A stretch of 64,000 nucleotides of DNA, taken from assembly GCA_005776725.1 (NCBI GenBank), contig SXOO01000280.1, forward strand, positions 7,425 to 71,424, read 5' to 3'. This document shows positions 1-64,000 of this stretch, in pieces. Below the pieces are notes generated by a model. The model made no database searches. It was not told the DNA's origin and saw nothing but the letters and a program-made list of their open reading frames with translations. Both the position numbers and the translations under genes were made by a program. The stretch comes from Pseudomonadota bacterium. GTDB lineage: Bacteria > Myxococcota_A > UBA9042 > GCA-2863065. Positions within the stretch are counted from its first letter, which is position 1; the number at the start of each line of letters is the position of its first letter.

Positions 1-2130
1 GAGCCCACGGTCACGCGCGACGGCCGCCTCATGGTCTGGCAGGGCCACCCGCAGAACGACGGCAAGATCGACGTACTCGTCTACGCCACCAACGCGGCCG
101 CCTGCGGCACCACGTGGAGCGCCCAGAAGAACCTCTCCCACATGGTCAACGACCCCGCGGTGAAGGGCGTGTACCCGCTGGCCGACAAGGCGTTTCGGGC
201 CGCAGACGGTGCGGCCTACGCCGACGGCGACCTCATCCGCGGCGCCTACCCCTGGCTCTTCCCAGACGGCGACGCCCTCACGTTCACGTCCGTGGTGATC
301 CCGTGCGTCAGCGAGAACAACCCGCCCGGGTGCGACGCGCGGCGCGGTGGGCTGGCGGTGATGGGTTACCCCACCAACTGGGGCCTCGCGCACATCGACG
401 GCGCCCTCAACCCGTCGACCGACGACCAGGTGCGTCTGTTCTTCTCCTCCCCCGGCCCGCACACCTTCCCTCAGCTCCCGGTCACGAGCGGAACGGACGT
501 CTGGCCGTTCTTCGGCTCCAATACGTCGAACCACGGCGACCTCGTCCTCGATGACGGGCTGGACGGGCAGTACGTGGGCGTGTGGCTCATGAACGAGTCG
601 GTAAACAAGGCGGGCAACCTCGACAAGACCCGCACCCCCGACACCAGCGGCTACTTCCACACGGGCACCGTCAATGGGGCCACGTTCCCCACGAAGAACA
701 ACGGGCTCTTCGGCAAGGCCCTCGAGTTCGACGGGGTGGACGACTGGGTGAGCGTGCCGCACGCCGCCTCACACGGCGCCTCCAACGCGCTCACGGTGTC
801 TCTCTGGCTGCGCCCGGACGCGCCGGTCGACTGCGATGGGAACAACAACTACCGGTTCCTGCTGGGTAAAGGCCCCATCGCAGACGGAGCCTGGTCGCTC
901 GTGTTGGAGGAGGGACAGGTGTTCCAGGCGCGGGTGCGTGCTGGCGGAGCCGAGCGCGCCGTGTGGGCCCTGAGCTCGCCGCTGGTCGTGGGCGAGTGGA
1001 GCCACGTGGGCTTCACCTACGAGGCCACCACGGGCGCCATGCGCTTCTACGTGAACGGCATGCTGGCCGGATTGGCGGACCACCCGCCGGCGCCGTTGGA
1101 CGGGTCGAGTCACCCCATCACCATCGGCGGCCCCGGCGGGCCCCGCGCCGAATGCCCAAACGGCGACGGCAACTTCAAGGGCGCCATCGACGAGCTTCGC
1201 GTGTCTCGCGTGGTGCGCGACCTGAGCGTGGCGGCACGCCCGGGCAACCACGCGCGGTTCGTGAGCTGGCAGGTGCCCGCGGAGGTCACCGCGGGCGCCG
1301 CGTTCCAGGCGCAGGTGACCTTCCGGAACACGGGCCGCACGGCGTGGTCGGTCCACACGCTGCATCGCCTCGGGTCCCAGGCCCCACAAGACAACGGCAC
1401 CTTCGGCGCGGGGCGCGTGTCGCTCCCGGGCGGCCGTGTGGAGACCGGCGACACCGTGACCTTTGTCGCCGACCTGGTGGCGCCTGCGGGGCCCGGCGCC
1501 TACGACTTTCAGTGGCGCATGGTGCAGGACGGCGCCGAGTGGTTCGGCGAGCTCACGCCCCTCGTCCAGCTGACGGTGGTGGAGGATACGACCGAGCCCC
1601 CCGACCCCGGCCCTGCGCCGGACGTGACCGAGCCGCAGGATGTGACCGAGCCGCAGGATGTGACCGAGCCGCAGGACGTGACCGAGCCGCACGACGTGAC
1701 CGAGCCGCTGGACGTGACCGAGCCGCAGGACGTGACCGGGCCACCGGATGGTGTGATTCCCAACGACTCCACCGGTGGTGCGCTGGATACTGGGGTGGGG
1801 TGGGACGCGTCGCCGTCGTGGGACGTCCCCCTTGCCTGGGATGCCGGCTGGCCCGCTGACGCAGCCATGGCCACCGACACGCCCGAGGTGGCGGGGGACG
1901 CCAGTCCCTGGGGTGGCCCCGACGCGCGCGGCATTTCGGACGGGCCCGACGCGGGGACTGACTGGGACGCACACGACGGTGCTGCCCCCTCAGGGCTGGA
2001 CGCCAGCCCAACGGTGGCCATGCCACCGCCCGACGACGCGGGCTGCGGCACAACGCGGCAGGCGGGCGGCCGGTGGCCTGTTGCGGCGCTCCTCGCGTTC
2101 GCGCTCCTGGCGTTGGCTCGCCGTCGATGA
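1..2130 (+). CDS. 5'-truncated surface protein with a LamG/concanavalin-like domain, an Ig/CARDB-like domain, 7x DVTEPQ tandem repeats and a C-terminal MYXO-CTERM-like sorting signal
   Basis: The reading frame is open from nt 1 with no in-frame stop upstream of the ATG at 31, and no N-terminal signal peptide is visible. There is a LamG-like segment (GKALEFDGVDDWVSVP...LTVSLWLRPD). The C-terminus GCGTTRQAGGRWPVAALLAFALLALARRR* is Cys, Gly-rich, hydrophobic helix, then an Arg cluster. Confidence 0.7.
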   Translation, partial: EPTVTRDGRLMVWQGHPQNDGKIDVLVYATNAAACGTTWSAQKNLSHMVNDPAVKGVYPLADKAFRAADGAAYADGDLIRGAYPWLFPDGDALTFTSVVIPCVSENNPPGCDARRGGLAVMGYPTNWGLAHIDGALNPSTDDQVRLFFSSPGPHTFPQLPVTSGTDVWPFFGSNTSNHGDLVLDDGLDGQYVGVWLMNESVNKAGNLDKTRTPDTSGYFHTGTVNGATFPTKNNGLFGKALEFDGVDDWVSVPHAASHGASNALTVSLWLRPDAPVDCDGNNNYRFLLGKGPIADGAWSLVLEEGQVFQARVRAGGAERAVWALSSPLVVGEWSHVGFTYEATTGAMRFYVNGMLAGLADHPPAPLDGSSHPITIGGPGGPRAECPNGDGNFKGAIDELRVSRVVRDLSVAARPGNHARFVSWQVPAEVTAGAAFQAQVTFRNTGRTAWSVHTLHRLGSQAPQDNGTFGAGRVSLPGGRVETGDTVTFVADLVAPAGPGAYDFQWRMVQDGAEWFGELTPLVQLTVVEDTTEPPDPGPAPDVTEPQDVTEPQDVTEPQDVTEPHDVTEPLDVTEPQDVTGPPDGVIPNDSTGGALDTGVGWDASPSWDVPLAWDAGWPADAAMATDTPEVAGDASPWGGPDARGISDGPDAGTDWDAHDGAAPSGLDASPTVAMPPPDDAGCGTTRQAGGRWPVAALLAFALLALARRR
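1621..1746 (+). repeat. 18-bp tandem repeat, about 7 copies, encoding (DVTEPQ)n inside the first CDS
   Basis: Direct reading: gacgtgaccgagccgcag repeated with minor variants. Confidence 0.9.
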
Positions 2131-3866
2131 ACGGGAGCCCGGCGCTCCTCGCCCTGCGCGGTGCGTCGTCCCTCGTCGGGGGGCTCGCCCTCGTCAGCGC
2201 CCTGGCGTGCTCCGCGCCCATGACGACGTACTCCCCGGCCGACGTCGCCGGCGTTGGCGCCCCTGACGTCGGGGACGCTGCGGACAGCCTCGGACCGGAG
2301 GGCGCGCAGGACAGCCTCGACCCCGAGGGCGCGGCGGACAGCCTCGACCCCGAGGGTGGCACCGACACCCCCCGCTCGGCGGATGGCGGCGACACCTCCG
2401 GCTCCAAGGACGCGACCGGCGGCCTCGATCCCGACGACGCAGGCGGCGGCCTCGATCCCGACGACGCGGCCGGCGGCCTCGAGCCCGACGACGCAGCCGC
2501 CCTCCCCGGCCCAGGCGACGCCTCCGACGCCCTCGTCCCAGAAGACACGGAGATTCCGGCCTGCCCGTGGCTGAGCCCCGTCGCCGTGGGGCCAGAGGGC
2601 GTCACGCTGGAGGCAGCGCTCCCGGGCCTCTGCCCGCTCACGCTCACGCTCCCCAGCCCGGCGGTTGTGGCCTTCGAGGTGACGCAGGGGAGCCTCTCCG
2701 GCGTGCCCGTCGACGCCCCCGGTTGGTCGGCGCCACGCCTGCTCCCCGCGGGGCCCATCACGCTGACGATTGCGCCCGAGAGCGAAGCACCTGCGCACGT
2801 GCGTGTCCTGAACCTGGGCGCGCCGCCCGGGCCAGTTGATCGCGCCAAGAGCCTCGTGTGGAGCGAGGCCCCGCTGGTGGACGTGTGCGGCCTCGCCTGC
2901 CTCATGGCTGCGCTCGCGGAAGACGGCCACGGGGGCCAGCTGCTCCACGACTGGTTCCTCCGGTTCTCCACCACACCCCACTCCGAGCGCTTCGGCCCGG
3001 CCCTCCTCCTCGAGCAGATCGCCGCGGCGCAGGGGGTGGACCCGAGCGGCTGGGACCTGGATCTGCTCCCGTTCCGCGTCACCGGCGTCCACAACCGACT
3101 AGACCTCCGAAACGCCGCCCACTGCGGCGAGCTGCGGGTGTCGCTGGCGTCGGTGGATCCGCTGCTCAAGCCCTTTCACCTCCTCTTCCTGTTTGCGCTC
3201 CCTCCGCGCCTCGACGACGCCGCCCCCGACGGCAGCCTGCACTGCACCGCCACCGCCCTGGCCTGGGCGCGCCTCTCGGAGCTGCCCGACGAACAGCGCG
3301 TGCCCGCGTCGCAGGCGCTGGCCGCCGCGTCGTTCACCGCCCAGCACTTCCTGGCGGCCGAGAGCCTCGAGTTCATGGTGGCCCCCTGGGAGTGGCGACA
3401 GTGGTTCTTCAGCGCCACCGAGCCCCAGGTGCTGGAGAACCGCCCCCTCTTCCAGACGGTGGACCTCCCCCGCGTCAACGCACCGGGGCCCGACCGGGAG
3501 GCCTTCCTGGCGTACGTCACCGCCAACGCCGACGCGCTCCGCGAGCGCCGGGCTGAGGTTCCAGAGGCCTTTCGTTCGCCCTCGGGGCGCCTGAATCAAG
3601 GTGTTCCGTGGGAGCCGCTGGACCTCTCGGGCCTACCCGCCAGCGTGGGTGATCTCACCTCGCTACGCCAGGCCGTCGAGCAGGTGGGGTGCGTCGGGTG
3701 CCACACGGCCGACGCGCCCTTCGTCCAGACCAATGAGGACCGGGAGTTCTCGCCGTTCTACGACAAGGAGCTCGACGCCCGCCTCGACGCGCTCGAGGCG
3801 TCGGCCGTGGGGCCCACGCCCAAGACGCCCTTCGGACCACTCCAGAGCCCGTTCGTCGCCCACTGA
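2127..3866 (+). CDS. lipoprotein with acidic 9-aa tandem repeats and a single CxxCH heme-binding motif (putative cytochrome c domain protein)
   Basis: ATG at 2127 overlaps the upstream stop (ATGA). The signal peptide is followed by the lipobox LVSALAC. Repeats are DSL(G/D)PEG(A/G)x x3 and GGL(D/E)PDDAx x3. CVGCH lies near the C-terminus. Confidence 0.65.
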   Translation: MNGSPALLALRGASSLVGGLALVSALACSAPMTTYSPADVAGVGAPDVGDAADSLGPEGAQDSLDPEGAADSLDPEGGTDTPRSADGGDTSGSKDATGGLDPDDAGGGLDPDDAAGGLEPDDAAALPGPGDASDALVPEDTEIPACPWLSPVAVGPEGVTLEAALPGLCPLTLTLPSPAVVAFEVTQGSLSGVPVDAPGWSAPRLLPAGPITLTIAPESEAPAHVRVLNLGAPPGPVDRAKSLVWSEAPLVDVCGLACLMAALAEDGHGGQLLHDWFLRFSTTPHSERFGPALLLEQIAAAQGVDPSGWDLDLLPFRVTGVHNRLDLRNAAHCGELRVSLASVDPLLKPFHLLFLFALPPRLDDAAPDGSLHCTATALAWARLSELPDEQRVPASQALAAASFTAQHFLAAESLEFMVAPWEWRQWFFSATEPQVLENRPLFQTVDLPRVNAPGPDREAFLAYVTANADALRERRAEVPEAFRSPSGRLNQGVPWEPLDLSGLPASVGDLTSLRQAVEQVGCVGCHTADAPFVQTNEDREFSPFYDKELDARLDALEASAVGPTPKTPFGPLQSPFVAH

Positions 3867-4032
3867 CCTGCAGTACAACGCGCTCTTCACCCTGGCTGTG
3901 CCCGCCCCCCGAGAGTCATTGGGAAGCCCGGGCTCGACACCCTGTGCGCGCGTCAATAGCCTCCGCCCGGGTCTTGAAACGGACAGCCCAGGTCGGGCTC
4001 CGACACCCCACGGCCCAAGGTAGTACAAGCGC

Positions 4033-5604
4033 GTGCCCCAGCCCCGACCGTTCTCCGCCCTGACGCTGGTCTTCTGCCTCTCCCTGTTCGCGCAAGCCTG
4101 CGGGGATGACACGGCGGCTGGCACGCAGCCTGCGCCCGACACCGCGTCCACGGGAGACCTCCTCCTCGCCGACGCCTCCGACCCGGGCGACACCTCGGCC
4201 GACGGCGTCGACTCCTCGGCATCGAGCGACGCGGAGGGGCAAGAGATCGGCACCGAACCGGACGTGGCCGTCGGCACCGAGCCGGACGTCGGGGTCGATC
4301 GCCCCGAGGGCTGGACCACCGCGACCCACTCGAATGGCGTGCCGCCCAACTTCGCCGAGGTCTTCAGCGACACCGAGGTGAAGCGCATCGACATCGAGAT
4401 CGGCGCCGACCCATGGGAAGCGATGATGGCGGACATGACCGAGATCTACGGCGAGCCCAGCGGGGGTGGCGGCGGTCCGGGTGGCGGGGGGCCAGGCGGG
4501 GGCGGCGGCGGCGGCTTCTCCGAACAAGACCCCATCTTCGTGCCCGCGACGGTGCGCTTCGGAGACCACACGTGGACTCACGTGGGTGTGCGGTTCAAGG
4601 GTAATTCGAGCCTTCGATCCACCTGGACGAGTGGCAACCTCAAGCTGTCGTTCAAGCTCGACTTCGACGAATTCGAAGGCGAGTTCCCCGAGATCGACGA
4701 CCAGCGCTTCCATGGGTTCAAGAAGCTCAGCCTGAAGAACAACTACCAGGACGCTTCACTGGTGCGCGAGAAGGTGATGACGGACCTGTTCAGAGCCGGC
4801 GGAATGGCGGCCTCGCACACCAGCTTCTGTGCGGTCTACGTCGACCGGGGTGACGGGCCGGAGTACTTCGGGCTCTACACCCTCGTCGAGGAGGTGGATG
4901 ACACCCTCATCGAGACGCAGTTCGAGGACGGCGGCAATCTGTACCAGCCGGACGGGACCGCGGCGCAGCTCTCGGAGGGGTCGTTCGACGAGGAGGAGCT
5001 CGGTAAGGAGACCAACGAGGAGGCGGCCGATTACAGCGATGTCCTCGCGCTGCTCGCGGCGCTTCACGACGGCACGCGGACGTCGGACCCGGAGGCCTGG
5101 CGTGCCGCCCTCGACAAGATCTTCGACACCGATGTGTTCCTTCACTACCTCGCCATCAACGGCATCGGCCAGAACTGGGACACCTACGGCCGCATGACCC
5201 ACAACTACTTCATGTACCGTTCGCCCAGCACGTCGAAGTTCGTGTGGATCCCCTGGGACAACAACGAGGCGCTACAAGCCGGCAAGCAGGGCGGCGCGCT
5301 CCCACTCGACTTCGCCGGGGTGCAGTCCGCCACCTGGCCGCTCATCGGGTTCCTCTATGCGGACCCCGTCTACCGCGCGAAGTATCAGGACTGGCTTCGT
5401 CAGACCATCGAGGGCCCCTTCACCGTGGCCGCCATGACCGCGCGCTACGACGCCTACGAAGCGCTGCTGGCCCCCTACGCCGAGGCCGAGCGCTCAGGCT
5501 TCACGTTCCTGAAGAGCGCGTCCGCGTTCGGTGCCGCGTTCGACGCCCTGCGAGCCCATGCGCAGAGCCGCGTCGCCGCGACCGAGAGCTACCTGGGGCT
5601 CTAG
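4033..5604 (+). CDS. CotH kinase-family (spore coat protein H-like) lipoprotein
   Basis: Signal peptide plus lipobox LFAQAC. The CotH-like core is FHGFKKLSLKNNYQDASLVREKVMTDLFRAGGMAASHTSFCAVYVDRGDGPEYFGLYTLVEEVDDT...NLYQP, with an internal poly-Gly linker. Confidence 0.6.
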   Translation: MPQPRPFSALTLVFCLSLFAQACGDDTAAGTQPAPDTASTGDLLLADASDPGDTSADGVDSSASSDAEGQEIGTEPDVAVGTEPDVGVDRPEGWTTATHSNGVPPNFAEVFSDTEVKRIDIEIGADPWEAMMADMTEIYGEPSGGGGGPGGGGPGGGGGGGFSEQDPIFVPATVRFGDHTWTHVGVRFKGNSSLRSTWTSGNLKLSFKLDFDEFEGEFPEIDDQRFHGFKKLSLKNNYQDASLVREKVMTDLFRAGGMAASHTSFCAVYVDRGDGPEYFGLYTLVEEVDDTLIETQFEDGGNLYQPDGTAAQLSEGSFDEEELGKETNEEAADYSDVLALLAALHDGTRTSDPEAWRAALDKIFDTDVFLHYLAINGIGQNWDTYGRMTHNYFMYRSPSTSKFVWIPWDNNEALQAGKQGGALPLDFAGVQSATWPLIGFLYADPVYRAKYQDWLRQTIEGPFTVAAMTARYDAYEALLAPYAEAERSGFTFLKSASAFGAAFDALRAHAQSRVAATESYLGL

Positions 5605-5829
5605 TCGGTCGCGCGGGCGGCCGCGGCCCCGCACCCGTCGCGGTCCGGCATTGGGGCGTTTCGCGCGCGGTGGAGGCCCAGGGGGGCCGAGGCGGTGCTC
5701 GTGGACGCGCAGGGTCGACGACACGCCAGCGGGGGCCTGACCGGGTGTACACCGGAGGCGACGAGGTGACACACTGCGCGAAGTCGTGGTTCGGTCCCCT
5801 TCGCCCGGGCGTCTCCCGGGTCTGACCTC

Positions 5830-6954
5830 GTGGCGGTCGCGCAGGAGAGCCTGGTGAGCCTCGTGGTGGCTATCGCGTTCACGGTCTACCTCTCAGCGGC
5901 AGGGCCATTGCTCTTCGCTAGAGGCGGCAGCGCGCCCGTGGACCTCGGACCTCTCCCCGCAGGGCTCGCGTCCACCGACGCTTCGGCTTGCGCGGGTTGC
6001 CACGCCGAGATCGCTGCCGAGTGGCGTGGCAGCGGCCATGCTTCCTCGTGGACCAACAAGGTGTTTCAGGACGCCTATGCGGTGGAGCCTCTCGCTCCGT
6101 GTCGAAACTGCCATGCGCCCAACAACGACGGCGGCCTCCCCGCGCAGCTCGCTGCCTCCGACGGCGTCTCGTGCAACGTGTGCCATGTGCGAGGCGGACA
6201 CGTCCTCGGGGTCCACGGCGTAACCGTCGCGGCCCACGCCGGGCGGGTGGAGCCGCAGCTCCGAGAGGCCACGTTCTGCGCCAGCTGCCATCAGTTTGGT
6301 TTCTTCAGCGAGGTCGACGGGCAGCAGGTGGAGCTGGCGGAGCCGCAACAAGACACGTGGGGCGAGTGGACTCGGAGCAGCGCCTCCCGCCAGGGCATCT
6401 CCTGTGTGGACTGCCACATGCCTAGGTCGGGCCAGGGGGCGGCCTCGCACCGTAGCCACGCCTTCCTTGGCGGGCGTGACCTCACGATGCTTCGCTCCGC
6501 GGTCACGGCGACCGTCACGGCGCGACGAGAGGGCCAGGATGTGATCGTCGACGCCCGGGTAGTCGCGGCGGCCACTGGGCACTCCTTCCCCACGGGTGAC
6601 CTCTTCCGCCGCGCCGAGATGACCATCCGGGCCGGAGACGCCGTCAAGACGCTGTCTTATGCGCGGCGGTTTCGCGATCACGTCGCGGTCCGACAGGACG
6701 GCCAGATCATCCGCGAGCGCCGCGAAGTAGCTGACACACGCGTGCCGCCGCCCGGCGCGGGCATCGCCCCCACGCGGCAGGTGCGTTTCGTGGGCTCGAC
6801 GGTCGCGGAGGTGACTTGGTCGTTCGACTATCTCATCATGCCCACCATCGACGCCGCCGCGGGCGGGACGCCGGTGGAGCGCCTGGGGTTGTTCCAGGGG
6901 ACAGCCACTGTAGCCACTACGCGTCCGGACCAGCCAACAGCTGGGGAGGAGTAG
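5830..6954 (+). CDS. pentaheme c-type cytochrome (multiheme cytochrome c family)
   Basis: Five CxxCH motifs (CAGCH, CRNCH, CNVCH, CASCH, CVDCH) and an N-terminal hydrophobic anchor/signal. Confidence 0.8.
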   Translation: MAVAQESLVSLVVAIAFTVYLSAAGPLLFARGGSAPVDLGPLPAGLASTDASACAGCHAEIAAEWRGSGHASSWTNKVFQDAYAVEPLAPCRNCHAPNNDGGLPAQLAASDGVSCNVCHVRGGHVLGVHGVTVAAHAGRVEPQLREATFCASCHQFGFFSEVDGQQVELAEPQQDTWGEWTRSSASRQGISCVDCHMPRSGQGAASHRSHAFLGGRDLTMLRSAVTATVTARREGQDVIVDARVVAAATGHSFPTGDLFRRAEMTIRAGDAVKTLSYARRFRDHVAVRQDGQIIRERREVADTRVPPPGAGIAPTRQVRFVGSTVAEVTWSFDYLIMPTIDAAAGGTPVERLGLFQGTATVATTRPDQPTAGEE

Positions 6955-6968
6955 GAGGAGTAACCGCC

Positions 6969-7811
6969 ATGTTGATCCCATTGGCCATGCTGGCGAACCT
7001 CGTCACGTCCGTAACGCCCTTCGGCGGCACTCGGAGCGACCCCGTCGTGGTTCCGCTCCAAGGCTCGCTCAGCGGATTCCAAGCCACATCCACCACGCGC
7101 TGGATCCGCTTCGAGACGCCCACCTGCACACGGTTTCGGCTGGAGGCGGCCTTCTCTCGGGACGACGAACAGGCGGCGTTCTTGGAGGGCTTCGAGGATC
7201 GCGTTGGGTTCTCTTGTGACACGGACGAGCGCGACGCGGACTCTGTGGACTGCGCGCCGCTCGAGTTCGATTCGCAAGGGGCTACCACGGACGTCGGCAT
7301 CTGGGTCCGGAAGTACAGGTCCGTGAAGCTCTCTTGGAGCAGCACCCCGTGCCCAGTGACTCCTGTCGCGCCGGGGCTCTCGGTGCTCCTCCGCGACGCC
7401 CTGTTCGGCTGGAAGTCGGGGCCGACCCCGGCCGAGCTGCGCACGAAGCTCGTCGCTGCTGGGGTGAAGTTCCAGAACGACGAAGGCGAACCTGACCCGA
7501 TGGGGGACGCCGCGACTCTCGACCTTGGGGGAGTGTCGTTGTCGCTCTCCCTCGCGGGCTATTCCGCTGGCGCGACCTTGTCTCTCGATGGGTGTGAGAC
7601 GGGCAATGACATCGAGGTGCTCACCTCGATGGTGCCTCCCGTGCTCGCCGCAGTGGGGCCGCCGACGTTGGTCGTGGGCGCAGGACATTGGTGGCGATGG
7701 CGGGCCAAGAACCCGTATGTCGAAGTAGAACTCGACGTCCAAGAGTGCAGGTACGAACGAGAGACCACGACGCTCGACATCCGCTATCGAAAGACCGGTG
7801 GTCGCAAATGA
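6969..7811 (+). CDS. hypothetical protein (paralog A1 of the duplicated cassette)
   Basis: ATG at 6969 is preceded by a double SD (ggaggagtaggaggag). Paralog of 9512-10354. It has a hydrophobic N-terminus and conserved Cys residues. Confidence 0.6.
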   Translation: MLIPLAMLANLVTSVTPFGGTRSDPVVVPLQGSLSGFQATSTTRWIRFETPTCTRFRLEAAFSRDDEQAAFLEGFEDRVGFSCDTDERDADSVDCAPLEFDSQGATTDVGIWVRKYRSVKLSWSSTPCPVTPVAPGLSVLLRDALFGWKSGPTPAELRTKLVAAGVKFQNDEGEPDPMGDAATLDLGGVSLSLSLAGYSAGATLSLDGCETGNDIEVLTSMVPPVLAAVGPPTLVVGAGHWWRWRAKNPYVEVELDVQECRYERETTTLDIRYRKTGGRK

Positions 7812-9337
7812 GTTGCACCCTCGCCAAGACCGTTCGGGAGCACGCCCCGCGAGCACGCGCGCTCTTGGGGCTCGCCCTCATGCTGCACACAGCCGTGGCG
7901 CGCGCCGCTCCACCGGAAGCACCCGTCGTCCCTGCCAGCCTCGCCCCTGCGGTCAAAGCAGCGCGCGGTATCCTCGCCAAACTCCGTGATAACTGCCTTC
8001 AAGTGCGGTCACGTAACGGCGAGTGGTATGTCGATGAGGAGGAGTACGACACAAAGAAGTGTGCGACCTACCTCGCCGCGCTCATGAAGCCCGACGAGGC
8101 CGTCGTCCACGCGATCGGCCAGGGGGCGCTCAGCCCGTCGTTCTCGCCGGAGGGCTGGGGAGGCGCGATGGCCGAGTGGCCCGGGTTGGTGGCCCACCTT
8201 GGCGAGGTTGGCAGCCCCCTAGCCGTCCAGTACCTGGTGCGCGCCGCTTTTCACCTCGGCAAGAAGTTCGATGAAGACTCGGAAGACCCCGAGTACATGA
8301 GCGTCATCGTGGACGCGCTGCGACTGGCCACCGGCAACGACGTGGGGCGAATGCCTCCCTGGGAGATCGACGAGGACACCCCGACGAAGGTCCGCACCAA
8401 TGCGGCCGACATCGGTAAAGACTGGGCCGCCTGGTACGCGGTCCACTCGGCCGAGACGCCCGAGCAGTGGCGGGCCGCCGGGCTCGCCGCCAGCCGCCTC
8501 GAGCTCTCCTCGCCCGATCCCATCGTGCGTTTCACGGCGATCGAGCGCCAACTCGGGACGGGCGGCGACCACGAGGCCGCACTGCGCTCTCTCGAGTCGG
8601 CTCTCTCCGATCCCCTGGTGAGCGCCGGTTTCGTGGATAGGGCCGCCCGATTCCTCTCGGTAGGCGCCCCCAGCGAGCTGTACGACAGGGCGGGTGACGC
8701 CCGCCAGGCAGCCGTCGCGGCCTTGCCGGCCGGCCCGGATGGCTCCGTCGCGGCGCTCCCGCGAACAGCTCCCAACGTCAAGCGGCTGCTTGCCGCTTGC
8801 ACCAAGGCCTTCGACCAGCTCCGGCTGCGAGACGCGATGGATGCGTGTTCCGCGGCGGCGAAGGCGGACCCAAAGAACGTCACCGCGGAGGTGGGCCGCG
8901 GGTGGGTCCAGCTCGAGGTCGGCGACACCGCGGCCGCCAAGGCAACGGCCGAGGTTGCGCTCGCAAACAAGCCAGGCTCGGTGGGGGCGCTGCAGCTCGC
9001 GGCGGCGGTGGCCACGGTGGAAGGCGACGCGGCCAAGGCCCGGGCCTGGCTGGAGTCGGCAGCGAAGACCAACGCCGACGCCCGTCAGCGGCTCGGCATC
9101 TTGAACGGGCAGCCGCCCGCGAAAACCTGGGTGCGCTACATCGCCCCGCGCCACGCCTGCTGGAAGCGCCGCGGAAACCAAGCGTCCAACGCGTTCTTGC
9201 TCCGTCGCGGCATCAACGACCCGGCGGCCTTCGAGCAAGTCTGGGCCACCTTGCCCAAGCGGGAAAAAGCCAAGCTGACTCGGAAGGGCGTCACGGGCTG
9301 CCCTTTCCAGGCGGACCAGGCCAAACGGACGGAGTAG
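7808..9337 (+). CDS. secreted TPR-like repeat protein (paralog B1)
   Basis: ATGA overlap with the upstream gene, a signal peptide (LLGLALMLHTAVARAAPP) and an alpha-helical TPR-like C-terminal half. Paralog of 10351-11880. Confidence 0.65.
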   Translation: MSCTLAKTVREHAPRARALLGLALMLHTAVARAAPPEAPVVPASLAPAVKAARGILAKLRDNCLQVRSRNGEWYVDEEEYDTKKCATYLAALMKPDEAVVHAIGQGALSPSFSPEGWGGAMAEWPGLVAHLGEVGSPLAVQYLVRAAFHLGKKFDEDSEDPEYMSVIVDALRLATGNDVGRMPPWEIDEDTPTKVRTNAADIGKDWAAWYAVHSAETPEQWRAAGLAASRLELSSPDPIVRFTAIERQLGTGGDHEAALRSLESALSDPLVSAGFVDRAARFLSVGAPSELYDRAGDARQAAVAALPAGPDGSVAALPRTAPNVKRLLAACTKAFDQLRLRDAMDACSAAAKADPKNVTAEVGRGWVQLEVGDTAAAKATAEVALANKPGSVGALQLAAAVATVEGDAAKARAWLESAAKTNADARQRLGILNGQPPAKTWVRYIAPRHACWKRRGNQASNAFLLRRGINDPAAFEQVWATLPKREKAKLTRKGVTGCPFQADQAKRTE

Positions 9338-9341
9338 TCTC

Positions 9342-9506
9342 GTGCGCGCGTCGATCGCAGAGGTGACGCGGTCGCTGGCCTATCTCATCATGCCCACCAT
9401 TGACGCTGCCGCGGGCGGGACGCCGGTGGAACGTCCGGGGTTGTTCCAGGGGACAACCACAGGTGCCACCACGCGTCCGGACCAGCCAACAGCTGGGGAG
9501 GAGTGA
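9342..9506 (+). pseudogene. 55-codon remnant of the pentaheme cytochrome 3' end at the duplication junction
   Basis: It translates to ...YLIMPTIDAAAGGTPVERPGLFQGTTTGATTRPDQPTAGEE*, matching the C-terminus of 5830-6954, but it has no heme motifs or upstream body. Confidence 0.55.
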
Positions 9507-9511
9507 CTGCC

Positions 9512-10354
9512 ATGTTGATCCCACTGGCGATGCTGGCGAGCCTCGGCACGTCCGTAACGCCCTTCGGCGGCACTCGGAGCGACCCAGTCGTGGTCCCGCT
9601 CCAAGGCTCGCTCAGCGGCTTCCAAGCCACGTACACCACGCGCTGGATCCGCTTCGAGACACCCACCTGCACGCGGTTTCAGCTGAAGGCGGCCTTCTCT
9701 CGGCGCGACGTAGACGCGGCGACCTTCGAGGGCGTCAAGGAGGCCGTTCGTTTGTGGTGCGACACCGACGAGCCCAACGCCGTCGGTGTGGATTGCCAGC
9801 CGCTCGAGTTCGACTCGAACGGCGCTACCACAGACGTTGGGATCAGAGTCCGGACGTACGCGTCCACGAAGCTCACTTGGACCAGCGCCCCGTGTCCGGT
9901 GATTCCAGTCGCGCCGGGGCTCTCAGCCCCCCTCCGCGACGCGCTGTTCGGTTGGAAGTCCAGGCCCACGTCGGCCGAGCTGCGGGCGAAGCTCGCCGCA
10001 GCCGGGGTAGAGTTCCACAACGATGACGGGAAACCCGACCCGATGGGAGACGCCGCCAGAGTCGATCTGGCGGGAAAGTCGTTCAACCTATCGTTCGTCT
10101 ACAAGCCCGGCGGCGCGAACTTGTCCCTCGCTGCGTGTGAATTTGAGAGTGGCTTCGAGGAGCTCAGTTCGCTGGCGCCGTCCATCCTCGCTGCGGTTGG
10201 GCCACCGACAGTCCGCGTGAAGGCCGCTTCCTGGAGTCAGTGGCGGGCCAAGAACCCTTATGTCGCAGTGAAACTCAGGCTCCAGGAATGCGGTCACGAC
10301 GAGTCCGACGCGACTCGACTCGAGATCAGGTATGGCAATGGGGGTGTCAAATGA
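9512..10354 (+). CDS. hypothetical protein (paralog A2)
   Basis: SD ggaggag upstream of the ATG. The sequence is colinear with 6969-7811 (MLIPLAMLA..LGTSVTPFGGTRSDPVVVPLQGSLSGFQAT...). Confidence 0.6.
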   Translation: MLIPLAMLASLGTSVTPFGGTRSDPVVVPLQGSLSGFQATYTTRWIRFETPTCTRFQLKAAFSRRDVDAATFEGVKEAVRLWCDTDEPNAVGVDCQPLEFDSNGATTDVGIRVRTYASTKLTWTSAPCPVIPVAPGLSAPLRDALFGWKSRPTSAELRAKLAAAGVEFHNDDGKPDPMGDAARVDLAGKSFNLSFVYKPGGANLSLAACEFESGFEELSSLAPSILAAVGPPTVRVKAASWSQWRAKNPYVAVKLRLQECGHDESDATRLEIRYGNGGVK

Positions 10355-11880
10355 GCGGGAACCTCCGGAGGGCAGCGCTGAAGCGCGGGTGCCGCACAGG
10401 TTTGGCGTTGTGGCTCGCCCTCGTCCTGCTACCGCAGCTCGCGCTCGCCGTGCCGCCCAAGGCCCCGCCCATCCCGGCCGACCTCGCGCCTGCAGTCAAA
10501 GTCGCGCGCGGGATCCTGGCCAAGTTCAGGGAGCATTGTCAGCAGACGCGGTCGCGCAACGGCGAGTGGTTCATCGAGGACGATGACTACGACCGGGAGA
10601 AGTGTCCGACCTACCTGGCAGCGTTACTGAAGACCGATGAGGCTGTCATCCACGCGATCGGACGGGTGGCGCTCAGCCCATCGTTCTCCGCACACGACTG
10701 GGGAGGTGCCATGGGCGACTGGCCCGTACTGGTCGGCCACCTTGGCGAGGTTGGGAGCCCAGTAGCCGTTCAGTACCTGGTGCGCGCCGCGTTCCACCTC
10801 GGGAAGAGCTTCGACCCGGAGTCGGGGGACAGCGAACACATGAGCGTGATCGTGGACGCGTTGGAGCAGGCCACCGTCACCGACGTGGTGCCATTGCCCG
10901 CATCGCGACACGACGAGGACACGTCGACGGAGACCGACACCGAGATGGCCGATATCGGTAGGGCCTGGGCCGCCTGGTACGCGGCGCACGCGGCAGAGAC
11001 ACCGGAGCAGTGGCGAGCGGCTGGGCTGGCGGCCAGCCGCCTCGAGCTCTCCTCGCCGAAGCCGTGGGTGCGTCTCAAGGCGATCGAGCGCCAGCTTGGG
11101 GTGGGCGGTGACCACGAAGCCGCACTGCGCTCTCTGGAGTCGGCCCTCTCCGATCCGCTGGTAAGTGCCGAGTTCGTGGATTCGAGCGACAGGTTCGCCC
11201 GGAGAGGCGCCCCCCGGGAGCTGTTCGCCAGGGCGGAAGCCGCCCGTGACGCGGCCGTCGCCGCGCTGCCCGCCGACCCGAACGGTTCCGTCGCAGCGAG
11301 CCCGCCAACAGCTCCCAACGTCAAACGTCTGCTGGCCGACTGTACCAAGGCGTTCGAACAGCTTCGGCTGCGAGACGCCATGGCCGCGTGCTCTGACGCG
11401 GCGAAGGCAGACCCGGAGAACGTCACCGCCGCGGTCGGACGAGGCTGGGTCCAGCTCGAGTTGGGCGACACTGCGGCGGCTCGGACAACGGCCGAGGTCG
11501 CCCTCGCAGGCAAGCCAGACTCCGTGAAGGCGCTACAGCTCTCGGCGGCGATCGCGACGGTCGAAGGCGAAACGGCCAAGGCCCGGGCCTGGCTGGAGCT
11601 GGCTGCGAAGACGAACGCCGACGCGCGGCAGCGGCTCAAGATCTTGAACGGGCAGCCGCCCTCGACAACCTGGGTGCGCTACATCGCCCCGCGCCACGCC
11701 TGCTGGAGGCGCCGCGGAGCGCAGGCCGCCAACGCATTCCTACTCCGGCGTGGCATCAACGATCCGGCGGCCTTCGAGCGAGTCTGGGCCACTCTTCCCA
11801 AGCGAGAACAAGCCAAGCTGACTCGAAAGGGCGTCGCGGGCTGCCCGATGCACCCGGACGAGGCGAAACGGGCGGAGTAG
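10351..11880 (+). CDS. secreted TPR-like repeat protein (paralog B2)
   Basis: ATGA overlap and a signal peptide. Colinear with 7808-9337. Confidence 0.65.
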   Translation: MSGNLRRAALKRGCRTGLALWLALVLLPQLALAVPPKAPPIPADLAPAVKVARGILAKFREHCQQTRSRNGEWFIEDDDYDREKCPTYLAALLKTDEAVIHAIGRVALSPSFSAHDWGGAMGDWPVLVGHLGEVGSPVAVQYLVRAAFHLGKSFDPESGDSEHMSVIVDALEQATVTDVVPLPASRHDEDTSTETDTEMADIGRAWAAWYAAHAAETPEQWRAAGLAASRLELSSPKPWVRLKAIERQLGVGGDHEAALRSLESALSDPLVSAEFVDSSDRFARRGAPRELFARAEAARDAAVAALPADPNGSVAASPPTAPNVKRLLADCTKAFEQLRLRDAMAACSDAAKADPENVTAAVGRGWVQLELGDTAAARTTAEVALAGKPDSVKALQLSAAIATVEGETAKARAWLELAAKTNADARQRLKILNGQPPSTTWVRYIAPRHACWRRRGAQAANAFLLRRGINDPAAFERVWATLPKREQAKLTRKGVAGCPMHPDEAKRAE

Positions 11881-12053
11881 CTCTGCGAGAGCCACCTGAT
11901 TGTCCCGACCGCGGACGCCCCTACACGCTCGGTCGGTGATGCGAGCCGGAGCATCGCATGGTCGACCTGGGTCGCCTGGGTCGCCCGTGGGCTTCCGTTC
12001 GCGGCGCCGCCAGTGCTAGAGTGGGCCCCGCTTCTGACTAGAGGGAGATCCCG

Positions 12054-12575
12054 ATGGAATGGTGGCAAGCAGAGGGATGGGCCAGTCCGCCGCGGCGCGA
12101 GACGGCCCGCGGACCCGTTACCGTCTATCGAGCCGCAGGCGGGGGCAGCAACGCTCTCGGAAACTGCTTCTTCATCCCCACGAGGAGTCTGACAGGCGCG
12201 GTACAGGGACTCACGGCGCAGGCACTGGAGGCCGACCTCAACGCGGCGCTTTGGGGCAACCTGTTCAGAGAGATCTTCGTGTATTCGATCTTGCCTGGAA
12301 CTGTGTACTACATCGGGCCGGCGGCGCAGTCGGGGCCGATCGGTCGGCCGGATCAGAATGGACAGGTCAGCAATTGGTCTACCTCGATCCGCTCACCGGG
12401 GCTCCTTGAGCAGGTCTCACTCGAGTCGAAGTCTCCTACAGTGGCTAGACGGCTCGCGCGGACGGAAGAGCTGTCGGGAATGGTTACCCAGAAGGGCCGT
12501 TTCCGGCCTCGGGTGGACTCGCACATCTTCGCAGCCGGCCCCGTAGACTCGAAAGGCAGCCCAATCGCTCACTGA
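12054..12575 (+). CDS. hypothetical small protein in a locally lower-GC stretch
   Basis: ATG with SD agagggag 7 nt upstream. Codon usage is atypical for the window (ttt, tat, aga) and there are no recognisable motifs. Confidence 0.3.
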   Translation: MEWWQAEGWASPPRRETARGPVTVYRAAGGGSNALGNCFFIPTRSLTGAVQGLTAQALEADLNAALWGNLFREIFVYSILPGTVYYIGPAAQSGPIGRPDQNGQVSNWSTSIRSPGLLEQVSLESKSPTVARRLARTEELSGMVTQKGRFRPRVDSHIFAAGPVDSKGSPIAH

Positions 12576-12731
12576 GCCGGCGCCTTGAACCGAAGGTGCA
12601 GTCCGGCGGTGCCGTCGGGCCGATACGTAATTGCGCCCGGGGACTCACATTCTGCCAGCCCGGCCGCGCGCTGGGTTGACACGGCACGCAGCGCTCGGTG
12701 ACATGACCACCTGCATCGTCTCGAGGTACCC

Positions 12732-13700
12732 ATGACTCAGCGGCGGATGCTCGCCCTGCTCGCTCTCCTGATCACGCCCCTGGCGTTGGCCGGTCCGCCG
12801 AAGGGGAAGTCCACCTCGGCCCCGCCCGGCTACGTGAAGGTCAAGGCGGGGACGTTCCAGATGGGGTCGCCGCTGGACGAGCCCGGGCGCTACCCCAACG
12901 AGCAGCCTCATCCGGTGCGTCTCACCCGGTCGTTCTGGCTCAAGGCCACGGAGGTGACCCGGGGCGAGTGGAAGGCCCTGATAGGGACGAACCCCTCGCG
13001 CTTCGCGTCCTGCGGCGACGACTGCCCGGTCGAGGGCGTGAGCTGGTACGACGCGATCGCGTACGTGAATGCGCTGTCTCGCCGGGAGAACCTCCCGGAG
13101 TGCTACGTGTTGTCGGGGTGCCTGGGCACCGTCGGCGGCGGGTGCACGAACTGGTCAGAAGGCTCGTGCCGGGGCGACTTCGCGTGCTCCGACGTGACTT
13201 TCAGCGGTACCCGGTGCACCGGGTACCGCCTGCCGACCGAGGCCGAGTGGGAGTACGCGGCACGCGGGGGGTCCACGACGCCCCTCTATACCGGCCGAAT
13301 CACACTGCACGGCGACGAGGCCCCGGAGCTGGACCCGATTGGGTGGTACGCGGCCAATAGCGCCGCGGCCTACGACGGCGCGTTCGACTGCTCCGAGTGG
13401 AAGAAGCTCCCGCCCTCGACGAGCCGTTGCGGCCCCCAGACGGTGGGCAAGAAGGCACCGAACGGCTGGGGTGCCTACGACATGCTCGGCGGCGTCTGGG
13501 AGTGGTGCGGCGACTGGGCCGGCGACTACTCCGGCCGTGCGACCGATCCCATCGGGCCGCCCAGCGGAGACCGCCGTGTCTACCGGGGCGGGTCCTGGGC
13601 CGCGTGGGCGCGGGACCTGCGGGCCGCCAACCGCTTCTCGGTGGTCCCCGAGTACCGCTTCCACCACGTCGGCCTCCGCCCGATCAGGTCCATCCGCTGA
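12732..13700 (+). CDS. formylglycine-generating enzyme (FGE-sulfatase/SUMF1) family protein, secreted
   Basis: Signal peptide; the motifs GSPLDEPGRYPNEQPHPVRL, GVSWYDAIAYVNALS, YDMLGGVWEWCGDW and RVYRGGSWA are typical of the FGE/DUF323 fold. Confidence 0.8.
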   Translation: MTQRRMLALLALLITPLALAGPPKGKSTSAPPGYVKVKAGTFQMGSPLDEPGRYPNEQPHPVRLTRSFWLKATEVTRGEWKALIGTNPSRFASCGDDCPVEGVSWYDAIAYVNALSRRENLPECYVLSGCLGTVGGGCTNWSEGSCRGDFACSDVTFSGTRCTGYRLPTEAEWEYAARGGSTTPLYTGRITLHGDEAPELDPIGWYAANSAAAYDGAFDCSEWKKLPPSTSRCGPQTVGKKAPNGWGAYDMLGGVWEWCGDWAGDYSGRATDPIGPPSGDRRVYRGGSWAAWARDLRAANRFSVVPEYRFHHVGLRPIRSIR

Positions 13701-13837
13701 TCGCGAGGCGCTCGGTCGCCCGCTGCGCGACTGGGTCCCTCTTCACTGGCGTGTACGCCGGCACCTCGCCGCAGGAGAAATTGGGGTGGCGCCGTCCGAG
13801 TGACGCATCAGACCCTGTCGAGTTACCCTGCCGGCGC

Positions 13838-16800
13838 ATGAACCTTCGAACTCTATCGGCTGCAGCCCCGCACGCGGCTTTGCCGCGACTCCTCCTTGCC
13901 CTGCTCATGGTCACAGGCTGCTTCGGGGACTTCGAGCCCGAGAGCCATGCCTTCTGTCGAACCAACGCCGACTGTATCGCCGGGTGGGTCTGCGACGGGG
14001 TCCGGCAGCAATGCGTGAAGGTTGGAAGCGACGTCTCAGGGGTGGATGCGGGCGGCGATGCGCCCGATCCCACCCCCGACACCAGCGGGACTGACACGGC
14101 CGCGACCGACGTGCCGCTCGGGCCCGACCTGCTGGTGGACGACACCGGCCCCGACACCGCGGCGGCCCCCGACCTCTGGGAGCCCGACGACACCGGAGCT
14201 CTGGACGACGCGGGACCCCTGGAAGACGCGTCGGGGACCGACGGGACCGATGGCGTCGATGTGCCGGACTCCAGCGCGGACCTGACGGAGCCCACCGACG
14301 AGGGCCCCACGAGCGACGTCGAGGGAGCCGACGCGCCTCCTGAGTCCGACGCCTCAGACGACGTGTCGCCGCCCGACGTAGGCTGTGTGGACGAGTGCCC
14401 TATCGAGGGTCATCTCTACTGCACGGCGCAGGCATCCGAGCTGAGCCCCTGCGTTCAGCTCGATGGATGCCTGAAGCTGGGCCCTCCCATCGTCTGCCAG
14501 TTTGCGGTCAGTTGCCCGGCTCCTTGTGGTGACGCGCCTTGCGAAGCCACAGGCGCCTGCATCTTCGGCGAGGAGTGCGTGGCAGCGGGCACGATCGATG
14601 AGACCGGGTGCGCCGTGTGCTCGAGCGCGCCTGGCGGCCAGAAGGTCCCCCGCGCGTGCGACGACGGCGATCCTTGCACCGTCGACGCCTGCGATGGCGC
14701 GTGCACCAACACGCCGGCGTCGGGCCCCCCTTGTGACGACGGCGACGCCTGTACCGTGGAGGATCAGTGCGTCTCGGGCGCGTGCGGCGGCTCTGAGGTG
14801 GACTGCGGCGAGGGGAACGTTTGCGCGGCCTCGGCGTGCCATGTCGTCCAGGGTGTGGCGACGTGCGCGCCGGTGTACGCCCCGGACACCACGGCTTGCG
14901 ATGACGGCAACCCCTGCACGGATCTGGACCGCTGCGGGACGGGTGCCACCGCCGGGTCGTGCGTGGGGAGCAGCACGGCCGCCAGCTGTGACGATGGCGA
15001 CGCGTGTACGGATGACGCGTGCGTCGCGAACACCTGCGTGTCCACGCCCAGGTCGTGCGATGACGGCCAGGACTGCACGACCGACGGCTGCGAGGGGGGA
15101 GCGTGCCAGTCCATCGCGCGCCAGGGCACATGCTCAGACGGTAACGCGTGCACGGCGGAGGACGCCTGTGCGGCGGGCCAGTGCGCCGGACAGAAGCGCG
15201 ACTGCGATGACGGTAACCCGTGCACGGCCGACTCCTGCGCGCCCGCGAGCGGTTGCCAGCACGATCCCAAGGCTGGACCGTGTAGCGACGGGCTCTCGTG
15301 CACCCTCGACGATTCGTGCAGTGGCGGCGTGTGCAAGGGGACACTCTTCCCGTGTTCGGACGTCGGCTGCCGAACGACCATTTGCACGGAGCTCGGGCAG
15401 GGCCTGAAGGTCTGCGCGCTCGCGGGCAACAGCGCCCAGGGCAAGGCGTGCGACGACGGCCTCAGCTGTACGACCGACGACGCCTGCGATGGTGCGGGCG
15501 GCTGCTCCGGCCCGGTGCAAGCCGGCTCGTGTGCCATCGACGGGGCCTGCTTCGTGCACAACCAGACCGATCCGAAGGGCCCGTGCCGCCTTTGTAAGTC
15601 GACCAGCCCGACCGCCTGGACGTTCAAGGCGGAGCTGCTGGCCTGCGACGATGGGGACGCGTGTACCACCACATCAGCGTGCTCCCAGGGGAGCTGCGCC
15701 CAGACGGGGACGTTGAGCTGTGACGACCAGAACGCGTGCACGGTCGACAGCTGCTCGCCTCTCTCAGGATGTGTCCATTCGGCGGCGGCGAACTTGACGG
15801 CGTGCGATCGCGACGGGCTGAGCTGCACGACCGACCGATGCATCGGCGGGCAATGCACCTTCGCCAACGTGAGCGTCGGGACTTGCTTCATCGATGGTGC
15901 TTGTCACGAGGTCGACGCGACCCCGTCCGGCCCCGATGCCGACTGTCTCGCGTGTGACCCCTTCACGAATCCGCTCGGGTGGACCCCGATCCCCTTCCTC
16001 GTGGGCCAGGCTTGTAGCTCGAACCCCTGTCGAAGCGGGGCCACGTGTTCGGCGGAAGGCCGGTGTGAGGGAGGAAACGGCCACTCTGGCTCGAGCTGTC
16101 CGGATGGCGTCTGCCTCAGCGGTGACTGCTGGCTGCAGTATCCGGCGCTGGCGGGCCCACAGGGGGATCGCGGTTACAGCTTCACGGTGCCGGGTGGTTG
16201 CTTCGAGCTGGATGTCCGCGTCGCAGGCGCCGGCGGAGGAGAAGGTGGCTACGGAGGGACGATCGGCGGTCGGCTCATCGTCTCGCCGGGGGACATCATC
16301 GCTATGTGGGTCGGCGCGGGTGGTGGTCTAGGCACGGCCGGCCTCGCCGGCGCTGGAGGCGCCGGGACCGTGCGCGGCGGCGATGGAGGCTCAGTGCCGG
16401 ATGGGACCGGCATTGGTGGCAACGGCGGCGGAGCCGCCAGCCTCGTGCACCACAAAGGGCAGATGGTGCTCGTGGGTGGTGGCGGCGGGGGAGCCGCGTT
16501 CTACCAAGCCGGTGGAGGTCCGGGTGGACAGTGGCCCTCGCTTGCGGGGAACAACGGAGGGAGCCCCTATCCGCTCTCGGCGGGGGCGGGTCAGGGTGGG
16601 CCGTCGTCAGGCGGGGTGGCTCCTGTCGGTGGACTCGGGAAGAGCGGGGGCGGCGCCGGCCAACCGGCGGGTGAGGCCGGTGGCGCGGGTGGGGCCGGGA
16701 CCGGGAGCTACGCGAAGGGTGGCGGAGGCGGAGGCGGAGGCTACCGCTGGGGCGGCTCGGGCGGAGGCGGTTGGGGCGGAGGCGGCGCAGCCGACTCCGG

Positions 16801-19102
16801 CGGCGGTGGTGGAGGCGGGGGGGCCAGCTACTTCCATACTTCCGTGACCTCGCCGCTCAACTGGTCGCCCCCGATTGGCTACTCGCGGACTAGCTCAAGC
16901 AACCCGGGCCAGCCGGGGCTGGTCCTGCTCCGATGCGAACCTCCAACGACGGCCGGGTGTGGCTCGGCCGGCACCCCGGATGGTACCGCGTGCGACGACG
17001 GCAACCCGTGCACGACCTCGGACTCCTGTCTCGACGGGACGTGCAAGCCGGGTCCAATCGTCGCGTGCCCGTCTCCCGAATCGTGCAGAGAGCCCGGCGC
17101 CTGCGTGTCCGCGACCGGGACTTGCGAATACCCGGTCGCTCCGCCCGGCTCGATCTGTGATGACGGCAACCCCTGCTCTCAGGAGGACGCTTGCGACGAG
17201 AGCGGTCAGTGTCAGCCGGGTCCGCACATTAATTGTGTCGCCCCGAATTCTTGTCATCTCGCGGTCGCTTGCGATCCGAACACTGGGAACTGCCCGGCCG
17301 CAACTCTCGTGACCAACGGCACACCGTGCAGCGACGACTCTGCGTGCACACTGAACGACGCGTGCGTCGCGGGCATGTGCCTCGGTGCGGAGAGGACCTG
17401 CGACGATGGAAACCCCTGCACCGTCGACGCGTGCAGTCCGCAGTCGGGTTGCACGTCCACCAACGCGGACGCGACGACGCCCTGCGACGACGCCCTCTCG
17501 TGCACGACGGGCACGACGTGCGACGGATCGGGTTCCTGCAAAGGCGTCTTGGAAGCGGGGAAGTGTCTCATCGCGGGGACGTGTTACTCGAACAACGCGC
17601 CCAACCCGCTGAACGGCTGCCAGATCTGTAAGGTCGCCTCCGGGGCTGCGCAGTGGACCCTGCTCGCGGACACGGTGAGCTGCGACGACAGCAACGTGTG
17701 CACCACGAGCAGCAAGTGTGTCGCCGGCACCTGTACCAGCGTGGCCACGATCACCTGCGACGACCAGAAGCCCTGCACGGACGACGTGTGCCACCCGGTC
17801 GCCGGGTGTCAGTTCACGAGCGACGACTCGAACCTCTGCGATCTGGATGGCAAGGCGTGCACGGCGGACGCGTGCGTCAGCGGGACGTGTAACGCCGGCG
17901 CGATCTCGCCGCTCACCTGCCTCATCGGCGGAGTGTGCTACCCGATCGACGCCGGGCGTGGGGCTCCCCATGACAGTTGTGCCATCTGTGACCCTTTCGC
18001 GAGCCAGACGGCGTGGACGACGCAGAACGAAGGACAGCCGTGCAACACCTGCAGGACGGGCGCTACCTGCCAGCAGGGGCTCTGCAAGGGCGGCGCGGCG
18101 AGCTCGGCGGCCAATGGTGCGGTCTGCGCGCCCAGCACAGGCGTCTGGACGTACCAGTGTTCGGAAGGCGACTGCTGGGCGTGGGCCCCGAAGTCGTCGG
18201 GGGCAACAGCGCAGTCTTGGAGCGTCCCGAACGGTTGCGCGCAGGCCACGGCGCTCGTGTGGGGCGCCGGTGGCGGGAGCGGGGGTCAGAAGGCTGGCAA
18301 CCCCGCCGGAGCAGGCGGGAATGGCGGAGGCGGAGGCTTCGCGGGCGGCAGCTTCCCGGTCAGCCCCGGAGAGTCCCTGGCGGTCTACATCGGCTCCCCG
18401 GGACAGCGCGGAACCGGGAGCCTGCAGGGCGGTCTCCCCGGAGGCGGCCCGGGTGGCTACACAGGCACGAGCTGTAGCGGCGGCGGCGGGGGGGGATTCT
18501 CGGCGGTCCTCCGCGGCAGCTCGCATCTCCTCGTGGCCGGCGGTGGCGGTGGAGGCAGCTCGGGCACCGACGGAGGTCCCACGGTCGACGCCGGGGGATC
18601 GGGGGGCGGCTCCTCCGGGCAAGCCGGCCAGCTCCCTCAATTCTCGGGTGGTGGCGCCACCGCGACCGCAGGAGGCCTCGGAGGAATGAAGGCGCTCGGC
18701 GTGGGCGACTACTACGAGGGCTACTTCGTGGGCGGCAGTGGCGGGAAGCTCCTCGGTGGCGCAGGTCACGTCCACGGAGCCCTGGGCGCGTGCAGCGGCG
18801 GCGGAGGCGGCGGCGGCTGGTACGGAGGCGGCGGCGGGGCCACGTGGATCGGCGCCGTGTCGGACAAGCTCGGCGGCGGCGGGGGTGGAGGGAGCGGGTA
18901 CACGGACGCGGGCCTCACCGCCGGCACGGCCAAGCTCGTCAGCGGCTCCTTCAAGACGCCGGCCGAACCGGATACCGCACACCCGAATCAGCTCGACCGC
19001 TTCGAGGGGTATTCAGTGGCGTTCGGGGAGATCCGGCGTCGCGCACGGTCTGACGGCCCCGGGCTGGTCTTGCTCCGTTGCGAGAAGCAAGCCGGGGAGT
19101 AA
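13838..19102 (+). CDS. giant Cys-rich repeat lipoprotein (Myxococcus-type CDDGNPCTxDxC repeats) with two Gly-rich tracts; internally duplicated two-module architecture
   Basis: ATG at 13838 is followed by a signal peptide and the lipobox LMVTGC. There are dozens of CDDG(N/D)xCTxDxC repeats and two long poly-Gly tracts. Each module ends in a PGLVLLRCE motif (near 16930 and 19085). Confidence 0.7.
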   Translation: MNLRTLSAAAPHAALPRLLLALLMVTGCFGDFEPESHAFCRTNADCIAGWVCDGVRQQCVKVGSDVSGVDAGGDAPDPTPDTSGTDTAATDVPLGPDLLVDDTGPDTAAAPDLWEPDDTGALDDAGPLEDASGTDGTDGVDVPDSSADLTEPTDEGPTSDVEGADAPPESDASDDVSPPDVGCVDECPIEGHLYCTAQASELSPCVQLDGCLKLGPPIVCQFAVSCPAPCGDAPCEATGACIFGEECVAAGTIDETGCAVCSSAPGGQKVPRACDDGDPCTVDACDGACTNTPASGPPCDDGDACTVEDQCVSGACGGSEVDCGEGNVCAASACHVVQGVATCAPVYAPDTTACDDGNPCTDLDRCGTGATAGSCVGSSTAASCDDGDACTDDACVANTCVSTPRSCDDGQDCTTDGCEGGACQSIARQGTCSDGNACTAEDACAAGQCAGQKRDCDDGNPCTADSCAPASGCQHDPKAGPCSDGLSCTLDDSCSGGVCKGTLFPCSDVGCRTTICTELGQGLKVCALAGNSAQGKACDDGLSCTTDDACDGAGGCSGPVQAGSCAIDGACFVHNQTDPKGPCRLCKSTSPTAWTFKAELLACDDGDACTTTSACSQGSCAQTGTLSCDDQNACTVDSCSPLSGCVHSAAANLTACDRDGLSCTTDRCIGGQCTFANVSVGTCFIDGACHEVDATPSGPDADCLACDPFTNPLGWTPIPFLVGQACSSNPCRSGATCSAEGRCEGGNGHSGSSCPDGVCLSGDCWLQYPALAGPQGDRGYSFTVPGGCFELDVRVAGAGGGEGGYGGTIGGRLIVSPGDIIAMWVGAGGGLGTAGLAGAGGAGTVRGGDGGSVPDGTGIGGNGGGAASLVHHKGQMVLVGGGGGGAAFYQAGGGPGGQWPSLAGNNGGSPYPLSAGAGQGGPSSGGVAPVGGLGKSGGGAGQPAGEAGGAGGAGTGSYAKGGGGGGGGYRWGGSGGGGWGGGGAADSGGGGGGGGASYFHTSVTSPLNWSPPIGYSRTSSSNPGQPGLVLLRCEPPTTAGCGSAGTPDGTACDDGNPCTTSDSCLDGTCKPGPIVACPSPESCREPGACVSATGTCEYPVAPPGSICDDGNPCSQEDACDESGQCQPGPHINCVAPNSCHLAVACDPNTGNCPAATLVTNGTPCSDDSACTLNDACVAGMCLGAERTCDDGNPCTVDACSPQSGCTSTNADATTPCDDALSCTTGTTCDGSGSCKGVLEAGKCLIAGTCYSNNAPNPLNGCQICKVASGAAQWTLLADTVSCDDSNVCTTSSKCVAGTCTSVATITCDDQKPCTDDVCHPVAGCQFTSDDSNLCDLDGKACTADACVSGTCNAGAISPLTCLIGGVCYPIDAGRGAPHDSCAICDPFASQTAWTTQNEGQPCNTCRTGATCQQGLCKGGAASSAANGAVCAPSTGVWTYQCSEGDCWAWAPKSSGATAQSWSVPNGCAQATALVWGAGGGSGGQKAGNPAGAGGNGGGGGFAGGSFPVSPGESLAVYIGSPGQRGTGSLQGGLPGGGPGGYTGTSCSGGGGGGFSAVLRGSSHLLVAGGGGGGSSGTDGGPTVDAGGSGGGSSGQAGQLPQFSGGGATATAGGLGGMKALGVGDYYEGYFVGGSGGKLLGGAGHVHGALGACSGGGGGGGWYGGGGGATWIGAVSDKLGGGGGGGSGYTDAGLTAGTAKLVSGSFKTPAEPDTAHPNQLDRFEGYSVAFGEIRRRARSDGPGLVLLRCEKQAGE

Positions 19103-19167
19103 GCCGGCCCCCAGCACGCGGCCCCGCCCGACGGCGGCGAGCACGCGAGCACCCCCTCCACCCGCTC

Positions 19168-20721
19168 TCAGCGCAAGGCCTCCGGCAGCAGCCACGCGAA
19201 GCCTCCGCGCTCACGGCGGCGTGCGAAGGCTGGCCGCGCCCCGGGCTCTGCCCCGCCACCGCCACCCAGCACGACGCGCCCGCCACCGATGGAGAGCACG
19301 CGCCGCGCAGCCCCAGCGAAGACCACGGTGTCGCCCGCCTGCACGCCGGTGAGCGAGCGCCCCAGCGTCCGGCCGGTGGCCGCGTCCACCACCTGGGACT
19401 CGCGCCCGTCGGGGATGTTGGAGTGGACGCGTCCCTTCTCGCCGAGATCCATGGTGCGGGTGGACGCCATGAGCTTGCCGCGCGCCCGCACGACGTAGTC
19501 CTCGCGCTCGAGGTGGTCGAGGATGGCGCCGAGCACCGCGCGGGACGCCAGCGGCTCGAGCCAGGCCTCGAGCTGGGTGGGCGGGAGCCCAGAGGGCGCT
19601 CCGAACAACGCGCTCAGCACCTGCTGCACGCAGACGCTGAGATCCGGCGGCGCCCCGACGACCTCGAGCTCACCGCGCGCCGCCAGCTCGGCCAGGACCT
19701 CGAAGCTGCGGGCGTCGTCCTCGCCGAGGCAGAGCCCCACCGCCGTCGCGCGGTCTTCGCGGCGCCCGCCCCGCCCCACGCGCTGCACGAAGGCCGACAC
19801 CGTGAGCGGCGGGGCCTCGAGCACCACGGCGTCGACGTCGCCGATGTCGATGCCCACCTCCAGCGTCGTGGTGGCCACGCAGATCCCCCACGTCCACTCG
19901 CGCAGGGCCGCCTCGGCGTCGTGGCGCTCCCGCTGGGAGAGGCTGCCGTGGTGCACCGCCACGCGGTTGCGCGGCCAGACTGCGGCGAGCTCTTCCGCCA
20001 CCTTCTCGACCTGGGCGCGGCTGTCGCAGAACCAGAGCGCCTTGAGGCGCCCCGACTCCCGTAGACGCGCGACCACGGCCTCGCGGCTCGGGGCGGTCTC
20101 GAGCGCGATCGGCCGCGCTTCGCCGGTGCGGATCACGGTGGCTCCGGGCGCGTAGCGTTGGCCCAGCCCCTCGGCGTCGGCGACCGTAGCCGAGAGGACC
20201 ACGCGCTGCAGGGGGCCCGGCGTGAGCGACTCGAGCCGCGACAACAGGATGCGCAGCTGATCGCCGCGGTAGGTGCCGTCCAGCAGGTGGACCTCGTCGA
20301 GAACCACGGCGCGTAGCGCGCCGAAGAGCGCGGCGCGGCGGCAGAGCAGCGAGTCGAGGCTCTCGGGGGTGGTGACGAGGATCCCGGAGGACTCGCGCGC
20401 CGAGAGCGTCATGACCTCCCCGGTCTTCGCGGCGAGGCGGACTCGCAGCGCGGCGAGCGGGGCCTCGAGGCGCCGCCGCAGGTCGTTCACGAGGGCGCGC
20501 GTGGGCACCACGTAGAGCACGAGCAGCGCGTCCGAGTCCGGCGGCACCCAGCGCTCCACGAGGGGCGCGACCGCGGCCTCGGTCTTGCCGCTGGCGGTGG
20601 GGGCCACCACCACGGCGGAGCGCCCGTCGAGGATCACGGGGATCACGTCGCGCTGGACCACGTTGAGGCCGGCGAAGCGCCCGAAGAACGCCCCGAAGGT
20701 GCGTGGTAGGCCCGGGCTCAC
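19168..20721 (-). CDS. DEAD/DEAH (DEVH)-box superfamily-2 helicase
   Basis: Start at a GTG (complement of 20719-20721) that overlaps the sbcC-like stop (GTGA). It has an N-terminal Q-motif/Walker A (FGRFAGLNVVQRDV...APTASGKTEA), DEVH (VVLDEVH), SAT and the helicase C motifs. Confidence 0.75.
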   Translation of the reverse strand: MSPGLPRTFGAFFGRFAGLNVVQRDVIPVILDGRSAVVVAPTASGKTEAAVAPLVERWVPPDSDALLVLYVVPTRALVNDLRRRLEAPLAALRVRLAAKTGEVMTLSARESSGILVTTPESLDSLLCRRAALFGALRAVVLDEVHLLDGTYRGDQLRILLSRLESLTPGPLQRVVLSATVADAEGLGQRYAPGATVIRTGEARPIALETAPSREAVVARLRESGRLKALWFCDSRAQVEKVAEELAAVWPRNRVAVHHGSLSQRERHDAEAALREWTWGICVATTTLEVGIDIGDVDAVVLEAPPLTVSAFVQRVGRGGRREDRATAVGLCLGEDDARSFEVLAELAARGELEVVGAPPDLSVCVQQVLSALFGAPSGLPPTQLEAWLEPLASRAVLGAILDHLEREDYVVRARGKLMASTRTMDLGEKGRVHSNIPDGRESQVVDAATGRTLGRSLTGVQAGDTVVFAGAARRVLSIGGGRVVLGGGGGAEPGARPAFARRRERGGFAWLLPEALR

Positions 20722-23700
20722 TCCTCGGACCCCGCGTCTTCTCGGGTGACGGTGGACCCGTCGGGCGCGCGAGCGACCCTGAGGCACGTGGGCATCTGGC
20801 GGTTGAGCTCGGCGATGTGGCTCACCACGCCCACGAGGCGGCCGGACTCCCCGAGCGACAGGAGCGCCTCCGCCACCGGCTCGAGGCGCTCGGGATCGAG
20901 GGTGCCGAAGCCCTCGTCCACGAACAGGGCCTCGAGCTGCACGCGGCCCTGGGCTCGCTGGATGTGCTCGGACAGCGCCAGCGCCAGGGCCAGCGAGGTG
21001 AGGAAGGTCTCGCCCCCAGACAGCGTCTCGATCGCGCGGGACTCGCCCGCGTGTTCGGCGTCGACCACGCGAAAGCGGTCGCCCTCGAAGCCCAGCGTGA
21101 GCCGGCCTGCCGTCCACGCGCTCAGGCGAACCGACGCTTCGACGACCAGCTCCTTGAACGTCTCCTCGAGCAGATAGGCCTGGAAGCGGTCGGTCTTCAG
21201 GTGGGTGGCGAGCGAGTTCCAGAGCCGCTGGCGACCGTCGGCCGCGGACAGCTGTTCCGCCACCTCCGCGCGCTCGGCGAGGCGCCGGACGAGCTGGGCG
21301 AGATCGGTCTCCAGTGTGACCAGCGCGCGAAGGCACTCCTCGGCACGGCGACCCGCCTCCGCCTCTGCCTCGCGGGCGGCCTCGAGGACGGGTGCCGGGA
21401 CGCGCTGGCCGCCGAGCAGCTCCAGCGCTCGCGCCCGGCGAGACAACCAGCTCATACGCGCCTCGCGGGCCTCGGTGACGCGTTGCTCCAGCGCCGCCGT
21501 GGCGCCGGGCTCGAGCCGCGCTCGTGCGACGCCCGCCCGATCGAGGCCCAGCCGCCCAAGCACCTCCGCGAGCGCCTGGACGGCGCGCGACGCCGCCTCC
21601 GCGTGCCGCGCGTGCTCCTCGTCGGCCATCGTGGTGGACGCCTCGGCGCGGGCGGCGTCGAGGCGCGCCGCGTCGAGAGTGGCGGCAGCCGCGGCCCGCG
21701 CAGCGTCGTCGGCCGCCACCTGCGCCTCCAGAGCCTCGAGGGCGCGCTCGGGGGAGGCGATGAGCTCGGGTTGAAGTCCCTCGACGACTTGCGGCGGGGC
21801 TCCCAGCACGGCCGCCTCGGGGTCTGGGGGTCGCTGCTCACTGGAGAGCGCCTCCAAGTTCCGTTGGCGCTGGTCCAGCCCGGCCAGCTCGGCGGCCAGC
21901 TCGGCCACGAGCCCCTGTTCGCGAGCCAGCGCGGCTGCGGCCCCCTCGTGTTCGCGCGCCGCGAGCTGCATCGCCTGCTTTGCCGCAGCTAGGGCCTGGC
22001 CCTGCCGCTCGGCCTCGCGGGCCTCGGTCGTGGCGCGCTCCGCGGCAGCGAGCACCTCCTCGGGTTCGGCGCCGAGCGTGGCGCGGGCCGCCTCGAGCGA
22101 GCGCTGGCGGTGATCTCGATCCGCCTGCACGCCGGCTAGGAGCTGCTCGGCCGCCTGGATCTGCGCCTCGGCCTGGTGCACGGCGCGCTCCATCGCCATG
22201 GCATCGGCCTCCGCCAGCGCGAGCCGCCGGCGCGCGGCGTCCAAGGCGGCCACGTCCACGTTCAGCGGCGGAGGCAGACCCAAGACCGTGGCCTCGCAGA
22301 CGGGACAAGGCGACCCGACCGCCAGGGTGGCCCGCAGCTTCGACGCGGGGAGCTGGTGCGCTGACGCCTCGAGGTGAGCCACCGTCTCAGCGAGTCCCCG
22401 CACGCTCGCCCCGGCGACCCCCAAAGCCCGACGGCGCTCGCCCACGGCCAGGTCCCGCGTGGCCAGCTCCGCGAGCTGCCGCTCGACGGCGCGGCGCGCC
22501 TCGGCCAGCAGGGGCCGCTCCGCGAGCAAGACCCGCGCCACGGGATCGAGGCGGGCGAGGCGATCCAGCGATTCCCGGTCCACGGTGCGCTGTGCCTTCT
22601 CGGCGGTGGCGACCGCCTCCGCGCACGCGTCGAGCCGGCGCTTGGCGCCCCGCTCGGCGGCCTCAGCGGCCTCGCAGCGCGGCAACGCGGCAGCCTGCCG
22701 CGCCGTGACGGCCTCGCGTTCGCGGCGTAGCCCGGCTACTGCGAGGAGGCGAGGGAGCGCGGCGCGCAGCGCGTCGCGCCGGGAGCGCAGCCCGAGATCG
22801 GGCCCGACGTTGGCGGCTTCTGCCGTGTGGAGGCGCTCCCGTGCGCGCCGGGAAACGACCCCGAGACCCGCGGCGCGCAGTCGGGATGCCTCGGCCACGG
22901 CTTCCGCCTCTGCCGCCGCGTCCAGGAGAGGCGCCGCCGGCGCGACACGACGGGCCTCGCTCAGACGCTCCTGGTCCGCCGCGAGCTGTGCCGCCTCGGC
23001 CTCCGACTCGGACAAGGCGGCGTCTGCCGCGTCGAGCTCCAGGGTGGCCTCGGCGAGCGCCGCCATCCGTGCCGTGAATGAGCGCGCCGCCGCCGCGGCC
23101 TCTCGCGCCTCGTCCACTGAGGCGCGGGCTTGCACGAGCTCCGCTTCGATGGCCTCCTTGGCGGCGGGCTCGACGCCGGCGAACTCGCGAGCCAGCCGCG
23201 CCTCGAACGCCGCGACCTCGAGCTTCGCCGACCCGTGCCGCGTGGACGCCTCGGCTCGCATCCGCTCGTAGACCTCGAGCCCGAGCAGCCCGGTGAGGAC
23301 CCTACGGCGCTCGGTGTGCTCACCGCGCAGGAAGCGGTCGAACTCGCCCTGCGGCAAGACGACCGCGCGACAAAACGCGCTGAAGTCGAGGCCAAGGAGG
23401 CGCACCACAGCGTCGTTCACCGGGCGCACGCCCTCGGCCAGGATCCGTGGGTCCTCTGGGTTGGTGATCCGCTCGAGCTGCGCCTCGGTGGGGCGCGTCC
23501 CGCGATAGATCCCCCGAGCCACCCGGTACCGCTCTCCGCGCAGCGCGAAGTCCAGCACCACCGAGAGCCGCTCCTGGCCTGTGGTGATGAGCTCCCTCAC
23601 GGCTTTGCCGGTGCGCGGCACCTCGCCGTAGAGCGCGAAGAGGAGCGCGTCGAGGATCGACGACTTGCCCGCACCCGTGGCGCCCCCGATGGAGAAGACC

Positions 23701-23777
23701 CCGAGATCGGCGAGGTCGATTCGCCGCGAGGTGGCGAATGACGTGAAGCCCTCGAGGGTCAGTGCCAGGGGTCGCAT
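20718..23777 (-). CDS. sbcC: SbcC/Rad50-family ATPase with coiled coil and zinc hook
   Basis: N-terminal Walker A (GGATGAGKSSILDA), a long Ala/Glu-rich coiled coil, a central CPVC hook, a C-terminal signature (LSGGETFLTSLALALAL) and D-loop/Walker B (LFVDEGFGTLD). Confidence 0.8.
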   Translation of the reverse strand: MRPLALTLEGFTSFATSRRIDLADLGVFSIGGATGAGKSSILDALLFALYGEVPRTGKAVRELITTGQERLSVVLDFALRGERYRVARGIYRGTRPTEAQLERITNPEDPRILAEGVRPVNDAVVRLLGLDFSAFCRAVVLPQGEFDRFLRGEHTERRRVLTGLLGLEVYERMRAEASTRHGSAKLEVAAFEARLAREFAGVEPAAKEAIEAELVQARASVDEAREAAAAARSFTARMAALAEATLELDAADAALSESEAEAAQLAADQERLSEARRVAPAAPLLDAAAEAEAVAEASRLRAAGLGVVSRRARERLHTAEAANVGPDLGLRSRRDALRAALPRLLAVAGLRREREAVTARQAAALPRCEAAEAAERGAKRRLDACAEAVATAEKAQRTVDRESLDRLARLDPVARVLLAERPLLAEARRAVERQLAELATRDLAVGERRRALGVAGASVRGLAETVAHLEASAHQLPASKLRATLAVGSPCPVCEATVLGLPPPLNVDVAALDAARRRLALAEADAMAMERAVHQAEAQIQAAEQLLAGVQADRDHRQRSLEAARATLGAEPEEVLAAAERATTEAREAERQGQALAAAKQAMQLAAREHEGAAAALAREQGLVAELAAELAGLDQRQRNLEALSSEQRPPDPEAAVLGAPPQVVEGLQPELIASPERALEALEAQVAADDAARAAAAATLDAARLDAARAEASTTMADEEHARHAEAASRAVQALAEVLGRLGLDRAGVARARLEPGATAALEQRVTEAREARMSWLSRRARALELLGGQRVPAPVLEAAREAEAEAGRRAEECLRALVTLETDLAQLVRRLAERAEVAEQLSAADGRQRLWNSLATHLKTDRFQAYLLEETFKELVVEASVRLSAWTAGRLTLGFEGDRFRVVDAEHAGESRAIETLSGGETFLTSLALALALSEHIQRAQGRVQLEALFVDEGFGTLDPERLEPVAEALLSLGESGRLVGVVSHIAELNRQMPTCLRVARAPDGSTVTREDAGSEE

Positions 23778-23855
23778 GGGCGGTCTAGTTGCACCCTGAG
23801 CGGTCCGACGTCAACGCGACGCGGGCGGCCGGCGCGTCGAAATCGCTGACGCGCC

Positions 23856-24725
23856 TTGCCGAGCTGGGGCCAAACGTGCGAGACGCGGGCCGTGGCCCCC
23901 CTTGACTACCATCGCCCGCCGCTCAAGTGGGCTGGCGGGAAGTTCGCCCTGCTCGGCCGGATCCTCCCGAAGCTTCCGCCGGGTCAGCGCTTGATCGAGC
24001 CGTTCCTGGGCTCGTGCGTGGTGGCGCTGAACGCTGGGCCTCGGCGCTTGTACCTGTCCGACTACAACGAGCGGCTCATCAACTTCTATCGCGTGGTCCG
24101 GGACTTACCGTCCGAGCTGCTCGAGGAGAGCGCCCCGCTCTTCCAGGCCTGCAACAACCGCGAGGCCTTCGAGGCGCTCCGCGCCGAGTTCAATGCGCGC
24201 CTCGCGCCCGGCAGCGTGCGCGACGCGGCGCTCTTCCTGTACCTGAACCGCCACGGCTTCAACGGCCTCTACCGCGTGAACTCGAAGGGCGTCTTCAACG
24301 TCCCCTTCGGGCGCTACGCCAGAACCCTGCACCCGCGGGAGGCCCTGGAGCGCCTGAGCGCGCGGCTCGCCGACGCCGAGCTCGGCTCGCGGGACTTCGA
24401 GCTCAGCCTCGCCGAGGCGGGTCCAGGCGACGTGGTGTACTGCGATCCGGCCTACGTCCCCCTGTCGGCCACGTCGTACTTCGCGTCTTACACGGATCGC
24501 TCGTTCGGCCTGGCGGATCAGGAGCGCCTGGCCTTCTTCGCCGAGCGCGCGGCGGAGCGCGGGGCCACGGTGGTCATCTCGAACCACGACACGCCGGTGA
24601 CGCGCCGGCTCTACGGCGCCGCCCAGATCGAGTCGTTCGCCGTGCGGCGGAGCATCAGCAGCGACACGCTCAATCGAGGCCACGCCGCCGAGCTCCTCGC
24701 GGTCTACGCGCCGCGAGGCGCCTAG
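23856..24725 (+). CDS. dam: Dam-family N6-adenine DNA methyltransferase (D12 class)
   Basis: LKWAGGKFAL, EPFLGSCVV, FNVPFGRYA and a DPAY catalytic motif. The true start may be the TTG at 23902. Confidence 0.7.
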   Translation: MPSWGQTCETRAVAPLDYHRPPLKWAGGKFALLGRILPKLPPGQRLIEPFLGSCVVALNAGPRRLYLSDYNERLINFYRVVRDLPSELLEESAPLFQACNNREAFEALRAEFNARLAPGSVRDAALFLYLNRHGFNGLYRVNSKGVFNVPFGRYARTLHPREALERLSARLADAELGSRDFELSLAEAGPGDVVYCDPAYVPLSATSYFASYTDRSFGLADQERLAFFAERAAERGATVVISNHDTPVTRRLYGAAQIESFAVRRSISSDTLNRGHAAELLAVYAPRGA

Positions 24726-24856
24726 GGCGGCGCGTTCGACCGCGATCGACCCATCCGCGGCCGCTTCGCGCAGGGGCACGGCCCAGCGGGCAAGCCGGCG
24801 ACGACATTGCCAAAGGGTCGCGCCGCCCTTAGGCTCGCGGCCCCTGAGGAGGTCCC

Positions 24857-25885
24857 ATGCGCGCCGCCATCATCCGGGCCCACGGGGGGCTCGACGCGAT
24901 CAACATCGAGTCTGTCGACGACCCGAAGCGGGCACCGGGCGAGGTGCTGGTTCGCGTCAAGGCGCTGGCCCTGAACCACATGGATCTCTGGGCTCGGAAG
25001 GGCCTGCCGGGTTTCAAGTTCCCGCTGCCGCTCATCCCGGGCTGCGACATGGCTGGCGTGGTCGTCGAGGGCGAGGGCGTGACGCCGGGCACCGAGGTGA
25101 TCATCGCCCCCGGTTATTCGTGTGGGCGCTGCGAGGTCTGCAACTCCGGGCGCGACAACCTGTGCAAGCGCTACGGCATCTTCGGCGAGCACCGGAACGG
25201 CGGCTGCGCCGAGCTGGTCGTGGTGCCGCGGGAGAACCTGGTCCCGAAGCCAGCGCGCCTCAGCTGGGCCGAAGCGGCGGCCTACCCGCTCACTTTCCTG
25301 ACGGCGTGGCATATGCTGGTCGCGCGCGCCAACATCCGCCCCGGGCAGACGGTGCTCATCCACGCCGCGGGCAGCGGCGTCTCCAGCGCCGCCCTCCAGA
25401 TCGCCCGCCTCCACGGCGCACAGATCTTTGCCACCGCCGGGGGCGCGGACAAGTGCGCCCGCGCGCTCTCCATGGGCGCCGAGGCCGCGTACGACACCCG
25501 CACCGACGTCGACTGGTCGAAGGCGGTGTTCGAGGCCACGGGCAAGGTGGGCGTGGATGTGGTGATCGACCATGTCGGCAAGGCCTTCTTCGAGGGCTCC
25601 ATCCGCGCGCTGCGCCCCGGCGGCTCGTTCGTCACCTGCGGCGCCACCAGCGGCTCGGACGTGTCCGTCGAACTTCGCCGTGTCTTCTTCAAGAACCTCT
25701 CGATCCTCGGGTCCACCATGGGCTCCCGCGGCGAGCTATTCGAGCTGACGCGGCTCGTCGCCGACGGCCGGCTAGAGCCCATGGTCGACCGGACCTTCCC
25801 GCTCGAAGCGATTCGGGAGGCGCACGCCGCCCTCGAAGGGCGCGACGTCTTCGGCAAGATCGTCGTCCTCATGGACCCCGACTGA
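24857..25885 (+). CDS. zinc-binding alcohol dehydrogenase / quinone oxidoreductase (MDR superfamily)
   Basis: SD aggagg. GroES-like N-terminus with CGRCEVC and a Rossmann motif (AAGSGVSSAALQIAR). Confidence 0.85.
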   Translation: MRAAIIRAHGGLDAINIESVDDPKRAPGEVLVRVKALALNHMDLWARKGLPGFKFPLPLIPGCDMAGVVVEGEGVTPGTEVIIAPGYSCGRCEVCNSGRDNLCKRYGIFGEHRNGGCAELVVVPRENLVPKPARLSWAEAAAYPLTFLTAWHMLVARANIRPGQTVLIHAAGSGVSSAALQIARLHGAQIFATAGGADKCARALSMGAEAAYDTRTDVDWSKAVFEATGKVGVDVVIDHVGKAFFEGSIRALRPGGSFVTCGATSGSDVSVELRRVFFKNLSILGSTMGSRGELFELTRLVADGRLEPMVDRTFPLEAIREAHAALEGRDVFGKIVVLMDPD

Positions 25886-25977
25886 GCAACGCGTCGGCTC
25901 GCTCCCGAGGCCCGAACCATCGGGTGCATCACCGGTACCGTCCGAGCCACAGAGTCCCCTGAACCAAGAGGTGTCCC

Positions 25978-28050
25978 GTGAGTCCTCGTTTCGCGCTTCT
26001 GCTCGTGCTCGCCGCCGCTTGTCGGTCTGGAGATCCCGCGCCCGCCGACGGGTGCGTGGCGGACAAGGACTGCAAAGGCGAGCGGATCTGCGTGCAGAAG
26101 GTGTGCGTCGACCCCACTCCAGCGGCCCCCGGCGCCGCAACAGCGCCCAGCGTGACCGCCCCGGCCGCCCCCAGCGCCGCACCGGCCACCCCCAGCGCCG
26201 CCCCAGCCGCTCCGCCAGTCCCTGACCGCCAGGCCGTCATCGCGTCGGCCCCCAGCCTCGGCGCCGCGGCGCCGGGCGTGCTCGTGATCTGGTTCGGGGA
26301 CCTCGAGTGCCCCCACTGCGCCCGCGCCACCCCGGTGGTCCGGAAGCTGATCGAGAAGCACGGCCGGCCAGACGGCACGGTGCGAGTCGAGTACCGGCAC
26401 AACCCGCTCGACCTCCACCCAGGCGCCCACCGGCTCGCCGTGGCCGCCGTGGCCGCGCACGTCCAGGGCCGCTTCTGGCAGCTCTTCGACAAGGTGGTCG
26501 AGGCGGGCGCGGGGCTCACCAACGATCGCCTCCAGGGCCTGGCCGACGGCGTCGGCATCGACGCGATCGCCTTCCACCGGGATCGGACCGCGCCGGAGGT
26601 GACCGCGCGGGTGGCGTCGGATCGGGCGCTCGCGCTCGCGCTGGGGGTCAAGGGGACGCCCGCGTTCTTCGTGAATGGGCGCCGCCTCGATGGCCAGGTC
26701 ACGTTCGAGGCCCTCGAGGCCCTCGTGAACGAGGAGCTCACTGCGCCGGTCGAGGGCGACCGCATCACCACGCGGACCCGCGCGAACAACGCGGAGCTGG
26801 CCGCTGTGCTCTTCGACGGCGCCACGCCCAAGCCCGCTCCGCCGCCGGCGCTCCCGCCGCCAGACGCCACGGTCTGGAAGGTCCCGGTGGACGCAGACGA
26901 CGCCTCGGAAGGACCCGCGGACGCCGCCGTCACGCTGGTGCTGTTCGGGGACCTCGAGTGCCCGTTCACCGCGCGGCTCTCGAAGACGCTGGAGTCGCTC
27001 CGTGAGCAGCGCCCCACCACCCGCCTCGTCTTCAAGCACCAGCCGCTGGCCGTGCACCCTCGCGCCGCTCGCGCCGCCCTCTATGGGGCGTGGGCAGCCA
27101 CGCACGGGCGCTTCTGGCCGTTCGCGCGCCACGTCCTCAGCGGCCAGCCCGCGCTGGCGGACGCCGATCTGGAGGCCGCGCTGCGGGCCGCCGAGGCGCC
27201 CGTCGAGGGGCTAGAGGCTGCCTTCGCCGGGCCGGCGCTGCGCGCTTCGATCGAGGCCGACCAGGCGCTGGCGGCACGGGTGGACGCGATCGGGACGCCG
27301 AACCTCTACGTGAACGGGCGACGACTCGTGGGCGCTCGTACCCTGGAGGAGCTGACGGCGCTGGTGGACGAGGAGGCCGCCAAGGCCGAGGCGCTGGCCA
27401 CCGCCGGGACCCCGCGGGCCGAGCTCTACGCCGCGATCATCGCCAAGGGTCAGGAGCGTCAGCCGTTGGGCGGGGCCGCGATCGACTTCGAGCTCACGGG
27501 CGCACCCCTTGGCGCCGCGGATGGCCCCGTGACCCTGGTGCTCTTCTCGGACTTCCAGTGCCCGTTCTCGAGCCGCCTCGTGCCGATCCTGGACCGCGCG
27601 ATCGCTCGGTTCCCGGGCAAGCTCAAGCTCTACTTCAAGCACTTCCCGCAGGACTTCCACACCGAGGCCCGAGCGGCCGCCGTGGAGGCGATCTGCGCCG
27701 CTGAGCAGGGCAAGTTCTGGGAGGTCTACCGGCAGTTCCTGGACGTGGAGCACCAGAAAGACCTGTCGGCGAAGGCGCGCGAGGGCCTCTTGAAGGCCGC
27801 GGGCGTGGACGTGGCCGCGGTGGGCAAGTGCGTGAACGAGAAGCGGGCCGACAAGGTGCTGGGCCGTGATCGCGAGGAGGCCGAGCGGGCCGAGGTGAAG
27901 GGCACGCCCACGCTCTTCATCAACGGGCGGCGCTTCACCTCCCCCACCGGGTACAACGACCGCTCCCTCGGGCGGGTGCTGGCCCAGGTGACGGGCCAGG
28001 CGCCAACCCCGGAGACCCCCAAGCCGGAGATCGCTCCCCCAGCGCCCTGA
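25978..28050 (+). CDS. lipoprotein with three tandem DsbA-like thioredoxin domains (active sites CPHC, CPFT, CPFS)
   Basis: Lipobox LAAAC with a Cys-rich N-terminal knot. Three repeats of ...V(L/T)LV(I/L)F(G/S)D(L/F)(E/Q)CP(H/F)(C/T/S)..., each with a downstream GTP(A/N/T)(F/L)(F/Y)(V/I)NGRR. Confidence 0.8.
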   Translation: MSPRFALLLVLAAACRSGDPAPADGCVADKDCKGERICVQKVCVDPTPAAPGAATAPSVTAPAAPSAAPATPSAAPAAPPVPDRQAVIASAPSLGAAAPGVLVIWFGDLECPHCARATPVVRKLIEKHGRPDGTVRVEYRHNPLDLHPGAHRLAVAAVAAHVQGRFWQLFDKVVEAGAGLTNDRLQGLADGVGIDAIAFHRDRTAPEVTARVASDRALALALGVKGTPAFFVNGRRLDGQVTFEALEALVNEELTAPVEGDRITTRTRANNAELAAVLFDGATPKPAPPPALPPPDATVWKVPVDADDASEGPADAAVTLVLFGDLECPFTARLSKTLESLREQRPTTRLVFKHQPLAVHPRAARAALYGAWAATHGRFWPFARHVLSGQPALADADLEAALRAAEAPVEGLEAAFAGPALRASIEADQALAARVDAIGTPNLYVNGRRLVGARTLEELTALVDEEAAKAEALATAGTPRAELYAAIIAKGQERQPLGGAAIDFELTGAPLGAADGPVTLVLFSDFQCPFSSRLVPILDRAIARFPGKLKLYFKHFPQDFHTEARAAAVEAICAAEQGKFWEVYRQFLDVEHQKDLSAKAREGLLKAAGVDVAAVGKCVNEKRADKVLGRDREEAERAEVKGTPTLFINGRRFTSPTGYNDRSLGRVLAQVTGQAPTPETPKPEIAPPAP

Positions 28051-28727
28051 TGTGGCAGTACTTCACCGAGACGCGCCGCCTCGGTGTGTCGCTGCTGATG
28101 GTCGCGCCGCTGCTCGTGGCGTACCAGGCAGGCCTCCTGATCGTCGGGGTCGAGGCGCTCAACGGCGCAGACTTCGTCACGCGTTACCTCCTCACCTTCG
28201 GGGGGCGCACCTTCCTGCTCCTCAACCTCGCGATCCTGTTCGCATTCGGCGTGGGCGTCGTGTGGCTGGACGGGAAGGGTCGCGGCACGGGCGATTACTT
28301 CATCCCCGTCTTCGTCGAGTCGCTCGCTTACGCGCTGGGCCTCGGCACCGTGGTCCTCCAAGTCATGGCGGAGGCGAGGCTCTTAGGCCCTGAGGCCGAC
28401 GGCACGCTCCTCTCGCGGCTAGTCCTCAGCGCCGGCGCCGGCATCCACGAAGAGCTGGTGTTCCGGCTGCTGCTCATGGGGGGCCTCATCGCGCTCGGGC
28501 GGCGGTTCGTAGACGCCCCCTTCGCGATCGGCGTCCTGGCGCTGGCGATCTCGAGCGTGCTCTTCTCACTCGCGCACTTCCGCGCAGAGCCCTTCGATAC
28601 CTTCGCGTTCTGGTTCCGCACTTTCGCCGGTGGGATCTTCGGCGTGCTGTACTGGGCTCGGGGCTTCGCCATCGCCGTCTACACGCACGCGTTCTACGAC
28701 GTCTTCGTCCTGGTGTTCCGACCGTAG
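28050..28727 (+). CDS. CPBP-family (CAAX/Abi) intramembrane metalloprotease
   Basis: ATG overlaps the upstream stop (TGATG). Multi-TM protein with the motifs HEELVFR, FSLAHF and HAFYD. Confidence 0.75.
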   Translation: MWQYFTETRRLGVSLLMVAPLLVAYQAGLLIVGVEALNGADFVTRYLLTFGGRTFLLLNLAILFAFGVGVVWLDGKGRGTGDYFIPVFVESLAYALGLGTVVLQVMAEARLLGPEADGTLLSRLVLSAGAGIHEELVFRLLLMGGLIALGRRFVDAPFAIGVLALAISSVLFSLAHFRAEPFDTFAFWFRTFAGGIFGVLYWARGFAIAVYTHAFYDVFVLVFRP

Positions 28728-28817
28728 GCAGGGGACCCCGCTCCACCCGCCTCACCGGGTTGCCGCGGACATCGCTCATCGTGGACGCGGGCAGCGAGTT
28801 CCAGGAGGATAGGGGGC

Positions 28818-30626
28818 ATGTGCGAACGGTACTCCCCTCTCCGACCTCTTCGTGTGCTCCGGCGCATCGCCCTCACGGCCTCGGTCGCCGCGGCCTGCTC
28901 CACGGAGGCCACCCCCGCCCCGGGCGCGAACGACGTCTCCGCGGCTGACACCGTCACTACCACGGACGGGACCATGGATTCGCCCGACGACGGCGTCGTA
29001 GGCGCCCATCCGGGCGACCCCATCGCCGCAGGCGCCCCGACGGTCGTGGGACGTGCGGTGGGGCTCGCCACGCTCACCCAGGCCTCTGGAGCGCTGTACA
29101 CGAGTCGCGAGCGCGAGATCGTCCGACTGGCGGCCGCTGGCCCAGAGCTCGTCGCCACGCTCGACGCGCCCGCGCTCGCCCTGACGGCGCAGGGCGACAC
29201 GCTGTACGCGGTCGACTCGGCCGGCGCCTGGTATCGGGTGCCGCTGGCGGGCGAGCCGCAGAAGCTCGAGGCCGGCCTCGTGGTCCAACGCCTTGCAGTC
29301 GACGGGGACCGCCTTGTTGCGGCCCTCGGCGCCGCGGGCGTGGCCGTGGCGCCCCTCGACCTCTCCATCGCGCCAGTCACGGTCTCGGCGCTGGGCGCCG
29401 TGCGCGCGGTGCTGCCGCTCGAGGACGGGCTCCGCGTGCTCGCCCGAGGGCAGGACGGCTTCGCGCTGGTGAAGGGCAGCTGGCCGGACGCGGTCGTTGT
29501 GTCGGAGGTGCCCACCAAGCTCCCCGCGTCGGCTGTGGCACGCGGCGCCGACGGGCTCGTCGTGGGCCTCGAGGCCGGCGGCTCGCTCCACACCCTGGTC
29601 TTCGAGGGCGAGACCCTGACCAGCGTGGGACTCACCCCCTACCCAGGCCCGGGGCTCGCGCTGGCTATCGCGGGCTCGCTGGCCGTGACGGCGGACTGGG
29701 ACCGCGTGGTGCTCTACGACGTCAGCAATACCGCCGCGCCGCGCCGCCTGGCGAGTGAGCACTTCGGGCAGCGGCGGGCGTTCGACCTCGTGGCCTTGGA
29801 CGCCACGCACGTGAGCGTGAGGGGCGCGGCCGAGGTGACCGAGCTCGCGCTCGACGCCACGGCCGTGGCACCCGAGCTGGCGCTGACGCCCCAGCGCATC
29901 CAGGTGGAGGCCACTGCCGATTTCGACGGCGGGTCGGCCGGCGTGCTCTTCCGCAACAAGGGCGCCCTGCCCCTGGAGGTGCGCGGGCTCACGGTGGATC
30001 ATCCGCGCCTCTCGCTGGACCTCGACACCTCCGCCGCGCTCTCGGTGGCGGCGGACGACGTCGCCTTCCTCGAGCTCAAGGTCACCGGCGCCGAGCCCCT
30101 GGAGGGCACCCTCAGCTTCAGCACCAATGAGCCGGGCGAGCCCAGCTACTCCCTCCCCGTCACGGTCAACCCGAAGCGGCTCAGCGTGGGCGACGTGGCC
30201 ACGCCCTTCTCCATGCCGGGCACGGACGGTGAGCTCGTCAGCCTGGGCGACCTCATGGGGCGCGTGATCCACGTAAAGCTGTTCAACGCCTACTGAACGA
30301 GCTGTCTCGAGGAGTTGCCTCGAGTCGAACAGCACATCCACCAGGCCCTTCTCGGAACCGCCTACACGCCGCTGGCCGTCCACGTCGGTGACGACGTCCC
30401 CAACGCGGTGGGCTCGAAGCGCAGCACGAAGATCACCTTCCCGATGCTGATCGACTACGACAACGCCGTGGTCGACGCCTACAACCGGATCGGCGAGCAG
30501 CTCACGCTGTTCCCGCTGGCCTACCTCATCGATAAGAAGGGCATCGTCCGGCACATCTACAAAGAGACCGAGCCGGAGCTCACGGCCCTGCGCGCGGACA
30601 TCGACGCGCTGCTCGCGGAGGAGTAG
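28818..30626 (+). CDS. putative selenoprotein: lipoprotein with a C-terminal TlpA/redoxin-like thioredoxin fold whose catalytic UxxC motif (U-T-S-C) is encoded with an in-frame TGA at 30294-30296
   Basis: The frame is the same on both sides of the TGA (the ORF-track pieces 28818-30296 and 30315-30626). The sequence ...VSLGDLMGRVIHVKLFNAY-U-TSCLEELP...FPMLIDYDNAVVDAYNRIGEQLTLFPLAYLIDKKGIVRHI aligns without gaps to the redoxin motif VVLLNFWATW-C-PPCRAEMP...PVLLD...PTTFLID. Confidence 0.6.
30303..30327 (+). promoter_or_regulatory. candidate bacterial SECIS hairpin immediately 3' of the in-frame UGA
   Basis: Perfect 6-bp stem CTCGAG/CTCGAG (30306-30311 / 30319-30324) with a 7-nt loop GAGUUGC containing GUU, plus a G-C and a G-U pair below a T-T mismatch. 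It starts about 10 nt after the UGA. Confidence 0.4.
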
Positions 30627-30637
30627 AACCCGCGCCC

Positions 30638-31816
30638 GTGTCGCCCGCTACCCTGCGAATCCGCACGCTCTACTTCGTCCTCTTCATGTTCCTCGGCGGG
30701 CAGGGCAACTACCTGCCGCTCTGGCTCGAGGCCCATGATTGGTCCGACGTCGACGTGGGTTGGCTGGGCGCCGCGCGCTCGGCGTGCCTCATCGTCACGC
30801 CGCTCTTCTGGGGACGGCTCGCCGACCGCGACGGCCACCCCGGTCGCGTCCTCGCGCTCACGGCCGTTGGCAGCCTCCTCGGCTTCCTCCCTCATCTCCT
30901 CACCACCGACTTCGCGCTGCTCATGGCCTCGACGATCGTGTTCCATGGGTTCCGGGAGGGGATCCTGCCCGCCACGGACACCGCCACGCTGCAGCTGGTG
31001 ACCCGTGAGGGGGGCACCTTCGGACGCCACCGGATCTACGGGTCGCTCGGCTTCATCGCGGGGGGCTTCCTCCTCTCGGGGATCCTGGCGCTGAGCAGCC
31101 GTGAAGCGACTCCTGCCGTGCTCACGGCGCTGCTCGCAGTCACCGTCTGGGTGGTCCTCCGGCACGTGCGGGCCGAGCGCCCCGACGCAACGGCCAGCGT
31201 GTCCGCGAACCCTGGCCTCCGCGCCGCGCTCCGCCACATCATGGCGCCGGCGGTCCTGCGGCTGTTCCTCGTGATCTTCCTGTGGCGCGTAGCGATGAGC
31301 GGGTTCTTCCAGTTCCTACCGCTGCACTTGAATCGCCTCGGGGTGCCCGATAGCGCCGTGTCTGCGTACTGGGCGGTGGGGGTGATCGCCGAGATCCTGC
31401 TCTTCGCCAAGGCGGTCCCGTGGTTCGGTCGGTTCGAGGCGAGGCACGTTCTGAACGCCTGCCTGGCGCTCTGTGCCATCCAGTGCGGCCTGTTTGCCGC
31501 GACCTCCTCGCCGTGGCTCTTCCTGGCGCTGATGTCGCTGCACGGCTTCACGTTCGGCATCGCCTTCTTCACGGTGGTGGTGTGGCTGTCGGCGCTGGTC
31601 CCCAAGACCGCCCTCGCCACCGTCCAGGCCGTGCTCTACGCGTTCGGCTTCGGGCTCGGGGGTGCCGTGTCGTCCGTGGCGGCAGGATACCTCTACGAGC
31701 ACTCCCAGGGCGCCGGCCTCTTCGGAGCGGCCGCAGCCGTCGCGCTGGCCAGCACGGTGCTGGGCGTGGTGATCCTTCGGGACTCGACCCGCTTCGGAGA
31801 CGCGGCTACTCGCTGA
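30638..31816 (+). CDS. MFS transporter
   Basis: About 12 predicted TM helices with MFS-like loop motifs (GRLADRDGHPGR). Confidence 0.7.
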   Translation: MSPATLRIRTLYFVLFMFLGGQGNYLPLWLEAHDWSDVDVGWLGAARSACLIVTPLFWGRLADRDGHPGRVLALTAVGSLLGFLPHLLTTDFALLMASTIVFHGFREGILPATDTATLQLVTREGGTFGRHRIYGSLGFIAGGFLLSGILALSSREATPAVLTALLAVTVWVVLRHVRAERPDATASVSANPGLRAALRHIMAPAVLRLFLVIFLWRVAMSGFFQFLPLHLNRLGVPDSAVSAYWAVGVIAEILLFAKAVPWFGRFEARHVLNACLALCAIQCGLFAATSSPWLFLALMSLHGFTFGIAFFTVVVWLSALVPKTALATVQAVLYAFGFGLGGAVSSVAAGYLYEHSQGAGLFGAAAAVALASTVLGVVILRDSTRFGDAATR

Positions 31817-31885
31817 GGCTGTATCACTGTAAGGCGGGGAGGCGGGGAGGCGGCGCGGTTTCGGCGCGCTCGCCCGCGGTGAAGC

Positions 31886-32980
31886 TCACACGAAGATGCC
31901 GAGCGCCTCGGCCGCCCGGATCCAGGGGTGGTCCGGACCCACGCGACGGGGTTCGCCGATGAGGTCGGAGATGGGAGCGCGGGTCACGCTCCCGCTCCGG
32001 TACACCACGGCCTGGGAGAACGCCGACTCGACGACCATCCGGGCCGCCTCCACGCCCATGGCCGTGGTCAGGAAGCGGTCGGTGGTGGTGGGAGCGCGCG
32101 CGCGCTGGAGGTGGCCCAGGACCACAACGCGGCTCTCCCAGCCGGTGGCTTCCTCGAGGCGCCCCGCCAGACGCGCAGCGATGCCGCCCAGGCGCTGCGC
32201 CTCGGGCCCTCGGTTCACGCCGAACGGGTCAGGCCCGCCGGCCACTGCCGGGCCGGTGTCGACCTGGCGCGCCACGGCCACGCTCTCCGATTGGGCGGCC
32301 GCGCCCTCCGCGACCACCACCACGAGGCCTCGTTGGCCCACCTGGCGACGGCCCTCGACAAAGCGCGTGAGCGCGTCCAGGGAGTAGGGGCGCTCCGGGA
32401 TTAGGATGGCGTCGGCGTGGGAGGCGAGCCCACCGCCGAGCGCGATCCACCCGGCCGTCCGACCCATGGCCTCCACGACGATGAGCCGGCGATGCGCCTC
32501 CGCGGTGAGGCGGAGCCCGTCGACGGCCTCCGCCACGACGGAGCACGCCGTGTCGTACCCGAACGTGAGGTCGGTGCCGCGGAGGTCGTTGTCGATGGTC
32601 TTCGGCACACCGACGAGCTGGATTGGCGGGCCCCACTCGGTGGTCTCGGTGACGAAGGGCGAGAGGCCGGCGAAGGTCCCGTCGCCGCCGGCCACGATGA
32701 GCCCGTCGAGCACGAGCCGGCGGTAAGCGGCGTAGAACTCGGCTTCGCGGCCCCGGGTGCCCACGCGGTTCGAGGTGCCGAGGAGCGTGCCGGCGGTGGC
32801 GTGGATCAGGTGCACGTCGTTTGGCGTGAGCGAGCGAACGCGCCCCTCAAAGACGCCCTCGAAGCCGTCGCAAATCCCGACGACCTCATGTCCAGCCAGC
32901 GCCAACGAGCGCACCACGGACTCGATGATCCCATTGAGCCCAGGGGCGTCGCCGCCGCCTGTGAGGAGCCCTACGCGCAT
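31886..32980 (-). CDS. pfkA: 6-phosphofructokinase
   Basis: MRVGLLTGGGDAPGLNG, GGDGTFAG, PKTIDNDL and MGRTAGWIAL. Confidence 0.85.
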   Translation of the reverse strand: MRVGLLTGGGDAPGLNGIIESVVRSLALAGHEVVGICDGFEGVFEGRVRSLTPNDVHLIHATAGTLLGTSNRVGTRGREAEFYAAYRRLVLDGLIVAGGDGTFAGLSPFVTETTEWGPPIQLVGVPKTIDNDLRGTDLTFGYDTACSVVAEAVDGLRLTAEAHRRLIVVEAMGRTAGWIALGGGLASHADAILIPERPYSLDALTRFVEGRRQVGQRGLVVVVAEGAAAQSESVAVARQVDTGPAVAGGPDPFGVNRGPEAQRLGGIAARLAGRLEEATGWESRVVVLGHLQRARAPTTTDRFLTTAMGVEAARMVVESAFSQAVVYRSGSVTRAPISDLIGEPRRVGPDHPWIRAAEALGIFV

Positions 32981-32994
32981 GGAGTGGCAGCGGG

Positions 32995-33285
32995 CTAAGG
33001 GGTGGAGGACGGGGTGCTCGAATCCGCCTTCGGAGCAGGAGCCGGTGTGGCCGTTGACGACGCGGAGGCCGCCGGCTCCGAGCTGGTGGACTCGCTCTTC
33101 TGGTTGCTCTTGCCCGAGTAGCCGTCTTTGTACCAACCGCCGCCCTTCAGCTGGAACGACGTGCGGGAGATCCGTTTTTGAGTCGCCGCAGCGCACTTCG
33201 GGCACTGTGGGGCCTCGGCGCCCACCTTCTGCATGAGCTCGAATTCGTTGCCGCAGGCCTCACAGCCGTATTCGTAGATAGGCAT
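32995..33285 (-). CDS. FmdB-family zinc-ribbon protein
   Basis: MPIYEYGCEACGNEFE...CPKCA followed by a Ser/Ala/Pro-rich tail. Confidence 0.75.
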   Translation of the reverse strand: MPIYEYGCEACGNEFELMQKVGAEAPQCPKCAAATQKRISRTSFQLKGGGWYKDGYSGKSNQKSESTSSEPAASASSTATPAPAPKADSSTPSSTP

Positions 33286-33626
33286 CTCTCTACTCCGATC
33301 CGTTCAAGTCGGGCTAGGGCCGCAGCACCGGGGGTCTCTGTGGCGAATCCAGCGCCCGCACACCCCCCGATTCCCCACTCGCTGGCCGCGAGTTCGTGGT
33401 GCCGAGGTGTTGGGCGCCGACGTTAGGCGGCTGTCTCGAGGTGTCAACCTCGTTGCCCTCGAAGGGCACACCGGAAGGCTCACCCGCCAAGACACCGGGA
33501 CACCGCGCGGCCGATTCGGTTGACCTTGGGGAGCTACACTGCGATCCTGCGGCACATCGCCCACCGTCGGCCCAGAGAGCGGCCCCGACTTCGGCGCGAC
33601 GAGACCTCGCGAGGAGCGCGTCCAGC

Positions 33627-34547
33627 GTGAAGCACATCCGGTCCTGCCTCGTCCTCTGGCTGATCCTCGGTCCGTTGGCGGCTGCCGCGGCGCCACCAGC
33701 GGAAGGCAACGTCAACCTCGTGAACTTCTCGCCGGCCGGCGGCCGGTACCGCCTGTTCGCGGTCGAGTCCGCGGACGTCGGCCCCGCCTGGCAACCCTAC
33801 GGACACGTCCTGTTCCACGGCGCGCGGGACGTCCTTCAGCTCAGCGCTGGCGACCACACCGAGACGGTGGTCAAGGAGCAATATCTCGCCGACGTGAACG
33901 TTGGCGTGGGGCTCTTCGGCTTCCTGTCGCTAGACCTCACCCTGCCGCTGGGCCTGGCGATGAGCTCCGGCGACGGCGCCACCTCGCTCGCCGGGGTCTC
34001 TGGCGCCGGCCTCGGGGATATGGTCGTCCGCATCAAGGGCACCCCGCTCGCCACCGGGACAGCGGGCTTCGGCGTCGGCTTGGAGCTCGCGGCCACCGTC
34101 CCCACCGGCGACGGCGACCGCTTCCGGGGAGACCCTGGCGCAGGCCTCATCGCGGCGGCGATCCTCGATCACGCGTGGTCGATCGCGCGCCTCTCGCTCA
34201 ACCTCGGCGTCCGGATTCGGTTCGAGGAGAGCTCCTACCTCAGCGCCACGTTCGGGAACGAGCTCACCTTCGGCCTCGGCGTCCTGGTCGAGCTCTTCGA
34301 CCGCCGCCTCGGCCTCGCCTTCGAGCTCCAGGGTCGCACGCCGCTCACCGCGGAGGCCTTCGACAACACCAACACCACAGCCGTCGAGATCATGCTCGGG
34401 CCGCGCTGGTGGATCATCGATTCACTGGCCTTCGAGCTCGGGCTCGGCGCCGGGTTGGTCCAGGGCCTCGGAGCGCCCACGTTCCGCTTCAACACGGGCT
34501 TCGTCTGGGCGCCAGCGGCCCTCGCAGCGCCGACGGGAACACCATGA
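33627..34547 (+). CDS. secreted beta-rich (putative outer-membrane barrel-like) protein, homologous to the penultimate domain of the two downstream giant proteins
   Basis: GTG with SD gaggag. Signal peptide, alternating Gly/hydrophobic pattern, C-terminal ...[11 protein letters not shown]. Colinear with giant1 (about 41091-41930) and giant2 (about 49186-49990), sharing [31 protein letters not shown] and GAGLVQG. Confidence 0.65.
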
Positions 34548-37500
34548 CGAGAGTCCTCTTCACCAGCCTCCTACTGGCCGCGCCCTTCGCGCGCGCCGCG
34601 GAAGATTGCGCGAACGGCATCGATGACGACGCCGCCGGCGGCGCGGACTGCGCGGATCCGGCCTGCGCGGCCGACCCGTTCTGCTCGCCCTGCAACGTCG
34701 ACCTCACGTTCGACACCGGCCAGGGTCCGGTCACCGTGCCCACGGCGGTCTTCACCTGGGCCCAGGCCACCGGCGACGGGCTCATCGCCTCGGGCGGGCT
34801 CGCGGGCCTCACCCCATCGGCGGTGTCCGACGTGTTCACGGTGCCGGTCGCGGTGCCAGCGGCGGGCGAAGCGCCCAGCCCGCGCGTGGAGGTGGTGTTC
34901 TCGCTGAAGAGCAAGGCGTCCGCCGAGGACACGCACCAGGACACCTTCACGGTCTGCGTCGGCGTGCCGTGTACGAAGGACACCCCCAACCCGCTCTACC
35001 GCACGAGCCGCGACACCACTCCAGGCCTGGCCCCTTTCGGCGTGCCCAGCCCGCCATCGTTCAATGACGGTGTTTTCGACCACGTCTTCCTCGACCTCAC
35101 GGCCCACGCTGGGTCCACCGTGACGCTCGCGTTCGCCATCGACGCGCCCGCAGGGGGCTCCGCCGGGCGAAAGGGTCTCCGCGTGTCACGCCTGATCGTC
35201 GGGTCGGACGTTGACGTAGACGGCGCCTTCGAGGGCGTCGCGGGCAGCTGCGACCGCTGCTGGGACGCCGACAAGGACACCTACGTCGACGCCGCGGGCC
35301 CGGCCACCGCGGCCGAGTGCACCGCCCCCGACCTGGACTGCGACGACACCAACGCCGCCGTGAACCCCGCCGCCGCAGAGCAGTGTGGCGTGGTGGGAGA
35401 CGACGACTGCGACGGCGTCGCCGACGCGCTCGACTCGGACTGCGGCGTGGAGGACTGCGCCAACGGGGCAGACGACAACGGCGACGGTCAGGTCGACTGT
35501 GCGGACGTCACCTGCGGGTCGGACGCCGCGTGCGCCCCATGCGGCACTGTCCTCAATCTCAACCGCGGCGGCGCGGCCTTCGTGGCCGCCGACGACAACC
35601 CCGACGCCAACGCCGCGACACGCCTCTTCACCCACGGGCCGAACCCCTCGCTCCCCACCGAGATCGGCTGGTGGACCGCCCGCACGGGCACGGTGAGCAC
35701 ACACTCGGGCGTGAAGCCGGTGCATGCCACGCTCACCCGCAGCTTCGATGTCTCGTCCGGCTCGCTCAGCCCCAGCCTGCGCGTGTCGTACCGCCTCCGC
35801 GGCGAGGCCGCGGCCGGCAAGGACGTGTTCGGCGTGTGCTTCAACACGCCCGCGACGGAGTGTCGGGCCGACGCCCCGGCGAGCGCCCTGGCCTTCTCGA
35901 CGCACGTCGACACCGCAGCCACCGGCACCACGAACATCGACGTGCCCCTGCCGGCGAACAGCGCGGGCAAGACGGTGTCGGTGACGCTGTTCTACGACAC
36001 GGTCGACGGCGCCAATAACGCGAACGCCGGCCTCTTCATCGACGCCGTGAACGTGGCCAGCGACGCCGACGCGGACGGCGCGTCCGAAGACTCGGTCACG
36101 CAAGGGTGCGACCGCTGCGTGGACCAGGACCTGGACACGTTCGGCCGTGAGGGGATCCCCGGCGTCTATGTGTCTGAGTGCGCGTCCAACAAGCGCGACT
36201 GCGCGGACACCATCGCCACGGCCTTCCCGGGAGCTACCGAGCTCTGCGACGGGACCATCGACCACGACTGCGACGGCAAGGCAGACGCGGACGACAGCGA
36301 CTGCACCACCTGCGGAGACGGCGTCGCCAGCGCCTCAGAAGAGTGCGACGACGGCGCCAAGATCTCGGGCGACGGCTGCAGCGCCAGCTGCGAGCTCGAG
36401 GCGAACGCGCTCGTCCTGAGCGAGCTCCACTTCACGAAGCTCTCCCCCACCGCCTTCGGGGAGCAGTTCGTCGAGCTCCAGAGCCGCACCCTCGCCAAGA
36501 TCCACCTCGGCGGGCTCGCCGCGGGCCTGCGTCGCAGCACCGGCCAGGAGCTCCGCTTCGCGGATTGCGCCGCCGCGAGCCTCGTCCTCGCCGGCAACGG
36601 GCGCGTTGTCGTGAGCCTCGGTACCGCGGGGACCTCCGACGGCCTCAACGCGGCGATCCGTTGCGACGAGGACTTTCAGCTCGACCCGACCGGCGACGTA
36701 GTCACCTTGCTATCTGGCGCAGACACGCTCGACACGGCCGACGCGCGCCCCTTCGCGTGCGAGCTGTCCGAGGCCGCCGCCGCGGGGCGCGGGCGGTCGC
36801 TGGAGCGCCTGAACCCGGCCAGCAACCCGAACGACGCGGCGTCTTGGTGCCTCGCGTCCACGGCGACGAGCTACGCCACCTCGGGCAAGCACCACGGCTC
36901 GCCCGGGTCCGCGGGCGCCTGTGCGGAGCGCGCCTGTGACGGCGTGGACGACGACTGCGACGGCGCCACGGACGAGCTCCTTCCCGATACCGACGCGGAT
37001 GGGACCTGTAACGACCGCGACTGCGCGCCGCTGGTACCTTCTTGCGCGCTGGACTGCGCCACGGACGTGGACGGGGACTCCACGCCCGACTGCCGCGACG
37101 GCTGCATCGACTCGGACGGCGATGGCTGGGGCGTGGCCGGAGGCCTCCCGAGCTCCACCTGCAAGACGCTCGCGGGCGTAGCGAAGAGCGACTGCGAAGA
37201 TGATCTGGCGTTCGCCAACCCCGCGGCGTCGGAGGGACCCAGCGCCGCCTCCTGCCTCGATGGCGTGGACGACGACTGCGACGGCACGCCCGACTGCACG
37301 GACCCGAGCTGCGCCGGCACCGCCGCGTGCTCCGGTGAGGCGTGCGGCCTGCCGCTCACCCTCACCTGCGGCCAGGTCCGAGTGATCGAGCCGGAGGGCA
37401 ACGACTTCCCCTGTGGGCCCGGTGCGGACGCGGTACTCCGCTTCGTCGCGCCGCGCACCGAGCTGGTTCGCCTCGACGTGAAGAGCGGCGGCAGCCAGCA

Positions 37501-40500
37501 GTACGCCGGCCGGATCTTCGACGTCGCGTGCTCGAATCAGGCCTGCGCGCCGGGGATCGCAGACGCCGAGTCGTCCTGCCAGGAGCCCGGAACCGCCACC
37601 TTCTCGGCCGTGGCCGCCAAGGCGTACACGATCGTCGTGGACCAGCTGGCCAGCTGCTCCGCGTCGGGCGCCGCGCCGGTCGAGATCAAGCTGACCTGCG
37701 CCGAGCACTGCACCGGCGGGGTCGACGACGACGGCGACCTCTTGGCCGACTGCGCCGACAGCGACTGCGTGAGCCAGGCGGTGTGCGCAGGACAGGACTT
37801 CGACGGCGACGGCATCGCCAATGGTCTCGAGCTCACGTGTGGCGCCAGCCCCACCTCGCCGTTCCAGTCGCCCTCCCCCGCCGACGTTCAGAACCCGGAC
37901 AACGACAGCCAGCTCTCGTGCGTGGACGCGGACGACGACAACGACGCCGCCTCTGACGTCGTGGAGGCCGCTCAGTGCGCCGCCGGTGCCTCCGTGGACG
38001 CCAGCGTGTACCCCGGCGCCCCGCGCCAGTGCGGCAACGCGGGCGTAGACGCGAACTGCAATGGCATCGTCGACTCCGCGGAGGCCGAGTGCGGCGCGGT
38101 CGAGTCGCAGTGCGCCGACGCCAAGGACAACGACAGCGACGGCGCCAAGGACTGCGCCGACCCCGACTGCATCCCCTCGCTCGCCTGCGCCGCCCTGGAC
38201 TTCGACGGTGACCTGATCGCGAACACCATCGAGCTCGCGTGTGGGACCAACCCGCTCGACAAGAACCTGAAGCCCACGGCCACCGGCGCCGCCGATGGGG
38301 ACGGCGACACGGTCCCGAGCTGCGCCGACGCGGACGACGATGGCGACGGCTGGGACGACGTGGTCGAGTTCTCGTGCGCGTCGAACCCCGTGAACGCGTC
38401 CTCGACGCCGGTCGACACGGACGGTGACACCCAGTGTGACGCCGTGGACCCGGACGACGACGCGGACGGCTTCGCGGACCTCATCGAGGTGCAGTGCGGC
38501 TCCAGCCCCACGCTGGCGACCGAGACGCCCATCGACGCGGTCCGTGACCTCGACCTCGACGGCGTTTGCAACGCTCGTGACGTGGACCTCGACGGCGACG
38601 ACTGGACCAACGGCGTCGAGGAGGCCTGCGGCACCGACGTCGCCGACGCCAACGACAACCCTGAGGCCGCCGGTCTCGACGGTGACGACGACGGGCTCTG
38701 CGACGCGCTCGATGGGGACGACGACGGTGACACCTGGTCCGATGAGAAGGAGGAGCTCTGCCAGAGCGATCCGCTCTCCCCGGACTCCGTGCCGGCCGAC
38801 GTCGACGGCGACAGCATCTGTGACGCCTACGACGTGGACGCAGACGACGATGGCTGGCCCGACACGCTCGAGGTGCTGTGCGGCACCAACCCGCTGCTGG
38901 CCGCGAAGAACCCCAGCGCCGAAGGCCAGGACGAAGATGCCGACAAGCTCTGCGACAGCCTCGACGCCGACGACGACGGCGACGGTTGGTCCGACGAGGC
39001 CGAGGCGGTTTGTGAGTCCGACCCGAGAGACCCCAACGCGCTGCCGGCGGACCTGGACGACGACCACGTGTGCGACCTCCGCGACGACGACGACGACGGG
39101 GACGAAGCGATGGATGCCAGCGAGCTGATCTGCGGCACGGATCCGGCGGATGCCACCTCGAAGCCGATCGACACCGACGGAGACGGCGTGTGCGATCCGG
39201 TGGACACCGACGCCGACGAGGACCTGGACGGCTGGAGCAACGGAGACGAGCTGGCGTGCGGAACCGACCCGAAGGTGCCGGCCGACAAGCCGCTGGACAC
39301 GGACGCGGACAAGGTCTGTGACGTGCTCGACGACGACGACGACAACGACGGCTGGAGCGACCTGTCGGAGCTGCTGTGCGGCACCTCCGCCACCAACGGG
39401 GCCGTGGAGCCCGTGGACACCGACGGGGACGCCACGTGCGACGCCATCGACACGGACGACGACGGCGACGGCGCCTCCGACGCAGATGAGGCGCTCTGCC
39501 TCACGGATCCGAAAGACCCCACGGTGCTCCCCTTCGAGCCCGATCTCGCGGACACGGACGGCGACCAGATCGCCGACTGCGTCGATCCCGACGACGACGA
39601 GGACGGCATCCCGGACGTGGTCGAGCTCGGCGATACGAAGCTCGCGGACACCGACACGGACGGCCTGGACGACGGGACGGAGGACGCCAACAAGAACGGC
39701 GTCGTGGACACGGGCGAGACCGACCCCACGAAGGGCGACACCGACGGAGACGGACTGATCGACGGTGAGGAGGTTGCGAGCTGCTACGGCGAGGCCTGCA
39801 CGAAGACCTCCCCGACGTCGCGCGACAGCGACTCGGACGGCCTGTCAGACGCGGAGGAAGACGCCGACAGCGACGGGAGCGTGGGCGAAGGCGAGACGGA
39901 TCCGACCGTGTTGGACACAGACGGCGACACCTCGAGCGACGGGGTCGAGGTCGGCTGCGCGACCGACCCGCTCGACGCGACCAGCTTCCCGGTGGACAAA
40001 GACCAGTCCGGCACCTGCGATGGCGCCGAGGCCGACAGCGACGGCGACGGGATCGCGGATGGCGTGGAGACGCGCTGCAAGACGCTCCCGGGCAGCGCTG
40101 CCAGCGTGCCGCCGCTCACCGAGCTAGACGACAAAGACGGCGACGGTGAGCTCGACTGCTACGACACCGACGACGACGACGACGGCGCGATCGACGCGGC
40201 CGAGGCCCAGTGCGGCACGTCCACGAAGGACGCGGGCGCGGTGCCGTCACCCGCGGATCTCGAGGACACCGATGACGATGGCCAGCTCGACTGCGCCGAC
40301 GACGATGACGACGCGGACGGACTCGACACGAACACAGAAAAGATCTGGGGGACCGACGCGCTCGATGGTGACACGGACGACGACGGGCTCTCTGATGGCG
40401 CAGAGGTCACCATCCACGGCACCGACCCGACAAAGCTCGACACCGATGGCGACGGCGTGGCCGACGGCGTGGAGCTCGGGGTCACCGAGCCCGTCTTCGG

Positions 40501-42760
40501 CACGGCGGACAGCTTCGAGCCCGATCTCGACCCGAGCACCGTGACGCACCCCACGCGCGTCGACACCGACGACGACGGCCTCGCCGACGGCTCCAACGCG
40601 CAGGGCGGGGAGGACATGAACCATAACGGGCGAGTGGACGCGAGCGAGTCGGATCCGAACGACCCGAACGACGGGCTCCGCGACCAGGACGGCGACGGGC
40701 TCATCGATCGCGACGAGCTCACCCTCTGGGACACGAAGGTGGACGATCCGGACTCGGACGACGACCAGCTCGACGACAAGCTCGAGGTCAGCGTGTACGA
40801 GACCAACCCGAACGACCCCGACTCCGACAAGGGGGGCATCGCCGATGGCGCCGAAGTCACGGCCGGTACGGATCCCACCAAGAAGGACGACGACTTCTCG
40901 GCCTCCAAGGTCGTAGGCGACAACGTGTTCGGCTGCGACGCAGGCGGCCCAGGCGCCCTCGGAGGCGCCGGCGGCGTCCTCGCGGCGCTCCTCGCCCTGC
41001 TCTTCGCCCTCGGGCGCCGGAGCTCGCGACCGCTCGTGGGGGGCCTGCTCTTGGCTGGGGCCCTTCTCCCCGGCGAGGCGGGCGCGCAGCGCGTCGGGAA
41101 CGTCAACGTCGAGCAGTACCAGCCCGCGGGCGGGCGCTTCCGCGTGTTCAGTGTGGAGCAGGCGCCTGTCGGGCCGGCTTGGCAGCCCTACGCGCACGTC
41201 CTGTTCCACGGCGAGCGGGAGAGCTTCCAGGTGGCCGACGCCGCCGGGATCCGCACCGAAGTCCTTGTCGACACGACCACCTTCATGGACCTGAACCTGG
41301 GCGTGGGCCTCGCCGGCATCCTGCAAGTAGACCTGGGCCTTCCGGTCGCGCTCGAGATGAGCACCGCTCCCGACGTGACCGCTGTGGAGCCGGTGGGACG
41401 CACAGACGGCGCGGGGCTCGGTGACCTGGTCCTGCGACTCAAGGGCACGGCCATCGACAGCACGGGAGGCGGATATGGGCTCGGCTTCACCCTCGGCGCG
41501 TCCTTCCCCACGGGCGATCCCGATCGCTTCCGCGGCGACGAGGGCGTGGTGGTCCTCCTCAATACGATCAATGAGTTCCGTTCCACCTGGGCGGTGCTCT
41601 CGCTCAACCTGGGCGGCCGGTTCCGCACGGCGCCAGTCGAGTTCCTCGGGCGCGACTACGGCAACGAGCTCTCATACGGTCTCGGCCTGGACGTGGCGGC
41701 CTGGATCGGCCACGTCAACCTGGGCCTCGAGCTCTTCGGGCGCACCCCGCTCACGGCGCCATTCGACGGTGTGGAGAACACCGGACTCGAGGCGCTGCTC
41801 GGCGTGAAGTGGTGGATCGTCTCGGGCCTGTCGCTCGAGATCGCAGGCTCCATGGGCCTTGTGCAAGGCGTGGGCACGCCCGACTTCCGGTTCGTCACGG
41901 GGCTCGCCTGGGCTCCTCGCGAGGCCGACACCGACGGTGACCTCATCGACGACGTGGACGACGCGTGCCCGCTCGAGGCCGAGGACAAGGACGGCTACGC
42001 CGACCTCGACGGCTGCCCAGAGGCGGACAACGACGGCGACGGCGTGGCCGACGCGAACGACAAGTGTCCCTACCAGCCGGAGGACAGGAACGGCAGCCTG
42101 GACGACGACGGCTGCCCGGACGGAGACGACGACGGAGACGGCAAGCTCAACATCGTGGACCGCTGCCCGAAAGGTGCCGAGGATCCGGACAACTTCCAAG
42201 ACGGCGACGGCTGCCCGGATCCAGACAACGACGGAGACGGGATAGACGACGTGAAGGACAAGTGCGCCTTGGTCGCCGGCGGGGCCACGGACACGAACCA
42301 CGATGGCTGTCCCGACGCGATCGAGCTCGAGATCGCCACTCAGACCCCCGAGGAGGCCGCTGATCCCTGTCAGTTCGAGATCGCCGAGCGGGTCCCCTTC
42401 GACCGGCTGTCCACGACGCTCGACTCCGAGGCCCGGGCGGTGGTTCGTTCAATGGGCGATCGCCTCCTCGCGCGCCTCACGGACAGCAAGTTGCCGCCGA
42501 TCGAAGAGGTGAGTGTCAACGGGCATACACGGGCCGAGGGCGCCGACGCGGAGACGCTCGCGCTCTCGCGGCGACGCGCCCAGTCGGTGCGGGACGCGCT
42601 GGTGGAGCGCGGCTCGGTTCCGAGGTCCATCACACCGGCGCGCGGCTACGGCGAGACCGAGCCGCTCTCTGAAGAAGCGTCGTCTCGGCGCGTGGAGATC
42701 AAGGTGAGGATCGGCGGCCGCTGTGCGGATGTCGGGGCGAAGACGGAGGGCGGCCGATGA
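34544..42760 (+). CDS. giant (2738 aa) acidic Ca-binding surface/OmpA-anchor fusion protein: SP, MopE-like motifs, lamin-tail domain, about 40 TSP3-like repeats, internal MYXO-CTERM-like + internal SP-like segment, barrel-like domain, TSP3 repeats, OmpA C-terminal domain
   Basis: ATGA overlap with 33627-34547. N-terminus [32 protein letters not shown] ([25 protein letters not shown]). TSP3-like repeats of the form DTDGDxxCDxxDxDDDGDGW plus CGTDP. OmpA motif [24 protein letters not shown]...SRRVEIKV. Confidence 0.8.
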
Positions 42761-45700
42761 AGTCCCACCACCTGCTACTCGCGCTCCTCGCGCTGGCCCC
42801 CCGCGCCTACGCGGCCGAAGACTGCGCCAACGGGATCGAGGACGACACCGGCGGCGCCGACTGCGCCGATCCCGCTTGCGCGGCTGACCCGTTCTGCACC
42901 GACCTCTGCGGCACGTCGCTCACCTTCGCCACCGGCCGGCACACGGCTGAGCTGCTCACGGGCTTCGTGCACGCCAGCGGCGGCCTCGAGGCCCAAGGCA
43001 CCGGCGCCCTCAAGGTGGACCTGGTGGTGCCGCTCGAGCGCCCCGAGGCCAGACTCGAGCTGGTCCTCCGCAAGGAGGGCGCCGATCCGCTCCACGTCTG
43101 CCTCGACCTCGCGTGCACGCAGCCCCTGCTCACGGTGAACGGCGCCTCGGGGTCCATCACCCACACAGCCGGCGGGTTCTACGACGGCACCTTCGATCAC
43201 GTCTTCGTGGACCTCACGAGCAAGCGCGGGTCCACGCTGGCGGTCTTTGTGGTGGTGCCAACGGTCGCCACGGGGAATCCGCTCACGCGGCTCGAGGCGC
43301 TGCGGCTCTCGTCCGACGTGGACCGCGACGGCTTCTTCGACGGCGCCGCGGCGAGCTGCGACCGCTGTTGGGACGTAGACAACGACGGCGCCGCGCGCGC
43401 CGATAGCCCTGGCCTCTGCGGCGTTGCGGACTGCGACGACACGACCAGCGCCCGAGCTCCGGGCCTGACCGAGCTCTGCAGCGGGGGGATCGACGAGGAC
43501 TGTGACCTCCTGGTCGACGGTCTAGACGTCGGGAGCTGCGGTATCGAAGACTGCGCCAACGGGGCGGACGACAACGGCGACGGCAGCATCGACTGCGCTG
43601 ACCAGACGTGCGCCAGCGACCCCGCCTGCAGCCCGTGCCTGCCGAAGCTCACGTTCGCAACGGGGACCAACGGCGCCGTCGCCAGCGACAACGATCCCGA
43701 CGGTAATACGCAGACCCAGGTCTTCCGCCAGGGCGCCAGCGCGGCTCACGCGGGGGCGATCGGCTTCTCGACCGCGCTCACGGGCACGGTCTCTAGCCAC
43801 GGCGGCGGCCGGATCACTGCGGCGATCGCGCGCACCTTCCCTGTGCCATCCGGCCTCCCGGCACCGACCCTGCGCCTGCGGTATGCGCTCGATGGGGACG
43901 CGCAGGCGGGCAAGGACGTCGTCCTCGTGTGCTTCGACGTCAAAGCCTCGAACTGCACCACGTCCGTCACCGGCGCCGCTACGTGGACCTCTGACGTGAA
44001 CACCGGAGTGGGGATCGTGACCGTGGAGGTGCCCCTCCCCACGTCGGCCATCGGCGCGGTGAACGTGGTCGTGGCCTACGACACGGTCGACGGCGGCGGA
44101 AACGGCAACCGCGGGCTCTTCGTCGATGAGCTCAGCGTCGGGAGCGACCTCGACGGCGATGGGCTCGGCGAGGACCCGGCCATCGTGGGATGTGACCTCT
44201 GCGTCGACGCCGACGACGACGGCTACGCGCCCGCCTCGGTCGCCGCGGTCTTCGCCAGCGGATGCACCTCGGTCGCCGCCGACTGCGACGACGACTCGGT
44301 CGTCGCTAATCCCGGCGCCACGGAGCTCTGCGATCTGGTCGGCGATCAGGACTGCGACGGGCTGGCAGACGCCGAGGAGCCGAGCTGCTCCTCTTGCGGC
44401 AACGGCGCCGTCACCGCTGGCGAGACCTGCGACGACGGCGGGATTGCCCCCGGCGACGGCTGCTCGGCCACCTGCCGCCTCGAGACCGGCGCCCTGGTGG
44501 TGACGGAGCTGCACCTCACGCGGTTCGACCCCACGGCCCTCGGCGAGCAGTGGCTCGAGCTCTACAACGCCACGTCGGCCCCCATCGACCTCGCGGCATC
44601 CGGGATCACCCTCGGGCTGGACGTCTCTGTGCCGCTGCGCGACTGCACCGTGCTCACCACCTCTGTCGTGGCGCCCGGCGGCCGGCACGTGGTGGCCCTG
44701 GGGCCGCAGAACACCCTCGACGGCCTCGACGCGGATCTCGCGTGCGGCTCCGGCACGCTGGGCGGCCTCGTCGCGGTCTCGGCCGAGAACGACTCGCTCG
44801 ACACCGTTGACCTCGCGGCCCTCGGCTGCGAGCTGGCGGGCGCCACGAAGCCCGGCGTTGGGCGCTCGCTCATCACCGCGGCCACGGTCCACACGGGCAA
44901 CGACGCGGCCTCGGCGTGGTGCCTGGCGTCCACCGCCAGCTCGTACGCGAACTCCGGCCGTCACCACGGCTCACCCGGGTCCGGCGGGGGATGCGGCGAG
45001 GTGGTCTGCGACGGCATCGACGACGACTGCGACGGAACGATAGACCAGGGCTTCCCTGACGCGGACACCGACGGGACCTGCGACGCGCGGGACTGCGCGC
45101 CCCTGGTGAAGAGCTGCACCAATGATTGTACGACCGACGTGGACCTCGACAGCACCCCGGACTGCCGGGACGGCTGCATCGACGGCGACGGCGACGGTTG
45201 GGGCACGCCCGGCGGCCTCTTGCCCGCGACGTGCAAGACCCAGGGCGGGACGCCGCGCACGGACTGCGACGACACGCTCACCATCGTGAGCCCAGAGGCC
45301 ACCGAGGGCGGCGCGTCCTGCACCAACGGCCTGGACGACGACTGCGACGGCAAGGCGGACTGCTCGGACAGCGCGTGCGGCCTCACCGCGGCGTGCGCGG
45401 GCGAGAGCTGCGCCGCGCCCACCCCTCTCGCGTGCGGCGCCACGGTGGTGGTGGAGCCCGAGTCCAACGACGCCACCTGCAGCCCGGGCGTGGACTCGGT
45501 CTTCGTCTTCAACAGCACCTTCGACGGGAACGTGATCCTCGAGGTCCAGAACCTCGGGCGCCTCCAGTACAACGCGTTCCTCCACAAGACGAGCTGCAAC
45601 GCGGCGTGCCCGGCCGGGATCGCGCCCATCGGGAGCACCTGCGCGGCGGCCGGGAGCGGCACGGTCCCCGTCACGCCGGGCACCCCACTGTTCATCACGC

Positions 45701-48700
45701 TCGACAACGTGTCGGCCTGCGCGGGTAGCGGCTCGGGCGCGGCGCGCCTCACGCTGCGGTGCTCGGAGGCCTGCTCCGGCGGCGTGGACGACGACGCGGA
45801 CGGCAAGACCGACTGCGCGGACGACGACTGCGTCGCCTCGGTCAGCTGCGCGAACGTGGACTTCGACGGCGACGGGCGGGCGAACGGCGTCGAGCTCATC
45901 TGCGGGCGGGATCCCGTGAACCCGGGCTCCGTACCGTCGGCCGACGACGTGGCAGAGGCCGACACCGACACGCTCCTCAACTGCGTGGACAACGACGACG
46001 ACAACGACGGCCACTCCGACAGCACCGAGGCCTCCCAGTGCCAGCTGAGCGCGGGCGCCAAGAACGACTCGGACGTCTATCCCGGCGCGCCGCTGCAGTG
46101 CGCCATCGCCGCGGTCGACGCCGACTGCGACGGCTTCTTCGACAGCGAGTCGGCCGAGTGCGGCTTCATCGAGCAGCAATGCGGCGACAACCTCGACAAC
46201 GACGGCGACCAGAAGGCGGACTGCCAGGACCTCGACTGCGTTCTCCTGCCCATCTGCGGCCTAGCCGACTTCGACTCGGACGGCGCCTCGAACCGCACCG
46301 AGCAGCAGTGCAACACGAAGCCGACTCAGGCCTCCTCCGTGCCGAGCGACGCCGCGGCGTCGGATCAGGACAACGACACCCTCGCTGCCTGCATCGACAC
46401 CGATGACGACGGGGACCAATCCGACGACACCGAAGAGCTGCTGTGCGGCTCGGATCCGGCCGACGCGACGTCGACGCCCCCGGACCTGGACAACGACGGG
46501 CAGTGCGACGCGTTCGACGACGATGACGACGCCGACGGCTTCCCGGATCTCGTTGAGGTGGACTGCGGCAGCGACCCGGAAGACGCTGGGAGCCGCCCGG
46601 ATCAGCCGGCCTACGATCTGGACGACGACGACATCTGCGACGCGCGCGACGCCGACCGAGACGGCGACGACTGGACGGACGCGGAGGAGAACACCTGCGG
46701 GACCAGCCTCGCCAATGCCTCCGAGAGCCCGAGCAGCGCGGGCCTCGACGTGGACGACGATCACCTCTGCGACGCGGTGGACGAGGACGACGACGGTGAT
46801 GACTGGTCAGACGCCGAAGAGCTGCTCTGCGAGACCAACCGGCAGGACGCGGCAGACTCCCCGGCCGACACCGATGACGACGGCATCTGCGACCTCATCG
46901 ACTCGGACCCCGACGGCGATCTCTGGCCGGACGTCCTCGAGACCCAGTGCGGCACGTCTGCGTTGATCCCCGCCGACAACCCGACGGCCCTCGGCGCCGA
47001 CGTGGATGGAGACATCCTCTGCGACAAGCTCGACTCGGACGACGACGGCGACGGGTGGAGCGACGTCCTCGAGGTCCAGTGCGGGACCTCGCCGGCGCTC
47101 AAGGCGTCGGCGCCCACGGACACGGACGGCGACAAGACCTGCGATCCGAGCGATGACGACGACGACGGCGACGTGTCGCTGGACGCCACCGAGGCGCTGT
47201 GCGGCACGGACCCTCTGTCGGCCGAGTCCACCCCTGTCGACACGGACAACGACGGCCTCTGCGACGCGCGCGACCCGGACGCGGACCCCGATGGCGACGG
47301 CTGGTCCAGCTACAAGGAAGAGGCGTGTGGCACCAAGCCCCACGATGACAGCTCCACCCCCACGGACGCGGATGCGGACGGCGTGTGTGACGCGCTCACC
47401 GTGGACGACGACGGCGATGGCTGGCCCGACGCGGTGGAGGTGAGCTGCGGCACGGCGCCCGAGCTCGCGTCGAGCACGCCGGTCGACACCGACAAGGACG
47501 GCCAGTGTAACGGGGTCGATACCGACGACGACGCGGACGCCGCCCCGGACACCGCCGAGCTCACCTGCGGGACCGATCCGCTGGACGCGAAGAACCACCC
47601 CACCACGCTGGACCTCGTCGACGCGGACGGCGACGACGCGCCCGGCTGCGTGGACGAAGACGACGACAACGACGGGCTCCCCGATGTGGCCGAGGCCCTC
47701 CAGGGCTCCAACCCGCTGGTCACCGACAGCGACGGCGACGGCCTCACGGATGGCGAAGAAGACAGCGACCTCGACGGGACGCGCGACCCGAACGAGACCT
47801 CGCCGGTGCTCCCAGACACCGACGGCGACGGGCTATCGGACCGGGTCGAGACCCTGAGCTGCTATCTCGGCGACGGCGCGGCCACCGCATGCCAGGAGTC
47901 GAGCCCCACGAAGCCGGACTCCGACGAAGACGGTGTCCCCGATGGCCTCGAGGACAAGAACGGCGACGGGAAGACCGACGACTCCGAGACGAACCCCCTG
48001 AAGCTCGACACCGACGCGGACGGCCACAGCGATGGGTACGAGCTCGGCTGCGCGACCGATCCGCTCGCAGCGGAGAGCGTCCCGGTCGACAAAGACGCCT
48101 CGGACGTGTGTGACGGCGCCGAGGTCGACAGCGACGCGGACGGGATCGCCGATGGCGTCGAGCTGCTCTGCGGGACGAAGCCGCTGGACAAGAAGTCGGT
48201 GCCAGAGCTCGGCACGCTGGTCGACACCGATGGTGACGGCGACCTCGACTGCAGCGACGAAGACGACGACGACGACGGCACCCCCGATGTCTTCGAGCTG
48301 GCGTGCGGCACGGGCCCGCTCGACGCCGCCGCCAAGCCCCCCGAGGGCGCCACCGCCGACACCGACGGCGACGGCACGCTCGACTGCGCCGACTCGGACG
48401 ACGACGGCGACGGCCTGTCGGACACGGGCGAGCAGACGCTGGGGACCGACGCGCTCGACGCCGACAGCGACGACGACGGCCTCCTCGACGGCTACGAAGC
48501 AGGCATCACCGGGACCTCGCCGAACGCGGCGGACAGCGACGGCGACGGCGTGCAAGACGGCACCGAGCTGGGCGTGACCGAGTCCGGGCCGTTCACCGGG
48601 CCGAGCTTCCAGGTGGACGCCGATCCCGCCACCACCACCGACCCGCGCTCCGACGACACGGACAACGACGGCCTTACCGATGGCCTCGAGGACGCGAACG

Positions 48701-50823
48701 CGAACGGCAAGGTCGACGCGGGTGAGTCCGATCCGAACGTGGCCGCAGACGGGAAGAAGGACACCGACGGCGACGGCCTGGCGGACGTCGTTGAAGAGTC
48801 GCTGTGCGAAGAGGGCGTTTGCCTCGATCCCACGAACCCCGACACCGATGGAGACGGCGTGAACGACAAGCTCGAGAAGGACGTCCACGGGACCTCGCCG
48901 TTCGCGGCCGACACCGACGGCGGCGGCGTGAACGACGGGTTCGAGCTCTCGAACGGCACCGATCCGAAGGACGCCGTCGACGACTTCAGCAAGGCCACCG
49001 TCACCGGAAACAACGTCTTCCGCTGCGATGGCGGCCCGGGCTCCCCCGGGGGCGCGGGCGTGTTCCTGCTGGTGCTCCTCGGGCTCCTGGTGAGCCGTCA
49101 CGCGCGGCGCGGCGCCCTGCTCGCTCTGGTGGGCCTGCTCGGGCTCGCCTCGAGCCTGCCTGGGACCGCGAACGCGCAGACCGCCGGCAATATGAACATC
49201 GAGAACTTCTACCCGGCGGGCGGTCGCTACCGTGTCTTCTCGGTGGAGCAGTCCGTGGTGACCCCGGCGTGGCAGCCGTTCGGCCACCTGCGCTTCCATG
49301 GGGAGCTCGACACGCTCCGCGTGCAGACCGGCAGTGCCGAGCAGGTCCTGGTGGAGATGCAGACGGTGGCTGACCTCGGCATCGGGCTCGGGCTCGGCGA
49401 CTGGGCGCAGCTCGAGGTGGCCCTGCCGTTCATCGCGTCGGTGTCGTCCGGCGATGACGTGAGCGCCATCGCGCCGATCGAGGGCGCCGGGCTCGGGGAC
49501 CTGGTCGTGCGAGTCCGCGGCACCTTCCTCCCGAACCGGGTGGGCGGCGTCGGTGTGGGCATGTCGGTTGGGGCGACGATCCCCACCGGCGACGGCACGC
49601 GCTTCCGCGGTGATCCGGGGGTCGGGGTCCTCGCCAACTTCCTGCTCGACCACCGGAGCGAGCGCGTGGACGTGGCCCTCAACGTGGGCGTTCGTATCCG
49701 CACCGAGGAGGCCGAGTTCCTGGGCCGGACCTTCGGCAACGAGCTCACGTACGGCGTGGGAGTGGACGTCAGCCTCCTGCGGCGGCGCATCGACATGGGC
49801 GTGGAGCTGTTCGGGCGCACCCCGCTCGAGGAGCCGTTCGGGGACGCGGACCACACCACGCTCGAGCTGCTGGGCGGCCCGAAGTGGTGGATGTGGCAGG
49901 GCCTTGGCCTCGAAGCGCACGTCGGCGCCGGGCTCGTCCAAGGCTACGGCGCACCGAGCTTCCGCTTCGGTCTCGGGCTCTCCTGGGCCCCCGCCCACGA
50001 GGACGCGGACGGCGACGGTGTGAGCGACGACACCGACGCCTGTCAGTTCACGGCCGAGGACAAAGACGGCTGGGCTGACGACGACGGCTGCCCAGATCTG
50101 GACGACGACAACGACAACTTCGCGGACAAGGACGACCGCTGCCCGCGCGAGCCCGAGGACCGCAACGGCATCGACGACGGCGACGGCTGCCCGGACGGCG
50201 ACGTCGACGGCGACCGTATCGCCGACGCGATCGACCTGTGCCCGTACGACCGCGAGGACGTGGATCTGTTCGAGGACCGCGATGGCTGCCCCGAGCTCGA
50301 CAACGACCATGACGGGATCCTCGACACCGCGGACGCCTGCACCGAACAGGCCGAGACCATCAACGGCTTCAAGGACCGAGACGGCTGCCCGGACGAAGCG
50401 CCTCCCATCGTGAAGCGGAACGTGGTGCAGTGCCGCCTCCAGCTCGCCCGGATCGGCTTCGATCAGGCGAAGGACGTGCTGCGGCCAGACTCCCAGGCCA
50501 AGCTGAACCGCGTGGCCGAGGCGATCGCGAGCTACGTGTCGAACGGCGACCCCCCGCTGCTGCACGTCTACGTGTCGGGCCACGCCTCGGAAGAGGGTAC
50601 GGACGTGAACAACTACGACCTCTCGCTGCGGCGCGCACTGCAGGTGTACGACTTCCTCCTCGACCGGGGGATCTCGGCGTCGCTCCTGGCGCGACGGGGC
50701 TTCGGCGAGGCGAAGCCGCTCCTCGACGAAGAGGGTGACCCCGCGCTCCGCGACAATCGCCGCGTCGAGTTCGACGTGGAGCTCGGCGGGCCCTGCGCCG
50801 GCGCGGCCGTCTCCACCGACTGA
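42757..50823 (+). CDS. giant (2688 aa) paralog with the same architecture
   Basis: ATGA overlap. Colinear with 34544-42760. OmpA motif [24 protein letters not shown]...NRRVEFDVE. Confidence 0.8.
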
Positions 50824-50858
50824 GCGAAGGGCTCCTCCGCGCCCGCGCAGTCCGCGCA

Positions 50859-50877
50859 CTTCGGGTCGGCCCCGAAG
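50859..50877 (+). terminator. 7-bp perfect hairpin (cttcggg-tcggc-cccgaag) 35 nt after the giant operon stop
   Basis: Direct reading. There is no U-tract, which may be usual in a high-GC genome. Confidence 0.3.
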
Positions 50878-51000
50878 AGGCGCACCGCTTGGTGGGCACC
50901 CGCGCGATCACCGCCCCGCTCCGAGGCAACCAAGCGGTCTCTATCCTGTGAGGCGGCCGGCCTGGGACTCGCCGCCCACCGTGCCTGAAAGGCACTCGTC

Positions 51001-51882
51001 ATGCGCGTGCTCACGATCGACTTCGAGTGCTGGCCCCAGATGGTGTACGGCGAGCTGACGGGCCAGGACCGGGCGGTCGGGCGCGACGGGCTGGAGCGGG
51101 CCACCGATACGCTCCTCGCGCTCACCGAGCGCCACGGCGTGCGAGCCACGGTGTTCGTGCTCGGGGTCACGGCGCGGGCGTTTCCGGACTTGGTCCGGAG
51201 AATCCACGCAGCAGGCCACGAGCTCGGCGCCCACGGTGAGACCCACGAGCGCCTGGACCGTCTCACGCCGGCGCGCCGCCAGGCGTCGATGCGCGCTGTG
51301 AAGGCGCGTCTCGAGGACCTCGTGGGCGCCCCGGTCCGCGGCTTCAGGGCGCCTTACTTCTCGATCGTGCGGAGCAACCTCGACGCGCTCGAGGAGCTGG
51401 CGGACGCCGGTTTCGCCTACGACAGCTCAATCGTACCCATCGTGCATCGACGCTACGGCGTTCCCGGCTGGCCTCGCGGTCCCGAGCGCGTCGCCGGCGG
51501 GAGGCTCGTGGAGCTTCCGCTGGCCACGGTCGCAGTGGGCGCAGGGAACCTCCCCGTCGCGGGCGGGGGGTACTGGCGCGCCTTGCCCGACTCGTGGGTG
51601 GTGCGGGGCCTCGAGGCTGCGAATGACCAGCCTGCCGTGGTCTATCTGCACCCGTATCAGCTGGACCCGCAGCCGCCCGAGGCGGTCCCGGGGCCGCTCG
51701 GTCCGCTGAACCGCCTCCGGGCCGGTGCGTTCCGCCTGGCTCAGCGACTCGGGCGGTCGGGGAACCCTGCCCTGCTCGACCGGGTCCTGCAGACCGGGCA
51801 GTGGACCACAGCCGGGGAGCTCGTGGACGCGTTCTTGACGGCCGCTCCCCCATCCGCCACACCCGGTGCGCAATGGAGATGA
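51001..51882 (+). CDS. polysaccharide deacetylase family protein (NodB-like, DUF3473-type as found in exosortase/EPS loci)
   Basis: MRVLTIDFECW...HGVRATVFVLG...GHELGAHGETHE...GFRAPYFSI. Confidence 0.75.
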   Translation: MRVLTIDFECWPQMVYGELTGQDRAVGRDGLERATDTLLALTERHGVRATVFVLGVTARAFPDLVRRIHAAGHELGAHGETHERLDRLTPARRQASMRAVKARLEDLVGAPVRGFRAPYFSIVRSNLDALEELADAGFAYDSSIVPIVHRRYGVPGWPRGPERVAGGRLVELPLATVAVGAGNLPVAGGGYWRALPDSWVVRGLEAANDQPAVVYLHPYQLDPQPPEAVPGPLGPLNRLRAGAFRLAQRLGRSGNPALLDRVLQTGQWTTAGELVDAFLTAAPPSATPGAQWR

Positions 51883-53645
51883 GTGGGAAGCGAGTGGTGC
51901 TGGGCTCCTGCGTGGGCGGCGGCCCGATGGAGCGGCTCGCGCGGCGGCTCGAGGAGCGCGGGATCGCGGCTCAGGTGGTGAGCCTCGACAGCCCGGAGTC
52001 GTGGCGCGCTCGAATGGGCACGCCGCGGGGGCGCCTCCTGGCGCGCGTCCGAGCCTTCGTGGGTACGCCCGTGGCCGCGGTACGGGCGGCGTTCGAGCGC
52101 GACGACCAGGTCCTGGTGCCCACCACCAACCCCTTCTTCCTGCCGGCCGTGCTGGTGGCGACCCGACCGCTCCACGGCCGTGCGGTGGTGCCGCTGATCT
52201 ACGATCTCTACCCGGACGCGCTCGAGGCTGGCGGCGTGGAGACCGGCCCCCTGGCCCGCGCGGCGGAGGCGCTGAACCGCTTCGTCTTCCGCAACGCAGA
52301 CGGCGTGGTGTTCATCGGCGAGAAGATGGCCGAGCACGCCCGGGCGCGTTACGGGGCACCGCGGCGCGACGCGGTCTTCGAGACGGGCGTCGACACGGCG
52401 GAGCTCAGGGCACCCAAGCGCGTCGAGTCGCCCCTCGAGACCTGGCTGGACGAGGCGCCGGACGCGCTCGTGCTCAGCTACGTGGGCAACCTCGGCCTCG
52501 TCCACGACGTGGACACGCTGGCCGGCGTTTTGAGCGGGATTGGGCGCTTCGGCGGACGGCTTCGCGTGGTCATCGCGGCCACCGGTCCGGGCCTCCCCGC
52601 GCTGGTCGCGGCCGCCGCGGACTCGCCCCACATCCGGCTCGAGCCTCCCCTCGACGACGCGGCGTGGGCGCGGCTGCTGGCGCGCTCGCACCTCAGCGTG
52701 GCCACGCTCAAGCCCGCCGCGTTTCGGACCTCGATCCCGTCGAAAGCCCTGTCTGCGATGGGCGCCGGGAGCGCGGTCCTGGCGCTCGCGCCGCTCGACT
52801 CCGATCTCGGGGCGTTGGTCGAGCGCCACGCGGCGGGCAAGGTCTTCGCCCCGGGTGACTCCGAGGCCGTGCTGGCGTGGCTGGCCGCGCTATCGAAGGA
52901 CGAGCTCGCCACGCTCCGAACGAACGCGCGACGCGCCGCGGAGGAGCACTACGACCTGGCCGTGCTCGCCGCGCGGTGGGAGCGCTTCCTCGGCGTCTGC
53001 GCGGAGCGGCGCGACGCCGACCCGGTCTACGACGCGCTCAAGCGGGCACTGGACGTGCTCGTCGCGGGCACGGCCACCCTCGCTCTGGCGCCGATCCTGG
53101 CGGCCACGGCCGCGGCGGTGGCCGTGAACCTCGGCCGGCCGGTGGTCTTCGAGCAAAGACGCCCGGGTCGAGGCGGTCGCGTGTTCCTCATTCGGAAGTT
53201 CCGCACGATGCGAGAGCCGCGCCCTCACGAGCTCGGCCCCGAGTTCGACGCCGCGCGGCTGACCCCTGTGGGCCGCGCGCTGCGAGCGGCCAGCCTCGAC
53301 GAGCTTCCCACGCTGCTGACCGTGCTCGCCGGGCACATGAGCCTCGTCGGTCCACGCCCGCTGTTGGAGCGGTACCTCCCCCGCTATACCCCGCGGCAGG
53401 CCAGGCGCCACGAGGTCCCACCCGGGGTCACCGGGTGGGCTCAGGCCAACGGCCGGAACGCCACCACCTGGGACGAGCGCTTCGAGCAAGACATCTTCTA
53501 CGTCGAGAACCGCTCCTTGTGGCTCGACCTCCGCGTGCTCGCCCGCACGGTACGCACGGTGCTCCGGCGCGACGGGATCAGCCAGTCCGGGCACGCCACC
53601 ATGCCCGAGTTCCTCGGGCCCGAGTCCCAGGGGGCAGCCGCATGA
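51873..53645 (+). CDS. bifunctional GT4-like glycosyltransferase fused to a C-terminal PglC-like (Bac_transf) phosphoglycosyltransferase domain
   Basis: ATG at 51873 overlaps the upstream stop. The C-terminal domain has KRALDVLVAG...RPVVFEQRRPGRGGRVFLIRKFRTM...SLDELPTLLTVLAGHMSLVGPRP...PGVTGWAQANGR. Confidence 0.7.
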   Translation: MEMSGKRVVLGSCVGGGPMERLARRLEERGIAAQVVSLDSPESWRARMGTPRGRLLARVRAFVGTPVAAVRAAFERDDQVLVPTTNPFFLPAVLVATRPLHGRAVVPLIYDLYPDALEAGGVETGPLARAAEALNRFVFRNADGVVFIGEKMAEHARARYGAPRRDAVFETGVDTAELRAPKRVESPLETWLDEAPDALVLSYVGNLGLVHDVDTLAGVLSGIGRFGGRLRVVIAATGPGLPALVAAAADSPHIRLEPPLDDAAWARLLARSHLSVATLKPAAFRTSIPSKALSAMGAGSAVLALAPLDSDLGALVERHAAGKVFAPGDSEAVLAWLAALSKDELATLRTNARRAAEEHYDLAVLAARWERFLGVCAERRDADPVYDALKRALDVLVAGTATLALAPILAATAAAVAVNLGRPVVFEQRRPGRGGRVFLIRKFRTMREPRPHELGPEFDAARLTPVGRALRAASLDELPTLLTVLAGHMSLVGPRPLLERYLPRYTPRQARRHEVPPGVTGWAQANGRNATTWDERFEQDIFYVENRSLWLDLRVLARTVRTVLRRDGISQSGHATMPEFLGPESQGAAA

Positions 53646-55978
53646 CGGAGCCGACAGACGAGAGCGACGCCCACGCCGACCTGGGCCTGGGCGCACCTCG
53701 CCCAGCGAGCCACTCGTCGAGCTGGGAGCCGCACGGGCCGAGCGTGCCGAGCCGGTGGCCAGGGCGTGTGACGATCGCGCGCCGCGCGGCGTTCGCCGTC
53801 ATCCTGGCGGTGCTGGGGATCACGGCGCTCGCGTTCGGCGGTGTGTTCACCGAGGCCATCACGGGCGCCGCCGTGGCTTGCCTCCTGGCGTTGGCCCTGG
53901 TCGCGTTCAGCTCGAGCCGGCCCACCGTCGACTCGTTCGGCGTCCTCCTCCTGGGCCTCACCGCCGCGACCTCCCTGCAGCTGATGCCGCTCCCCGTGGG
54001 GCTGGTCACCTCGCTGGCTCCCAAGACCGCGGAGCTCCGCCTCCGCGCGGCCGAAGCGCTGGGCGAGGCCGCGCCGACACGGTTGCCGCTGTCGCTGGAC
54101 CCCTCCTCCACCGCCATCATGCTGGCGTGGATGCTGGCTGTGACCGCCACGTACCTCACGGTCCGGAAGCTGGCGGAGCGCGAGCGCGACCGGCTGCGGC
54201 TGGTCCTGGCGATCCCCGTGCTCGGCCTCATCGTGGTGGCGATCGGGCTGATCCACGCGGCGCTGGGCCTCGAGCGAATCTACGGACTCCACGAGGTCCC
54301 CGCGGGTGCCTCGAGGACGGTCACGGGGGCGCTGTTCCTCGCCAGCTTCATCAATCCCAACCACCTCGCCGCGTTCATCGCGCTGGGAGCGCCGATCTGC
54401 GTCTCGGTCGCCGGGGCGCGCGGCACCGCCCCACGAGCCAAGGTGTTGCTCGCGGTGGCCGCGGTGGTCCTCCTCGTGGGCGTGGTCCTCACCGGCTCTC
54501 GGGCCGGCGCCGTGAGCGCAGCACTGGCGACGGGGCTGGCCGCGATCTCGCGAGATCGGGGCGCGACCCGCACCGTGCTCCTCGGTGGCCTCGGCCTCCT
54601 GGTGTTCCTGGTGGCCGCCACGCCGCTCAGCGACCAGCTCGCCCAGCTGCCCGGTCTGGACCGGTTGTTCGAGGCCACGGACCGCGGGGTCCGTAGCCTC
54701 GGCGTCGAGACCATCCGCACCTGGCCCCTCACCGGCGTGGGCCGCGGCGCCTTCCCTGCCGCCCAGACGGTGCTGAACTCGGGGCTCTCCGGATTCACCG
54801 TGACCCACGCCCACAACACGCCAGTCCAGATGATCGCCGACTACGGCATCCTGGTCGGCGGAGCCGCGGTGATCCTGTTCACGGTGCTCATGGCCAAAGG
54901 CGCGTATCAGGTGCTCGGCTCGCCCGTCGCCCGGGGAGCCGCGCTGTCCCTGGCCGGCCTGGCGCTCCACAACCTCGTCGACTTCAGCCTCGACATCCTC
55001 GCCGTAGCGCTCGCGGCGTCCGTGCTCTGCGCCGTGGTGCGCCTCGGCGCCGCTACGACGTCACACGAACCGGCGCGACGCACGATCGCGATCCCCGGGC
55101 GCTGGCTCGGGGCCACGGCCCTGCTCATGGCCGCCGGTGTTGCCGCGCTCGCGGGCAGGATCGGCCCCGAGGCGGGCCCGCGGAGAGACGCCCGGTTCAC
55201 CGAGGCCCCGCTCGAGTCCGCGCGCACCTACCCGGTGGACGCGTACGCGTTCTTCTCGGCCGGGGTGGCGCTACGGAGCGTGCCGCTCCTCGAGCACGCG
55301 CATCACCTGGCGCCTTTCGAGCCGAGGCTGCCGCTCGCCCTCGCGGCGCTCTCCACCGGCGAGGCGCGCTTCGAGCGCATCCGCGACGCGCTTGCGCTCC
55401 CGGGCGCCTACCGGGTGCGCGTGCAGGCGTTCGACCTGCTGCAGCGCTCGGCCCGCTCCGGGGCCGAACTGACGCGCGCGCTGCCCGATGGCCCGCACGC
55501 GGCGGCCTACCTCGCCTGGCTTCGCCCACCGAACCCGTCGGTGACCGCGGCGGTGCTCGCGGGCTTCCCCGACGCGCCTGAGGTCCTCGAGCACGTCGCA
55601 CGGGAGCGGAAGAACGCCAAGGACTGGGCAGGCCTCGAGGACGTGGCCACGCGCCTCATGGCCCTGGAGGCGCCCTCCGGGTTCAGGATGATGGCCGAGG
55701 TGTACCGGCAGCGCGGCAAGGCGTATCAGGCGGTGCAGCTCTTCGCGATGGCCGGCGACGGCGAGTCGGTGCTGGAGGGCGCCGAGCTCGCGCTGGTGTC
55801 CGGCGACCCCGACAAGGCACTCGACGTGCTCGCGGGCGCCAAGGTGCCGGCCCACTCGCTGAAGCGCGTACGAGCGCTGGAGATTCGTGCGCGGGAGGCG
55901 ATCGTGCTGGGCCAGCGCGGCAACCTCAGAGCGCGGTTCGACGAGGAGAACCCCGCACCGAAGGAGGTCCCCCGATGA
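53642..55978 (+). CDS. O-antigen ligase / Wzy-like polymerase family membrane protein with a soluble C-terminal domain
   Basis: ATGA overlap. Polytopic membrane protein containing LTGSRAG...HAHN. Confidence 0.65.
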   Translation: MTEPTDESDAHADLGLGAPRPASHSSSWEPHGPSVPSRWPGRVTIARRAAFAVILAVLGITALAFGGVFTEAITGAAVACLLALALVAFSSSRPTVDSFGVLLLGLTAATSLQLMPLPVGLVTSLAPKTAELRLRAAEALGEAAPTRLPLSLDPSSTAIMLAWMLAVTATYLTVRKLAERERDRLRLVLAIPVLGLIVVAIGLIHAALGLERIYGLHEVPAGASRTVTGALFLASFINPNHLAAFIALGAPICVSVAGARGTAPRAKVLLAVAAVVLLVGVVLTGSRAGAVSAALATGLAAISRDRGATRTVLLGGLGLLVFLVAATPLSDQLAQLPGLDRLFEATDRGVRSLGVETIRTWPLTGVGRGAFPAAQTVLNSGLSGFTVTHAHNTPVQMIADYGILVGGAAVILFTVLMAKGAYQVLGSPVARGAALSLAGLALHNLVDFSLDILAVALAASVLCAVVRLGAATTSHEPARRTIAIPGRWLGATALLMAAGVAALAGRIGPEAGPRRDARFTEAPLESARTYPVDAYAFFSAGVALRSVPLLEHAHHLAPFEPRLPLALAALSTGEARFERIRDALALPGAYRVRVQAFDLLQRSARSGAELTRALPDGPHAAAYLAWLRPPNPSVTAAVLAGFPDAPEVLEHVARERKNAKDWAGLEDVATRLMALEAPSGFRMMAEVYRQRGKAYQAVQLFAMAGDGESVLEGAELALVSGDPDKALDVLAGAKVPAHSLKRVRALEIRAREAIVLGQRGNLRARFDEENPAPKEVPR

Positions 55979-56685
55979 TGGACGTCGTCATCCTGGCAGG
56001 CGGTAAGGGCTCACGCCTCGCCGAGCTCACCGTCGAGACCCCGAAGGGCCTGGCGCCGATCGGGGATCGCCCAATCCTCTCCCACATCATGGGGCTGTTC
56101 TCCCGCCGGGGGCACCGCCGCTTCATTCTGTGCGTCGGCTACCAGGGCGCCAAGATCGCCGAGTGGTACGCCGCCCACGCAGAGCCCGGCTGGACGGTAA
56201 TCACGAGCGATCTCGGGGTGGACGCCACGAAGAGCGCACGCGTGGCGGCCGCGCTGGAGCACGTGCAGTCCGACCGGTTCTGGCTCTCTTACGGCGACGA
56301 CCTGTCGGATGTGGACCTGGACGCGGTGGACGCGCAGGCGCGCGCCACCAACTCGGTCGTCACGCTCACCGCCATTCAACCGGCGTCTCCGTTCGGCGTC
56401 ATGGACCTGGCCGCGTCGGGTGACGTGACCGGCTTCCGCGAGAAGTGCCGGATGACCGACTGGATCAACGGCGGCTTCATGTCCGTGTCTCGCGACCTCG
56501 CCCGCTGGCTGCCGCGCGGTGAGCTGGAGCAGGAGGTCTTCCTCGCCCTCGTCGCGGAGCGGCGCATCAACGCCTACAAGCACCACGGCTTCTGGAAGGC
56601 GATGAACACCCACAAAGACTACCTGGAGCTGCGCGAGCTCGCGGGCTCGGGCGAGCTGCTGCGGCAGCTGGGCGCCACGCCCTGA
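55975..56685 (+). CDS. rfbF: glucose-1-phosphate cytidylyltransferase-like sugar nucleotidyltransferase
   Basis: SD aaggagg. MMDVVILAGGKGSRLAELTVETPKGLAPIGDRPIL...ILCVGYQG. Confidence 0.7.
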   Translation: MMDVVILAGGKGSRLAELTVETPKGLAPIGDRPILSHIMGLFSRRGHRRFILCVGYQGAKIAEWYAAHAEPGWTVITSDLGVDATKSARVAAALEHVQSDRFWLSYGDDLSDVDLDAVDAQARATNSVVTLTAIQPASPFGVMDLAASGDVTGFREKCRMTDWINGGFMSVSRDLARWLPRGELEQEVFLALVAERRINAYKHHGFWKAMNTHKDYLELRELAGSGELLRQLGATP

Positions 56686-56847
56686 CGGCTCCCTCCTGAC
56701 AGCTTCTGGCAGGAGGCCGTCCAGGTTTCGGCCCCTGGCCCTTGCGCCCACCCTCGTAGCGAGCTTGACTGCGCGCATCACAAAGTCCCCCGGTCCGAGA
56801 GGCCGGTCCAGAGCCCGACGCTCGTCGCGCATCCAAGGAGCTCCACT

Positions 56848-57219
56848 ATGTCCGATACCAGCGCCATCGCCGCTCAGCTCGTCGCCCTCTGCCGCCAGGG
56901 GCAGAACCTCACGGCCATCGAAACGCTGTACGCGCCCAACATCGTCTCCGTCGAGGCCATGGACATGGCGGGGATGCCGCGGGTGATGGAGGGCGTCGAG
57001 GCCATCAAGGGCAAGAACATCTGGTGGAGCGAGAACCACACGATCCACGCTGCCAACGTCGATGGCCCCTTCGGCCACGCGCCCGACCGGTTCGCCGTGC
57101 TGTTCGACTACGACATCACCAACAAGCTGTCCGGTGAGCGCCAGCAGATGAAGGAGGTCGGCCTCTTCACGGTGAAGGCCGGGAAGATCGTCCGCGAGGA
57201 GTTCTTCTACGGGCCGTGA
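56848..57219 (+). CDS. NTF2-like / SnoaL-like small protein
   Basis: SD aaggag. Size and the conserved W/Y/F pattern fit the nuclear-transport-factor-2 fold. Confidence 0.5.
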   Translation: MSDTSAIAAQLVALCRQGQNLTAIETLYAPNIVSVEAMDMAGMPRVMEGVEAIKGKNIWWSENHTIHAANVDGPFGHAPDRFAVLFDYDITNKLSGERQQMKEVGLFTVKAGKIVREEFFYGP

Positions 57220-57468
57220 TCTCAGTCAGCGCACGGCGGCGCGGTGCGCGTCGCCGCGCCAGACGTGAGGGGCGAGCAGACGCTTGGCTCGACCTCGGCG
57301 GGTGCCTTGAGATAGACTCCCGCCGCCCGTTCCGCCGCCCCAAAAGCTGTGTGGACGGGCGAGATCACAGCCGGGTCCGCTCCAGCATGGTCGGTCGCCG
57401 GCGTGGTCGCTTCAGGCGACCACATGCCATGCGGTGCGTGCCCGCACCGTCGACTCAGGGAGCGGACG

Positions 57469-59361
57469 ATGCGGTTTACGTGGGCCTTCGGTACGTTGGC
57501 GGTGTTCCTGTCCAGCGGGTGTGGCGGCGACCTCTCCGAGGGCCTGCGGCCCGAGTTCCTGGCCTTCATCGCCGGAGAGCCGGTGCCGGCAACGGCCACG
57601 GACGGGCTTCACGCCCGTTACGAGTTCACCCGGCTCACTCCCGGGAACGGCTCCACGGCGCGCGCCCGGGTCAACCTCCTGAACAACGGTGGGGAGCCGC
57701 TGCGGATCACCCGCGTCCTGCTCGAGCCGACCAATGTCGACGGCACGCCCAAGAGCCCATGGATCGTCCTCGACTGGGGTGCCCTGGATCCCTCCCTGCT
57801 CTTCTGCACCACCGCAGACCTCTCCTCGTGTGGCTACGTGCTCGAGAGCGGGAAGAACCTCGAGTTCGAGGTCACCTACTCGCCCGGGGACGCGTGCTCG
57901 GCCGCGGGGGACTGCGAGGACCAAGCCACGCTGCTGGTCTCGCATACCGAAGCAGGGAGCCCCACGCGCATGGAGTTCGGCCCGCCCAAGTGCAGCCGCC
58001 TCCCGCGCGTAACGCCCCCCACGGACACCTTCTTCAACGCCTCGATCGCGAAGCCTGAGCGCAAGACGTTCACGATCACCAACACCGGCTCCTGCGGCTG
58101 CGCGGTCAACGACGTGGCGTTCAACACGGCCACGAGCAAGTTCCAGATCAGCCGGGCGTGGACCAATGGGACCGAGCTCGGCCCCGACGACGAGCTGACC
58201 TTCGAGGTCACGTACACGCCCACCGAGTCCGGCGCCGCGGACTCCGTCAACGTCGCCGTCTCGTTCGACTGCACGCAGACCCCGATCGTGGTGAAGCTCG
58301 ACTCGAAGTTCGAGACCGGCACCTACGAGATCACGTACGACAACAAAGAGAACGGCTTCCTAGACTTCACGCAGGTCTCCGAGGGCTGCGCCGAGAAGGT
58401 GGTCTCGCTCTACAACGTGGGCCCCTCCAGCATGCAGGTCCAGGGCTGGGCCGTGCCCGAAGACACGGAAGGCAAGTTCTACACGCTCAGCTGCCAGCTC
58501 CCGCCCGCCCAGGAGGGCGCCAACGCGACGCCGGTGCCCAAGCCGCCCGCCGGACTCGCAGCGGGTCGGACGCTCGAGTGCACCGTGAAGTACTGCGCCG
58601 CTACGCTGGCCGGGAAGAACGCCACCGTGGTCTTCACCTACGCCAACCCGGCGCAGGGCACCATCGAGGTGCCGGCGTTCGGGGGGCAGCCGAAGTCCTG
58701 CTTCGAGTACGCGCCCGGCGACGCCGCCAGCGACACGCCGCTCACGTTCTACTCCACCGGTAAGGGGGAGGCCGACAAGTCCCGGTTCGTGGTCTACAAC
58801 TGCGGCAACGCCGAGCTCACCGTGAACGCGGTGCGCATCGAGGACGCCTTCCTCCCCGGCAACCCGTCCAAGTATTTCCAAGTTCTCGAGGCGCCCGCTT
58901 TCCCCTTGGTGCTGCCCGTCGGCGGCCTCCAGCAGATCGAGGTGGAGATGGTGGTCGACGACGAGTCTCCGTCGGTCGATGGCACCCTGTACGTCGACTA
59001 CCTCGATCCCCAGGGCACGCCGGTCACCAGCTTCGGCCGCGCGCTGACGGGCGTCGTCGCCCCCACGGTCGAGCCGCCCATCGCGGTGCTCGAGCTCGTC
59101 GGGGAGGCCAAGTTGGGCGCGTCGTTCACGCTCACCGGACAGAACAGCTCGGGATCCATCGACGACAACGGATACCTCTTCTACCTGCTCGAGAAACCCG
59201 CAGGGAGCGGTGTCGTCGTCAACGGCGCGCCCGCCGCGGCCGCGGTAAACGTCACGCCGGACGTGGCTGGAAAGTACCGCTTCGCCCTCCTCGTCTTCTC
59301 CGACACGGACCCCTTCTACTACAGCCACGAGGCGACGCTCGACGTCGACGTCGCGCCCTAA
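57469..59361 (+). CDS. lipoprotein with repeated Ig-like (choice-of-anchor/ASH-like) beta-sandwich domains
   Basis: Signal plus lipobox FLSSGC. Repeated segments of the form ...FEVTY(S/T)P.... Confidence 0.55.
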   Translation: MRFTWAFGTLAVFLSSGCGGDLSEGLRPEFLAFIAGEPVPATATDGLHARYEFTRLTPGNGSTARARVNLLNNGGEPLRITRVLLEPTNVDGTPKSPWIVLDWGALDPSLLFCTTADLSSCGYVLESGKNLEFEVTYSPGDACSAAGDCEDQATLLVSHTEAGSPTRMEFGPPKCSRLPRVTPPTDTFFNASIAKPERKTFTITNTGSCGCAVNDVAFNTATSKFQISRAWTNGTELGPDDELTFEVTYTPTESGAADSVNVAVSFDCTQTPIVVKLDSKFETGTYEITYDNKENGFLDFTQVSEGCAEKVVSLYNVGPSSMQVQGWAVPEDTEGKFYTLSCQLPPAQEGANATPVPKPPAGLAAGRTLECTVKYCAATLAGKNATVVFTYANPAQGTIEVPAFGGQPKSCFEYAPGDAASDTPLTFYSTGKGEADKSRFVVYNCGNAELTVNAVRIEDAFLPGNPSKYFQVLEAPAFPLVLPVGGLQQIEVEMVVDDESPSVDGTLYVDYLDPQGTPVTSFGRALTGVVAPTVEPPIAVLELVGEAKLGASFTLTGQNSSGSIDDNGYLFYLLEKPAGSGVVVNGAPAAAAVNVTPDVAGKYRFALLVFSDTDPFYYSHEATLDVDVAP

Positions 59362-59370
59362 GGCCCGCCA

Positions 59371-60909
59371 GTGAAACGAAACGTTCGAACCGCCTTACTC
59401 GCCGCCGCTCTCACCCTCGGCGCCGGGTGCAAGAAGCCCTCGGTGGGGGACGTCGAGTCCTGGATCAGCGCCGGCCAGTTCTCGAAGGTCACGGAGTTCG
59501 TCGTCAACCTCGAGACACCGCTCGCCGAGCGGGTCGCGGCGATCGAGAAGCTGGTCGAGTTCGGTCAGACCACCGAGTTTCAGGTGGTGCTGGGCGAGCT
59601 CAAAGACCGCGACGCCGTCACGGCGGCGGTCAAGGAGGTGCTCCTGAAGCGCCTCGAGACCGACGACAAGCGCGCCGAGATCAAAGCCAAGGACGCGCTG
59701 TTCGTGCTCTTGCCTTACGTGGAGGAGAAGGAGCGCGACCTGGTGCTCGGCGCCGTTGCCGCCTGGGCGCTGGGAGGCCTGGACGCCAACACGCCGCGGG
59801 CGGCGCTCATCAAGCGCGTGGAAGACCTCCAGCTGCCAGGGCAAATCCAGCAACTGGGCCATCACGGCGTTCCGGTGGCTTCGTGGCTCATCGCGCACGG
59901 CGTGGAGACCAACTCGCTCACGCCTTTCCTGGCGGAGACCGCCACCACCCCCGAGCTGCAGCGCACGGTGCTGGATGGTATCCGGCGCCTCTTCGCGCTC
60001 CCTGATCTCGAGCCCCCTTGGGGCGTGCTGGACGCGGCGCGCCGCTTCCCGTTGCCCGAGACCGTCGACTTCCTCGTCTCGGTGTACCTCAACGAGAACT
60101 TCGACGGAGCCGCGCGCTCGTCCGCCCTGGGCGCGGCGCAAGACCTGCTGGATGGCCGGGGCGCCGACGACAAGAAGCTCCCGAGCATCACCGACACCAG
60201 GGAGAAGAAAGCGGTTGTCCTGGGCGCGCTGAAGCGCCTCATGGCCTCACCGCTCGCCACCGACCGCTGGGACGCGGCCACGATGATGCTCGGGGTCGAC
60301 GGAACGCAGGCGCTCGACGCGGCGCTCGACGGGCTCAGGGCCGACATCACGCTCTACTCGTGGCAGCTGCCCAACGACGACGTCTACCTCCCCGACTACG
60401 CGGTGGCCGAGGTCTGCAAGCGGTGGATCGAGCCCCACAAGGACGCGGCGCGCCCTATCCTCGAGAGCTGGTTGGTGAAGGGCGATCGGATGCAGAAGTC
60501 GGTCACCGCGCTCTGCCTCAAGCGCGTGGGCAACGCCGACTCCGCGACGAAGCTGCTCGCGCTGGCCACCGACACCACCTCCGTCGAGGAGCTGTTCTTC
60601 CCGGGTGGCAACGAGTCGCGGCGTGAGGCCATCGCCGCCGGGACGATCACGGCGCTCACCGTAGGCAGCCTGGCCCAGAACGCCGCCGAGTCGCTGCTAC
60701 TCCTCGCGGACGTCGCCGCCGCGGAGCAAGCGAAGACGCTCACCCCCGAGAACGCAGCTCAGCGCCGCGAGGCGATCCAGAGGGTCTTCGCCTACACCGG
60801 CGACCACCTCAAGGCCGCCGTCGAGCGCGTGGCCACGCAGGGCGTGAACGCCGCAGACGCCAACGACGCACCGGCCCTGCCGCCGGCCCCCACGCCGCCC
60901 AAACCGTGA
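59371..60909 (+). CDS. hypothetical alpha-helical lipoprotein
   Basis: Signal plus lipobox LGAGC. Helical repeats. Confidence 0.55.
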   Translation: MKRNVRTALLAAALTLGAGCKKPSVGDVESWISAGQFSKVTEFVVNLETPLAERVAAIEKLVEFGQTTEFQVVLGELKDRDAVTAAVKEVLLKRLETDDKRAEIKAKDALFVLLPYVEEKERDLVLGAVAAWALGGLDANTPRAALIKRVEDLQLPGQIQQLGHHGVPVASWLIAHGVETNSLTPFLAETATTPELQRTVLDGIRRLFALPDLEPPWGVLDAARRFPLPETVDFLVSVYLNENFDGAARSSALGAAQDLLDGRGADDKKLPSITDTREKKAVVLGALKRLMASPLATDRWDAATMMLGVDGTQALDAALDGLRADITLYSWQLPNDDVYLPDYAVAEVCKRWIEPHKDAARPILESWLVKGDRMQKSVTALCLKRVGNADSATKLLALATDTTSVEELFFPGGNESRREAIAAGTITALTVGSLAQNAAESLLLLADVAAAEQAKTLTPENAAQRREAIQRVFAYTGDHLKAAVERVATQGVNAADANDAPALPPAPTPPKP

Positions 60910-62522
60910 GTCGCGATGTCGCGGTCGCGGCCGGCCGTGGCTTCCTGGTCATCCTCGCGTCCAAGATCTACTTCATCCTCACCTCGGCGGTCCTGGGGCT
61001 GGGACTCCCCCGCCTCTTCGGGGACCCGGCGGCGTTCGGGCGCTACCGCACGGTCAACGGCTTCGCGACGCTCGCGAACATGGTCCTGATCACGGCCGCC
61101 ATCCAGACGGCCGCGCGGGTCGTGGCCGATCCGGCCGCGGCCCGAGGGGGCCTTCGAGCGGTAACGCTCTTGGCAGGCGGCCTCGGTGTGGTCTGGGCTA
61201 CGGCCGTCAGCCTCTGGGCGGAGCCGCTGGCCGGCCTCCTGTTCGCCGATCCCAGCTTCGCCCCCTGGCTTCGCCTGGCGGCACTCATCGCGCTCGGCTA
61301 CTCGTTCTACGGCGTCCTCGTGGGTCGCCTCAACGGGGCGCGCCGCTTCGTAGAGCAGGCCGGCCTCGACATCGTCTTCTCCACGGCCAAGGTGGCGCTG
61401 GTCCTCGGCGCCGTCGCGCTCGGTTACGGCGTCTCGGGCGGCCTCACGGGTTTCCTGGCCGCTACGCTCCTCGCCATTGGCGTCGCCGCCATCTTCGTGT
61501 CGCGAGGCCGCGAGGCCGCGCCCGACGAGGCCGCGCGGCCTCGCGACACGGCGCCCTCCGTCGCGGGGCTGTTCCTCCCTCTCCTCGGGACGCAGCTCCT
61601 GCTCAACCTGCTGCTCCAGCTGGACGGGATCGCGGTGAAGGGCCTGCTCACGTCGCCGCTCGAGGCCATGCCCGCAGCGGCTCGCGCCGAGCTCGGCGCC
61701 GCGCTGGGTGCCCTCGAAGGCGAGGCCCTCGCTGGGGCCGCGCTGGCCGACCGCCTCGCCGGGCTGTACGGCGCGGCGCGCAACGTGGGGCTCCTGCCCT
61801 ACCAGGCCACCTTCGCGCTCACCCTGGTGGTGTTCCCCATCCTCAGCGACCCGCGCCTCCGCGCGGCGGGGGGAGATGCCGCCACCGCGATCCGCGGCGC
61901 GCTGCGCTTCACGGCCCTCGCGGGGGGGGCCTTCGTGGCCACGCTCTCGGGCGCGGCGCCGGCGCTCACGCGGGCGCTGTTCGGAGACGCCTACGCCGCC
62001 TCCAGCACCGCGCTGGCCGTGCTCGTCATCGGGGGGGCGCTGCTCAGCGTCTTCGTGCTGCTCACCACGATCCTGTCCGCCACCGGCAACGAGGGACGCG
62101 GGCTGCTCACCATGGCGCTGAGCAGCGCGACAGCCGCCGTGGCCCTCGCCCTCGCACTTCGCTCCCCCGAGCCGCAGGCCCTGGTGGCGCTGGGCCCCGA
62201 GGCCCTGCTGTTGCGCGCCGCCCTCGTGACCACCGGCGCCGCCGCGCTGGGCTGCGTGGCTGCGGGCTTCGCGCTCTCTCGCGCCGTCCCCGGATGTCTG
62301 CCGTTGGCCAACGGGCTCCGGCTGGTGGTCGCCGCTGGTGCCGGCGCCGCCGCTGCAGTCCTGGTCCCAGCCGGCACTACGGGCTTCGGCCCGCTCGTCA
62401 TTCGCGCGGCCGTGGGGGGCCTCGCCTACGGGGCTACCCTGCTCGTCACGCGGGAGCTGGGTCGCGACGACCTCGAGCTCCTCAAGCGCCTTCTTCGTCG
62501 GCAACGCCGGGAGTCCACCTGA
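60906..62522 (+). CDS. polysaccharide biosynthesis protein / Wzx-like flippase (MOP superfamily)
   Basis: GTG overlaps the upstream stop (GTGA). At least 12 TM helices. Confidence 0.6.
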   Translation: MSRDVAVAAGRGFLVILASKIYFILTSAVLGLGLPRLFGDPAAFGRYRTVNGFATLANMVLITAAIQTAARVVADPAAARGGLRAVTLLAGGLGVVWATAVSLWAEPLAGLLFADPSFAPWLRLAALIALGYSFYGVLVGRLNGARRFVEQAGLDIVFSTAKVALVLGAVALGYGVSGGLTGFLAATLLAIGVAAIFVSRGREAAPDEAARPRDTAPSVAGLFLPLLGTQLLLNLLLQLDGIAVKGLLTSPLEAMPAAARAELGAALGALEGEALAGAALADRLAGLYGAARNVGLLPYQATFALTLVVFPILSDPRLRAAGGDAATAIRGALRFTALAGGAFVATLSGAAPALTRALFGDAYAASSTALAVLVIGGALLSVFVLLTTILSATGNEGRGLLTMALSSATAAVALALALRSPEPQALVALGPEALLLRAALVTTGAAALGCVAAGFALSRAVPGCLPLANGLRLVVAAGAGAAAAVLVPAGTTGFGPLVIRAAVGGLAYGATLLVTRELGRDDLELLKRLLRRQRREST

Positions 62523-62963
62523 ATGGTCCCACGTCTTCGTATCGCGCTCGTTGCGGTCCTCGCGCTCGCCTGTGGCGGCAACGAGTCCCCGGGGCAGCGG
62601 CTCCAGCACTCGGTGACCACCTTCAACCACGCGGTCCGGTGGGACAACCTCCCCATCGCGCAGGAGTTCGTGCCGGCTGACGAGCGGGACGCGTGGCTCA
62701 AGCGCCGCCGCAGGATCGCGGAGCGGGTCACCTTCCTCGACTACGAGATCGTGGAGGTCCGCCACATCGCCATGACGGCCACCGACGCCGAGGTGATCGT
62801 GACGCTCACTTGGACCCCCAAGACGTCGAACGTCGTGGAGACAACCCGCGTTCTCCAGTCGTGGCGCTACGTGGAGGACGAGAAGCGGTGGGAGCTCGCG
62901 AAGCAGGTCGAGTCCAAGGTCGACGAATCAGGCGATCCCGCCGACGATCCCGATCCGTTCTGA
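62523..62963 (+). CDS. small hypothetical lipoprotein
   Basis: Signal plus lipobox LALAC. The ATG follows the upstream stop directly. Confidence 0.5.
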   Translation: MVPRLRIALVAVLALACGGNESPGQRLQHSVTTFNHAVRWDNLPIAQEFVPADERDAWLKRRRRIAERVTFLDYEIVEVRHIAMTATDAEVIVTLTWTPKTSNVVETTRVLQSWRYVEDEKRWELAKQVESKVDESGDPADDPDPF

Positions 62964-63008
62964 GGTGTCCGCCTTGAAAAGCCCACGGGAAGCGGTTAGA
63001 CGGCGGCA

Positions 63009-63971
63009 ATGATGCTGGCACTCCTTCAGCCCGGCCTTCGACGCGCGCGGAGACTCCCCGCGCGTGAGACGGAGGAGCGCGCCTTGCGCCGGGCGATCCT
63101 GCTGGGGACCGTCGTCTTCCACCTCGCGCTCTTGGCCGCGGCGGTGGAGCTGAAGCCGCCCCCGGTCTTCACTCCGGTGCCTGAGCCCGTGCCCGTCTTC
63201 ACCATCCAGGAGATCACGGTCATCAACGAGCGGGAGGAGGACGAAGAGCGGGAGACGCCCGACGAGGAGGTCGCCTTCGTCGATCCCCCGGAGCCGCTCC
63301 GCGCCTTGCCGCTCCCTCACGCTCAGATTGCGGACCTGCCGTCGGGGCCCAGTATCGCGCTCCCGCAGCTTGTCCCCGTGGCCGCGCCCAGCCTGCGAGA
63401 GGGCTCCTCTTCGGCCCGATTGCGGGGCCTCTTCGCGCGCGACCACGCGGTGGCCACCCTCGCCATGTTGGGCACCGGCTCCGGCAACTCGCTCACGTCC
63501 CTGCAACACGACGAGCTGGTCGAAACGGCCGTGCTCAGCTCGGCGCTGGGTGGCGTGGTCGGGGGCGTGCCCACAGGCCTTCTGGCCGCGGGCGGCGGAG
63601 TCATTGGGGCCATTGGTTCTGGTTCGGGAGCGATCGGCGGGCTCACCGCCAGCGGTACGCTGTCCCAGGAGGACGATCTGCTTCGCCGCTACACGCAGCG
63701 GATCCGCGCCGCGATCCTCCGAGCCCGCGAGTACCCGGCCGCCGCCGAAGACGCCGGGCTCGAAGGCCGCGTGACCTTGAATGTCACCATCGACGGGGCC
63801 GGGACGATCCTCGAGGTCACGCTCGCGAAGAGCTCGGGTCACTCCGTGCTGGACGAGTCGCTCTTGGCTTCAGTGCGGCGCCTGGCGAACCTCCCGCACC
63901 CCCCACCGGAGCTCCAATGGGAGCGGAAGACCTTCAGAATCAGCGTCCACTTCGAGCTCGACGACCTGTGA
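63009..63971 (+). CDS. TonB-family energy transducer (C-terminal TonB domain)
   Basis: N-terminal TM segment, a Pro-rich linker, and a C-terminus of ...AEDAGLEGRVTLNVTIDGAGTILEVTLAKSSGHSVLDESLLASVRRL.... Confidence 0.7.
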   Translation: MMLALLQPGLRRARRLPARETEERALRRAILLGTVVFHLALLAAAVELKPPPVFTPVPEPVPVFTIQEITVINEREEDEERETPDEEVAFVDPPEPLRALPLPHAQIADLPSGPSIALPQLVPVAAPSLREGSSSARLRGLFARDHAVATLAMLGTGSGNSLTSLQHDELVETAVLSSALGGVVGGVPTGLLAAGGGVIGAIGSGSGAIGGLTASGTLSQEDDLLRRYTQRIRAAILRAREYPAAAEDAGLEGRVTLNVTIDGAGTILEVTLAKSSGHSVLDESLLASVRRLANLPHPPPELQWERKTFRISVHFELDDL

Positions 63972-64000
63972 CCGAGCCGCCGCCCTACACCTTGGACCGC

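What the first reader, a model, noticed from the sequence alone, without database searches (positions are those of the whole stretch)
6822..11880. Ancient tandem segmental duplication of a two-gene cassette, including its ribosome-binding region and part of the upstream cytochrome gene
6822-9337 and 9367-11880 are colinear. Each carries a 280-aa hydrophobic-N-terminus protein and a roughly 510-aa secreted TPR-like protein joined by an ATGA overlap. Divergence is substantial in coding parts but low in the short leader (ccggaccagccaacagctggggaggag), suggesting a conserved regulatory or translation-initiation element. Neither protein family is recognisable. A preserved pair kept in duplicate suggests a two-component functional unit.
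Basis: seen in the sequence. Interest (0 to 1): 0.55.

Follow-up and report, generated by a model that had tools for sequence, protein, structure and literature searches.

The report
Old tandem duplication beside a cytochrome gene
A 2.55-kb block carrying two genes for exported proteins, plus the tail of the neighbouring multi-haem cytochrome gene, was copied head-to-tail long ago and both copies are still intact; the duplication is ordinary, but the larger protein belongs to an unnamed family that usually sits directly behind this type of cytochrome.

Summary
Window 6785-9337 and 9338-11880 are a head-to-tail duplication: unit about 2552 bp, 81% nucleotide identity. Each copy carries A (280 aa) and B (509 aa) joined by an ATGA overlap. 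Copy 2 begins with a 56-codon relic of the cytochrome gene's 3' end.

Both copies look functional. Reading frames are intact, dS is about 0.5, omega is 0.46 for A and 0.34 for B, and B1 and B2 have diverged at equal rates.

The "conserved leader" is simply the cytochrome's last codons, which contain A's ribosome-binding site (GGAGGAG, 8 nt before the ATG). Its low divergence continues through four-fold degenerate sites of A's first ~80 codons. No RNA structure or Rfam family was found. A gene-conversion tract explains this better than a regulatory element.

A has no detectable relatives anywhere I searched. B does belong to a family. An exhaustive HMMER search found a small unnamed family of signal-peptide proteins built from a HEAT-like solenoid, three TPRs and a Cys-containing helical cap. 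In five independent loci a B homologue lies directly after a homologue of this same pentahaem cytochrome, four with overlapping stop and start codons, and never with A between them.

So the conserved unit is cytochrome plus B, and A is a lineage-specific insertion. Biochemical function remains inferred. Interest is modest.

The parts
5830..6954 (+). Pentahaem c-type cytochrome gene (Cyt). The longest ORF starts at 5830; the gene caller starts it at 5854 (366 aa). It has an N-terminal hydrophobic anchor or signal.
   Evidence: Five CxxCH motifs are visible in the translation. Pfam Cytochrome_C554 scores 34.2 bits against a cut-off of 20.8. The best PDB match is the pentahaem cytochrome c552 5ze8, E 3.5e-9. 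Homologues at 43-53% identity precede B homologues in other loci.
6785..9337 (+). Duplication copy 1: cytochrome tail, A1 and B1.
   Evidence: Alignments.
9338..11880 (+). Duplication copy 2: relic of the cytochrome tail, A2 and B2.
   Evidence: Alignments. Similarity ends within a few bases after the B2 stop codon.
6954..6960 (+). Shine-Dalgarno GGAGGAG of A1, 8 nt before the ATG. A second GGAGGAG at 6945-6951 forms the last sense codons of Cyt; the two belong to a 9-bp local repeat absent from copy 2.
   Evidence: Sequence read directly.
6969..7811 (+). A1: 280-aa orphan protein with a hydrophobic N-terminus and 6 conserved Cys. The predicted fold is an N-terminal beta-sandwich plus a C-terminal alpha/beta domain.
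   Evidence: No family in Pfam, NCBIfam or PADLOC. No homologue other than A2.
7808..9337 (+). B1: 509-aa protein with a Sec signal peptide. It consists of a HEAT-like alpha-solenoid (43-305), three TPRs (322-432) and a C-terminal helical cap (439-495), with 6 conserved Cys.
   Evidence: (pLDDT 87.7).
9339..9506 (+). Relic of the last 56 codons of Cyt. It is in frame but lacks the rest of the gene. The family-invariant Trp has changed to Arg. It now forms the whole B1-A2 spacer and carries A2's Shine-Dalgarno (9497-9503).
9512..10354 (+). A2: paralogue of A1 (68% aa identity).
10351..11880 (+). B2: paralogue of B1 (73% aa identity). It passes the Pfam TPR_19 cut-off.
6830..7210 (+). Low-divergence tract, paired with 9382-9753: the proximal cytochrome tail or relic plus A codons 1-80. 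This is the candidate gene-conversion tract.
   Evidence: Identity is 92-93% against 81% overall. Four-fold sites differ at 11/69 against 124/320 elsewhere, Fisher p 2.5e-4; scan-permutation p 0.07. The relic shows 10/122 differences against 11/45 in its distal part.

Best explanation
Shown: an illegitimate recombination joined a point just after the B stop codon to a point 168 nt before the end of the cytochrome gene. This produced the order Cyt - A1 - B1 - [Cyt tail relic] - A2 - B2. A's ribosome-binding site lies inside the cytochrome's last codons. Because the block included that tail, A2 received a ready-made translation start: the same GGAGGAG with the same 8-nt spacing. The event is old (dS about 0.5). 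Both copies have been kept under purifying selection and have diverged at equal rates. Inferred: a later gene-conversion event re-homogenised about 380 bp (the proximal tail plus the first ~80 codons of A), and this is why the 'leader' looks conserved. Functional reading, inferred from conserved gene order and predicted folds: B is an exported all-helical HEAT/TPR scaffold that partners the membrane-anchored pentahaem cytochrome. It could act as a docking adaptor or as a dedicated assembly chaperone. Its N-terminal solenoid is the part tied to the cytochrome. A is a lineage-specific exported protein with a binding-type beta-sandwich, inserted between Cyt and B. The duplication would then give one cytochrome two diverged A-B adaptor sets, all probably made from one transcript.
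For: Duplication and breakpoints. The junction is seen in a second assembly. Both copies are coding and constrained: for A, pS 0.35 against pN 0.19, omega 0.46; for B, omega 0.34. GC3 is highest in frame. All 6 Cys are conserved in A and all 6 in B. Derived changes are symmetric, B1 40 against B2 46. The relic is degenerate at family-conserved positions (W330R, D to A, L to P, V to G), while the functional tail keeps them. The Shine-Dalgarno sequence and spacing are identical. Conversion tract. No RNA element. The B family is real: 8 representatives at E<1e-30 and 27 at E<1e-10, with full-length hits at 30-38% identity. A cytochrome homologue lies immediately upstream of B homologues in L004, L005, L009 and L010, and of an N-domain-only homologue in L014, with ATGA or GTGA overlaps in four of the five. 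A is absent in all of them. B's fold is a confident all-alpha solenoid plus TPR with no enzyme-like match. No + strand terminator or sigma-70-like promoter was found between the genes.
Against: The cytochrome link is not universal. P0009, P0012 and P0027 have no cytochrome gene upstream, and the short upstream fragment before P0011 is not cytochrome-like. No physical Cyt-B contact was tested, and no Cyt-B fusion protein was found. With only two sequences and no outgroup for A, gene conversion cannot be separated rigorously from local constraint; the unbiased scan-permutation test gives only p = 0.07. The A model has low confidence (pLDDT 59.7), so its beta-sandwich assignment is tentative. A's N-terminus lacks a charged n-region, so its export is inferred mainly from the six conserved cysteines. 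The promoter and terminator scan is a crude E. coli-type consensus.
Confidence: 0.7

Rival explanations
1. The leader (the proximal cytochrome tail and its relic) is kept similar by selection as a translation-initiation or regulatory element. Examples would be translational coupling through a short relic ORF, or an mRNA structure controlling A.
For: The proximal 122 nt of the relic differ at 8%, against 24% in the distal 45 nt (Fisher p 0.008). The figure is also below half the four-fold background (binomial p 5e-4). The Shine-Dalgarno sequence and spacing are preserved, and the relic frame ends in a stop codon that overlaps a possible GTG start of A2.
Against: The same low divergence holds at four-fold degenerate sites inside A codons 1-80 (7/44), so it is not specific to the leader. 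Predicted folds are no more stable than shuffled sequence (z -0.01 and +0.36) and differ between the two copies. There is no Rfam match. Only the roughly 20 nt around the Shine-Dalgarno site need be under selection.
Confidence: 0.2
2. A and B form a self-contained two-component unit, such as an effector with its chaperone or a toxin with its immunity protein. On this reading the position next to the cytochrome is incidental.
For: A and B are translationally coupled by ATGA in both copies and were duplicated together.
Against: B homologues occur without A in every other locus examined and follow the cytochrome directly. A has no relatives at all. PADLOC has no hit.
Confidence: 0.1
3. The tandem arrangement is a metagenome assembly artefact, with two strain variants or two dispersed paralogues stitched together.
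For: The source is a short-read MEGAHIT contig. Another assembly produced a chimeric contig (L001) that switches between copies at their longest shared exact stretch, 41 bp.
Against: The copies differ by 19%, far too much to be collapsed or confused. The junction sequence is unique. The same junction (B1 3' end, relic, A2) is present at 100% identity in that independent assembly. The 145.6-kb ENA contig shows the same order.
Confidence: 0.03
4. One copy is a decaying, non-functional duplicate.
For: Omega is fairly high for A (0.46). There are local stretches with omega of about 1 or more: B residues 161-200 and A residues 41-80.
Against: There are no frameshifts or stop codons in 2.4 kb at dS about 0.5. 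All cysteines and family-invariant residues are kept in both copies. Derived-change counts are symmetric.
Confidence: 0.05

Closest known systems
TPR apocytochrome-c chaperones and haem-lyase accessory proteins (CcmI/CycH, the E. coli CcmH C-terminal domain, NrfG)
   Same: These are TPR-containing helical-repeat proteins that act on the periplasmic side and are dedicated to c-type cytochromes. NrfG is encoded in the same operon as its pentahaem client NrfA (established knowledge). B2 gives a weak hit to PF23914 TPR_CcmH_CycH.
   Different: The hit is far below the cut-off (17.5 against 42 bits). B has a cleavable-type signal peptide rather than a membrane anchor. It carries a large HEAT-like N-domain and a Cys-containing cap that those proteins lack. 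The client cytochrome has only canonical CxxCH sites, so no special lyase is obviously needed.
Pentahaem cytochrome c552 / NrfA-type multihaem cytochromes (PDB 5ze8; Pfam Cytochrome_C554)
   Same: Five CxxCH motifs. Sequence similarity to 5ze8 (E 3.5e-9) and to NrfA around haems 4-5. It passes the Cytochrome_C554 cut-off.
   Different: It is below the cut-offs for NrfA (PF02335 19.5 against 24.1 bits; NCBIfam 13.7 against 595 bits). It has no CxxCK site. It has its own conserved C-terminal domain (GH[AS]FPTGDLFRRAE ... W-x-FDYL-MPT).
Pre-peptidase C-terminal (PPC) / collagen-binding beta-sandwich domains (5sv5, 1nqj)
   Same: The predicted N-terminal domain of A (about residues 20-127) superposes on these domains: TM normalised to target 0.55-0.63, probability 1.0.
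   Different: There is no sequence match to any Pfam family. The model has low confidence (pLDDT 59.7). Foldseek E-values are only about 1e-3. CUB and GOLD sandwiches score about as well.
Ordinary bacterial tandem gene duplications with later partial gene conversion
   Same: Head-to-tail copies, a breakpoint inside a neighbouring gene that leaves a truncated relic, and a mosaic of divergence along the repeat.
   Different: Nothing essential. The only particular point is that the relic supplies the second copy's ribosome-binding site.

Membership tests
Tandem segmental duplication | Two adjacent, head-to-tail, colinear copies with similarity far above chance | tested here: met
   81% identity over about 2.5 kb. 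Copy 2 starts 1 nt after copy 1 ends. There are only two copies in the window.
Tandem segmental duplication | The arrangement is real in the genome and not an assembly product | tested here: inconclusive
   The junction is present in an independent assembly contig and in the 145.6-kb ENA contig. Raw reads could not be examined.
TPR repeat proteins (Pfam TPR_19 / TPR_16) | Score at or above the Pfam gathering threshold | tested here: met
   B2 TPR_19 scores 26.6 bits against a cut-off of 25. B1 scores 17.1 bits, below the cut-off.
TPR repeat proteins (Pfam TPR_19 / TPR_16) | Helix-turn-helix repeat fold | tested here: met
   In the B1 model (pLDDT 87.7), residues 322-432 superpose on 3-TPR proteins with TM normalised to target 0.73-0.81 and rmsd 1.9-2.9 A.
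CcmI/CycH/NrfG apocytochrome chaperone TPR family | Match to PF23914 TPR_CcmH_CycH above the cut-off | tested here: not met
   17.5 bits against 42 for B2; no hit for B1.
CcmI/CycH/NrfG apocytochrome chaperone TPR family | Required for haem attachment to, or maturation of, the neighbouring cytochrome | not testable with these tools
   This needs genetics or biochemistry.
Unnamed cytochrome-linked HEAT/TPR family (B family, defined here) | Full-length sequence homology, including the invariant Cys331, Cys347, Cys451-Trp, Arg-Arg-Gly and Cys498-Pro | tested here: met
   P0005 has E 1e-80 and P0006-P0012 have E 1e-25 to 1e-48. The invariant columns are listed.
Unnamed cytochrome-linked HEAT/TPR family (B family, defined here) | Gene lies immediately downstream of the pentahaem cytochrome homologue | tested here: not met
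   In the window A is interposed (B1), or A plus a cytochrome relic (B2). Among the other nine family members looked up, five are directly adjacent to the cytochrome, three have no cytochrome gene upstream, and one (P0011) has only a short upstream fragment that is not cytochrome-like.
Multihaem cytochrome c (Pfam Cytochrome_C554) | CxxCH haem-binding motifs and a score above the cut-off | tested here: met
   Five CxxCH motifs; 34.2 bits against 20.8.
NrfA cytochrome c nitrite reductase | Family score above the cut-off and a CxxCK active-site haem motif | tested here: not met
   PF02335 19.5 bits against 24.1. NCBIfam NF008339 13.7 bits against 595. All five motifs are CxxCH.
PPC (pre-peptidase C-terminal) domain, for the A N-terminal domain | Sequence match to the Pfam family | tested here: not met
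   No Pfam family at E<=0.1.
PPC (pre-peptidase C-terminal) domain, for the A N-terminal domain | Beta-sandwich fold similarity | tested here: inconclusive
   TM normalised to target is 0.55-0.63 against 5sv5 and 1nqj, but the model pLDDT is 59.7 and E is about 1e-3.
Known cis-regulatory RNA (riboswitch or leader) in the A leader | Rfam covariance-model match or unusually stable fold | tested here: not met
   No Rfam hit at E<=0.1. Fold z-scores are -0.01 and +0.36.
Known anti-phage defence systems | PADLOC model match | tested here: not met
   No hit for Cyt, A, B or the 173-aa ORF.

The most novel reading that the evidence does not exclude
Cyt plus B is an undescribed periplasmic redox module. 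In it, a HEAT/TPR solenoid would be the obligatory partner (docking scaffold or private chaperone) of a membrane-anchored pentahaem cytochrome. In this lineage an orphan beta-sandwich protein A was recruited into the operon. The A-B pair was then duplicated and diverged, giving one cytochrome two alternative adaptor sets with different target specificities.
Probability: 0.2. Interest if true: 0.5.

Novelty: new member of a known kind. Interest (0 to 1): 0.3.

Why it matters
The duplication itself is a textbook event. Its instructive detail is that a truncated piece of a neighbouring gene survives because it carries the next gene's ribosome-binding site. It also shows how a gene-conversion tract can look like a conserved regulatory leader. 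The more useful by-product is the link between an unnamed family of exported HEAT/TPR proteins and a distinct pentahaem cytochrome family, often with overlapping stop and start codons. That link gives a concrete, testable hypothesis for two sets of hypothetical proteins in high-GC environmental bacteria. If B proves to be a dedicated cytochrome partner, it would add a component to multihaem cytochrome biology outside the well-studied model organisms.

Tried and rejected
**Searches for A that found nothing**
- The word-indexed homologue search found only A1 and A2.
- Back-translated pattern scans of genome contigs and JGI metagenome contigs found nothing.
- A PDB sequence search gave only a meaningless hit at E 1.3.
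- An HMM search of the six-frame translations of the window, L002, L005 and L010 found only A1 and A2 themselves.

**Searches for B that were uninformative**
- The word-indexed homologue search found only B itself.
- Repeating it with the 10-sequence family alignment again found only B. Candidates were apparently swamped by Ala-rich words. That search was wasted.
- The genome-contig scan with B found nothing.
- A PDB sequence search with B found nothing.

**Hypotheses tested and rejected**
- A derived from the cytochrome or from B: hhalign probabilities are 0.1-0.2%.
- A Cyt-B fusion protein among long B-family hits: P0027, P0030 and P0046 instead contain two tandem N-domains and no CxxCH.
- A defence system: no PADLOC hit.
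- A structured leader RNA.
- A local burst of positive selection in A residues 57-82: it is suggestive by eye but not significant in the Nei-Gojobori window.

**Tools and sources that did not help**
- The BFVD viral fold search with A gave only weak, generic hits.
- Literature searches for this gene pair and for the sample accession found nothing.
- Source records give these proteins no names.
- The organism could not be identified. High GC and the neighbouring Dicty_CTDC, FGE-sulfatase and CotH genes suggest Myxococcota, which is inference only.
Full report
**1. Observation**

The window is about 70% G+C throughout. Alignment of 6700-9400 against 9300-11950 gives one colinear match: 6785-9346 with 9337-11887, about 2527 aligned positions at 81% identity. 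A global alignment of 6785-9337 against 9338-11880 gives the same picture with only 1-9-nt indels. blastn of the unit against the whole window finds two copies and no other fragment. The period is 2552 bp, and copy 2 starts at the base after the B1 stop codon.

The gene map, read from the sequence, is as follows:

| Feature | Coordinates | Notes |
|---|---|---|
| Cyt | 5830 or 5854 to 6954 | five CxxCH motifs |
| A1 | 6969-7811 | 280 aa |
| B1 | 7808-9337 | 509 aa, ATGA overlap with A1 |
| Cyt tail relic | 9339-9506 | 168 nt |
| A2 | 9512-10354 | 280 aa |
| B2 | 10351-11880 | 509 aa, ATGA overlap with A2 |

GC3 peaks in these frames at 0.80-0.84. That is a little lower than the 0.89-0.92 of the CotH and FGE-sulfatase neighbours.

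**2. Is the arrangement real?**

The window corresponds, at 99.9% identity, to a 145.6-kb ENA metagenome contig with the same gene order.

A 1.6-kb contig from a separate NCBI metagenome assembly (L001) is 100% identical to B2 over its first ~1020 nt. It is then 100% identical to the B1 3' end, the junction, the relic and the start of A2. The switch falls at the longest exact match between the two copies, 41 bp at 9124/11667. This is what a de Bruijn assembler does at a shared k-mer. That contig is therefore chimeric, but it still shows the duplication junction independently. At 19% divergence the copies cannot be collapsed alleles. I give the assembly-artefact reading about 3%.

**3. State of the copies**

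- Amino-acid identity is 68% for A and 73% for B.
- By Nei-Gojobori, A has dS 0.47, dN 0.22 and omega 0.46. B has dS 0.53, dN 0.18 and omega 0.34.
- There is no stop codon or frameshift in either copy.
- All six cysteines of A and all six of mature B are conserved.
- Polarising the B1/B2 differences with eight outgroup homologues gives 40 derived changes in B1 and 46 in B2 (p 0.59).

Both copies are therefore maintained, and neither is decaying. The duplication is old by the measure of synonymous divergence.

**4. The 'leader'**

The sequence ccggaccagccaacagctggggaggag is the end of the cytochrome ORF (...RPDQPTAGEE*). A's Shine-Dalgarno GGAGGAG sits in or next to those last codons, 8 nt before the ATG in both copies. 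Copy 1 has an extra 9-bp local repeat of GGAGGAGTA.

Copy 2 begins with the last 56 cytochrome codons, in frame and without indels, 86% identical. An alignment of five cytochrome homologues shows that this tail is a conserved part of the protein (W-x-FDYL-MPT...). Where the functional tail and the relic differ at conserved positions (W330R, D to A, L to P, V to G), the relic carries the odd residue. The relic is therefore not under protein-level selection.

Divergence is uneven along the repeat:
- The relic shows 11/45 differences in its distal part and 10/122 in the part next to A2 (Fisher p 0.008). The latter is also below half of the four-fold-site background (binomial p 5e-4).
- The low divergence does not stop at the start codon. 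Four-fold degenerate sites differ at 4/25 in the proximal tail and 7/44 in A codons 1-80, against 37/80, 26/61, 28/84 and 33/95 further on (Fisher p 2.5e-4).
- An unbiased scan statistic places the tract at 6822-7205, with permutation p 0.07.

The two leaders have no unusual folding energy (z -0.01 and +0.36), and their predicted structures differ. Rfam finds nothing in 5500-12800.

A conversion tract of about 380 bp explains all of this. Selection is required only for the Shine-Dalgarno and start region. I cannot exclude some added constraint, and I give that rival 0.2.

**5. What the proteins are**

*Cyt.* It passes Pfam Cytochrome_C554 and is most similar to the pentahaem c552 structure 5ze8 (E 3.5e-9). 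It is below the NrfA thresholds and has no CxxCK site. Its N-terminus is hydrophobic, which suggests a membrane anchor or signal sequence.

*A.* It has no family in Pfam, NCBIfam or PADLOC. No homologue other than its paralogue was found in:
- the 5.8-billion-protein word-indexed search;
- genome and metagenome pattern scans;
- PDB sequences;
- the six-frame translations of the window and related loci.

It is unrelated to Cyt or B by profile comparison. An AlphaFold model built from the two paralogues alone is weak (pLDDT 59.7). It shows an N-terminal beta-sandwich (about residues 20-127) and a C-terminal alpha/beta domain. The sandwich resembles PPC or collagen-binding domains, with TM normalised to target 0.55-0.63 and E about 1e-3. 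An upstream in-frame extension is ruled out, because copy 2 has a stop codon there (read). The six conserved cysteines argue for an extracytoplasmic location, which is an inference.

*B.* It has a typical Sec signal peptide with an A-x-A site in both copies. Pfam sees only weak TPRs at residues 330-430. The exhaustive HMMER search of 1.84 billion cluster representatives with the B1/B2 profile found a real family:
- 141 hits at E<=1e-3;
- 27 at E<=1e-10;
- 8 at E<=1e-30.

Full-length members P0005-P0012 are 30-38% identical to B1. They share the invariant residues C331, C347, W366, E370, P447, C451-W452, R466-R467-G468 and C498-P499. The two halves also occur as separate proteins: N-domain-only proteins of about 290 aa, and a C-module of TPR plus cap. 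Some members carry two N-domains.

A model built from 41 family sequences is confident (pLDDT 87.7) and all-helical. It has a HEAT-like solenoid at 43-305, three TPRs at 322-432 and a helical cap at 439-495. PDB fold search returns only generic TPR proteins and no enzyme fold.

**6. Genomic context of the family**

| B homologue | Locus | Upstream gene | Stop/start arrangement |
|---|---|---|---|
| P0005 | L004 | homologue of this window's cytochrome, 53% identity | ATGA overlap |
| P0006 | L005-L008 | cytochrome homologue, 45% | ATGA overlap |
| P0007 | L009 | cytochrome homologue, 43% | 13-nt gap |
| P0008 | L010-L012 | cytochrome homologue, 50% | GTGA overlap |
| P0022 (N-domain only) | L014 | cytochrome homologue, 40% | ATGA overlap |
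| P0009, P0012, P0027 | (P0027: L016-L018; no DNA returned for P0009, P0012) | no cytochrome gene upstream | not applicable |
| P0011 | L013 | short upstream fragment, not cytochrome-like | not applicable |

None of these loci contains anything similar to A.

L005 and L010 lie on 105-kb and 140-kb contigs of the same metagenome as the window, with similar G+C (0.70-0.71).

The recurrent, often translationally coupled pair is therefore cytochrome plus B, and specifically B's N-domain. In this window A has been inserted between them, and the A-B block with the cytochrome tail was then duplicated.

**7. Mechanism proposed**

Shown:
- the structure and age of the duplication;
- the reuse of the cytochrome tail as A2's translation-initiation region;
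- maintenance of both copies;
- B's membership of a cytochrome-linked family of helical-repeat proteins.

Inferred:
- Co-transcription from Cyt to B2. No + strand terminator or promoter-like site lies between the genes, but that scan is crude.
- Gene conversion of 6830-7210.
- B as a periplasmic docking scaffold or private chaperone for the pentahaem cytochrome.
- A as a lineage-specific binding subunit.
- The two A-B sets as diversified adaptors.

The nearest functional analogy is the TPR apocytochrome chaperones CcmI and NrfG. B fails their family test (PF23914, 17.5 against 42 bits), and the cytochrome has only canonical haem sites. I therefore say B may work like them, not that it is one of them.

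**8. Novelty and score**

Tandem duplication with a truncated neighbour and patchy conversion is ordinary. The orphan status of A and the unnamed cytochrome-linked B family are mildly interesting, and they give a testable hypothesis. Nothing here is surprising to a specialist or bears on a long-standing question. Interest is 0.3. The most novel reading still open is a new cytochrome-adaptor module with duplicated, diversified adaptor sets: probability about 0.2, interest 0.5 if true.

Noticed in passing
L001 (NCBI GCA_005801925.1, SXGS01151495.1), compared with window 9124-9164 and 11667-11707: This public contig is a chimera of the B2 5' part and the B1 3' part. It switches at the longest exact match between the two copies (41 bp). 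The predicted protein P0004 (389 aa) in public databases is therefore probably an assembly artefact.
   Followed up: yes
window 1659-1810: The window is 99.9% identical to the ENA contig k141_1111603. The few differences, including an indel, cluster in this short stretch of an upstream 881-aa gene of unknown function. This could be strain variation or an assembly difference.
   Followed up: no
L005 (k141_848025) 8739-11449; L010 (k141_1583617) 6838-9494: Two further cytochrome-B pairs lie on long (105 and 140 kb) contigs of about 70% G+C in the same metagenome as the window. They may be paralogous loci of one large genome or may come from related organisms.
   Followed up: partly
window 12732-13700; L010 10934-13285: An FGE-sulfatase (formylglycine-generating enzyme-like) domain gene lies a few kb downstream of the cytochrome-B pair in both loci. 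The two are 43% identical, and in L010 the domain is fused to a Ser/Thr kinase. This may be a recurrent neighbour.
   Followed up: partly
P0027, P0030, P0046 (about 810-820 aa); L016 6001-8460: Some B-family proteins carry two tandem N-terminal solenoid domains before the TPR and cap module. P0027 has no cytochrome upstream but sits next to a giant Dicty_CTDC cysteine-rich protein. The window also has such a protein 2 kb downstream of B2.
   Followed up: partly
window 7137-7214 (A1 codons 57-82), paired with 9680-9757: Fifteen of these 26 codons differ by amino-acid-changing substitutions, and none differs by a purely synonymous change. The stretch falls in a predicted low-confidence loop of A. 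It is suggestive of diversifying selection, but the windowed dN/dS test is not significant.
   Followed up: partly
window 13907-19102: A giant (1731 aa) secreted protein has two similar halves. Each half has a cysteine-rich repeat region (Dicty_CTDC) followed by a glycine-rich region with a weak ALK_LTK_GRD hit and ends in ...GLVLLRCE. This looks like an internal duplication.
   Followed up: no
window 12054-12575: A 173-aa ORF directly after B2 has a lower GC3 (0.72) and no family hit. L010 has an unrelated 195-aa unknown ORF at the same position after its B homologue.
   Followed up: partly
window 4033-5604 and 23850-24725: A CotH-kinase family protein (Pfam E 8.5e-66) lies immediately upstream of the cytochrome. 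A Dam-family adenine methyltransferase gene lies further downstream.
   Followed up: no

What the first reader, a model, noticed from the sequence alone, without database searches (positions are those of the whole stretch)
28818..30626. A selenocysteine-type redoxin hidden behind an apparent stop: in-frame TGA at the first Cys of a TlpA-like CxxC motif
The 492-codon lipoprotein ORF ending at 30296 and the 103-codon ORF starting at 30315 are in the same frame. Read across the TGA, ...VIHVKLFNAY-U-TSCLEELP... aligns position-for-position with the redoxin active site ...VVLLNFWATW-C-PPCRAEMP.... The downstream piece supplies the rest of the thioredoxin fold (PMLIDYDNAVV...LFPLAYLIDKKGIV). UxxC redoxins are the commonest class of bacterial selenoprotein. 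A gene caller would split this into two ORFs and miss it.
Basis: partly seen in the sequence, partly recalled or inferred. Interest (0 to 1): 0.85.

Follow-up and report, generated by a model that had tools for sequence, protein, structure and literature searches.

The report
Split selenocysteine redoxin lipoprotein gene
The two adjacent reading frames are almost certainly one gene for an exported lipoprotein whose redox centre uses selenocysteine encoded by an in-frame TGA; this is an ordinary kind of bacterial selenoprotein, but it belongs to a large family that gene callers cut in two.

Summary
The frame 28818-30296 ends in TGA and continues in frame to TAG at 30624-30626. One AhpC-TSA/Redoxin domain spans the TGA, and the TGA sits on the first Cys of the CxxC motif of ResA and other TlpA-like proteins.

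The selenocysteine reading is strongly supported.
- Every family member whose DNA I could read has TGA at this codon: eleven distinct sequences plus one near-duplicate, from contigs of 36-72% GC. Each then has x-x-Cys in frame and, where the contig reaches, a full redoxin domain.
- Of 142 family representatives, 126 end exactly one residue before this position and 15 continue with CxxC.
- A hairpin lies 16-17 nt after the UGA and meets the published bacterial SECIS criteria. It is kept by compensatory changes. A model built from it found two further members blind.

The protein has a lipoprotein signal, an LVIVD-type beta-propeller, an Ig-like domain and a UxxC redoxin domain.

Not shown:
- selA, selB, selC or selD in the source genome. 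None lies in the 64 kb window or the 9 kb beyond it, and the rest could not be reached.
- Selenium in the protein.

UxxC redoxins are a well-known selenoprotein class, so this is a new member of a known kind. The large, apparently Sec-dominated fused family is the more interesting by-product.

The parts
28803..28809 (+). Shine-Dalgarno-like AGGAGGA, 8 nt upstream of the ATG
   Evidence: Read directly from the sequence.
28818..30626 (+). Complete coding sequence of the proposed selenoprotein: 602 residues, ATG 28818 to TAG 30624-30626, with UGA 30294-30296 read as Sec493
   Evidence: Frame-specific GC3 is 0.89 before the TGA and 0.92 after it.
28818..28898 (+). Signal peptide with a lipobox-like ...VAAA-C27. 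The Cys27 codon is 28896-28898.
   Evidence: Sequence. AF2 predicts a helix at residues 10-21 followed by a low-confidence linker to about residue 60. 65 of 95 N-complete family members have a lipobox-like motif in the first 45 residues.
29013..29855 (+). Beta-propeller domain, about residues 66-346 (LVIVD-repeat type in relatives)
   Evidence: AF2 with a 142-sequence alignment gave pLDDT 88.9 and pTM 0.84, all-beta. Foldseek best hits are WD40, BamB and BT4663-type propellers. Pfam LVIVD matches relatives at 2e-23, 2e-17 and 3e-10. Pfam finds nothing in the window protein's own N-terminal part.
29877..30167 (+). Ig-like beta-sandwich, about residues 354-450 (HYDIN/ASH/DUF1573 type in relatives)
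   Evidence: AF2 strands 361-450. The N-x-G-x-x-P-L motif is nearly invariant in the family. Pfam HYDIN_VesB_CFA65-like_Ig, ASH and DUF1573 match relatives.
30186..30578 (+). Thioredoxin-fold redoxin domain (AhpC-TSA/Redoxin, TlpA/ResA-like), residues 457-587, interrupted by the TGA
   Evidence: Pfam; PDB: ResA, 3kcm; NCBIfam ResA subfamily 1e-11, below its cut-off.
30294..30296 (+). In-frame TGA, proposed Sec493, at the first (nucleophilic) position of the U-T-S-C motif
   Evidence: Aligned on the first Cys of CxxC. TGA is conserved in all twelve family loci read (eleven distinct sequences). 15 homologues of the same architecture have Cys here.
30303..30305 (+). Cys496 codon (TGT), the resolving Cys of UxxC
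   Evidence: Cys at +3 is conserved in all twelve loci read. No start codon lies between the TGA and this codon. TGT is a rare codon here, 12% of Cys codons.
30306..30324 (+). SECIS-like hairpin: 7-bp stem CUCGAGG/CCUCGAG with apical loop AGUUG. The loop starts 16 nt after the UGA.
   Evidence: -10.3 kcal/mol for the hairpin alone. bSECIS criteria are taken from PMC13188914. Covariation. Covariance model R1. Five rare codons fall within these nine codons.
30301..30333 (+). Extended hairpin with a possible lower stem, GCUGU...ACAGC, separated from the upper stem by a 4-nt bulge
   Evidence: Minimum-free-energy fold of -17.5 kcal/mol for UGA+45 nt. The lower stem is not conserved in register in the other members, so it is tentative.
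30513..30515 (+). Pro566 codon, in the F-P-L motif at the position of the cis-Pro loop of thioredoxin-fold enzymes
   Evidence: F115, P116 and L117 are invariant in the orthologue alignment. The motif aligns with the P of ResA '...sPlPttfLI'. Its role is inferred from knowledge of the thioredoxin fold.
30624..30626 (+). True stop codon (TAG) after the conserved C-terminus ...IDALLAEE
25978..28050 (+). Upstream neighbour on the same strand: a 690-aa lipoprotein with three DsbA-like domains (CPHC, CPFT, CPFS). It is the Cys form of a family that also has Sec members.
   Evidence: NCBIfam NF041057 'Rcas_1661 family thioredoxin-like (seleno)lipoprotein' at 3.7e-43, 148 bits against a cut-off of 190. 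Pfam DSBA x3 is precomputed.
28050..28727 (+). CPBP/Rce1-like intramembrane protease gene. Its start overlaps the neighbour's stop (ATGA).
30638..31816 (+). MFS transporter gene, 12 nt downstream. It is also immediately downstream in the 50%-identical orthologue L001; L007 has an unidentified ORF at the same position.

Best explanation
Positions 28818-30626 are a single gene for a 602-residue exported lipoprotein. Its parts are a signal peptide with a lipobox, a flexible linker, a beta-propeller, an Ig-like domain and a C-terminal TlpA/Prx-like thioredoxin-fold domain. The active site is Sec493-Thr-Ser-Cys496, with Sec encoded by UGA 30294-30296.

Proposed mechanism, with the status of each step:
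- When the ribosome reaches the UGA, the mRNA hairpin 30306-30324 recruits SelB-GTP-Sec-tRNA(Sec), so selenocysteine is inserted instead of termination. The hairpin has a 7-bp stem and a loop AGUUG that starts 16 nt after the UGA. This step is inferred; the RNA element and its conservation are shown, the machinery is not.
- Translation continues to TAG 30624. This is shown by the conserved in-frame domain.
- The protein is exported and lipid-anchored at Cys27. This is inferred from the lipobox.
- Outside the cytoplasm, the selenolate of Sec493 attacks a substrate disulfide or an oxidant. The resulting selenenylsulfide with Cys496 is then resolved. This is the chemistry of TlpA/ResA-type reductases with Sec as a stronger nucleophile, inferred from homology.
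- The propeller and Ig-like domains most likely bind or position the substrate. This is inferred; the substrate is unknown.

The gene is one member of a large family with this architecture in which most members carry UGA at this codon.
For: 1. One Pfam AhpC-TSA/Redoxin domain spans the TGA with full profile coverage. The TGA aligns on the first Cys of WCxxC in ResA and 3kcm.
2. All twelve family loci read (eleven distinct sequences; L082 and L031 are near-duplicates), from contigs of 36-72% GC and at least two phylum-level backgrounds, have TGA at this codon. Each then has x-x-Cys in frame and, where the contig allows, a complete redoxin domain ending at a later stop. The loci are the window, L001, L007, L008, L009, L088, L089, L090, L091, L082, L031 and L017.
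3. Of 142 family representatives (50% clusters), 126 end exactly one residue before this position, 15 continue with CxxC and 1 with DxxT. These are Sec/Cys pairs within one architecture.
4. The downstream piece is better conserved than the upstream part: about 80% against about 50% identity to L001. It has no frameshift or stop in any orthologue. dN/dS is 0.35-0.8, with dS deflated by GC3 of about 0.9.
5. The hairpin meets all four published bSECIS constraints: loop 3-9 nt, stem 4-16 bp, G in the first two loop positions followed by U, 16-37 nt spacing, and free energy of -7.5 kcal/mol or lower.
6. The hairpin is conserved in register with different stem sequences. On 10 sequences, 84% of cells are paired, 5 of 7 pairs have compensatory changes, and the covariation score is 0.69 against 0.21 when shuffled (0 of 500) and at most 0.21 when slid. 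RNAalifold predicts the same helix independently.
7. A covariance model of the element scores 52 bits at this site. The next best window hit, at 20 bits, is out of frame. The model found L017 and L031, which were not in the training set, in 763 kb of other loci.
8. Five rare codons (TGT, TTG, CCT, CGA, GAA) fall within the nine hairpin codons of a gene with 10.6% A/T-ending codons.
9. TGA is the normal stop of this genome: 22 of the 31 open frames listed end in TGA. The code is therefore not reassigned.
Against: - No selA, selB, selD or tRNA-Sec was found in the 64 kb window, in 9 kb beyond it, or in any fetched locus. The rest of the source genome could not be reached, so the Sec trait of the organism is unproven.
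- No Rfam SECIS family matches, even at E up to 10.
- The hairpin control is imperfect. 9 of 34 Cys-type TlpA genes, many of them closely related, also form a hairpin of at least 5 bp nearby, from the codons for R-Q-E-M-P. Those hairpins sit 2-3 nt closer to the codon and have GGAAA or AGAGA loops.
- One orthologue, L008, has only a 5-bp stem at -5.8 kcal/mol.
- DNA of the Cys-form family members was not available, so I could not test whether they lack the hairpin.
- TGA was verified by DNA in 12 members only. For the other roughly 115 truncated representatives it is inferred from where they end.
Confidence: 0.88

Rival explanations
1. The TGA is a genuine stop. The locus makes two polypeptides: a 492-aa lipoprotein and a separately initiated ~100-aa C-terminal piece. 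They either work apart or reassemble as a split thioredoxin fold.
For: This is how every gene caller annotated it. A TTG at 30315 lies just after a GAGGAG. The split is conserved across the family.
Against: The conserved resolving Cys sits two codons after the TGA, with no start codon in between, in all twelve loci read. The called starts of the downstream piece are inconsistent: 7 codons downstream in the window, 22 in L088, 2 in L089 and 49 in L091. GAGGAG is only about 2 nt from the TTG, too close to serve as a ribosome-binding site (sequence). A split would separate the two halves of the CxxC motif and leave the first active-site position empty. Fifteen homologues have one continuous chain with Cys there.
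Confidence: 0.04
2. The UGA is read through without selenocysteine, for example by near-cognate tRNA-Trp or tRNA-Cys or another suppression mechanism. The hairpin would then merely slow termination.
For: Sec machinery was not observed. Stimulatory hairpins downstream of leaky stops exist in other systems (general knowledge).
Against: The position is the catalytic Cys of a CxxC motif, where Sec/Cys exchange is the established pattern for bacterial selenoproteins (PMC13188914, PMC2398784). The hairpin has the geometry and the G-U loop motif of bSECIS elements, including a GGUC loop in L089. Trp or Gly at this site would inactivate the enzyme. A Cys codon would be one mutation away, yet about 89% of family clusters keep the stop.
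Confidence: 0.05
3. It is a pseudogene: a nonsense mutation inactivated a former Cys-type redoxin lipoprotein.
For: A TGC or TGT to TGA change needs a single substitution. Only the N-terminal piece is annotated.
Against: The same TGA occurs in orthologues at 50-80% identity and in distant members from other phyla. Downstream frames are intact and conserved, dN/dS is below 1, GC3 is 0.92 and the C-terminus is conserved.
Confidence: 0.02
4. It is a sequencing or assembly artefact, or the genome uses a code in which TGA is a sense codon.
For: None specific.
Against: The TGA is identical in four independent assemblies. 22 of the 31 open frames listed end in TGA, including genes with full-length Pfam matches.
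Confidence: 0.01

Closest known systems
[quoted passage not shown] In the GOS survey these are 'Prx-like 1/3' (PMC2398784).
   Same: The Pfam domains are the same (PF00578 and PF08534). Sec is at the first position of UxxC. The SECIS-type hairpin lies directly downstream in the coding region. Homologues carry Cys at the same position.
   Different: Here the redoxin domain is the C-terminal ~150 residues of a 602-residue lipoprotein that also has an LVIVD-type beta-propeller and an Ig-like domain. No NCBIfam selenoprotein model matches it. No held paper pairs 'LVIVD' with 'selenoprotein'. Within this architecture, Sec forms outnumber Cys forms by about 8 to 1, whereas the catalogue states that Cys homologues are usually far more abundant. 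I could not check whether the catalogue's example accessions share this architecture.
ResA / TlpA / CcmG (DsbE): extracytoplasmic Cys-type thiol-disulfide reductases of Bacillus, Bradyrhizobium and others
   Same: These are the best solved-structure matches: ResA at E 2e-9 and 3kcm at 1.5e-10. They share the W/Y-[C/U]-x-x-C-x-x-E-x-P active-site stretch, the cis-Pro loop and an extracytoplasmic location.
   Different: Identity is about 25-30%. NCBIfam scores are far below the family cut-offs: ResA 45 bits against 170, TlpA 24.5 against 230. This protein has Sec instead of Cys, a large N-terminal propeller plus Ig module, and NAY in place of the usual WxxW before the active site. No cytochrome c maturation or CuA assembly genes are adjacent.
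NF041057 'Rcas_1661 family thioredoxin-like (seleno)lipoprotein', called 'DsbG-like protein' (UxxC) in PMC13188914
   Same: It is a lipoprotein with a thioredoxin-fold domain, some members have UxxC Sec, and a member of the family is encoded directly upstream in the window (25978-28050).
   Different: It is a different family, DsbA-like rather than TlpA-like. The window's copy is a triple-domain Cys form (CPHC) scoring below the model's cut-off.
E. coli fdhF/fdnG-type bacterial SECIS elements
   Same: They are stem-loops inside the coding region shortly after the UGA, with an essential G-U in the apical loop. One family member, L089, even has a GGUC loop (the comparison with fdhF is from my own knowledge).
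   Different: There is no sequence similarity, and no Rfam SECIS model matches. SelB binding has not been tested.

Membership tests
Bacterial selenoprotein gene (Sec-UGA decoded through a bSECIS element) | An in-frame UGA aligned with a catalytic Cys in homologues (a Sec/Cys pair) | tested here: met
   The U aligns on the first Cys of CxxC in ResA and 3kcm. Fifteen homologues of the same architecture have CxxC there.
Bacterial selenoprotein gene (Sec-UGA decoded through a bSECIS element) | UGA conserved in orthologues, with conserved coding sequence downstream | tested here: met
   All twelve loci read (eleven distinct sequences). 126 of 142 representatives end at this codon. The downstream frame is intact and dN/dS is below 1.
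Bacterial selenoprotein gene (Sec-UGA decoded through a bSECIS element) | A stem-loop meeting the bSECIS consensus: loop 3-9 nt, upper stem 4-16 bp, G in the first two loop positions, 16-37 nt from the UGA, free energy of -7.5 kcal/mol or lower | tested here: met
   Criteria are from PMC13188914. The window hairpin has a 7-bp stem, loop AGUUG, 16 nt spacing, and -10.3 kcal/mol alone or -17.5 with context.
Bacterial selenoprotein gene (Sec-UGA decoded through a bSECIS element) | Evolutionary support for the RNA structure (compensatory changes) | tested here: met
   5 of 7 pairs are compensatory; covariation is 0.69 against 0.21 shuffled (0 of 500). RNAalifold predicts the same helix. Caveat: some Cys-type TlpA genes form incidental hairpins nearby.
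Bacterial selenoprotein gene (Sec-UGA decoded through a bSECIS element) | selA, selB, selC (tRNA-Sec) and selD present in the same genome | not testable with these tools
   None lies in the 64 kb window or in 9 kb beyond it.
Bacterial selenoprotein gene (Sec-UGA decoded through a bSECIS element) | Selenium physically present in the full-length protein | not testable with these tools
   This needs 75Se labelling or mass spectrometry.
Rfam SECIS families | A match to a curated SECIS covariance model | tested here: not met
   No match at gathering score or at E up to 10 in the window site and six orthologous loci. [quoted passage not shown]
TlpA-like / ResA-like thioredoxin-fold superfamily (Pfam AhpC-TSA PF00578, Redoxin PF08534) | A full-length match to the domain profile above the gathering score | tested here: met
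   With U read as C: AhpC-TSA 46.6-50.7 bits (cut-off 26) over profile positions 1-124 of 124; Redoxin 39.5-43.9 bits (cut-off 26.6).
TlpA-like / ResA-like thioredoxin-fold superfamily (Pfam AhpC-TSA PF00578, Redoxin PF08534) | A CxxC-type active site and the cis-Pro loop | tested here: met
   U493-T-S-C496 is followed by an invariant E and P, and F-P566-L is invariant.
ResA or TlpA proper (NCBIfam NF002854, NF047696) | A score above the curated family cut-off (orthology) | tested here: not met
   45 bits against 170 and 24.5 against 230. It is a superfamily member, not a ResA or TlpA orthologue.
Peroxiredoxin (typical AhpC/Bcp, PxxxTxxC) | A peroxidatic Cys within the P-x-x-x-T-x-x-C motif | tested here: not met
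   The motif here is K-L-F-N-A-Y-U-T-S-C. Sec occupies the Thr position and there is no upstream Pro (sequence). By motif it resembles the 'Prx-like' UxxC class rather than a true Prx.
Bacterial lipoprotein | A signal peptide ending in a lipobox with an invariant Cys | tested here: inconclusive
   The N-terminus reads ...RRIALTASVAAA-C27-STEA, with helix 10-21, and 65 of 95 family members have a lipobox-like motif. The match to L-[AS]-[GA]-C is loose (A-A-A-C), and no dedicated predictor was available.

The most novel reading that the evidence does not exclude
The window gene stands for a previously uncatalogued selenoprotein family: surface-exposed proteins that are either lipid-anchored or, in Ca. 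Neomarinimicrobiota, exported by the type IX secretion system. In them an LVIVD beta-propeller and an Ig-like domain are fused to a UxxC redoxin domain.

Selenocysteine would be the default state of the family, at about 126 of 142 clusters at 50% identity, rather than a rare variant of a Cys family. This runs against the general rule that Cys homologues greatly outnumber Sec forms.

It would also mean that essentially all members in public databases are mis-annotated as two genes.
Probability: 0.45. Interest if true: 0.6.

Novelty: new member of a known kind. Interest (0 to 1): 0.45.

Why it matters
For this locus, two 'hypothetical' ORFs become one interpretable gene: an exported selenoenzyme sitting next to a DsbA-like lipoprotein, a CPBP protease and an MFS transporter. 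It also marks the source organism as a probable selenium user.

More generally, the same split affects well over a hundred sequence clusters, from high-GC contigs (up to 72% GC) to Ca. Neomarinimicrobiota. A single profile plus the hairpin model could re-annotate them.

A family in which Sec is the majority state would be useful material for the open question of why Sec is retained rather than Cys. A propeller-tethered extracytoplasmic selenoredoxin would also be a candidate for a new substrate-specific redox activity at the cell surface.

Tried and rejected
- **Sec machinery.** ARAGORN found no tRNA in the window or in 13 related loci. Pfam scans of about 30 window ORFs found no SelA, SelB or SelD. 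I extended 9 kb past the window end through the 145.6 kb ENA contig and found nothing. Further walking was blocked by the look-up cap.
- **Source genome.** The scan of GTDB representative genomes returned no close orthologue, only Cys-type TlpA-like genes at 21-37% identity plus a few Sec-type ones. Cluster look-ups gave no organism names. A literature search for the assembly and run accessions found nothing. The taxon is therefore not determined. The window is about 70% GC and encodes giant OmpA-tailed proteins with MopE and TSP3 motifs, which is only a weak pointer.
- **Rfam.** No SECIS family matched at any threshold.
- **Word-indexed protein search.** It found almost nothing (2, 4 and 10 hits). 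The exhaustive HMMER search was needed to reveal the family.
- **Structure prediction.** AF2 with a 4-sequence alignment failed (pLDDT 49). The 142-sequence alignment gave pLDDT 89. The afdb50 fold library was unavailable.
- **Other candidates in the window.** A second in-frame TGA pair at 62520-62522 turned out to be an ordinary stop followed by a new signal peptide. The second-best hit of the hairpin model, at 20464-20489 on the minus strand, lies inside a helicase-like ORF with the TGA out of frame.
- **dN/dS.** It is below 1 but not very low (0.35-0.8). I attribute this to constrained synonymous sites at GC3 of about 0.9, so I do not lean on it.
- **Hairpin control.** Cys-type TlpA genes showed that hairpins in this region are not unique to Sec genes. 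The argument therefore rests on fixed register, loop motif, covariation and the blind model hits, not on the mere presence of a hairpin.
Full report
**1. The observation**

The ORF starting at ATG 28818 is preceded by AGGAGGA 8 nt upstream. It runs 492 codons to TGA 30294-30296, and the same frame stays open for another 109 codons to TAG 30624-30626. The 103-codon ORF that gene callers report from TTG 30315 lies in this frame.

An open frame after a stop means little in 70% GC DNA, as the many spurious ORFs show. The following points are not chance:
- With the TGA read as Cys, Pfam AhpC-TSA matches residues 457-580 over profile positions 1-124 of 124 (E 4e-12; 2e-13 for the isolated domain). 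Redoxin also matches.
- In phmmer alignments to solved structures (ResA 1st9, E 2e-9; 3kcm, E 1.5e-10), the TGA column sits on the first Cys of W-C-x-x-C. Cys496 sits on the second, followed by the usual E-x-P.
- Frame-specific GC3 is 0.89 before the TGA and 0.92 after it.
- The TGA is identical in four independent assemblies of this organism. P0008 was also reported on a 145.6 kb contig, which one search identifies as ENA ERZ27257034; I did not read the junction there.
- TGA is the usual stop codon in the window: 22 of the 31 open frames listed end in it. No general reassignment of the code is involved.

**2. Comparative evidence for recoding**

The word-indexed protein search found only fragments. 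The N-terminal pieces were the gene itself plus a 50%-identical protein of 506 aa. The C-terminal pieces were 84-108 aa. I read the DNA behind each. Five distinct orthologues all have TGA at the same codon:

| Source | Junction |
|---|---|
| window | NAY-U-TSC |
| L001 | NAY-U-LSC |
| L007 | NAY-U-TSC |
| L008 | NAY-U-MTC |
| L009 | SAQ-U-TSC |

Each continues in frame through a conserved redoxin domain. Invariant residues include the resolving Cys, E, P, TFP..ID and the FPL cis-Pro stretch. In the three orthologues at 77% identity or more in the redoxin domain (window, L001, L007), the protein ends in the conserved C-terminus ...IDALLAEE. There are no frameshifts or extra stops.

The post-TGA part is about 80% identical between the window and L001, against about 50% for the N-terminal part. 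Pairwise dN/dS is 0.35-0.8. That is a weak statistic here because synonymous sites are constrained. A pseudogene is excluded.

**3. The family**

An exhaustive HMMER search with the 492-aa piece found 179 cluster representatives at E of 1e-3 or better. I aligned 142 of them (A6). The outcome at the active-site position was:
- 126 end exactly one residue before it, with C-termini such as ...KLFNAY, ...YFATF, ...YFATW, ...IFSSL, ...FFASW and ...LFNGL.
- 15 continue as one chain with C-x-x-C, for example FNAQ-C-ESC and FASW-C-PTC.
- 1 continues with D-x-x-T.

I read the DNA for four distant truncated members chosen from different subgroups: L088, L089, L090 and L091 (GC 50-69%). All four have TGA, then P-x-C, and a redoxin domain in frame.

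Three more members turned up among loci fetched for other reasons. L082 is a metagenome contig. L017 and L031 are Ca. Neomarinimicrobiota MAGs with 36-45% GC. All three carry TGA at this codon and end in a type IX secretion sorting tail. L082 and L031 are near-duplicates.

In total, TGA is verified at the DNA level in all twelve loci read, which are eleven distinct sequences. For the remaining truncated representatives it is inferred from where they end.

**4. The RNA element**

Directly after the UGA the mRNA can form CUCGAGG-AGUUG-CCUCGAG (30306-30324). This is a 7-bp stem whose loop begins 16 nt after the UGA. It folds at -10.3 kcal/mol alone and -17.5 with a possible lower stem.

The published bSECIS model asks for a 3-9 nt loop, a 4-16 bp upper stem, a G in the first two loop positions (usually followed by G or U), a spacing of 16-37 nt, and a free energy of -7.5 kcal/mol or lower (PMC13188914). 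All are met.

The other members have a hairpin in the same register with different stems and loops:

| Stem | Loop |
|---|---|
| GCUGGGG / CCCCAGC | AGUUG |
| GUCUGGA / UUCAGAC | GUU |
| GUCCGA / UCGGAC | GGUC |
| CGGAGG / CCUUCG | AGUUA |
| UCCGGA / UUCGGA | GUU |

Statistical support:
- On ten sequences, 84% of cells pair, 5 of 7 pairs show compensatory changes (17 cells), and the covariation score is 0.69. Shuffled columns give 0.21 +/- 0.05 (0 of 500 reach the observed value), and slid registers give at most 0.21 (nine sequences; five).
- RNAalifold predicts the same helix without being told.
- A covariance model built from nine members scores 52 bits at the window site. The next window hit, at 20 bits, is out of frame inside a helicase-like gene.
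- In 763 kb of other loci, that model picked out the training members plus L017 and L031, which were not in the training set.
- In the window gene, five of the nine hairpin codons are rare (TGT 12%, TTG 3.5%, CCT 9%, CGA 9%, GAA 11% of their synonymous sets). This fits selection on the RNA.

Caveats:
- 9 of 34 Cys-type TlpA genes, many of them near-identical gammaproteobacterial genes, form an incidental hairpin of at least 5 bp. It sits 2-3 nt closer to the codon and has GGAAA or AGAGA loops.
- L008's stem is only 5 bp.
- No Rfam SECIS model matches.

**5. The protein**

With the deep alignment, AlphaFold2 gives a confident model of residues 1-492 (pLDDT 88.9, pTM 0.84). It shows a signal helix at 10-21, a low-confidence linker to about residue 60, a beta-propeller at about 66-346, and an Ig-like sandwich at about 354-450.

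Foldseek finds generic propellers of the WD40, BamB and BT4663 periplasmic types. In relatives, Pfam recognises LVIVD repeats, HYDIN/ASH/DUF1573 Ig-like domains, AhpC-TSA/Redoxin and, in Neomarinimicrobiota, Por_Secre_tail. The truncated database proteins match only positions 1-35 of the AhpC-TSA profile, so they are cut at the active site.

The N-terminus ...ASVAAA-C27-S is lipobox-like, as in most family members.

The protein belongs to the TlpA/ResA superfamily but is not an orthologue of ResA or TlpA; the NCBIfam scores are far below the cut-offs. It is not a canonical peroxiredoxin either, since it has no PxxxTxxC motif.

**6. Context**

The gene follows two others on the same strand: a 690-aa triple-DsbA-like lipoprotein and a CPBP/Rce1-like protease. 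The lipoprotein matches NCBIfam NF041057, a family with Sec members, and is a Cys form here. An MFS transporter gene starts 12 nt downstream. It is also immediately downstream in L001, and L007 has an unidentified ORF at the same position.

No DsbD/CcdA, cytochrome c maturation or sel genes lie in the window.

**7. Mechanism and confidence**

Shown:
- One domain is interrupted by a conserved UGA at the catalytic position.
- Sec/Cys pairs exist within the family.
- A conserved hairpin with bSECIS geometry shows covariation.

Inferred:
- SelB-dependent Sec insertion.
- Lipoprotein export.
- Selenenylsulfide chemistry at U493/C496.
- Substrate binding by the propeller-Ig module.

Not tested:
- Sec machinery in the genome.
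- Selenium in the protein.
- The substrate.

I put 0.88 on a genuine selenoprotein gene. The rivals are a split gene (0.04), non-Sec read-through (0.05), a pseudogene (0.02) and an artefact or code change (0.01).

**8. Novelty**

UxxC thioredoxin-fold proteins are among the most abundant bacterial selenoproteins. 'Prx-like 1' (PF00578, UxxC) had 225 Sec sequences in the GOS survey (PMC2398784). The catalogue in PMC13188914 lists TlpA-like, Prx-like and Redoxin UxxC entries. The gene is therefore a new member of a known kind.

Three things may be new:
- the fused propeller-Ig-redoxin architecture;
- its breadth, from high-GC contigs (up to 72% GC) to Neomarinimicrobiota;
- the dominance of Sec over Cys, about 8 to 1 among 50% clusters, contrary to the stated rule that Cys homologues are far more abundant.

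No NCBIfam model and no held paper covers this architecture. I could not check whether the catalogue's example accessions share it.

Noticed in passing
window 25978-28050 (+): A 690-aa lipoprotein with three DsbA-like domains (CPHC, CPFT, CPFS). It matches NCBIfam NF041057 'Rcas_1661 family thioredoxin-like (seleno)lipoprotein' at 3.7e-43, below the cut-off. It is a Cys-form relative of a known selenoprotein family, encoded directly upstream of the Sec gene.
   Followed up: partly
L017 10127-10129 and L031 1598-1600 (Ca. Neomarinimicrobiota MAGs); L082 4866-4868: Full members of the propeller-Ig-Sec-redoxin family in a different phylum (36-45% GC). They have U-PVC motifs and a C-terminal type IX secretion sorting domain instead of a lipobox. 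L017 and L031 were found blind by the hairpin covariance model.
   Followed up: yes
L026 (Chloroflexia), L027 (Actinomycetes), L032 (Dehalococcoidia); match regions starting at 1041, 10001 and 10001: Other TlpA-like genes with an in-frame TGA at the active site: 'FFRGTW*GSC', 'FSSW*GC' (with a Cys twin 'FSSWCGC' in L044) and 'MWASW*AC'. The last two resemble the known UGC-type TlpA selenoproteins. Their architecture was not examined.
   Followed up: no
window 13397-19102 (+): A 1901-codon open frame encoding a Cys-rich protein with many 'CDDGNPCT'-type repeats and long Gly-rich stretches. My GC3 filter missed it. The real start is probably the lipoprotein-like 'MNLRTLSAAAP...MVTGC' inside the frame.
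   Followed up: no
window 33524-42760 and 42673-50823 (+): Two giant proteins in tandem (about 3079 and 2717 codons) with MopE-type metal-binding motifs, a TSP3 repeat and C-terminal OmpA domains.
   Followed up: no
window 5770-6954 (+) and neighbours to about 11880: A multihaem cytochrome-like ORF (Cytochrome_C554, C7 and MtrC/MtrF domain hits) in a lower-GC stretch (0.67-0.69). It is followed by several ORFs with no Pfam match and by a TPR protein.
   Followed up: no
window 20464-20489 (-): The second-best hit of the hairpin covariance model (19.7 bits, rough E 0.009). It lies inside a DEAD-box-helicase-like ORF (19168-21336, minus strand) with the TGA out of frame, so it is a chance match.
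   Followed up: yes
L010, L011, L014-L016, L018, L020, L054, L057 (Cys-type 'FWASWCGPCRQEMP' TlpA genes): The codons for R-Q-E-M-P (CGG CAG GAA AUG CCG) form an incidental 5-8 bp hairpin just after the CxxC motif in some Cys-type genes. This is a warning for SECIS prediction in this domain family.
   Followed up: partly
L091 909-1646 (-) and 10521-13354 (-): Near a distant family member from a hydrothermal-vent contig there is again an Rce1/CPBP-like protease gene, plus two further AhpC-TSA/Redoxin genes, one of them fused to DUF6029. This may be a recurring neighbourhood; it was not tested.
   Followed up: no

What the first reader, a model, noticed from the sequence alone, without database searches (positions are those of the whole stretch)
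30303..30327. SECIS-like hairpin starts about 10 nt after the UGA
A perfect palindromic 6-bp stem (CTCGAG) encloses a 7-nt loop GAGUUGC containing GUU, extended by G-C and G-U pairs below a U-U mismatch. The position and size match what SelB-dependent recoding elements need.
Basis: seen in the sequence. Interest (0 to 1): 0.6.

Follow-up and report, generated by a model that had tools for sequence, protein, structure and literature searches.

The report
Selenocysteine insertion hairpin in redoxin gene
The hairpin is real and is very probably the RNA signal that makes the ribosome insert selenocysteine at an in-frame UGA in the active site of an exported thiol-disulfide oxidoreductase; this is a correct call, but of an already well-known kind of element.

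Summary
The hairpin exists as described. It has a 7-bp stem (30306-30312/30318-30324), a 5-nt loop AGUUG, a U·U mismatch, then G304-C326 and U303·G327. It lies 16 nt after the UGA at 30294-30296. That UGA interrupts one 602-codon reading frame (28818-30626) inside an AhpC-TSA/Redoxin domain. It sits at the first Cys of the CxxC motif, giving U-T-S-C.

Alone, the hairpin is weak evidence. About 6% of all TGA triplets in this 71% GC window are followed by an equally good SECIS-like hairpin. Comparison settles it:
- All 13 other distinct homologous loci keep the in-frame TGA.
- They keep the helix (94% of cells paired), and 5 of its 7 pairs show compensatory changes.
- The loop GUU is invariant.
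- Synonymous codon identity is 82% (53% expected) over the ten codons after the UGA; elsewhere it matches expectation.
- The helix depends on rare codons (CCU, UUG, CGA).

All structural criteria of the published bacterial SECIS model are met. Cys-form homologues exist. Roughly 125 of the 150 listed cluster representatives matching the N-terminal part end exactly before the Sec position.

Not shown: SelB binding, or sel genes in this genome (none in the window).

Verdict: interpretation supported. This is a new member of a known kind, of modest interest.

The parts
28818..30626 (+). Complete selenoprotein gene: a 602-codon frame read through the UGA, with the true stop TAG at 30624-30626. Public gene calls split it into a 492-aa ORF and a 103-aa ORF.
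   Evidence: The translation shows a single frame with one internal TGA. The split calls appear. GC3 is 0.89 before the TGA and 0.92 after it.
29010..29852 (+). N-terminal beta-propeller domain (about aa 65-345). It follows a probable lipoprotein signal peptide (aa 1-27, Cys27).
   Evidence: The AlphaFold2 model has pLDDT 85 and pTM 0.80 and is all-beta. Foldseek hits are WD40-like and other propeller folds. The signal peptide and lipobox are inferred from the sequence only.
29865..30167 (+). Ig-like beta-sandwich domain (about aa 350-450).
   Evidence: Secondary structure of the model. No Pfam match was found.
30186..30557 (+). TlpA/ResA-like redoxin domain (aa 457-580) that spans the UGA.
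   Evidence: Pfam AhpC-TSA, E = 4e-12, profile positions 1-124 of 124; Redoxin, E = 6e-10. NCBIfam ResA/TlpA matches fall below the curated cut-offs. PDB matches: ResA and 3kcm.
30294..30296 (+). In-frame UGA, the proposed selenocysteine codon (residue 493, motif U-T-S-C).
   Evidence: It aligns with the first Cys of the CxxC motif in ResA and 3kcm. It is conserved as TGA in all 14 distinct loci. It is Cys in 14 homologue clusters.
30303..30327 (+). Conserved SECIS hairpin: U303·G327, G304-C326, U305·U325 mismatch, 7-bp helix, 5-nt loop.
30306..30312 (+). 5' arm of the 7-bp helix (CUCGAGG).
   Evidence: It pairs with 30318-30324. Compensatory changes occur in 5 of the 7 pairs.
30313..30317 (+). 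Apical loop AGUUG. G314, U315 and U316 are invariant in the 14 loci.
   Evidence: The Leu codon here is always UUG or UUA and the Phe codon always UUU, although these make up 8%, 1% and 6% of their amino acid's codons elsewhere in the same genes.
30318..30324 (+). 3' arm of the helix (CCUCGAG). It is built from the rare codons CCU (Pro) and CGA (Arg).
   Evidence: CCU is used in 12 of 13 loci, against 3% of Pro codons elsewhere in the same genes.
30329..30333 (+). 3' half of the extra lower stem (with 30301-30305) seen only in the MFE fold of the window. Probably not part of the functional element.
   Evidence: Only 52.5% of cells are paired across homologues.

Best explanation
The hairpin at 30303-30327 is a bacterial selenocysteine insertion sequence (SECIS).

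Proposed mechanism: when a ribosome reaches the UGA at 30294-30296, the hairpin's apical part lies just outside the mRNA entry channel. That part is a 7-bp helix topped by a loop carrying an exposed G-U. It is bound by the C-terminal winged-helix domains of the elongation factor SelB, which carries Sec-tRNA(Sec). SelB delivers the tRNA to the A site, so the UGA is read as selenocysteine and translation runs on to the TAG at 30624.

The product is a 602-residue, probably lipid-anchored, extracytoplasmic protein: beta-propeller, Ig-like domain, then a TlpA/ResA-like redoxin domain. Its active site is U-T-S-C, with Sec in place of the nucleophilic Cys.

Shown here:
- the anatomy of the hairpin;
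- the single reading frame across the UGA;
- the position of the UGA in the domain;
- conservation of the UGA;
- covariation in the helix;
- RNA-level selection on codon choice;
- the existence of Cys-form homologues.

Inferred: SelB binding, Sec rather than another amino acid at the UGA, and export of the protein.
For: (1) One frame crosses the UGA. A full-length AhpC-TSA/Redoxin domain spans it. The UGA aligns with the first Cys of the CxxC motif of ResA and 3kcm.

(2) All 14 distinct homologous loci have TGA at this codon, and the downstream frame is conserved and open. They include a Myxococcales MAG and go down to about 35% protein identity.

(3) Helix conservation: 93.7% of cells are paired. 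Five pairs carry compensatory changes (for example C-G, G-C and U-A at 30306:30324; C-G, A-U, G-C and G·U at 30308:30322). No measure was reached in 0 of 500 shuffles. Slid controls gave at most 54%. RNAalifold independently returns the same structure.

(4) Synonymous codon identity is 82% observed against 53% expected in codons +1 to +10. It is 57% against 56% downstream and 58% against 55% upstream.

(5) The helix and loop use rare codons: CCU 6%, UUG 4.7% and CGA 8.7% in this window. Given each protein sequence, random synonymous codon choice reproduces the observed pairing in only 0.1-4.6% of trials, for each of nine divergent sequences.

(6) The published bSECIS model (PMC13188914) asks for a loop of 3-9 nt, a stem of 4-16 bp, a G followed by G or U within the first loop positions, a spacing of 16-37 nt, and dG of -7.5 or lower. 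All are met: 5 nt, 7 bp, A-G-U, 16 nt, -10.3 kcal/mol.

(7) The G-U of the loop lies at nt 21-22 counted from the U of the UGA. In E. coli fdhF it lies at nt 23-24.

(8) TGA is an ordinary stop codon for Pfam-supported genes in the window, so the recoding is specific to this site.

(9) Cys-form (CxxC) homologues with the same architecture exist: 14 clusters. About 125 of the 150 listed representatives end exactly before the Sec position.

(10) UxxC Prx-like, TlpA-like and redoxin selenoproteins are established predicted families (PMC1088965, PMC1794560, PMC13188914).
Against: - No selA, selB, selD or tRNA-Sec gene lies in the 64-kb window or in the fetched loci. Sec-decoding capacity of this organism is therefore assumed, not shown.
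- No Rfam family matched.
- The hairpin overlaps the codons of a protein motif that is itself conserved (x-E-E-[L/F]-P, also present in ResA/TlpA). Part of the nucleotide conservation is therefore due to the protein.
- The UGA-to-loop spacing of 16 nt sits at the lower limit of the published range.
- SECIS-like hairpins are common by chance in this GC-rich DNA (5.9% of TGA triplets).
- The 14 sequences are related by descent, so cell counts overstate the number of independent events.
Confidence: 0.9

Rival explanations
1. The hairpin is a by-product of coding. The codons of the conserved active-site helix (C-x-E-E-L/F-P-R) happen to be self-complementary, and the UGA is decoded or terminated without help from the RNA.
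For: The E-E-[L/F]-P motif is conserved in Cys-containing ResA, TlpA and 3kcm as well, so protein constraint does explain part of the nucleotide conservation. SECIS-like hairpins follow 5.9% of TGA triplets by chance.
Against: Given the amino-acid sequences, random synonymous codon choice yields the helix in only about 1% of trials, in each of nine divergent homologues. The element relies on codons that are rare in these same genes: CCU 3%, UUG 8%, UUU 6%, CGA 10%. Where amino acids change (L to V, I or A; R to L, V or S), the partner base changes too. The excess of synonymous identity is confined to codons +1 to +10.
Confidence: 0.03
2. The UGA is a genuine stop. Either the gene is a pseudogene, or these are two separate genes and the hairpin is a terminator or a translational-coupling structure before a TTG start at 30315.
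For: Every public gene call splits the locus into 492-aa and 103-aa ORFs. TGA is a normal stop codon in this genome.
Against: The split falls in the middle of one thioredoxin-fold domain, exactly at its catalytic Cys. Neither half could fold alone. The same break is kept in 14 loci and about 125 cluster representatives, while the downstream frame remains open and conserved. No U-tract follows the hairpin. The 'start' codon lies inside the hairpin loop and in some orthologues is not a start codon at all (UUU in L001, L012 and L013).
Confidence: 0.02
3. This is site-specific UGA recoding, but not to selenocysteine. The hairpin would stimulate read-through by a near-cognate tRNA or a suppressor tRNA, inserting Trp, Cys, Gly or Arg.
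For: The sequence alone cannot identify the inserted amino acid, and no Sec machinery was found in the window.
Against: The recoded position is the nucleophilic Cys of a CxxC motif and alternates with Cys in homologues, which is the classical Sec/Cys signature. Trp, Gly or Arg there would inactivate the enzyme. The geometry and the loop G-U match the SelB-type consensus. Myxococcales relatives such as Anaeromyxobacter are documented Sec users (PMC1794560).
Confidence: 0.04

Closest known systems
Bacterial SECIS elements (consensus model of Zhang & Gladyshev's bSECISearch, as summarised in PMC13188914; prototype E. coli fdhF)
   Same: It lies inside the coding region directly after an in-frame UGA. 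It has a small apical loop with a G-U, a 7-bp upper stem, 16 nt between the UGA and the loop, and a stable fold. The G-U is only 2 nt closer to the UGA than G23-U24 of fdhF.
   Different: There is no sequence similarity to fdhF. There is no bulged U in the 5' arm; instead a Y·U mismatch lies below the helix. The loop is A-G-U-U-G/U/A rather than G-G-U-C. The spacing is at the lower limit of the model. The long lower stem typical of fdhF is not conserved here.
[quoted passage not shown]
   Same: It has a thioredoxin-fold AhpC-TSA/Redoxin domain with Sec at the first position of UxxC, and Cys-form homologues exist. These families are common in the former Deltaproteobacteria.
   Different: Here the redoxin domain is the C-terminal module of a 600-residue protein, behind a probable lipoprotein signal, a beta-propeller and an Ig-like domain. 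I found no description of this architecture as a selenoprotein in the papers read. It was not compared directly with the reference sequences of those families.
ResA / TlpA / CcmG extracytoplasmic thiol-disulfide oxidoreductases (Cys enzymes; PDB 1st9, 1jfu, 3kcm)
   Same: These are the best matches among solved structures, at E = 1e-10 to 1e-2. The CxxC-x-E-E/K-F/I-P active-site helix aligns residue for residue.
   Different: Scores are far below the NCBIfam cut-offs for ResA and TlpA (45 against 170 bits; 24.5 against 230), so this is not an orthologue. It has Sec instead of Cys, and the tryptophan before the active site is replaced (F-N-A-Y-U rather than F-W-x-x-W-C).

Membership tests
Bacterial SECIS (bSECIS consensus model) | Stem-loop inside the ORF, immediately 3' of an in-frame UGA that continues the reading frame | tested here: met
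   The frame is open from 28818 to 30626 with a single TGA.
Bacterial SECIS (bSECIS consensus model) | Apical loop of 3-9 nt on an upper stem of 4-16 bp | tested here: met
   5-nt loop and 7-bp stem. The helix is conserved in 14 loci.
Bacterial SECIS (bSECIS consensus model) | G in one of the first two loop positions, followed by G or U | tested here: met
   The loop is A-G-U-U-G. G-U-U is invariant in 14 of 14 loci.
Bacterial SECIS (bSECIS consensus model) | 16-37 nt between the UGA and the apical loop | tested here: met
   16 nt (30297-30312), identical in all 14 loci in an ungapped alignment. This is the lower limit of the range.
Bacterial SECIS (bSECIS consensus model) | Minimum free energy of -7.5 kcal/mol or lower | tested here: met
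   -10.3 kcal/mol for the 19-nt hairpin and -17.5 for the 42-nt stretch.
Bacterial SECIS (bSECIS consensus model) | Bound by SelB and required for Sec insertion | not testable with these tools
   This needs a binding assay, a reporter or 75Se labelling.
Bacterial SECIS (bSECIS consensus model) | Host genome encodes selA, selB, selC (tRNA-Sec) and selD | tested here: inconclusive
   None were found in the 64-kb window or in 8 related loci. The rest of the genome is not available.
Bacterial SECIS (bSECIS consensus model) | Match to a curated RNA family model | tested here: inconclusive
   Rfam gave no match even at E up to 10. Bacterial SECIS elements are too diverse in sequence for this to count against the call (PMC12013277).
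UxxC Prx-like / TlpA-like redoxin selenoproteins | Thioredoxin-fold AhpC-TSA/Redoxin domain that spans the UGA | tested here: met
   PF00578 at 46.6 bits (cut-off 26) with full profile coverage; PF08534 at 39.5 bits.
UxxC Prx-like / TlpA-like redoxin selenoproteins | UGA aligned with the redox-active Cys (a Sec/Cys pair with homologues) | tested here: met
   It aligns with the first Cys of the CxxC motif of ResA and 3kcm. Fourteen homologue clusters with the same architecture carry CxxC there.
UxxC Prx-like / TlpA-like redoxin selenoproteins | UGA and the downstream frame conserved in orthologues | tested here: met
   14 distinct loci. About 125 of 150 representatives end just before the Sec position.
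ResA / TlpA orthologues | Score above the curated equivalog or subfamily cut-off | tested here: not met
   ResA 45 bits against 170; TlpA 24.5 bits against 230. It is related in fold and motif but is not a member.

The most novel reading that the evidence does not exclude
The gene represents a large, so far undescribed architecture of selenoprotein: exported lipoproteins made of a beta-propeller, an Ig-like domain and a UxxC redoxin domain. At least 179 clusters at 50% identity match the N-terminal part, and more than 80% of the 150 listed use Sec rather than Cys. They share a family-specific SECIS written into the codons of the active-site helix. Every member fetched or listed here appears split or truncated in public gene calls. 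This would be one of the most Sec-biased redoxin families, acting outside the cytoplasm, mostly in uncultured Myxococcota-like bacteria.
Probability: 0.35. Interest if true: 0.45.

Novelty: new member of a known kind. Interest (0 to 1): 0.33.

Why it matters
It corrects an annotation. Two adjacent 'hypothetical' ORFs of 492 and 103 aa are in fact one 602-residue selenoenzyme, and the same error recurs in every homologous record fetched or listed here. It adds a well-supported SECIS variant, backed by covariation, from a GC-rich lineage in which SECIS-like hairpins are frequent by chance and predictions are unreliable. It also shows that Sec-containing redoxin domains occur as modules of large exported multi-domain proteins. 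It does not change the understanding of the recoding mechanism.

Tried and rejected
- Rfam scans of the region (E up to 10) and of the whole window found nothing.
- The genome-contig scan with exact peptides from the window found no relative. The source genome is not among the species representatives.
- The full-length protein search was swamped by low-complexity candidates and gave only 2 hits. Searching with the C-terminal part and then with a profile worked.
The N-terminal 492 aa were used instead.
- A covariance model of the element (R1) found no second copy in the window. Its best other hit, 20448-20489(-) at 19.6 bits, lies inside a helicase-like ORF with the TGA out of frame, and I take it to be chance.
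- The extended lower stem of the MFE fold (30301-05/30329-33) was rejected as part of the element because it is not conserved.
- A second candidate for an in-frame TGA, at 62520-62522, proved to be an ordinary TGA-ATG gene junction followed by a lipoprotein signal peptide.
- Other 7-bp-or-longer SECIS-like hairpins after TGA triplets (66 sites) are not associated with in-frame continuations.
- The raised synonymous identity in codons -10 to -1 (76% against 67% expected) is mostly codon bias and was not pursued.

Full report
**Observation**

The window sequence shows TGA at 30294-30296, followed by ACGAGCUGU-CUCGAGG-AGUUG-CCUCGAG-UCGAACAGC. The palindromic hexamer CUCGAG (30306-11) pairs with its second copy (30319-24). 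G312-C318 adds a seventh pair, leaving the loop AGUUG (30313-17).

RNAfold gives -10.3 kcal/mol for the 19-nt hairpin (z = -3.7, 0 of 200 shuffles as good) and -17.5 for the 42-nt stretch (z = -2.8).

In the window's own MFE fold, the extension below the helix is a different 5-bp lower stem (30301-05/30329-33) with a 4-nt bulge.

**Is the hairpin more than chance?**

The window is 70.8% G+C. I scanned all 1117 TGA triplets on both strands for hairpins obeying the published bacterial SECIS model. Of these, 47% have a compliant stem of 4 bp or more, and 5.9% (66 sites) have one of 7 bp or more. The hairpin alone proves nothing. This agrees with the literature remark that predicted SECIS-like structures increase with GC content (PMC12013277).

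**Context**

The ORF 28818-30296 ends at this TGA. The frame then continues without a further stop to TAG at 30624-30626, giving 602 codons. GC3 is 0.89 before the TGA and 0.92 after it.

With Cys substituted at the TGA, Pfam finds one AhpC-TSA domain covering profile positions 1-124 of 124 at residues 457-580, and a Redoxin domain. The TGA at codon 493 therefore lies inside the domain.

Against solved structures, the best matches are a Geobacter thioredoxin-family protein (3kcm) and B. subtilis ResA. The alignments place the TGA on the first Cys of their CxxC motif, and the following E-E-L-P on their E-E-I-P and K-E-F-P. The active site therefore reads F-N-A-Y-U-T-S-C-L-E-E-L-P.

TGA is otherwise a normal stop codon in the window. 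It terminates the Pfam-supported FGE-sulfatase, ADH, DsbA, MFS, PFK and TonB genes.

**Homologues**

Database gene calls always split the locus, into a 492-aa piece (P0001) and a 103-aa piece (P0003) that starts at a TTG inside the hairpin loop.

I fetched the contigs behind the more distant pieces, and two DNA-pattern scans added more. Together these gave 13 further distinct loci. One comes from a Myxococcales MAG (L012). One is a paralogue with a TPR-like N-terminus (L010).

Every one has TGA at the same codon, as [FL]-F-[NS]-x-x-U-x-[ST]-C, and the downstream frame is conserved and open. One low-coverage contig (L009) breaks off early.

**Structure conservation**

The 14 sequences align without gaps from the TGA onward. 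The alignment is thus anchored by the codons and not fitted to any structure.

- RNAalifold returns G304-C326 plus the 7-bp helix.
- Five of the seven helix pairs change on both sides while staying paired. Examples are 30306:30324 as C-G, G-C or U-A; 30308:30322 as C-G, A-U, G-C or G·U; and 30309:30321 as G-C or C-G.
- None of 500 column shuffles reaches any of the five measures.
- Sliding the 3' partner by 1-3 columns gives at most 54% pairing.
- The alternative lower stem of the window's MFE fold is paired in only 52.5% of cells across the first eight sequences.
- Loop nucleotides G314, U315 and U316 are invariant.

Caveat: the sequences are related by descent, so cell counts are not independent events.

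**Separating RNA constraint from protein constraint**

The hairpin is written in the codons of a conserved protein motif, so I tested codon choice.

- In the window, the element uses TGT (12% of Cys codons), TTG (4.7% of Leu), CCT (6% of Pro), CGA (8.7% of Arg) and GAA (11% of Glu).
- Across 13 loci, the Pro codon is CCU in 12 and CCA in one; the CCA pairs as required. CCU makes up 3% of Pro codons elsewhere in the same genes.
- Leu in the loop is always UUG or UUA. Phe there is always UUU, which is 6% of Phe codons elsewhere.
- Among sequence pairs with the same amino acid, codon identity is 82% in codons +1 to +10, against 53% expected from the family's own codon usage.
- Elsewhere, observed and expected identity agree: 57% against 56% downstream, and 58% against 55% upstream.
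- I resampled synonymous codons for each of nine divergent sequences. This reproduces the observed pairing in 0.1-4.6% of trials, and pairing together with the loop G-U in 0.015-1.2%.

**Comparison with the known element**

The consensus bacterial SECIS model asks for five things: a 3-9 nt loop, a 4-16 bp upper stem, a G followed by G or U within the first loop positions, 16-37 nt between UGA and loop, and an MFE of -7.5 kcal/mol or lower (PMC13188914). Here the values are 5 nt, 7 bp, A-G-U, 16 nt and -10.3 kcal/mol.

The E. coli fdhF element was recalled from memory and then confirmed in 5419 of 5426 E. coli genomes. It places its loop G-U at nt 23-24 from the U of the UGA. Here the G-U is at nt 21-22.

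It is established knowledge, not tested here, that SelB recognises the exposed G-U of the loop.

**The protein and its family**

AlphaFold2, run on an alignment of 26 homologues, models residues 65-345 as a beta-propeller and residues 350-450 as an Ig-like sandwich (pLDDT 85, pTM 0.80). The N-terminus looks like a lipoprotein signal peptide; this is an inference.

An exhaustive HMMER search with the 492-aa N-terminal part finds 179 cluster representatives. Among the 150 listed, 106 fit a strict pattern of ending directly before the Sec position, for example ...KLFNAY or ...YFATF/W. About 20 more do so with variant residues. Fourteen continue with CxxC and a full redoxin domain.

The profile search with the C-terminal part finds only fragments of about 100 aa down to 35% identity before any full Cys-type domain appears.

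The family therefore has the Sec/Cys alternation expected of selenoproteins, and it is predominantly in the Sec form.

UxxC Prx-like, thiol-disulfide-isomerase-like, TlpA-family and redoxin selenoproteins are already listed as predicted families (PMC1088965; PMC1794560; PMC13188914). Anaeromyxobacter, a member of the Myxococcales, is a documented Sec user.

**What is not shown**

No tRNA-Sec gene was found in the window or in eight related loci. No selA, selB or selD gene was found among the window's ORFs. Rfam has no match. A covariance model of the element finds no second copy in the window. SelB binding, the identity of residue 493 and export of the protein are all inferred.

**Verdict**

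The element is a new member of a known kind, embedded in a multi-domain selenoprotein that public annotation splits in two. Interest is modest.

Noticed in passing
window 25978-28727: Directly upstream lie a 690-aa protein with three DsbA/Thioredoxin_4 domains and a Rce1-like CPBP membrane protease whose start overlaps the preceding stop. An MFS transporter (30638-31816) follows the selenoprotein gene. The order Rce1-like, selenoprotein, MFS is kept in the near-identical contigs, and the MFS neighbour is also kept in the 50%-identical locus L001. This may be an envelope redox gene cluster.
   Followed up: partly
window 30315 (TTG) and loci L002-L009, L014-L021: In all but one of the fetched loci (L021), the gene caller started the post-UGA fragment at a TTG/CTG-type codon inside or next to the hairpin loop, 18-24 nt after the TGA. 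This gives a recurrent pair of ORFs, about 490-500 aa and about 100 aa. The pattern is a simple signature for finding more members of the family.
   Followed up: yes
L010 (Ga0315273_10093721), minus strand around 2327: This is a paralogous selenoprotein with a different, helical TPR-like N-terminal region and the active site W-Y-P-G-U-G-S-C. It carries the same type of hairpin (GUGGAGG-AGUUU-CCUCUGC), so this SECIS type is not restricted to the beta-propeller architecture.
   Followed up: partly
window 33524-42760 and 42673-50823: Two consecutive giant ORFs of about 3078 and 2716 codons (stop to stop). Both have C-terminal OmpA domains plus MopE-like metal-binding repeats, and the first also has TSP3 repeats. 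Both are otherwise unannotated.
   Followed up: no
window 28776-30554 (-) and other long antisense ORFs: A 592-aa ORF runs antisense to the selenoprotein gene. It does not pass the GC3/GC2 coding-signature filter and is the usual high-GC artefact. Several similar shadow ORFs occur across the window, for example 13397-19102 (+).
   Followed up: partly
window 20448-20489 (-): This is the only other hit of the SECIS covariance model (19.6 bits, E about 0.008). It lies inside a 722-aa ORF (...PTRALVNDLRRRLE...) with the TGA out of frame, and I judge it to be chance.
   Followed up: yes
window 62520-62525: Two high-GC3 ORFs in the same frame are separated by a single TGA. The TGA is followed at once by ATG and a lipoprotein signal peptide (MVPRLRIALVAVLALAC), so this is an ordinary gene junction and not a second selenoprotein.
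   Followed up: yes
window 4024-6954, 12702-13700, 20718-24725: Other annotated content: a CotH-kinase-like protein, a multi-haem cytochrome c, an FGE-sulfatase-type enzyme, an SbcC/Rad50-like ATPase and a Dam-type N6-adenine methyltransferase. Together with 71% G+C and the Myxococcales title of L012, this suggests a myxobacterium-like source.
   Followed up: no
L009 950-1216: In this orthologue the frame after the UGA stops early (87 codons, ...KIRHI*). The contig has 1.8x coverage, so this is probably an assembly or sequencing error rather than a real truncation.
   Followed up: no

Follow-up and report, generated by a model that had tools for sequence, protein, structure and literature searches.

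In M. xanthus, TraA and TraB (MXAN_6895 and MXAN_6898) are the model pair for kin recognition among bacteria and for the fusion of their outer membranes. The traA and traB genes overlap by 4 nt (PMC3325183). The TraA:TraB ratio is 1:1, with TraB tethering TraA to peptidoglycan (PMC12045341). The MYXO-CTERM tag is cleaved by myxosortase, and it was tied to this protease only in 2025 (PMC11980579, mBio 2025). For another protein, MXAN_5598, processing of the N-terminal part and an origin by gene fusion have been proposed (PMC11980579, Discussion). The same paper called MXAN_5598 'atypical' and such cases rare, and it did not describe a retained internal signal peptide (PMC11980579). MXAN_5598 has also been found in outer-membrane vesicles (PMC4158809).

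We analyzed a 64,000-nt stretch of DNA (the window) from an uncultured member of the Myxococcota. A three-gene operon in it (g1, g2 and g3) probably encodes a fused TraAB-like surface-adhesin/cell-wall-anchor system, the two giant products (g2 and g3) being cut into two partner proteins.

Layout of the locus

The three genes were co-oriented, and the NCBI and ENA gene callers gave identical calls for them. g1 (33627-34547, +) starts with GTG at 33627 and has 306 codons with a TGA stop at 34547. g2 (34544-42760, +) starts with ATG at 34544 and has 2738 codons; g3 (42757-50823, +) starts with ATG at 42757 and has 2688 codons. Shine-Dalgarno sequences were present 9-14 nt upstream of the g1 GTG (GAGGAG) and 8-13 nt upstream of the g3 start (GGAGGG). 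The features of the locus were as follows.

33286..33626, +, 340-nt leader/promoter region, with a divergent Zn-ribbon/PFK gene pair on one side and g1 on the other
33627..34547, +, g1: signal peptide (about residues 1-21) and 12-stranded outer-membrane barrel (strands in residues 57-294)
34544..34547, +, ATGA overlap of the g2 start codon and the g1 stop codon
34544..42760, +, g2: 2738-aa fusion protein
34544..34600, +, g2 N-terminal signal peptide, read from the sequence (18 residues, cleavage before A)
34601..40921, +, g2 putative adhesin half
40922..41029, +, MYXO-CTERM-like tag inside g2, with an NVFGC motif, a hydrophobic helix and RRSSR
41030..41086, +, h- and c-regions of the internal signal peptide of g2, up to A-G-A|Q
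41087..41923, +, g2 12-stranded barrel, paralog of g1
41924..42343, +, g2 TSP3 (DxDGCPDxDND) linker repeats
42398..42685, +, g2 OmpA-like peptidoglycan-binding domain (PF00691, 43.4 bits against a cut-off of 27.2)
42757..42760, +, ATGA overlap of the g3 start codon and the g2 stop codon
42757..50823, +, g3: fusion protein of 2688 aa, paralogous to g2 and colinear with it
42814..49011, +, g3 putative adhesin half, domain order as in g2, with an LTD-like segment at residues 571-765
49012..49110, +, MYXO-CTERM tag inside g3, with an NVFRC motif, a helix and RHARR
49111..49176, +, h- and c-regions of the internal signal peptide of g3, up to A-N-A|Q; second helix in the structure model
49177..50001, +, g3 12-stranded barrel
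50002..50406, +, g3 TSP3 linker repeats
50458..50751, +, g3 OmpA-like peptidoglycan-binding domain (PF00691 at 44.7 bits, cut-off 27.2; modelled as an alpha/beta fold with pLDDT near 90)

The ATGA overlaps by which the first-pass annotation had linked the genes were found in the same layout at both junctions. A sigma70 consensus scan of the locus, which is a weak scan for Myxococcota, detected no sigma70-like promoter. Terminator-like matches were no more frequent than expected from shuffled sequence, and none lay at the gene junctions. Because of the 4-nt overlaps and these two scans, g1, g2 and g3 look like one transcription unit, in agreement with the operon first proposed. The g1 leader matched no Rfam family, and the 3' hairpin fold had a z of 0.25.

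A neighboring CPBP protease (28050-28727) was considered as the cognate myxosortase or a conserved partner and was rejected: it matched MrtJ weakly (24.8 against 75 bits), could not be identified as MrtX or MrtC, and was not a recurrent neighbor of other TraB-like loci. The neighboring DsbA gene did not recur near other TraB-like loci.

A TraB-related barrel shared by the three products

Structure prediction, which had been suggested as a check for an outer-membrane β-barrel, gave a 12-stranded barrel for the shared domain. It belonged to the Phenol_MetA_deg/COG4313/FapF class, with a fold similar to 4rl8, and its best structural matches included the amyloid secretion channel FapF and the 12-stranded autotransporter and intimin translocators. 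PF13557 (gathering threshold 22 bits) scored 32.4 bits on g1 and 20.9 bits on g2, just under the threshold; g3 was not listed. With 12 strands, the domain is not the 8-stranded N-terminal barrel of E. coli OmpA. The first-pass annotation had seen in the giants the usual barrel-linker-OmpA layout of OmpA-family proteins. The order of barrel, TSP3 repeats and OmpA domain was right, and the OmpA domain scored well above its cut-off in both giants; the barrel, in contrast, was of the FapF/COG4313/TraB type.

The closest named family of the barrel was TraB (NF033763, exchanger_TraB), not the OmpA porins. The profile scored 59.5 bits on g1 (E = 1.5e-16), 124.4 bits on g2 (E = 3e-36) and 143 bits on g3 (E = 7.5e-42), all far below its curated cut-off of 700 bits. 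The three products are thus best regarded as a family homologous to TraB, not as TraB orthologs. In g2 and g3 the C-terminal module had the full TraB architecture (signal peptide, barrel, TSP3, OmpA); g1 is a stand-alone 306-aa protein with signal peptide and barrel only, lacking TSP3 repeats and an OmpA domain.

As first noted, g1 was colinear with the domain that follows the internal signal in both giants. It was 48.7% identical to g2 residues 2185-2458 (E = 7e-79) and 49.8% identical to g3 residues 2134-2413 (E = 4e-86), and its own signal peptide aligned with the Arg cluster, second helix and A-x-A of the giants. g2 and g3 were colinear from end to end, with 48.4% identity over 2741 columns. 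Among the motifs reported earlier as conserved, ELxGRTPL, GLVQGxGxPxFRF..WAP and RGD were common to g1, g2 and g3; PTGDGxRFRGDPG and GNELTxGxGV were exact in g1 and g3 and slightly altered in g2. The RGD had been suspected of being coincidental, and we rejected it as a functional motif: the surrounding PTG[DN]..F.G. context occurred in only 26 of 213 family barrels, and only 7 of these 26 read RGD, indicating that it is specific to the close subfamily. A scan of the genome contigs with g1 alone found zero relatives, and two alignments restricted to the barrel contained no block sufficiently conserved to serve for scanning loci. g1 resembles a natural OmpA-less TraB as a barrel-only paralog, and we speculate that it is probably an un-anchored version or a partner barrel.

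The N-terminal halves of the giants

From N to C terminus, both giants consisted of a signal peptide, an adhesin-like region of about 2100 aa, a MYXO-CTERM tag, an internal signal, the barrel, TSP3 repeats and an OmpA domain. Their closest relatives were all from Myxococcota MAGs or isolates. The whole g2 protein contained 115 Cys and 457 Asp. Its N-terminal half carried acidic double-disulfide repeats, MopE-type motifs, a myxobacterial Cys-rich repeat and an LTD-like segment, together with about 1000 aa of TSP3/CglD-like calcium-binding repeats. This composition and these repeats suggest that the N-terminal halves are adhesins. NCBIfam and Pfam scans of these halves found no PA14-like variable domain and no TIGR04201 Cys repeats.

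Of the three domains for which HMM searches had been proposed, OmpA and TSP3 were found and LTD was not detected directly: the lamin tail domain PF00932 gave no Pfam match in g2 or g3 at E ≤ 0.1. A PDB sequence search for LTD returned only a Cys-rich repeat match to pappalysin-2. The support for LTD was transitive, through residues 1033-1152 of a homolog, P0133, which scored 32.5 bits (PF00932 cut-off 34.3) and aligned with g3 residues 571-765.

The junction between the two halves

The MYXO-CTERM profile TIGR03901 scored 19.5 bits on the g3 tag (E = 0.001; cut-off 20), covering model positions 6-34 of 34, and 10.7 bits on the g2 tag (same cut-off). Both giants and each of the 19 fused loci described below had the tripartite arrangement of Cys motif, transmembrane helix and Arg-rich cluster. 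Some 570 aa follow the tag in the giants, so that it is internal and not C-terminal as in the definition of MYXO-CTERM; MXAN_5598 is a published case of this exception. The first-pass annotation had missed the tag, with its Gly-Cys motif, membrane helix and Arg cluster, and had left the internal signal after it unexplained.

In 21 fused genes the layout was Cys motif, helix, Arg loop, helix and A-x-A, with a median TM1 of 18 aa, a loop of 6 aa (5 of them R/K) and a TM2 of 18 aa. The structure model of the g3 C-terminal part likewise showed two junction helices, followed by the barrel, the TSP3 linker and the OmpA fold. In a simple A-x-A count against control windows, 71% of the homologs that are fused and 67% of those that stand alone had A-x-A-Q just N-terminal of the barrel, compared with 0.8% of control windows. 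Judged from the sequence, the Arg cluster and the hydrophobic segment ending in A-x-A|Q are a complete predicted internal signal peptide. As a MYXO-CTERM tag precedes this signal, the giants are interpreted as fusions of two normally separate proteins, each joining a putative TraA-like surface protein and a TraB-like anchor in a single reading frame.

Fused and split relatives

Of 80 TraB-like loci in named genomes of Myxococcota, 19 were fused, in a scan that required the full TraB-like module and is therefore biased toward TSP3-bearing genes. These 19 included loci on complete chromosomes of cultured Corallococcus. Among the top 150 of 11,454 family representatives, about 64 (about 43%) were fused, a figure resting on a profile that includes fused members and hence on a biased sample. 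Two of the fused loci (L025 and L039) were the orthologs of MXAN_5598, with ftsZ immediately downstream; ftsZ adjoined only these two among the loci and was not in the window.

Split counterparts were found as well. At locus L007, the adhesin gene was 43% identical to g3 residues 1550-2084 (E = 3e-78) and ended in a MYXO-CTERM tag and a stop codon; about 80 nt containing GGAGG separated it from a TraB-like gene. Three other loci (L004, L020 and L062) were split in the same way. Many family members were unpaired. An apparent close stand-alone homolog, P0003, began at a contig edge and was uninformative. The pairing of adhesin and anchor is a general Myxococcota module; the two may be fused or split, and when split the genes stand in either order.

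Proposed processing of the giants

The conservation of the predicted hairpin and of A-x-A-Q (21 fused genes and about 64 of 150 representatives), the existence of a split counterpart and the lack of a conserved internal start together suggest that the giants are polyproteins. Sec would export each chain until transfer is halted at the tag helix. With the Arg loop remaining in the cytoplasm, the second helix would re-start export, leaving a hairpin in the inner membrane. Signal peptidase I would then cut after A-x-A and release the barrel-TSP3-OmpA half, which BAM would insert into the outer membrane. The adhesin half would be lipidated on its Cys, cut by myxosortase and taken to the cell surface, a route that has been demonstrated for TraA. 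The two halves may finally re-associate 1:1, with the adhesin on the barrel and the OmpA domain tying the complex to the cell wall. Fusion would guarantee the 1:1 stoichiometry of adhesin and anchor.

Alternatively, the TraB-like half could be made separately from a start codon within the tag region, so that the long ORF is two overlapping cistrons. Both giants offer a candidate: in-frame GTG codon 2112 of g3 would open a canonical signal peptide (29 residues, then |Q), and in-frame GTG codon 2165 of g2 is preceded by GGAG 14 nt upstream. The g2 candidate, however, would lack a charged n-region. In the 21 fused genes the candidate starts were scattered Val and Met codons at no conserved position; only 2 of the 21 had a Shine-Dalgarno-like sequence, and in 3 the zone was devoid of start codons. 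Moreover, the upstream half has no stop codon, so the full-length chain would be made in any case. We consider separate initiation unlikely.

It is also doubtful, to about the same degree, that the barrel goes beyond anchoring and serves its own adhesin as a dedicated export pore or translocator, in the manner of autotransporters or FapF. The structural matches to FapF and to the autotransporter and intimin translocators point in this direction, as does the tight genetic coupling of adhesin and barrel. TraA and TraB, however, reach the outer membrane independently, and MYXO-CTERM proteins use type II secretion (PMC12045341, PMC11980579). The stop-transfer tag would also break the covalent continuity of passenger and barrel that autotransport requires, and the many unpaired family members argue against such a role.

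Slightly less probable still is that the giants are ordinary OmpA-family proteins with a very long N-terminal extension, left uncut, in which the internal signal is incidental or vestigial. The barrel-TSP3-OmpA order is real, and hundreds of stand-alone proteins of that layout are annotated 'OmpA family protein'. The type of the barrel speaks against this view, as it is 12-stranded and FapF/COG4313/TraB-like. The tag of Cys motif, helix and Arg cluster upstream of the internal signal was kept in 55-64 of 65 hairpin-bearing relatives, and the conservation of A-x-A-Q equals that of the stand-alone forms. In addition, two inner-membrane helices with a cytoplasmic Arg loop would preclude an outer-membrane barrel unless the chain is cut.

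That a stop codon between two adjacent genes was lost by sequencing error, making the giants an assembly or annotation artefact or a pseudogene, is very improbable even for a metagenome assembly and with split versions of the gene pair in existence, since the fusion occurs in both giants and in identical sequences from two independent records, the same in-frame junction recurs in 19 named genomes (cultured Corallococcus among them) and about 64 cluster representatives, and GC3 is 0.86-0.92 throughout the ORFs.

Cleavage of the fused chain into an adhesin and its anchor thus remains our preferred reading. A broader proposal appears unlikely: that a widespread cut-and-reassemble polyprotein pathway exists in which two different proteases split adhesin and barrel at the hairpin, the parts meet again at the outer membrane, the barrel is a dedicated docking or export pore in a relative of type V secretion, and g1 and the C-terminal halves of g2 and g3 form a mixed complex.

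Implications

The fused form was common in our samples, as opposed to 'rare' in the literature. The generality of the module, the frequency of the fused form and the retained internal signal peptide lead to a testable prediction, namely that signal peptidase I and myxosortase resolve a bacterial polyprotein at a hairpin in the inner membrane, fixing adhesin and anchor at 1:1. For annotation, 'OmpA family proteins' of 2,000-6,000 aa of this fused kind ought to be treated as pairs of mature proteins. The two old tandem paralogs and the OmpA-less barrel also provide a natural system for asking about the roles of anchored versus un-anchored barrels.

Comparison with known systems

Viral and organellar polyproteins are known in which a stop-transfer helix and an internal signal peptide form a membrane hairpin and the products are separated by signal peptidase; these are systems of the eukaryotic ER or of thylakoids. 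Our literature search for bacterial internal-signal polyproteins found no precedent with a sorting tag.

Classical and inverse autotransporters of type V secretion, such as NalP and intimin, resemble the giants in combining an adhesin passenger and a 12-stranded barrel in one gene, and intimin also has a periplasmic peptidoglycan-binding domain. Their passenger is covalently linked while it threads the barrel, whereas in the giants a stop-transfer helix, an Arg loop and a signal peptide intervene. The COG4313/PF13557 channels and FapF are stand-alone proteins that carry hydrophobic compounds or amyloid subunits. They are only 15-17% identical to the barrels of the window and, unlike the giants, have neither a TSP3/OmpA tail nor a partner adhesin.

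TraA/TraB and the giants share the order of a Cys-rich MYXO-CTERM surface protein followed by signal peptide, barrel, TSP3 and OmpA, and the 4-nt overlap of traA and traB is the same as at the gene junctions of the window. In contrast to TraA/TraB, the giants have both halves in one ORF with no stop codon between them. Their adhesin half of about 2100 aa lacks the PA14-like variable domain and the TraA-type repeats. The window also differs in having two tandem copies and a barrel-only gene, and no role in membrane exchange is implied.

MXAN_5598, the one case noted in the literature, has the architecture of the giants, with a large adhesin, an internal MYXO-CTERM tag, a barrel and an OmpA domain in one ORF. 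It belongs to a different subfamily, with a barrel about 27-31% identical to that of g3 and another adhesin part, and it adjoins ftsA/ftsZ, whereas the giants of the window lack this context. The locus is a further example of the barely studied MXAN_5598 architecture, and the tandem arrangement with a barrel-only paralog is specific to it.

Gene layout and paralogy

The first-pass annotation proposed a translationally coupled operon of three genes, a small barrel-like gene (g1) followed by two giants (g2 and g3). The window has a G+C content of about 70%, and the three genes are as follows.

33627–34547, + strand: g1; GTG start after a GAGGAG Shine–Dalgarno sequence; 306 codons; TGA stop at 34547
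34544–42760, + strand: g2; ATG at 34544 overlapping the g1 stop as ATGA; 2738 codons
42757–50823, + strand: g3; ATG at 42757 overlapping the g2 stop as ATGA, preceded by GGAGGG; 2688 codons

Both junctions were thus 4-nt overlaps, as annotated. Independent gene calls of NCBI and ENA (contigs of 86 and 146 kb) gave exactly these three proteins. The promoter scan found no sigma70-like promoter in 33100–51100, and there were 8 terminator-like matches (4.7 ± 2.0 in shuffles), none at a gene junction. These results agreed with a single operon, although scans of this kind carry little weight in a myxobacterium with high GC. The 340-nt leader matched no Rfam family, and the 3' region did not have an unusual fold.

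The g1 product was colinear with the domain after the internal signal of both giants (48.7% identity to g2 residues 2185–2458, E 7e-79; 49.8% to g3 residues 2134–2413, E 4e-86). The conserved motifs read from the sequence were found in all three proteins, with small deviations in g2, and so was the RGD tripeptide. g2 and g3 were colinear over their full length, with 48.4% identity. The three barrels were about 50% identical to each other and equally close or closer (55–56%) to copies in other MAGs, so they are old paralogs.

The C-terminal module resembles TraB

An outer-membrane barrel of the usual OmpA family had been expected. The outer-membrane barrel was upheld; the 8-stranded OmpA type was not. 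g1 matched Phenol_MetA_deg (PF13557) in Pfam with 32.4 bits (cut-off 22), and the top NCBIfam match of all three proteins was TraB, a myxobacterial protein of outer-membrane exchange (NF033763; E 1.5e-16 for g1, 3e-36 for g2 and 7.5e-42 for g3); all scores lay far under the equivalog cut-off of 700 bits. The barrel of both giants was indeed followed by DxDGCPDxDND thrombospondin-type-3 (TSP3) repeats and an OmpA domain (43–45 bits, cut-off 27.2). The predicted structure of g3 residues 1990–2688 showed the same series: a barrel, then a TSP3 linker of irregular shape, then OmpA with an alpha/beta fold. TraB has been described with this domain order, too (barrel, TSP3, OmpA; PMC12045341).

The giants contain an internal sorting tag and an internal signal peptide

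Directly before the internal signal, the giants have an NVF(G/R)C-D-G-rich stretch, a hydrophobic helix and RRSSR or RHARR. Judged by sequence, this is a tripartite MYXO-CTERM sorting tag, which the first-pass annotation missed. TIGR03901 scored 19.5 bits on the g3 tag (cut-off 20), aligned through the model end, and 10.7 bits on the weaker g2 tag. In a three-way alignment, the N-terminal signal peptide of g1 (basic n-region, h-region, Ala-rich c-region) matched the Arg cluster, second helix and A-x-A of the giants. The Arg cluster thus also serves as an n-region, which makes the internal signal peptide complete. Each giant therefore reads, in order, as N-terminal signal peptide, adhesin half of about 2100 aa, Cys motif, helix 1, Arg loop, helix 2, A-x-A|Q, barrel, TSP3 and OmpA. 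Each giant is therefore an in-frame fusion of two proteins, first a surface protein and then a TraB-like protein, of which the former has kept its sorting tag and the latter its signal peptide.

A-x-A-Q occurred among the 30 residues preceding the barrel in 71% of fused homologs, 67% of stand-alone homologs and 0.8% of control windows. The cleavage site is under equal constraint after fusion.

Proposed processing

MYXO-CTERM proteins are exported by Sec; the tag helix holds them in the inner membrane, the Arg cluster stays on the cytoplasmic side, the Cys is lipidated, myxosortase cuts, and the type II system delivers them to the surface (PMC11980579). TraA and TraB form 1:1 complexes tied to peptidoglycan by the OmpA domain of TraB (PMC12045341). 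Most likely, helix 1 of a giant would halt translocation and helix 2 would restart it, so that the two helices form a hairpin in the inner membrane. Cleavage by signal peptidase I after A-x-A would free the barrel half for BAM insertion, and myxosortase would free the adhesin half. Both halves would then meet again at the outer membrane, their ratio fixed at 1:1. With a cytoplasmic Arg loop, the barrel of an uncut chain could not reach the outer membrane, which supports cutting. MXAN_5598, the only published fused protein, was found in outer-membrane vesicles (PMC4158809). These two points and the retained A-x-A-Q site are the strongest indirect support for the scheme.

Alternatively, the TraB-like half may be translated from a start codon inside the tag zone. 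An in-frame GTG at 49090 (g3 codon 2112) would yield a textbook signal peptide (M-SRHARR-h-region-ANA|Q), and g2 has an in-frame GTG at 41036 (codon 2165) with GGAG 14 nt upstream. Among 21 fused genes, however, the candidate starts were scattered Val/Met codons; only 2 had a Shine–Dalgarno-like sequence and 3 had no candidate. Internal initiation is not a conserved mechanism, although codon 2112 of g3 leaves it a small probability at this locus. Similarity of the barrel to FapF and autotransporters suggests that it could be the export pore for its adhesin; against this, TraA and TraB do not need each other for their localisation, and MYXO-CTERM proteins require the type II system. An assembly artefact joining two genes was excluded by the conserved junction in relatives and by the identical independent records.

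The fused form is not rare

A protein search with the g3 C-terminus gave 1584 homologs, mostly stand-alone Myxococcota "OmpA family proteins" of 550–700 aa. Several had the same internal junction; one of these, from Archangium, has a textbook tag (GGGGCGC...RFRRRLRR). Scanning one genome per species gave 80 TraB-like loci, a sample biased by its use of TSP3 patterns; 19 of them were fused, including loci of Corallococcus coralloides (complete genomes), Hyalangium, Vitiosangium, Kofleriaceae, Sandaracinaceae, Haliangiales and Bradymonadia. Junction medians of 21 fused genes were 18 aa for helix 1, 6 aa with 5 Arg/Lys for the loop and 18 aa for helix 2, then A-x-A. An exhaustive search with a barrel-profile HMM, biased because fused members were included in building it, found 11,454 family members among 1.84 billion cluster representatives (3,041 at E ≤ 1e-30). 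Of the best 150 of these 11,454, 55 had the full hairpin and 9 more had the hairpin with its Cys motif slightly farther upstream (about 43%); hairpin-bearing proteins reached 5,954 aa. Despite the bias of both samples, the fused architecture is clearly not rare.

Six fused chains (P0153, P0170, P0193, P0199, P0201 and P0232) stopped right after the barrel, without a TSP3/OmpA tail. Either these chains are truncated by contig ends, or they represent a real adhesin, tag, signal and barrel-only form paralleling g1.

Split counterparts

At L007, a TraB-like locus of another Myxococcota genome, adhesin and anchor are separate genes. The upstream ORF was 43% identical to g3 residues 1550–2084 (E 3e-78) and ended with MYXO-CTERM and a stop; about 80 nt with GGAGG then led to the ATG of the TraB-like gene, whose barrel was 45% identical to that of g3. 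The same arrangement was found at L004, L020 and L062. The order opposite to traA-traB, with the MYXO-CTERM gene immediately downstream of the TraB-like gene, was found at L053 (11689–14694), L064 (11623–13806) and L066 (11347–13239), the last with two such genes in tandem. About 60 of 67 stand-alone TraB-like genes were unpaired. The traA and traB genes have a four-base overlap (PMC3325183). Fused giants, L007-type pairs and overlapping traA/traB are thus states of one adhesin-plus-anchor module, and fused and split forms interconvert within one subfamily.

Adhesin halves and g1

The adhesin halves of g2 and g3 had no match to a TraA or PA14 domain. They contained acidic double-disulfide repeats, MopE-type motifs and a myxobacterial Cys-rich repeat. 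Their long TSP3 region was closest to the one in CglD, a gliding-motility surface lipoprotein. An LTD domain was not directly detected in the giants. Over about 2800 aa, however, both were colinear with the homolog P0133 (42–44% identity), and the LTD of P0133 (32.5 bits, slightly below the cut-off) aligned with g3 residues 571–765. The first N-terminal module of g2 (aa 174–220) had a faint GEVED match (E 0.07); a GEVED domain was also present in the gene after the partial TraB-like P0003 (L086, 1756–3823).

The full-length fused relatives P0129 and P0133 are single genes without a barrel-only partner, so the g1-g2-g3 arrangement is specific to this locus. A protein of about 1,150 aa was encoded 35–70 nt after these two genes (L087, 21290–24751; L088, 10095–13598). 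It has TSP3 repeats and an N-terminal lipobox-like SSGC/LTAC, lacks a MYXO-CTERM tail and is absent from the window; it could be a conserved third component.

Barrel-only family members elsewhere were P0220, P0221 and P0268. In its layout, g1 is like a TraB that naturally lacks OmpA. An OmpA-less TraB truncation in M. xanthus still formed adhesive foci but did not support membrane exchange (PMC12045341). Speculatively, this analogy suggests that g1 gives an un-anchored variant of the complex.

Neighbouring genes

About 5 kb upstream of the giants, which have 115–117 Cys each and MYXO-CTERM tags, 25963–28727 (+) encodes a 690-aa protein with three DsbA/thioredoxin domains and, directly after it, a CPBP/Rce1-like intramembrane protease of 225 aa (PF02517); myxosortases belong to this enzyme class. 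The protease matched MrtJ weakly (24.8 bits vs 75). Neither gene type recurred near other TraB-like loci. A partial ORF at the window edge (1–2130, +) had a clear MYXO-CTERM tail (DDAGCGTTRQAGGRWPVAALLAFALLALARRR*), marking another sorted surface protein, and no NCBIfam match. An exopolysaccharide cluster (50989–55978, +) follows g3 directly. It includes a polysaccharide deacetylase-like gene of the XrtA-system type (198 bits, cut-off 276), a fusion of GT4 with an EPS priming glycosylphosphotransferase, and a Wzy_C/O-antigen-ligase-like membrane protein of 1033 aa. Further envelope genes encode a choice-of-anchor D domain protein (57316–59361, +; 41 bits, cut-off 45) and a TonB/TolA-like protein (63000–63971, +). 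At 20718–24725, an SbcC-like exonuclease subunit (minus strand) adjoins a Dam-family adenine methyltransferase, unrelated to the giants.

Comparison with known systems

For specialists, the giants hold no new principle; they yield a clear, testable prediction of polyprotein processing. This analysis adds that the fused form is common, that it keeps a complete internal signal peptide, that fused and split forms interconvert within one subfamily, and that two old tandem copies share this locus with an anchor-less barrel. The kind of protein is already known but barely studied. TraA/TraB is the closest functional analog of the giants, and MXAN_5598 the closest architectural match. The latter was discussed in one Discussion paragraph as an "atypical" internal-tag protein, possibly from gene fusion (PMC11980579). 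Its orthologs, with ftsZ immediately downstream, were among the fused loci found (L025 and L039). The window genes belong to another subfamily in another gene context.
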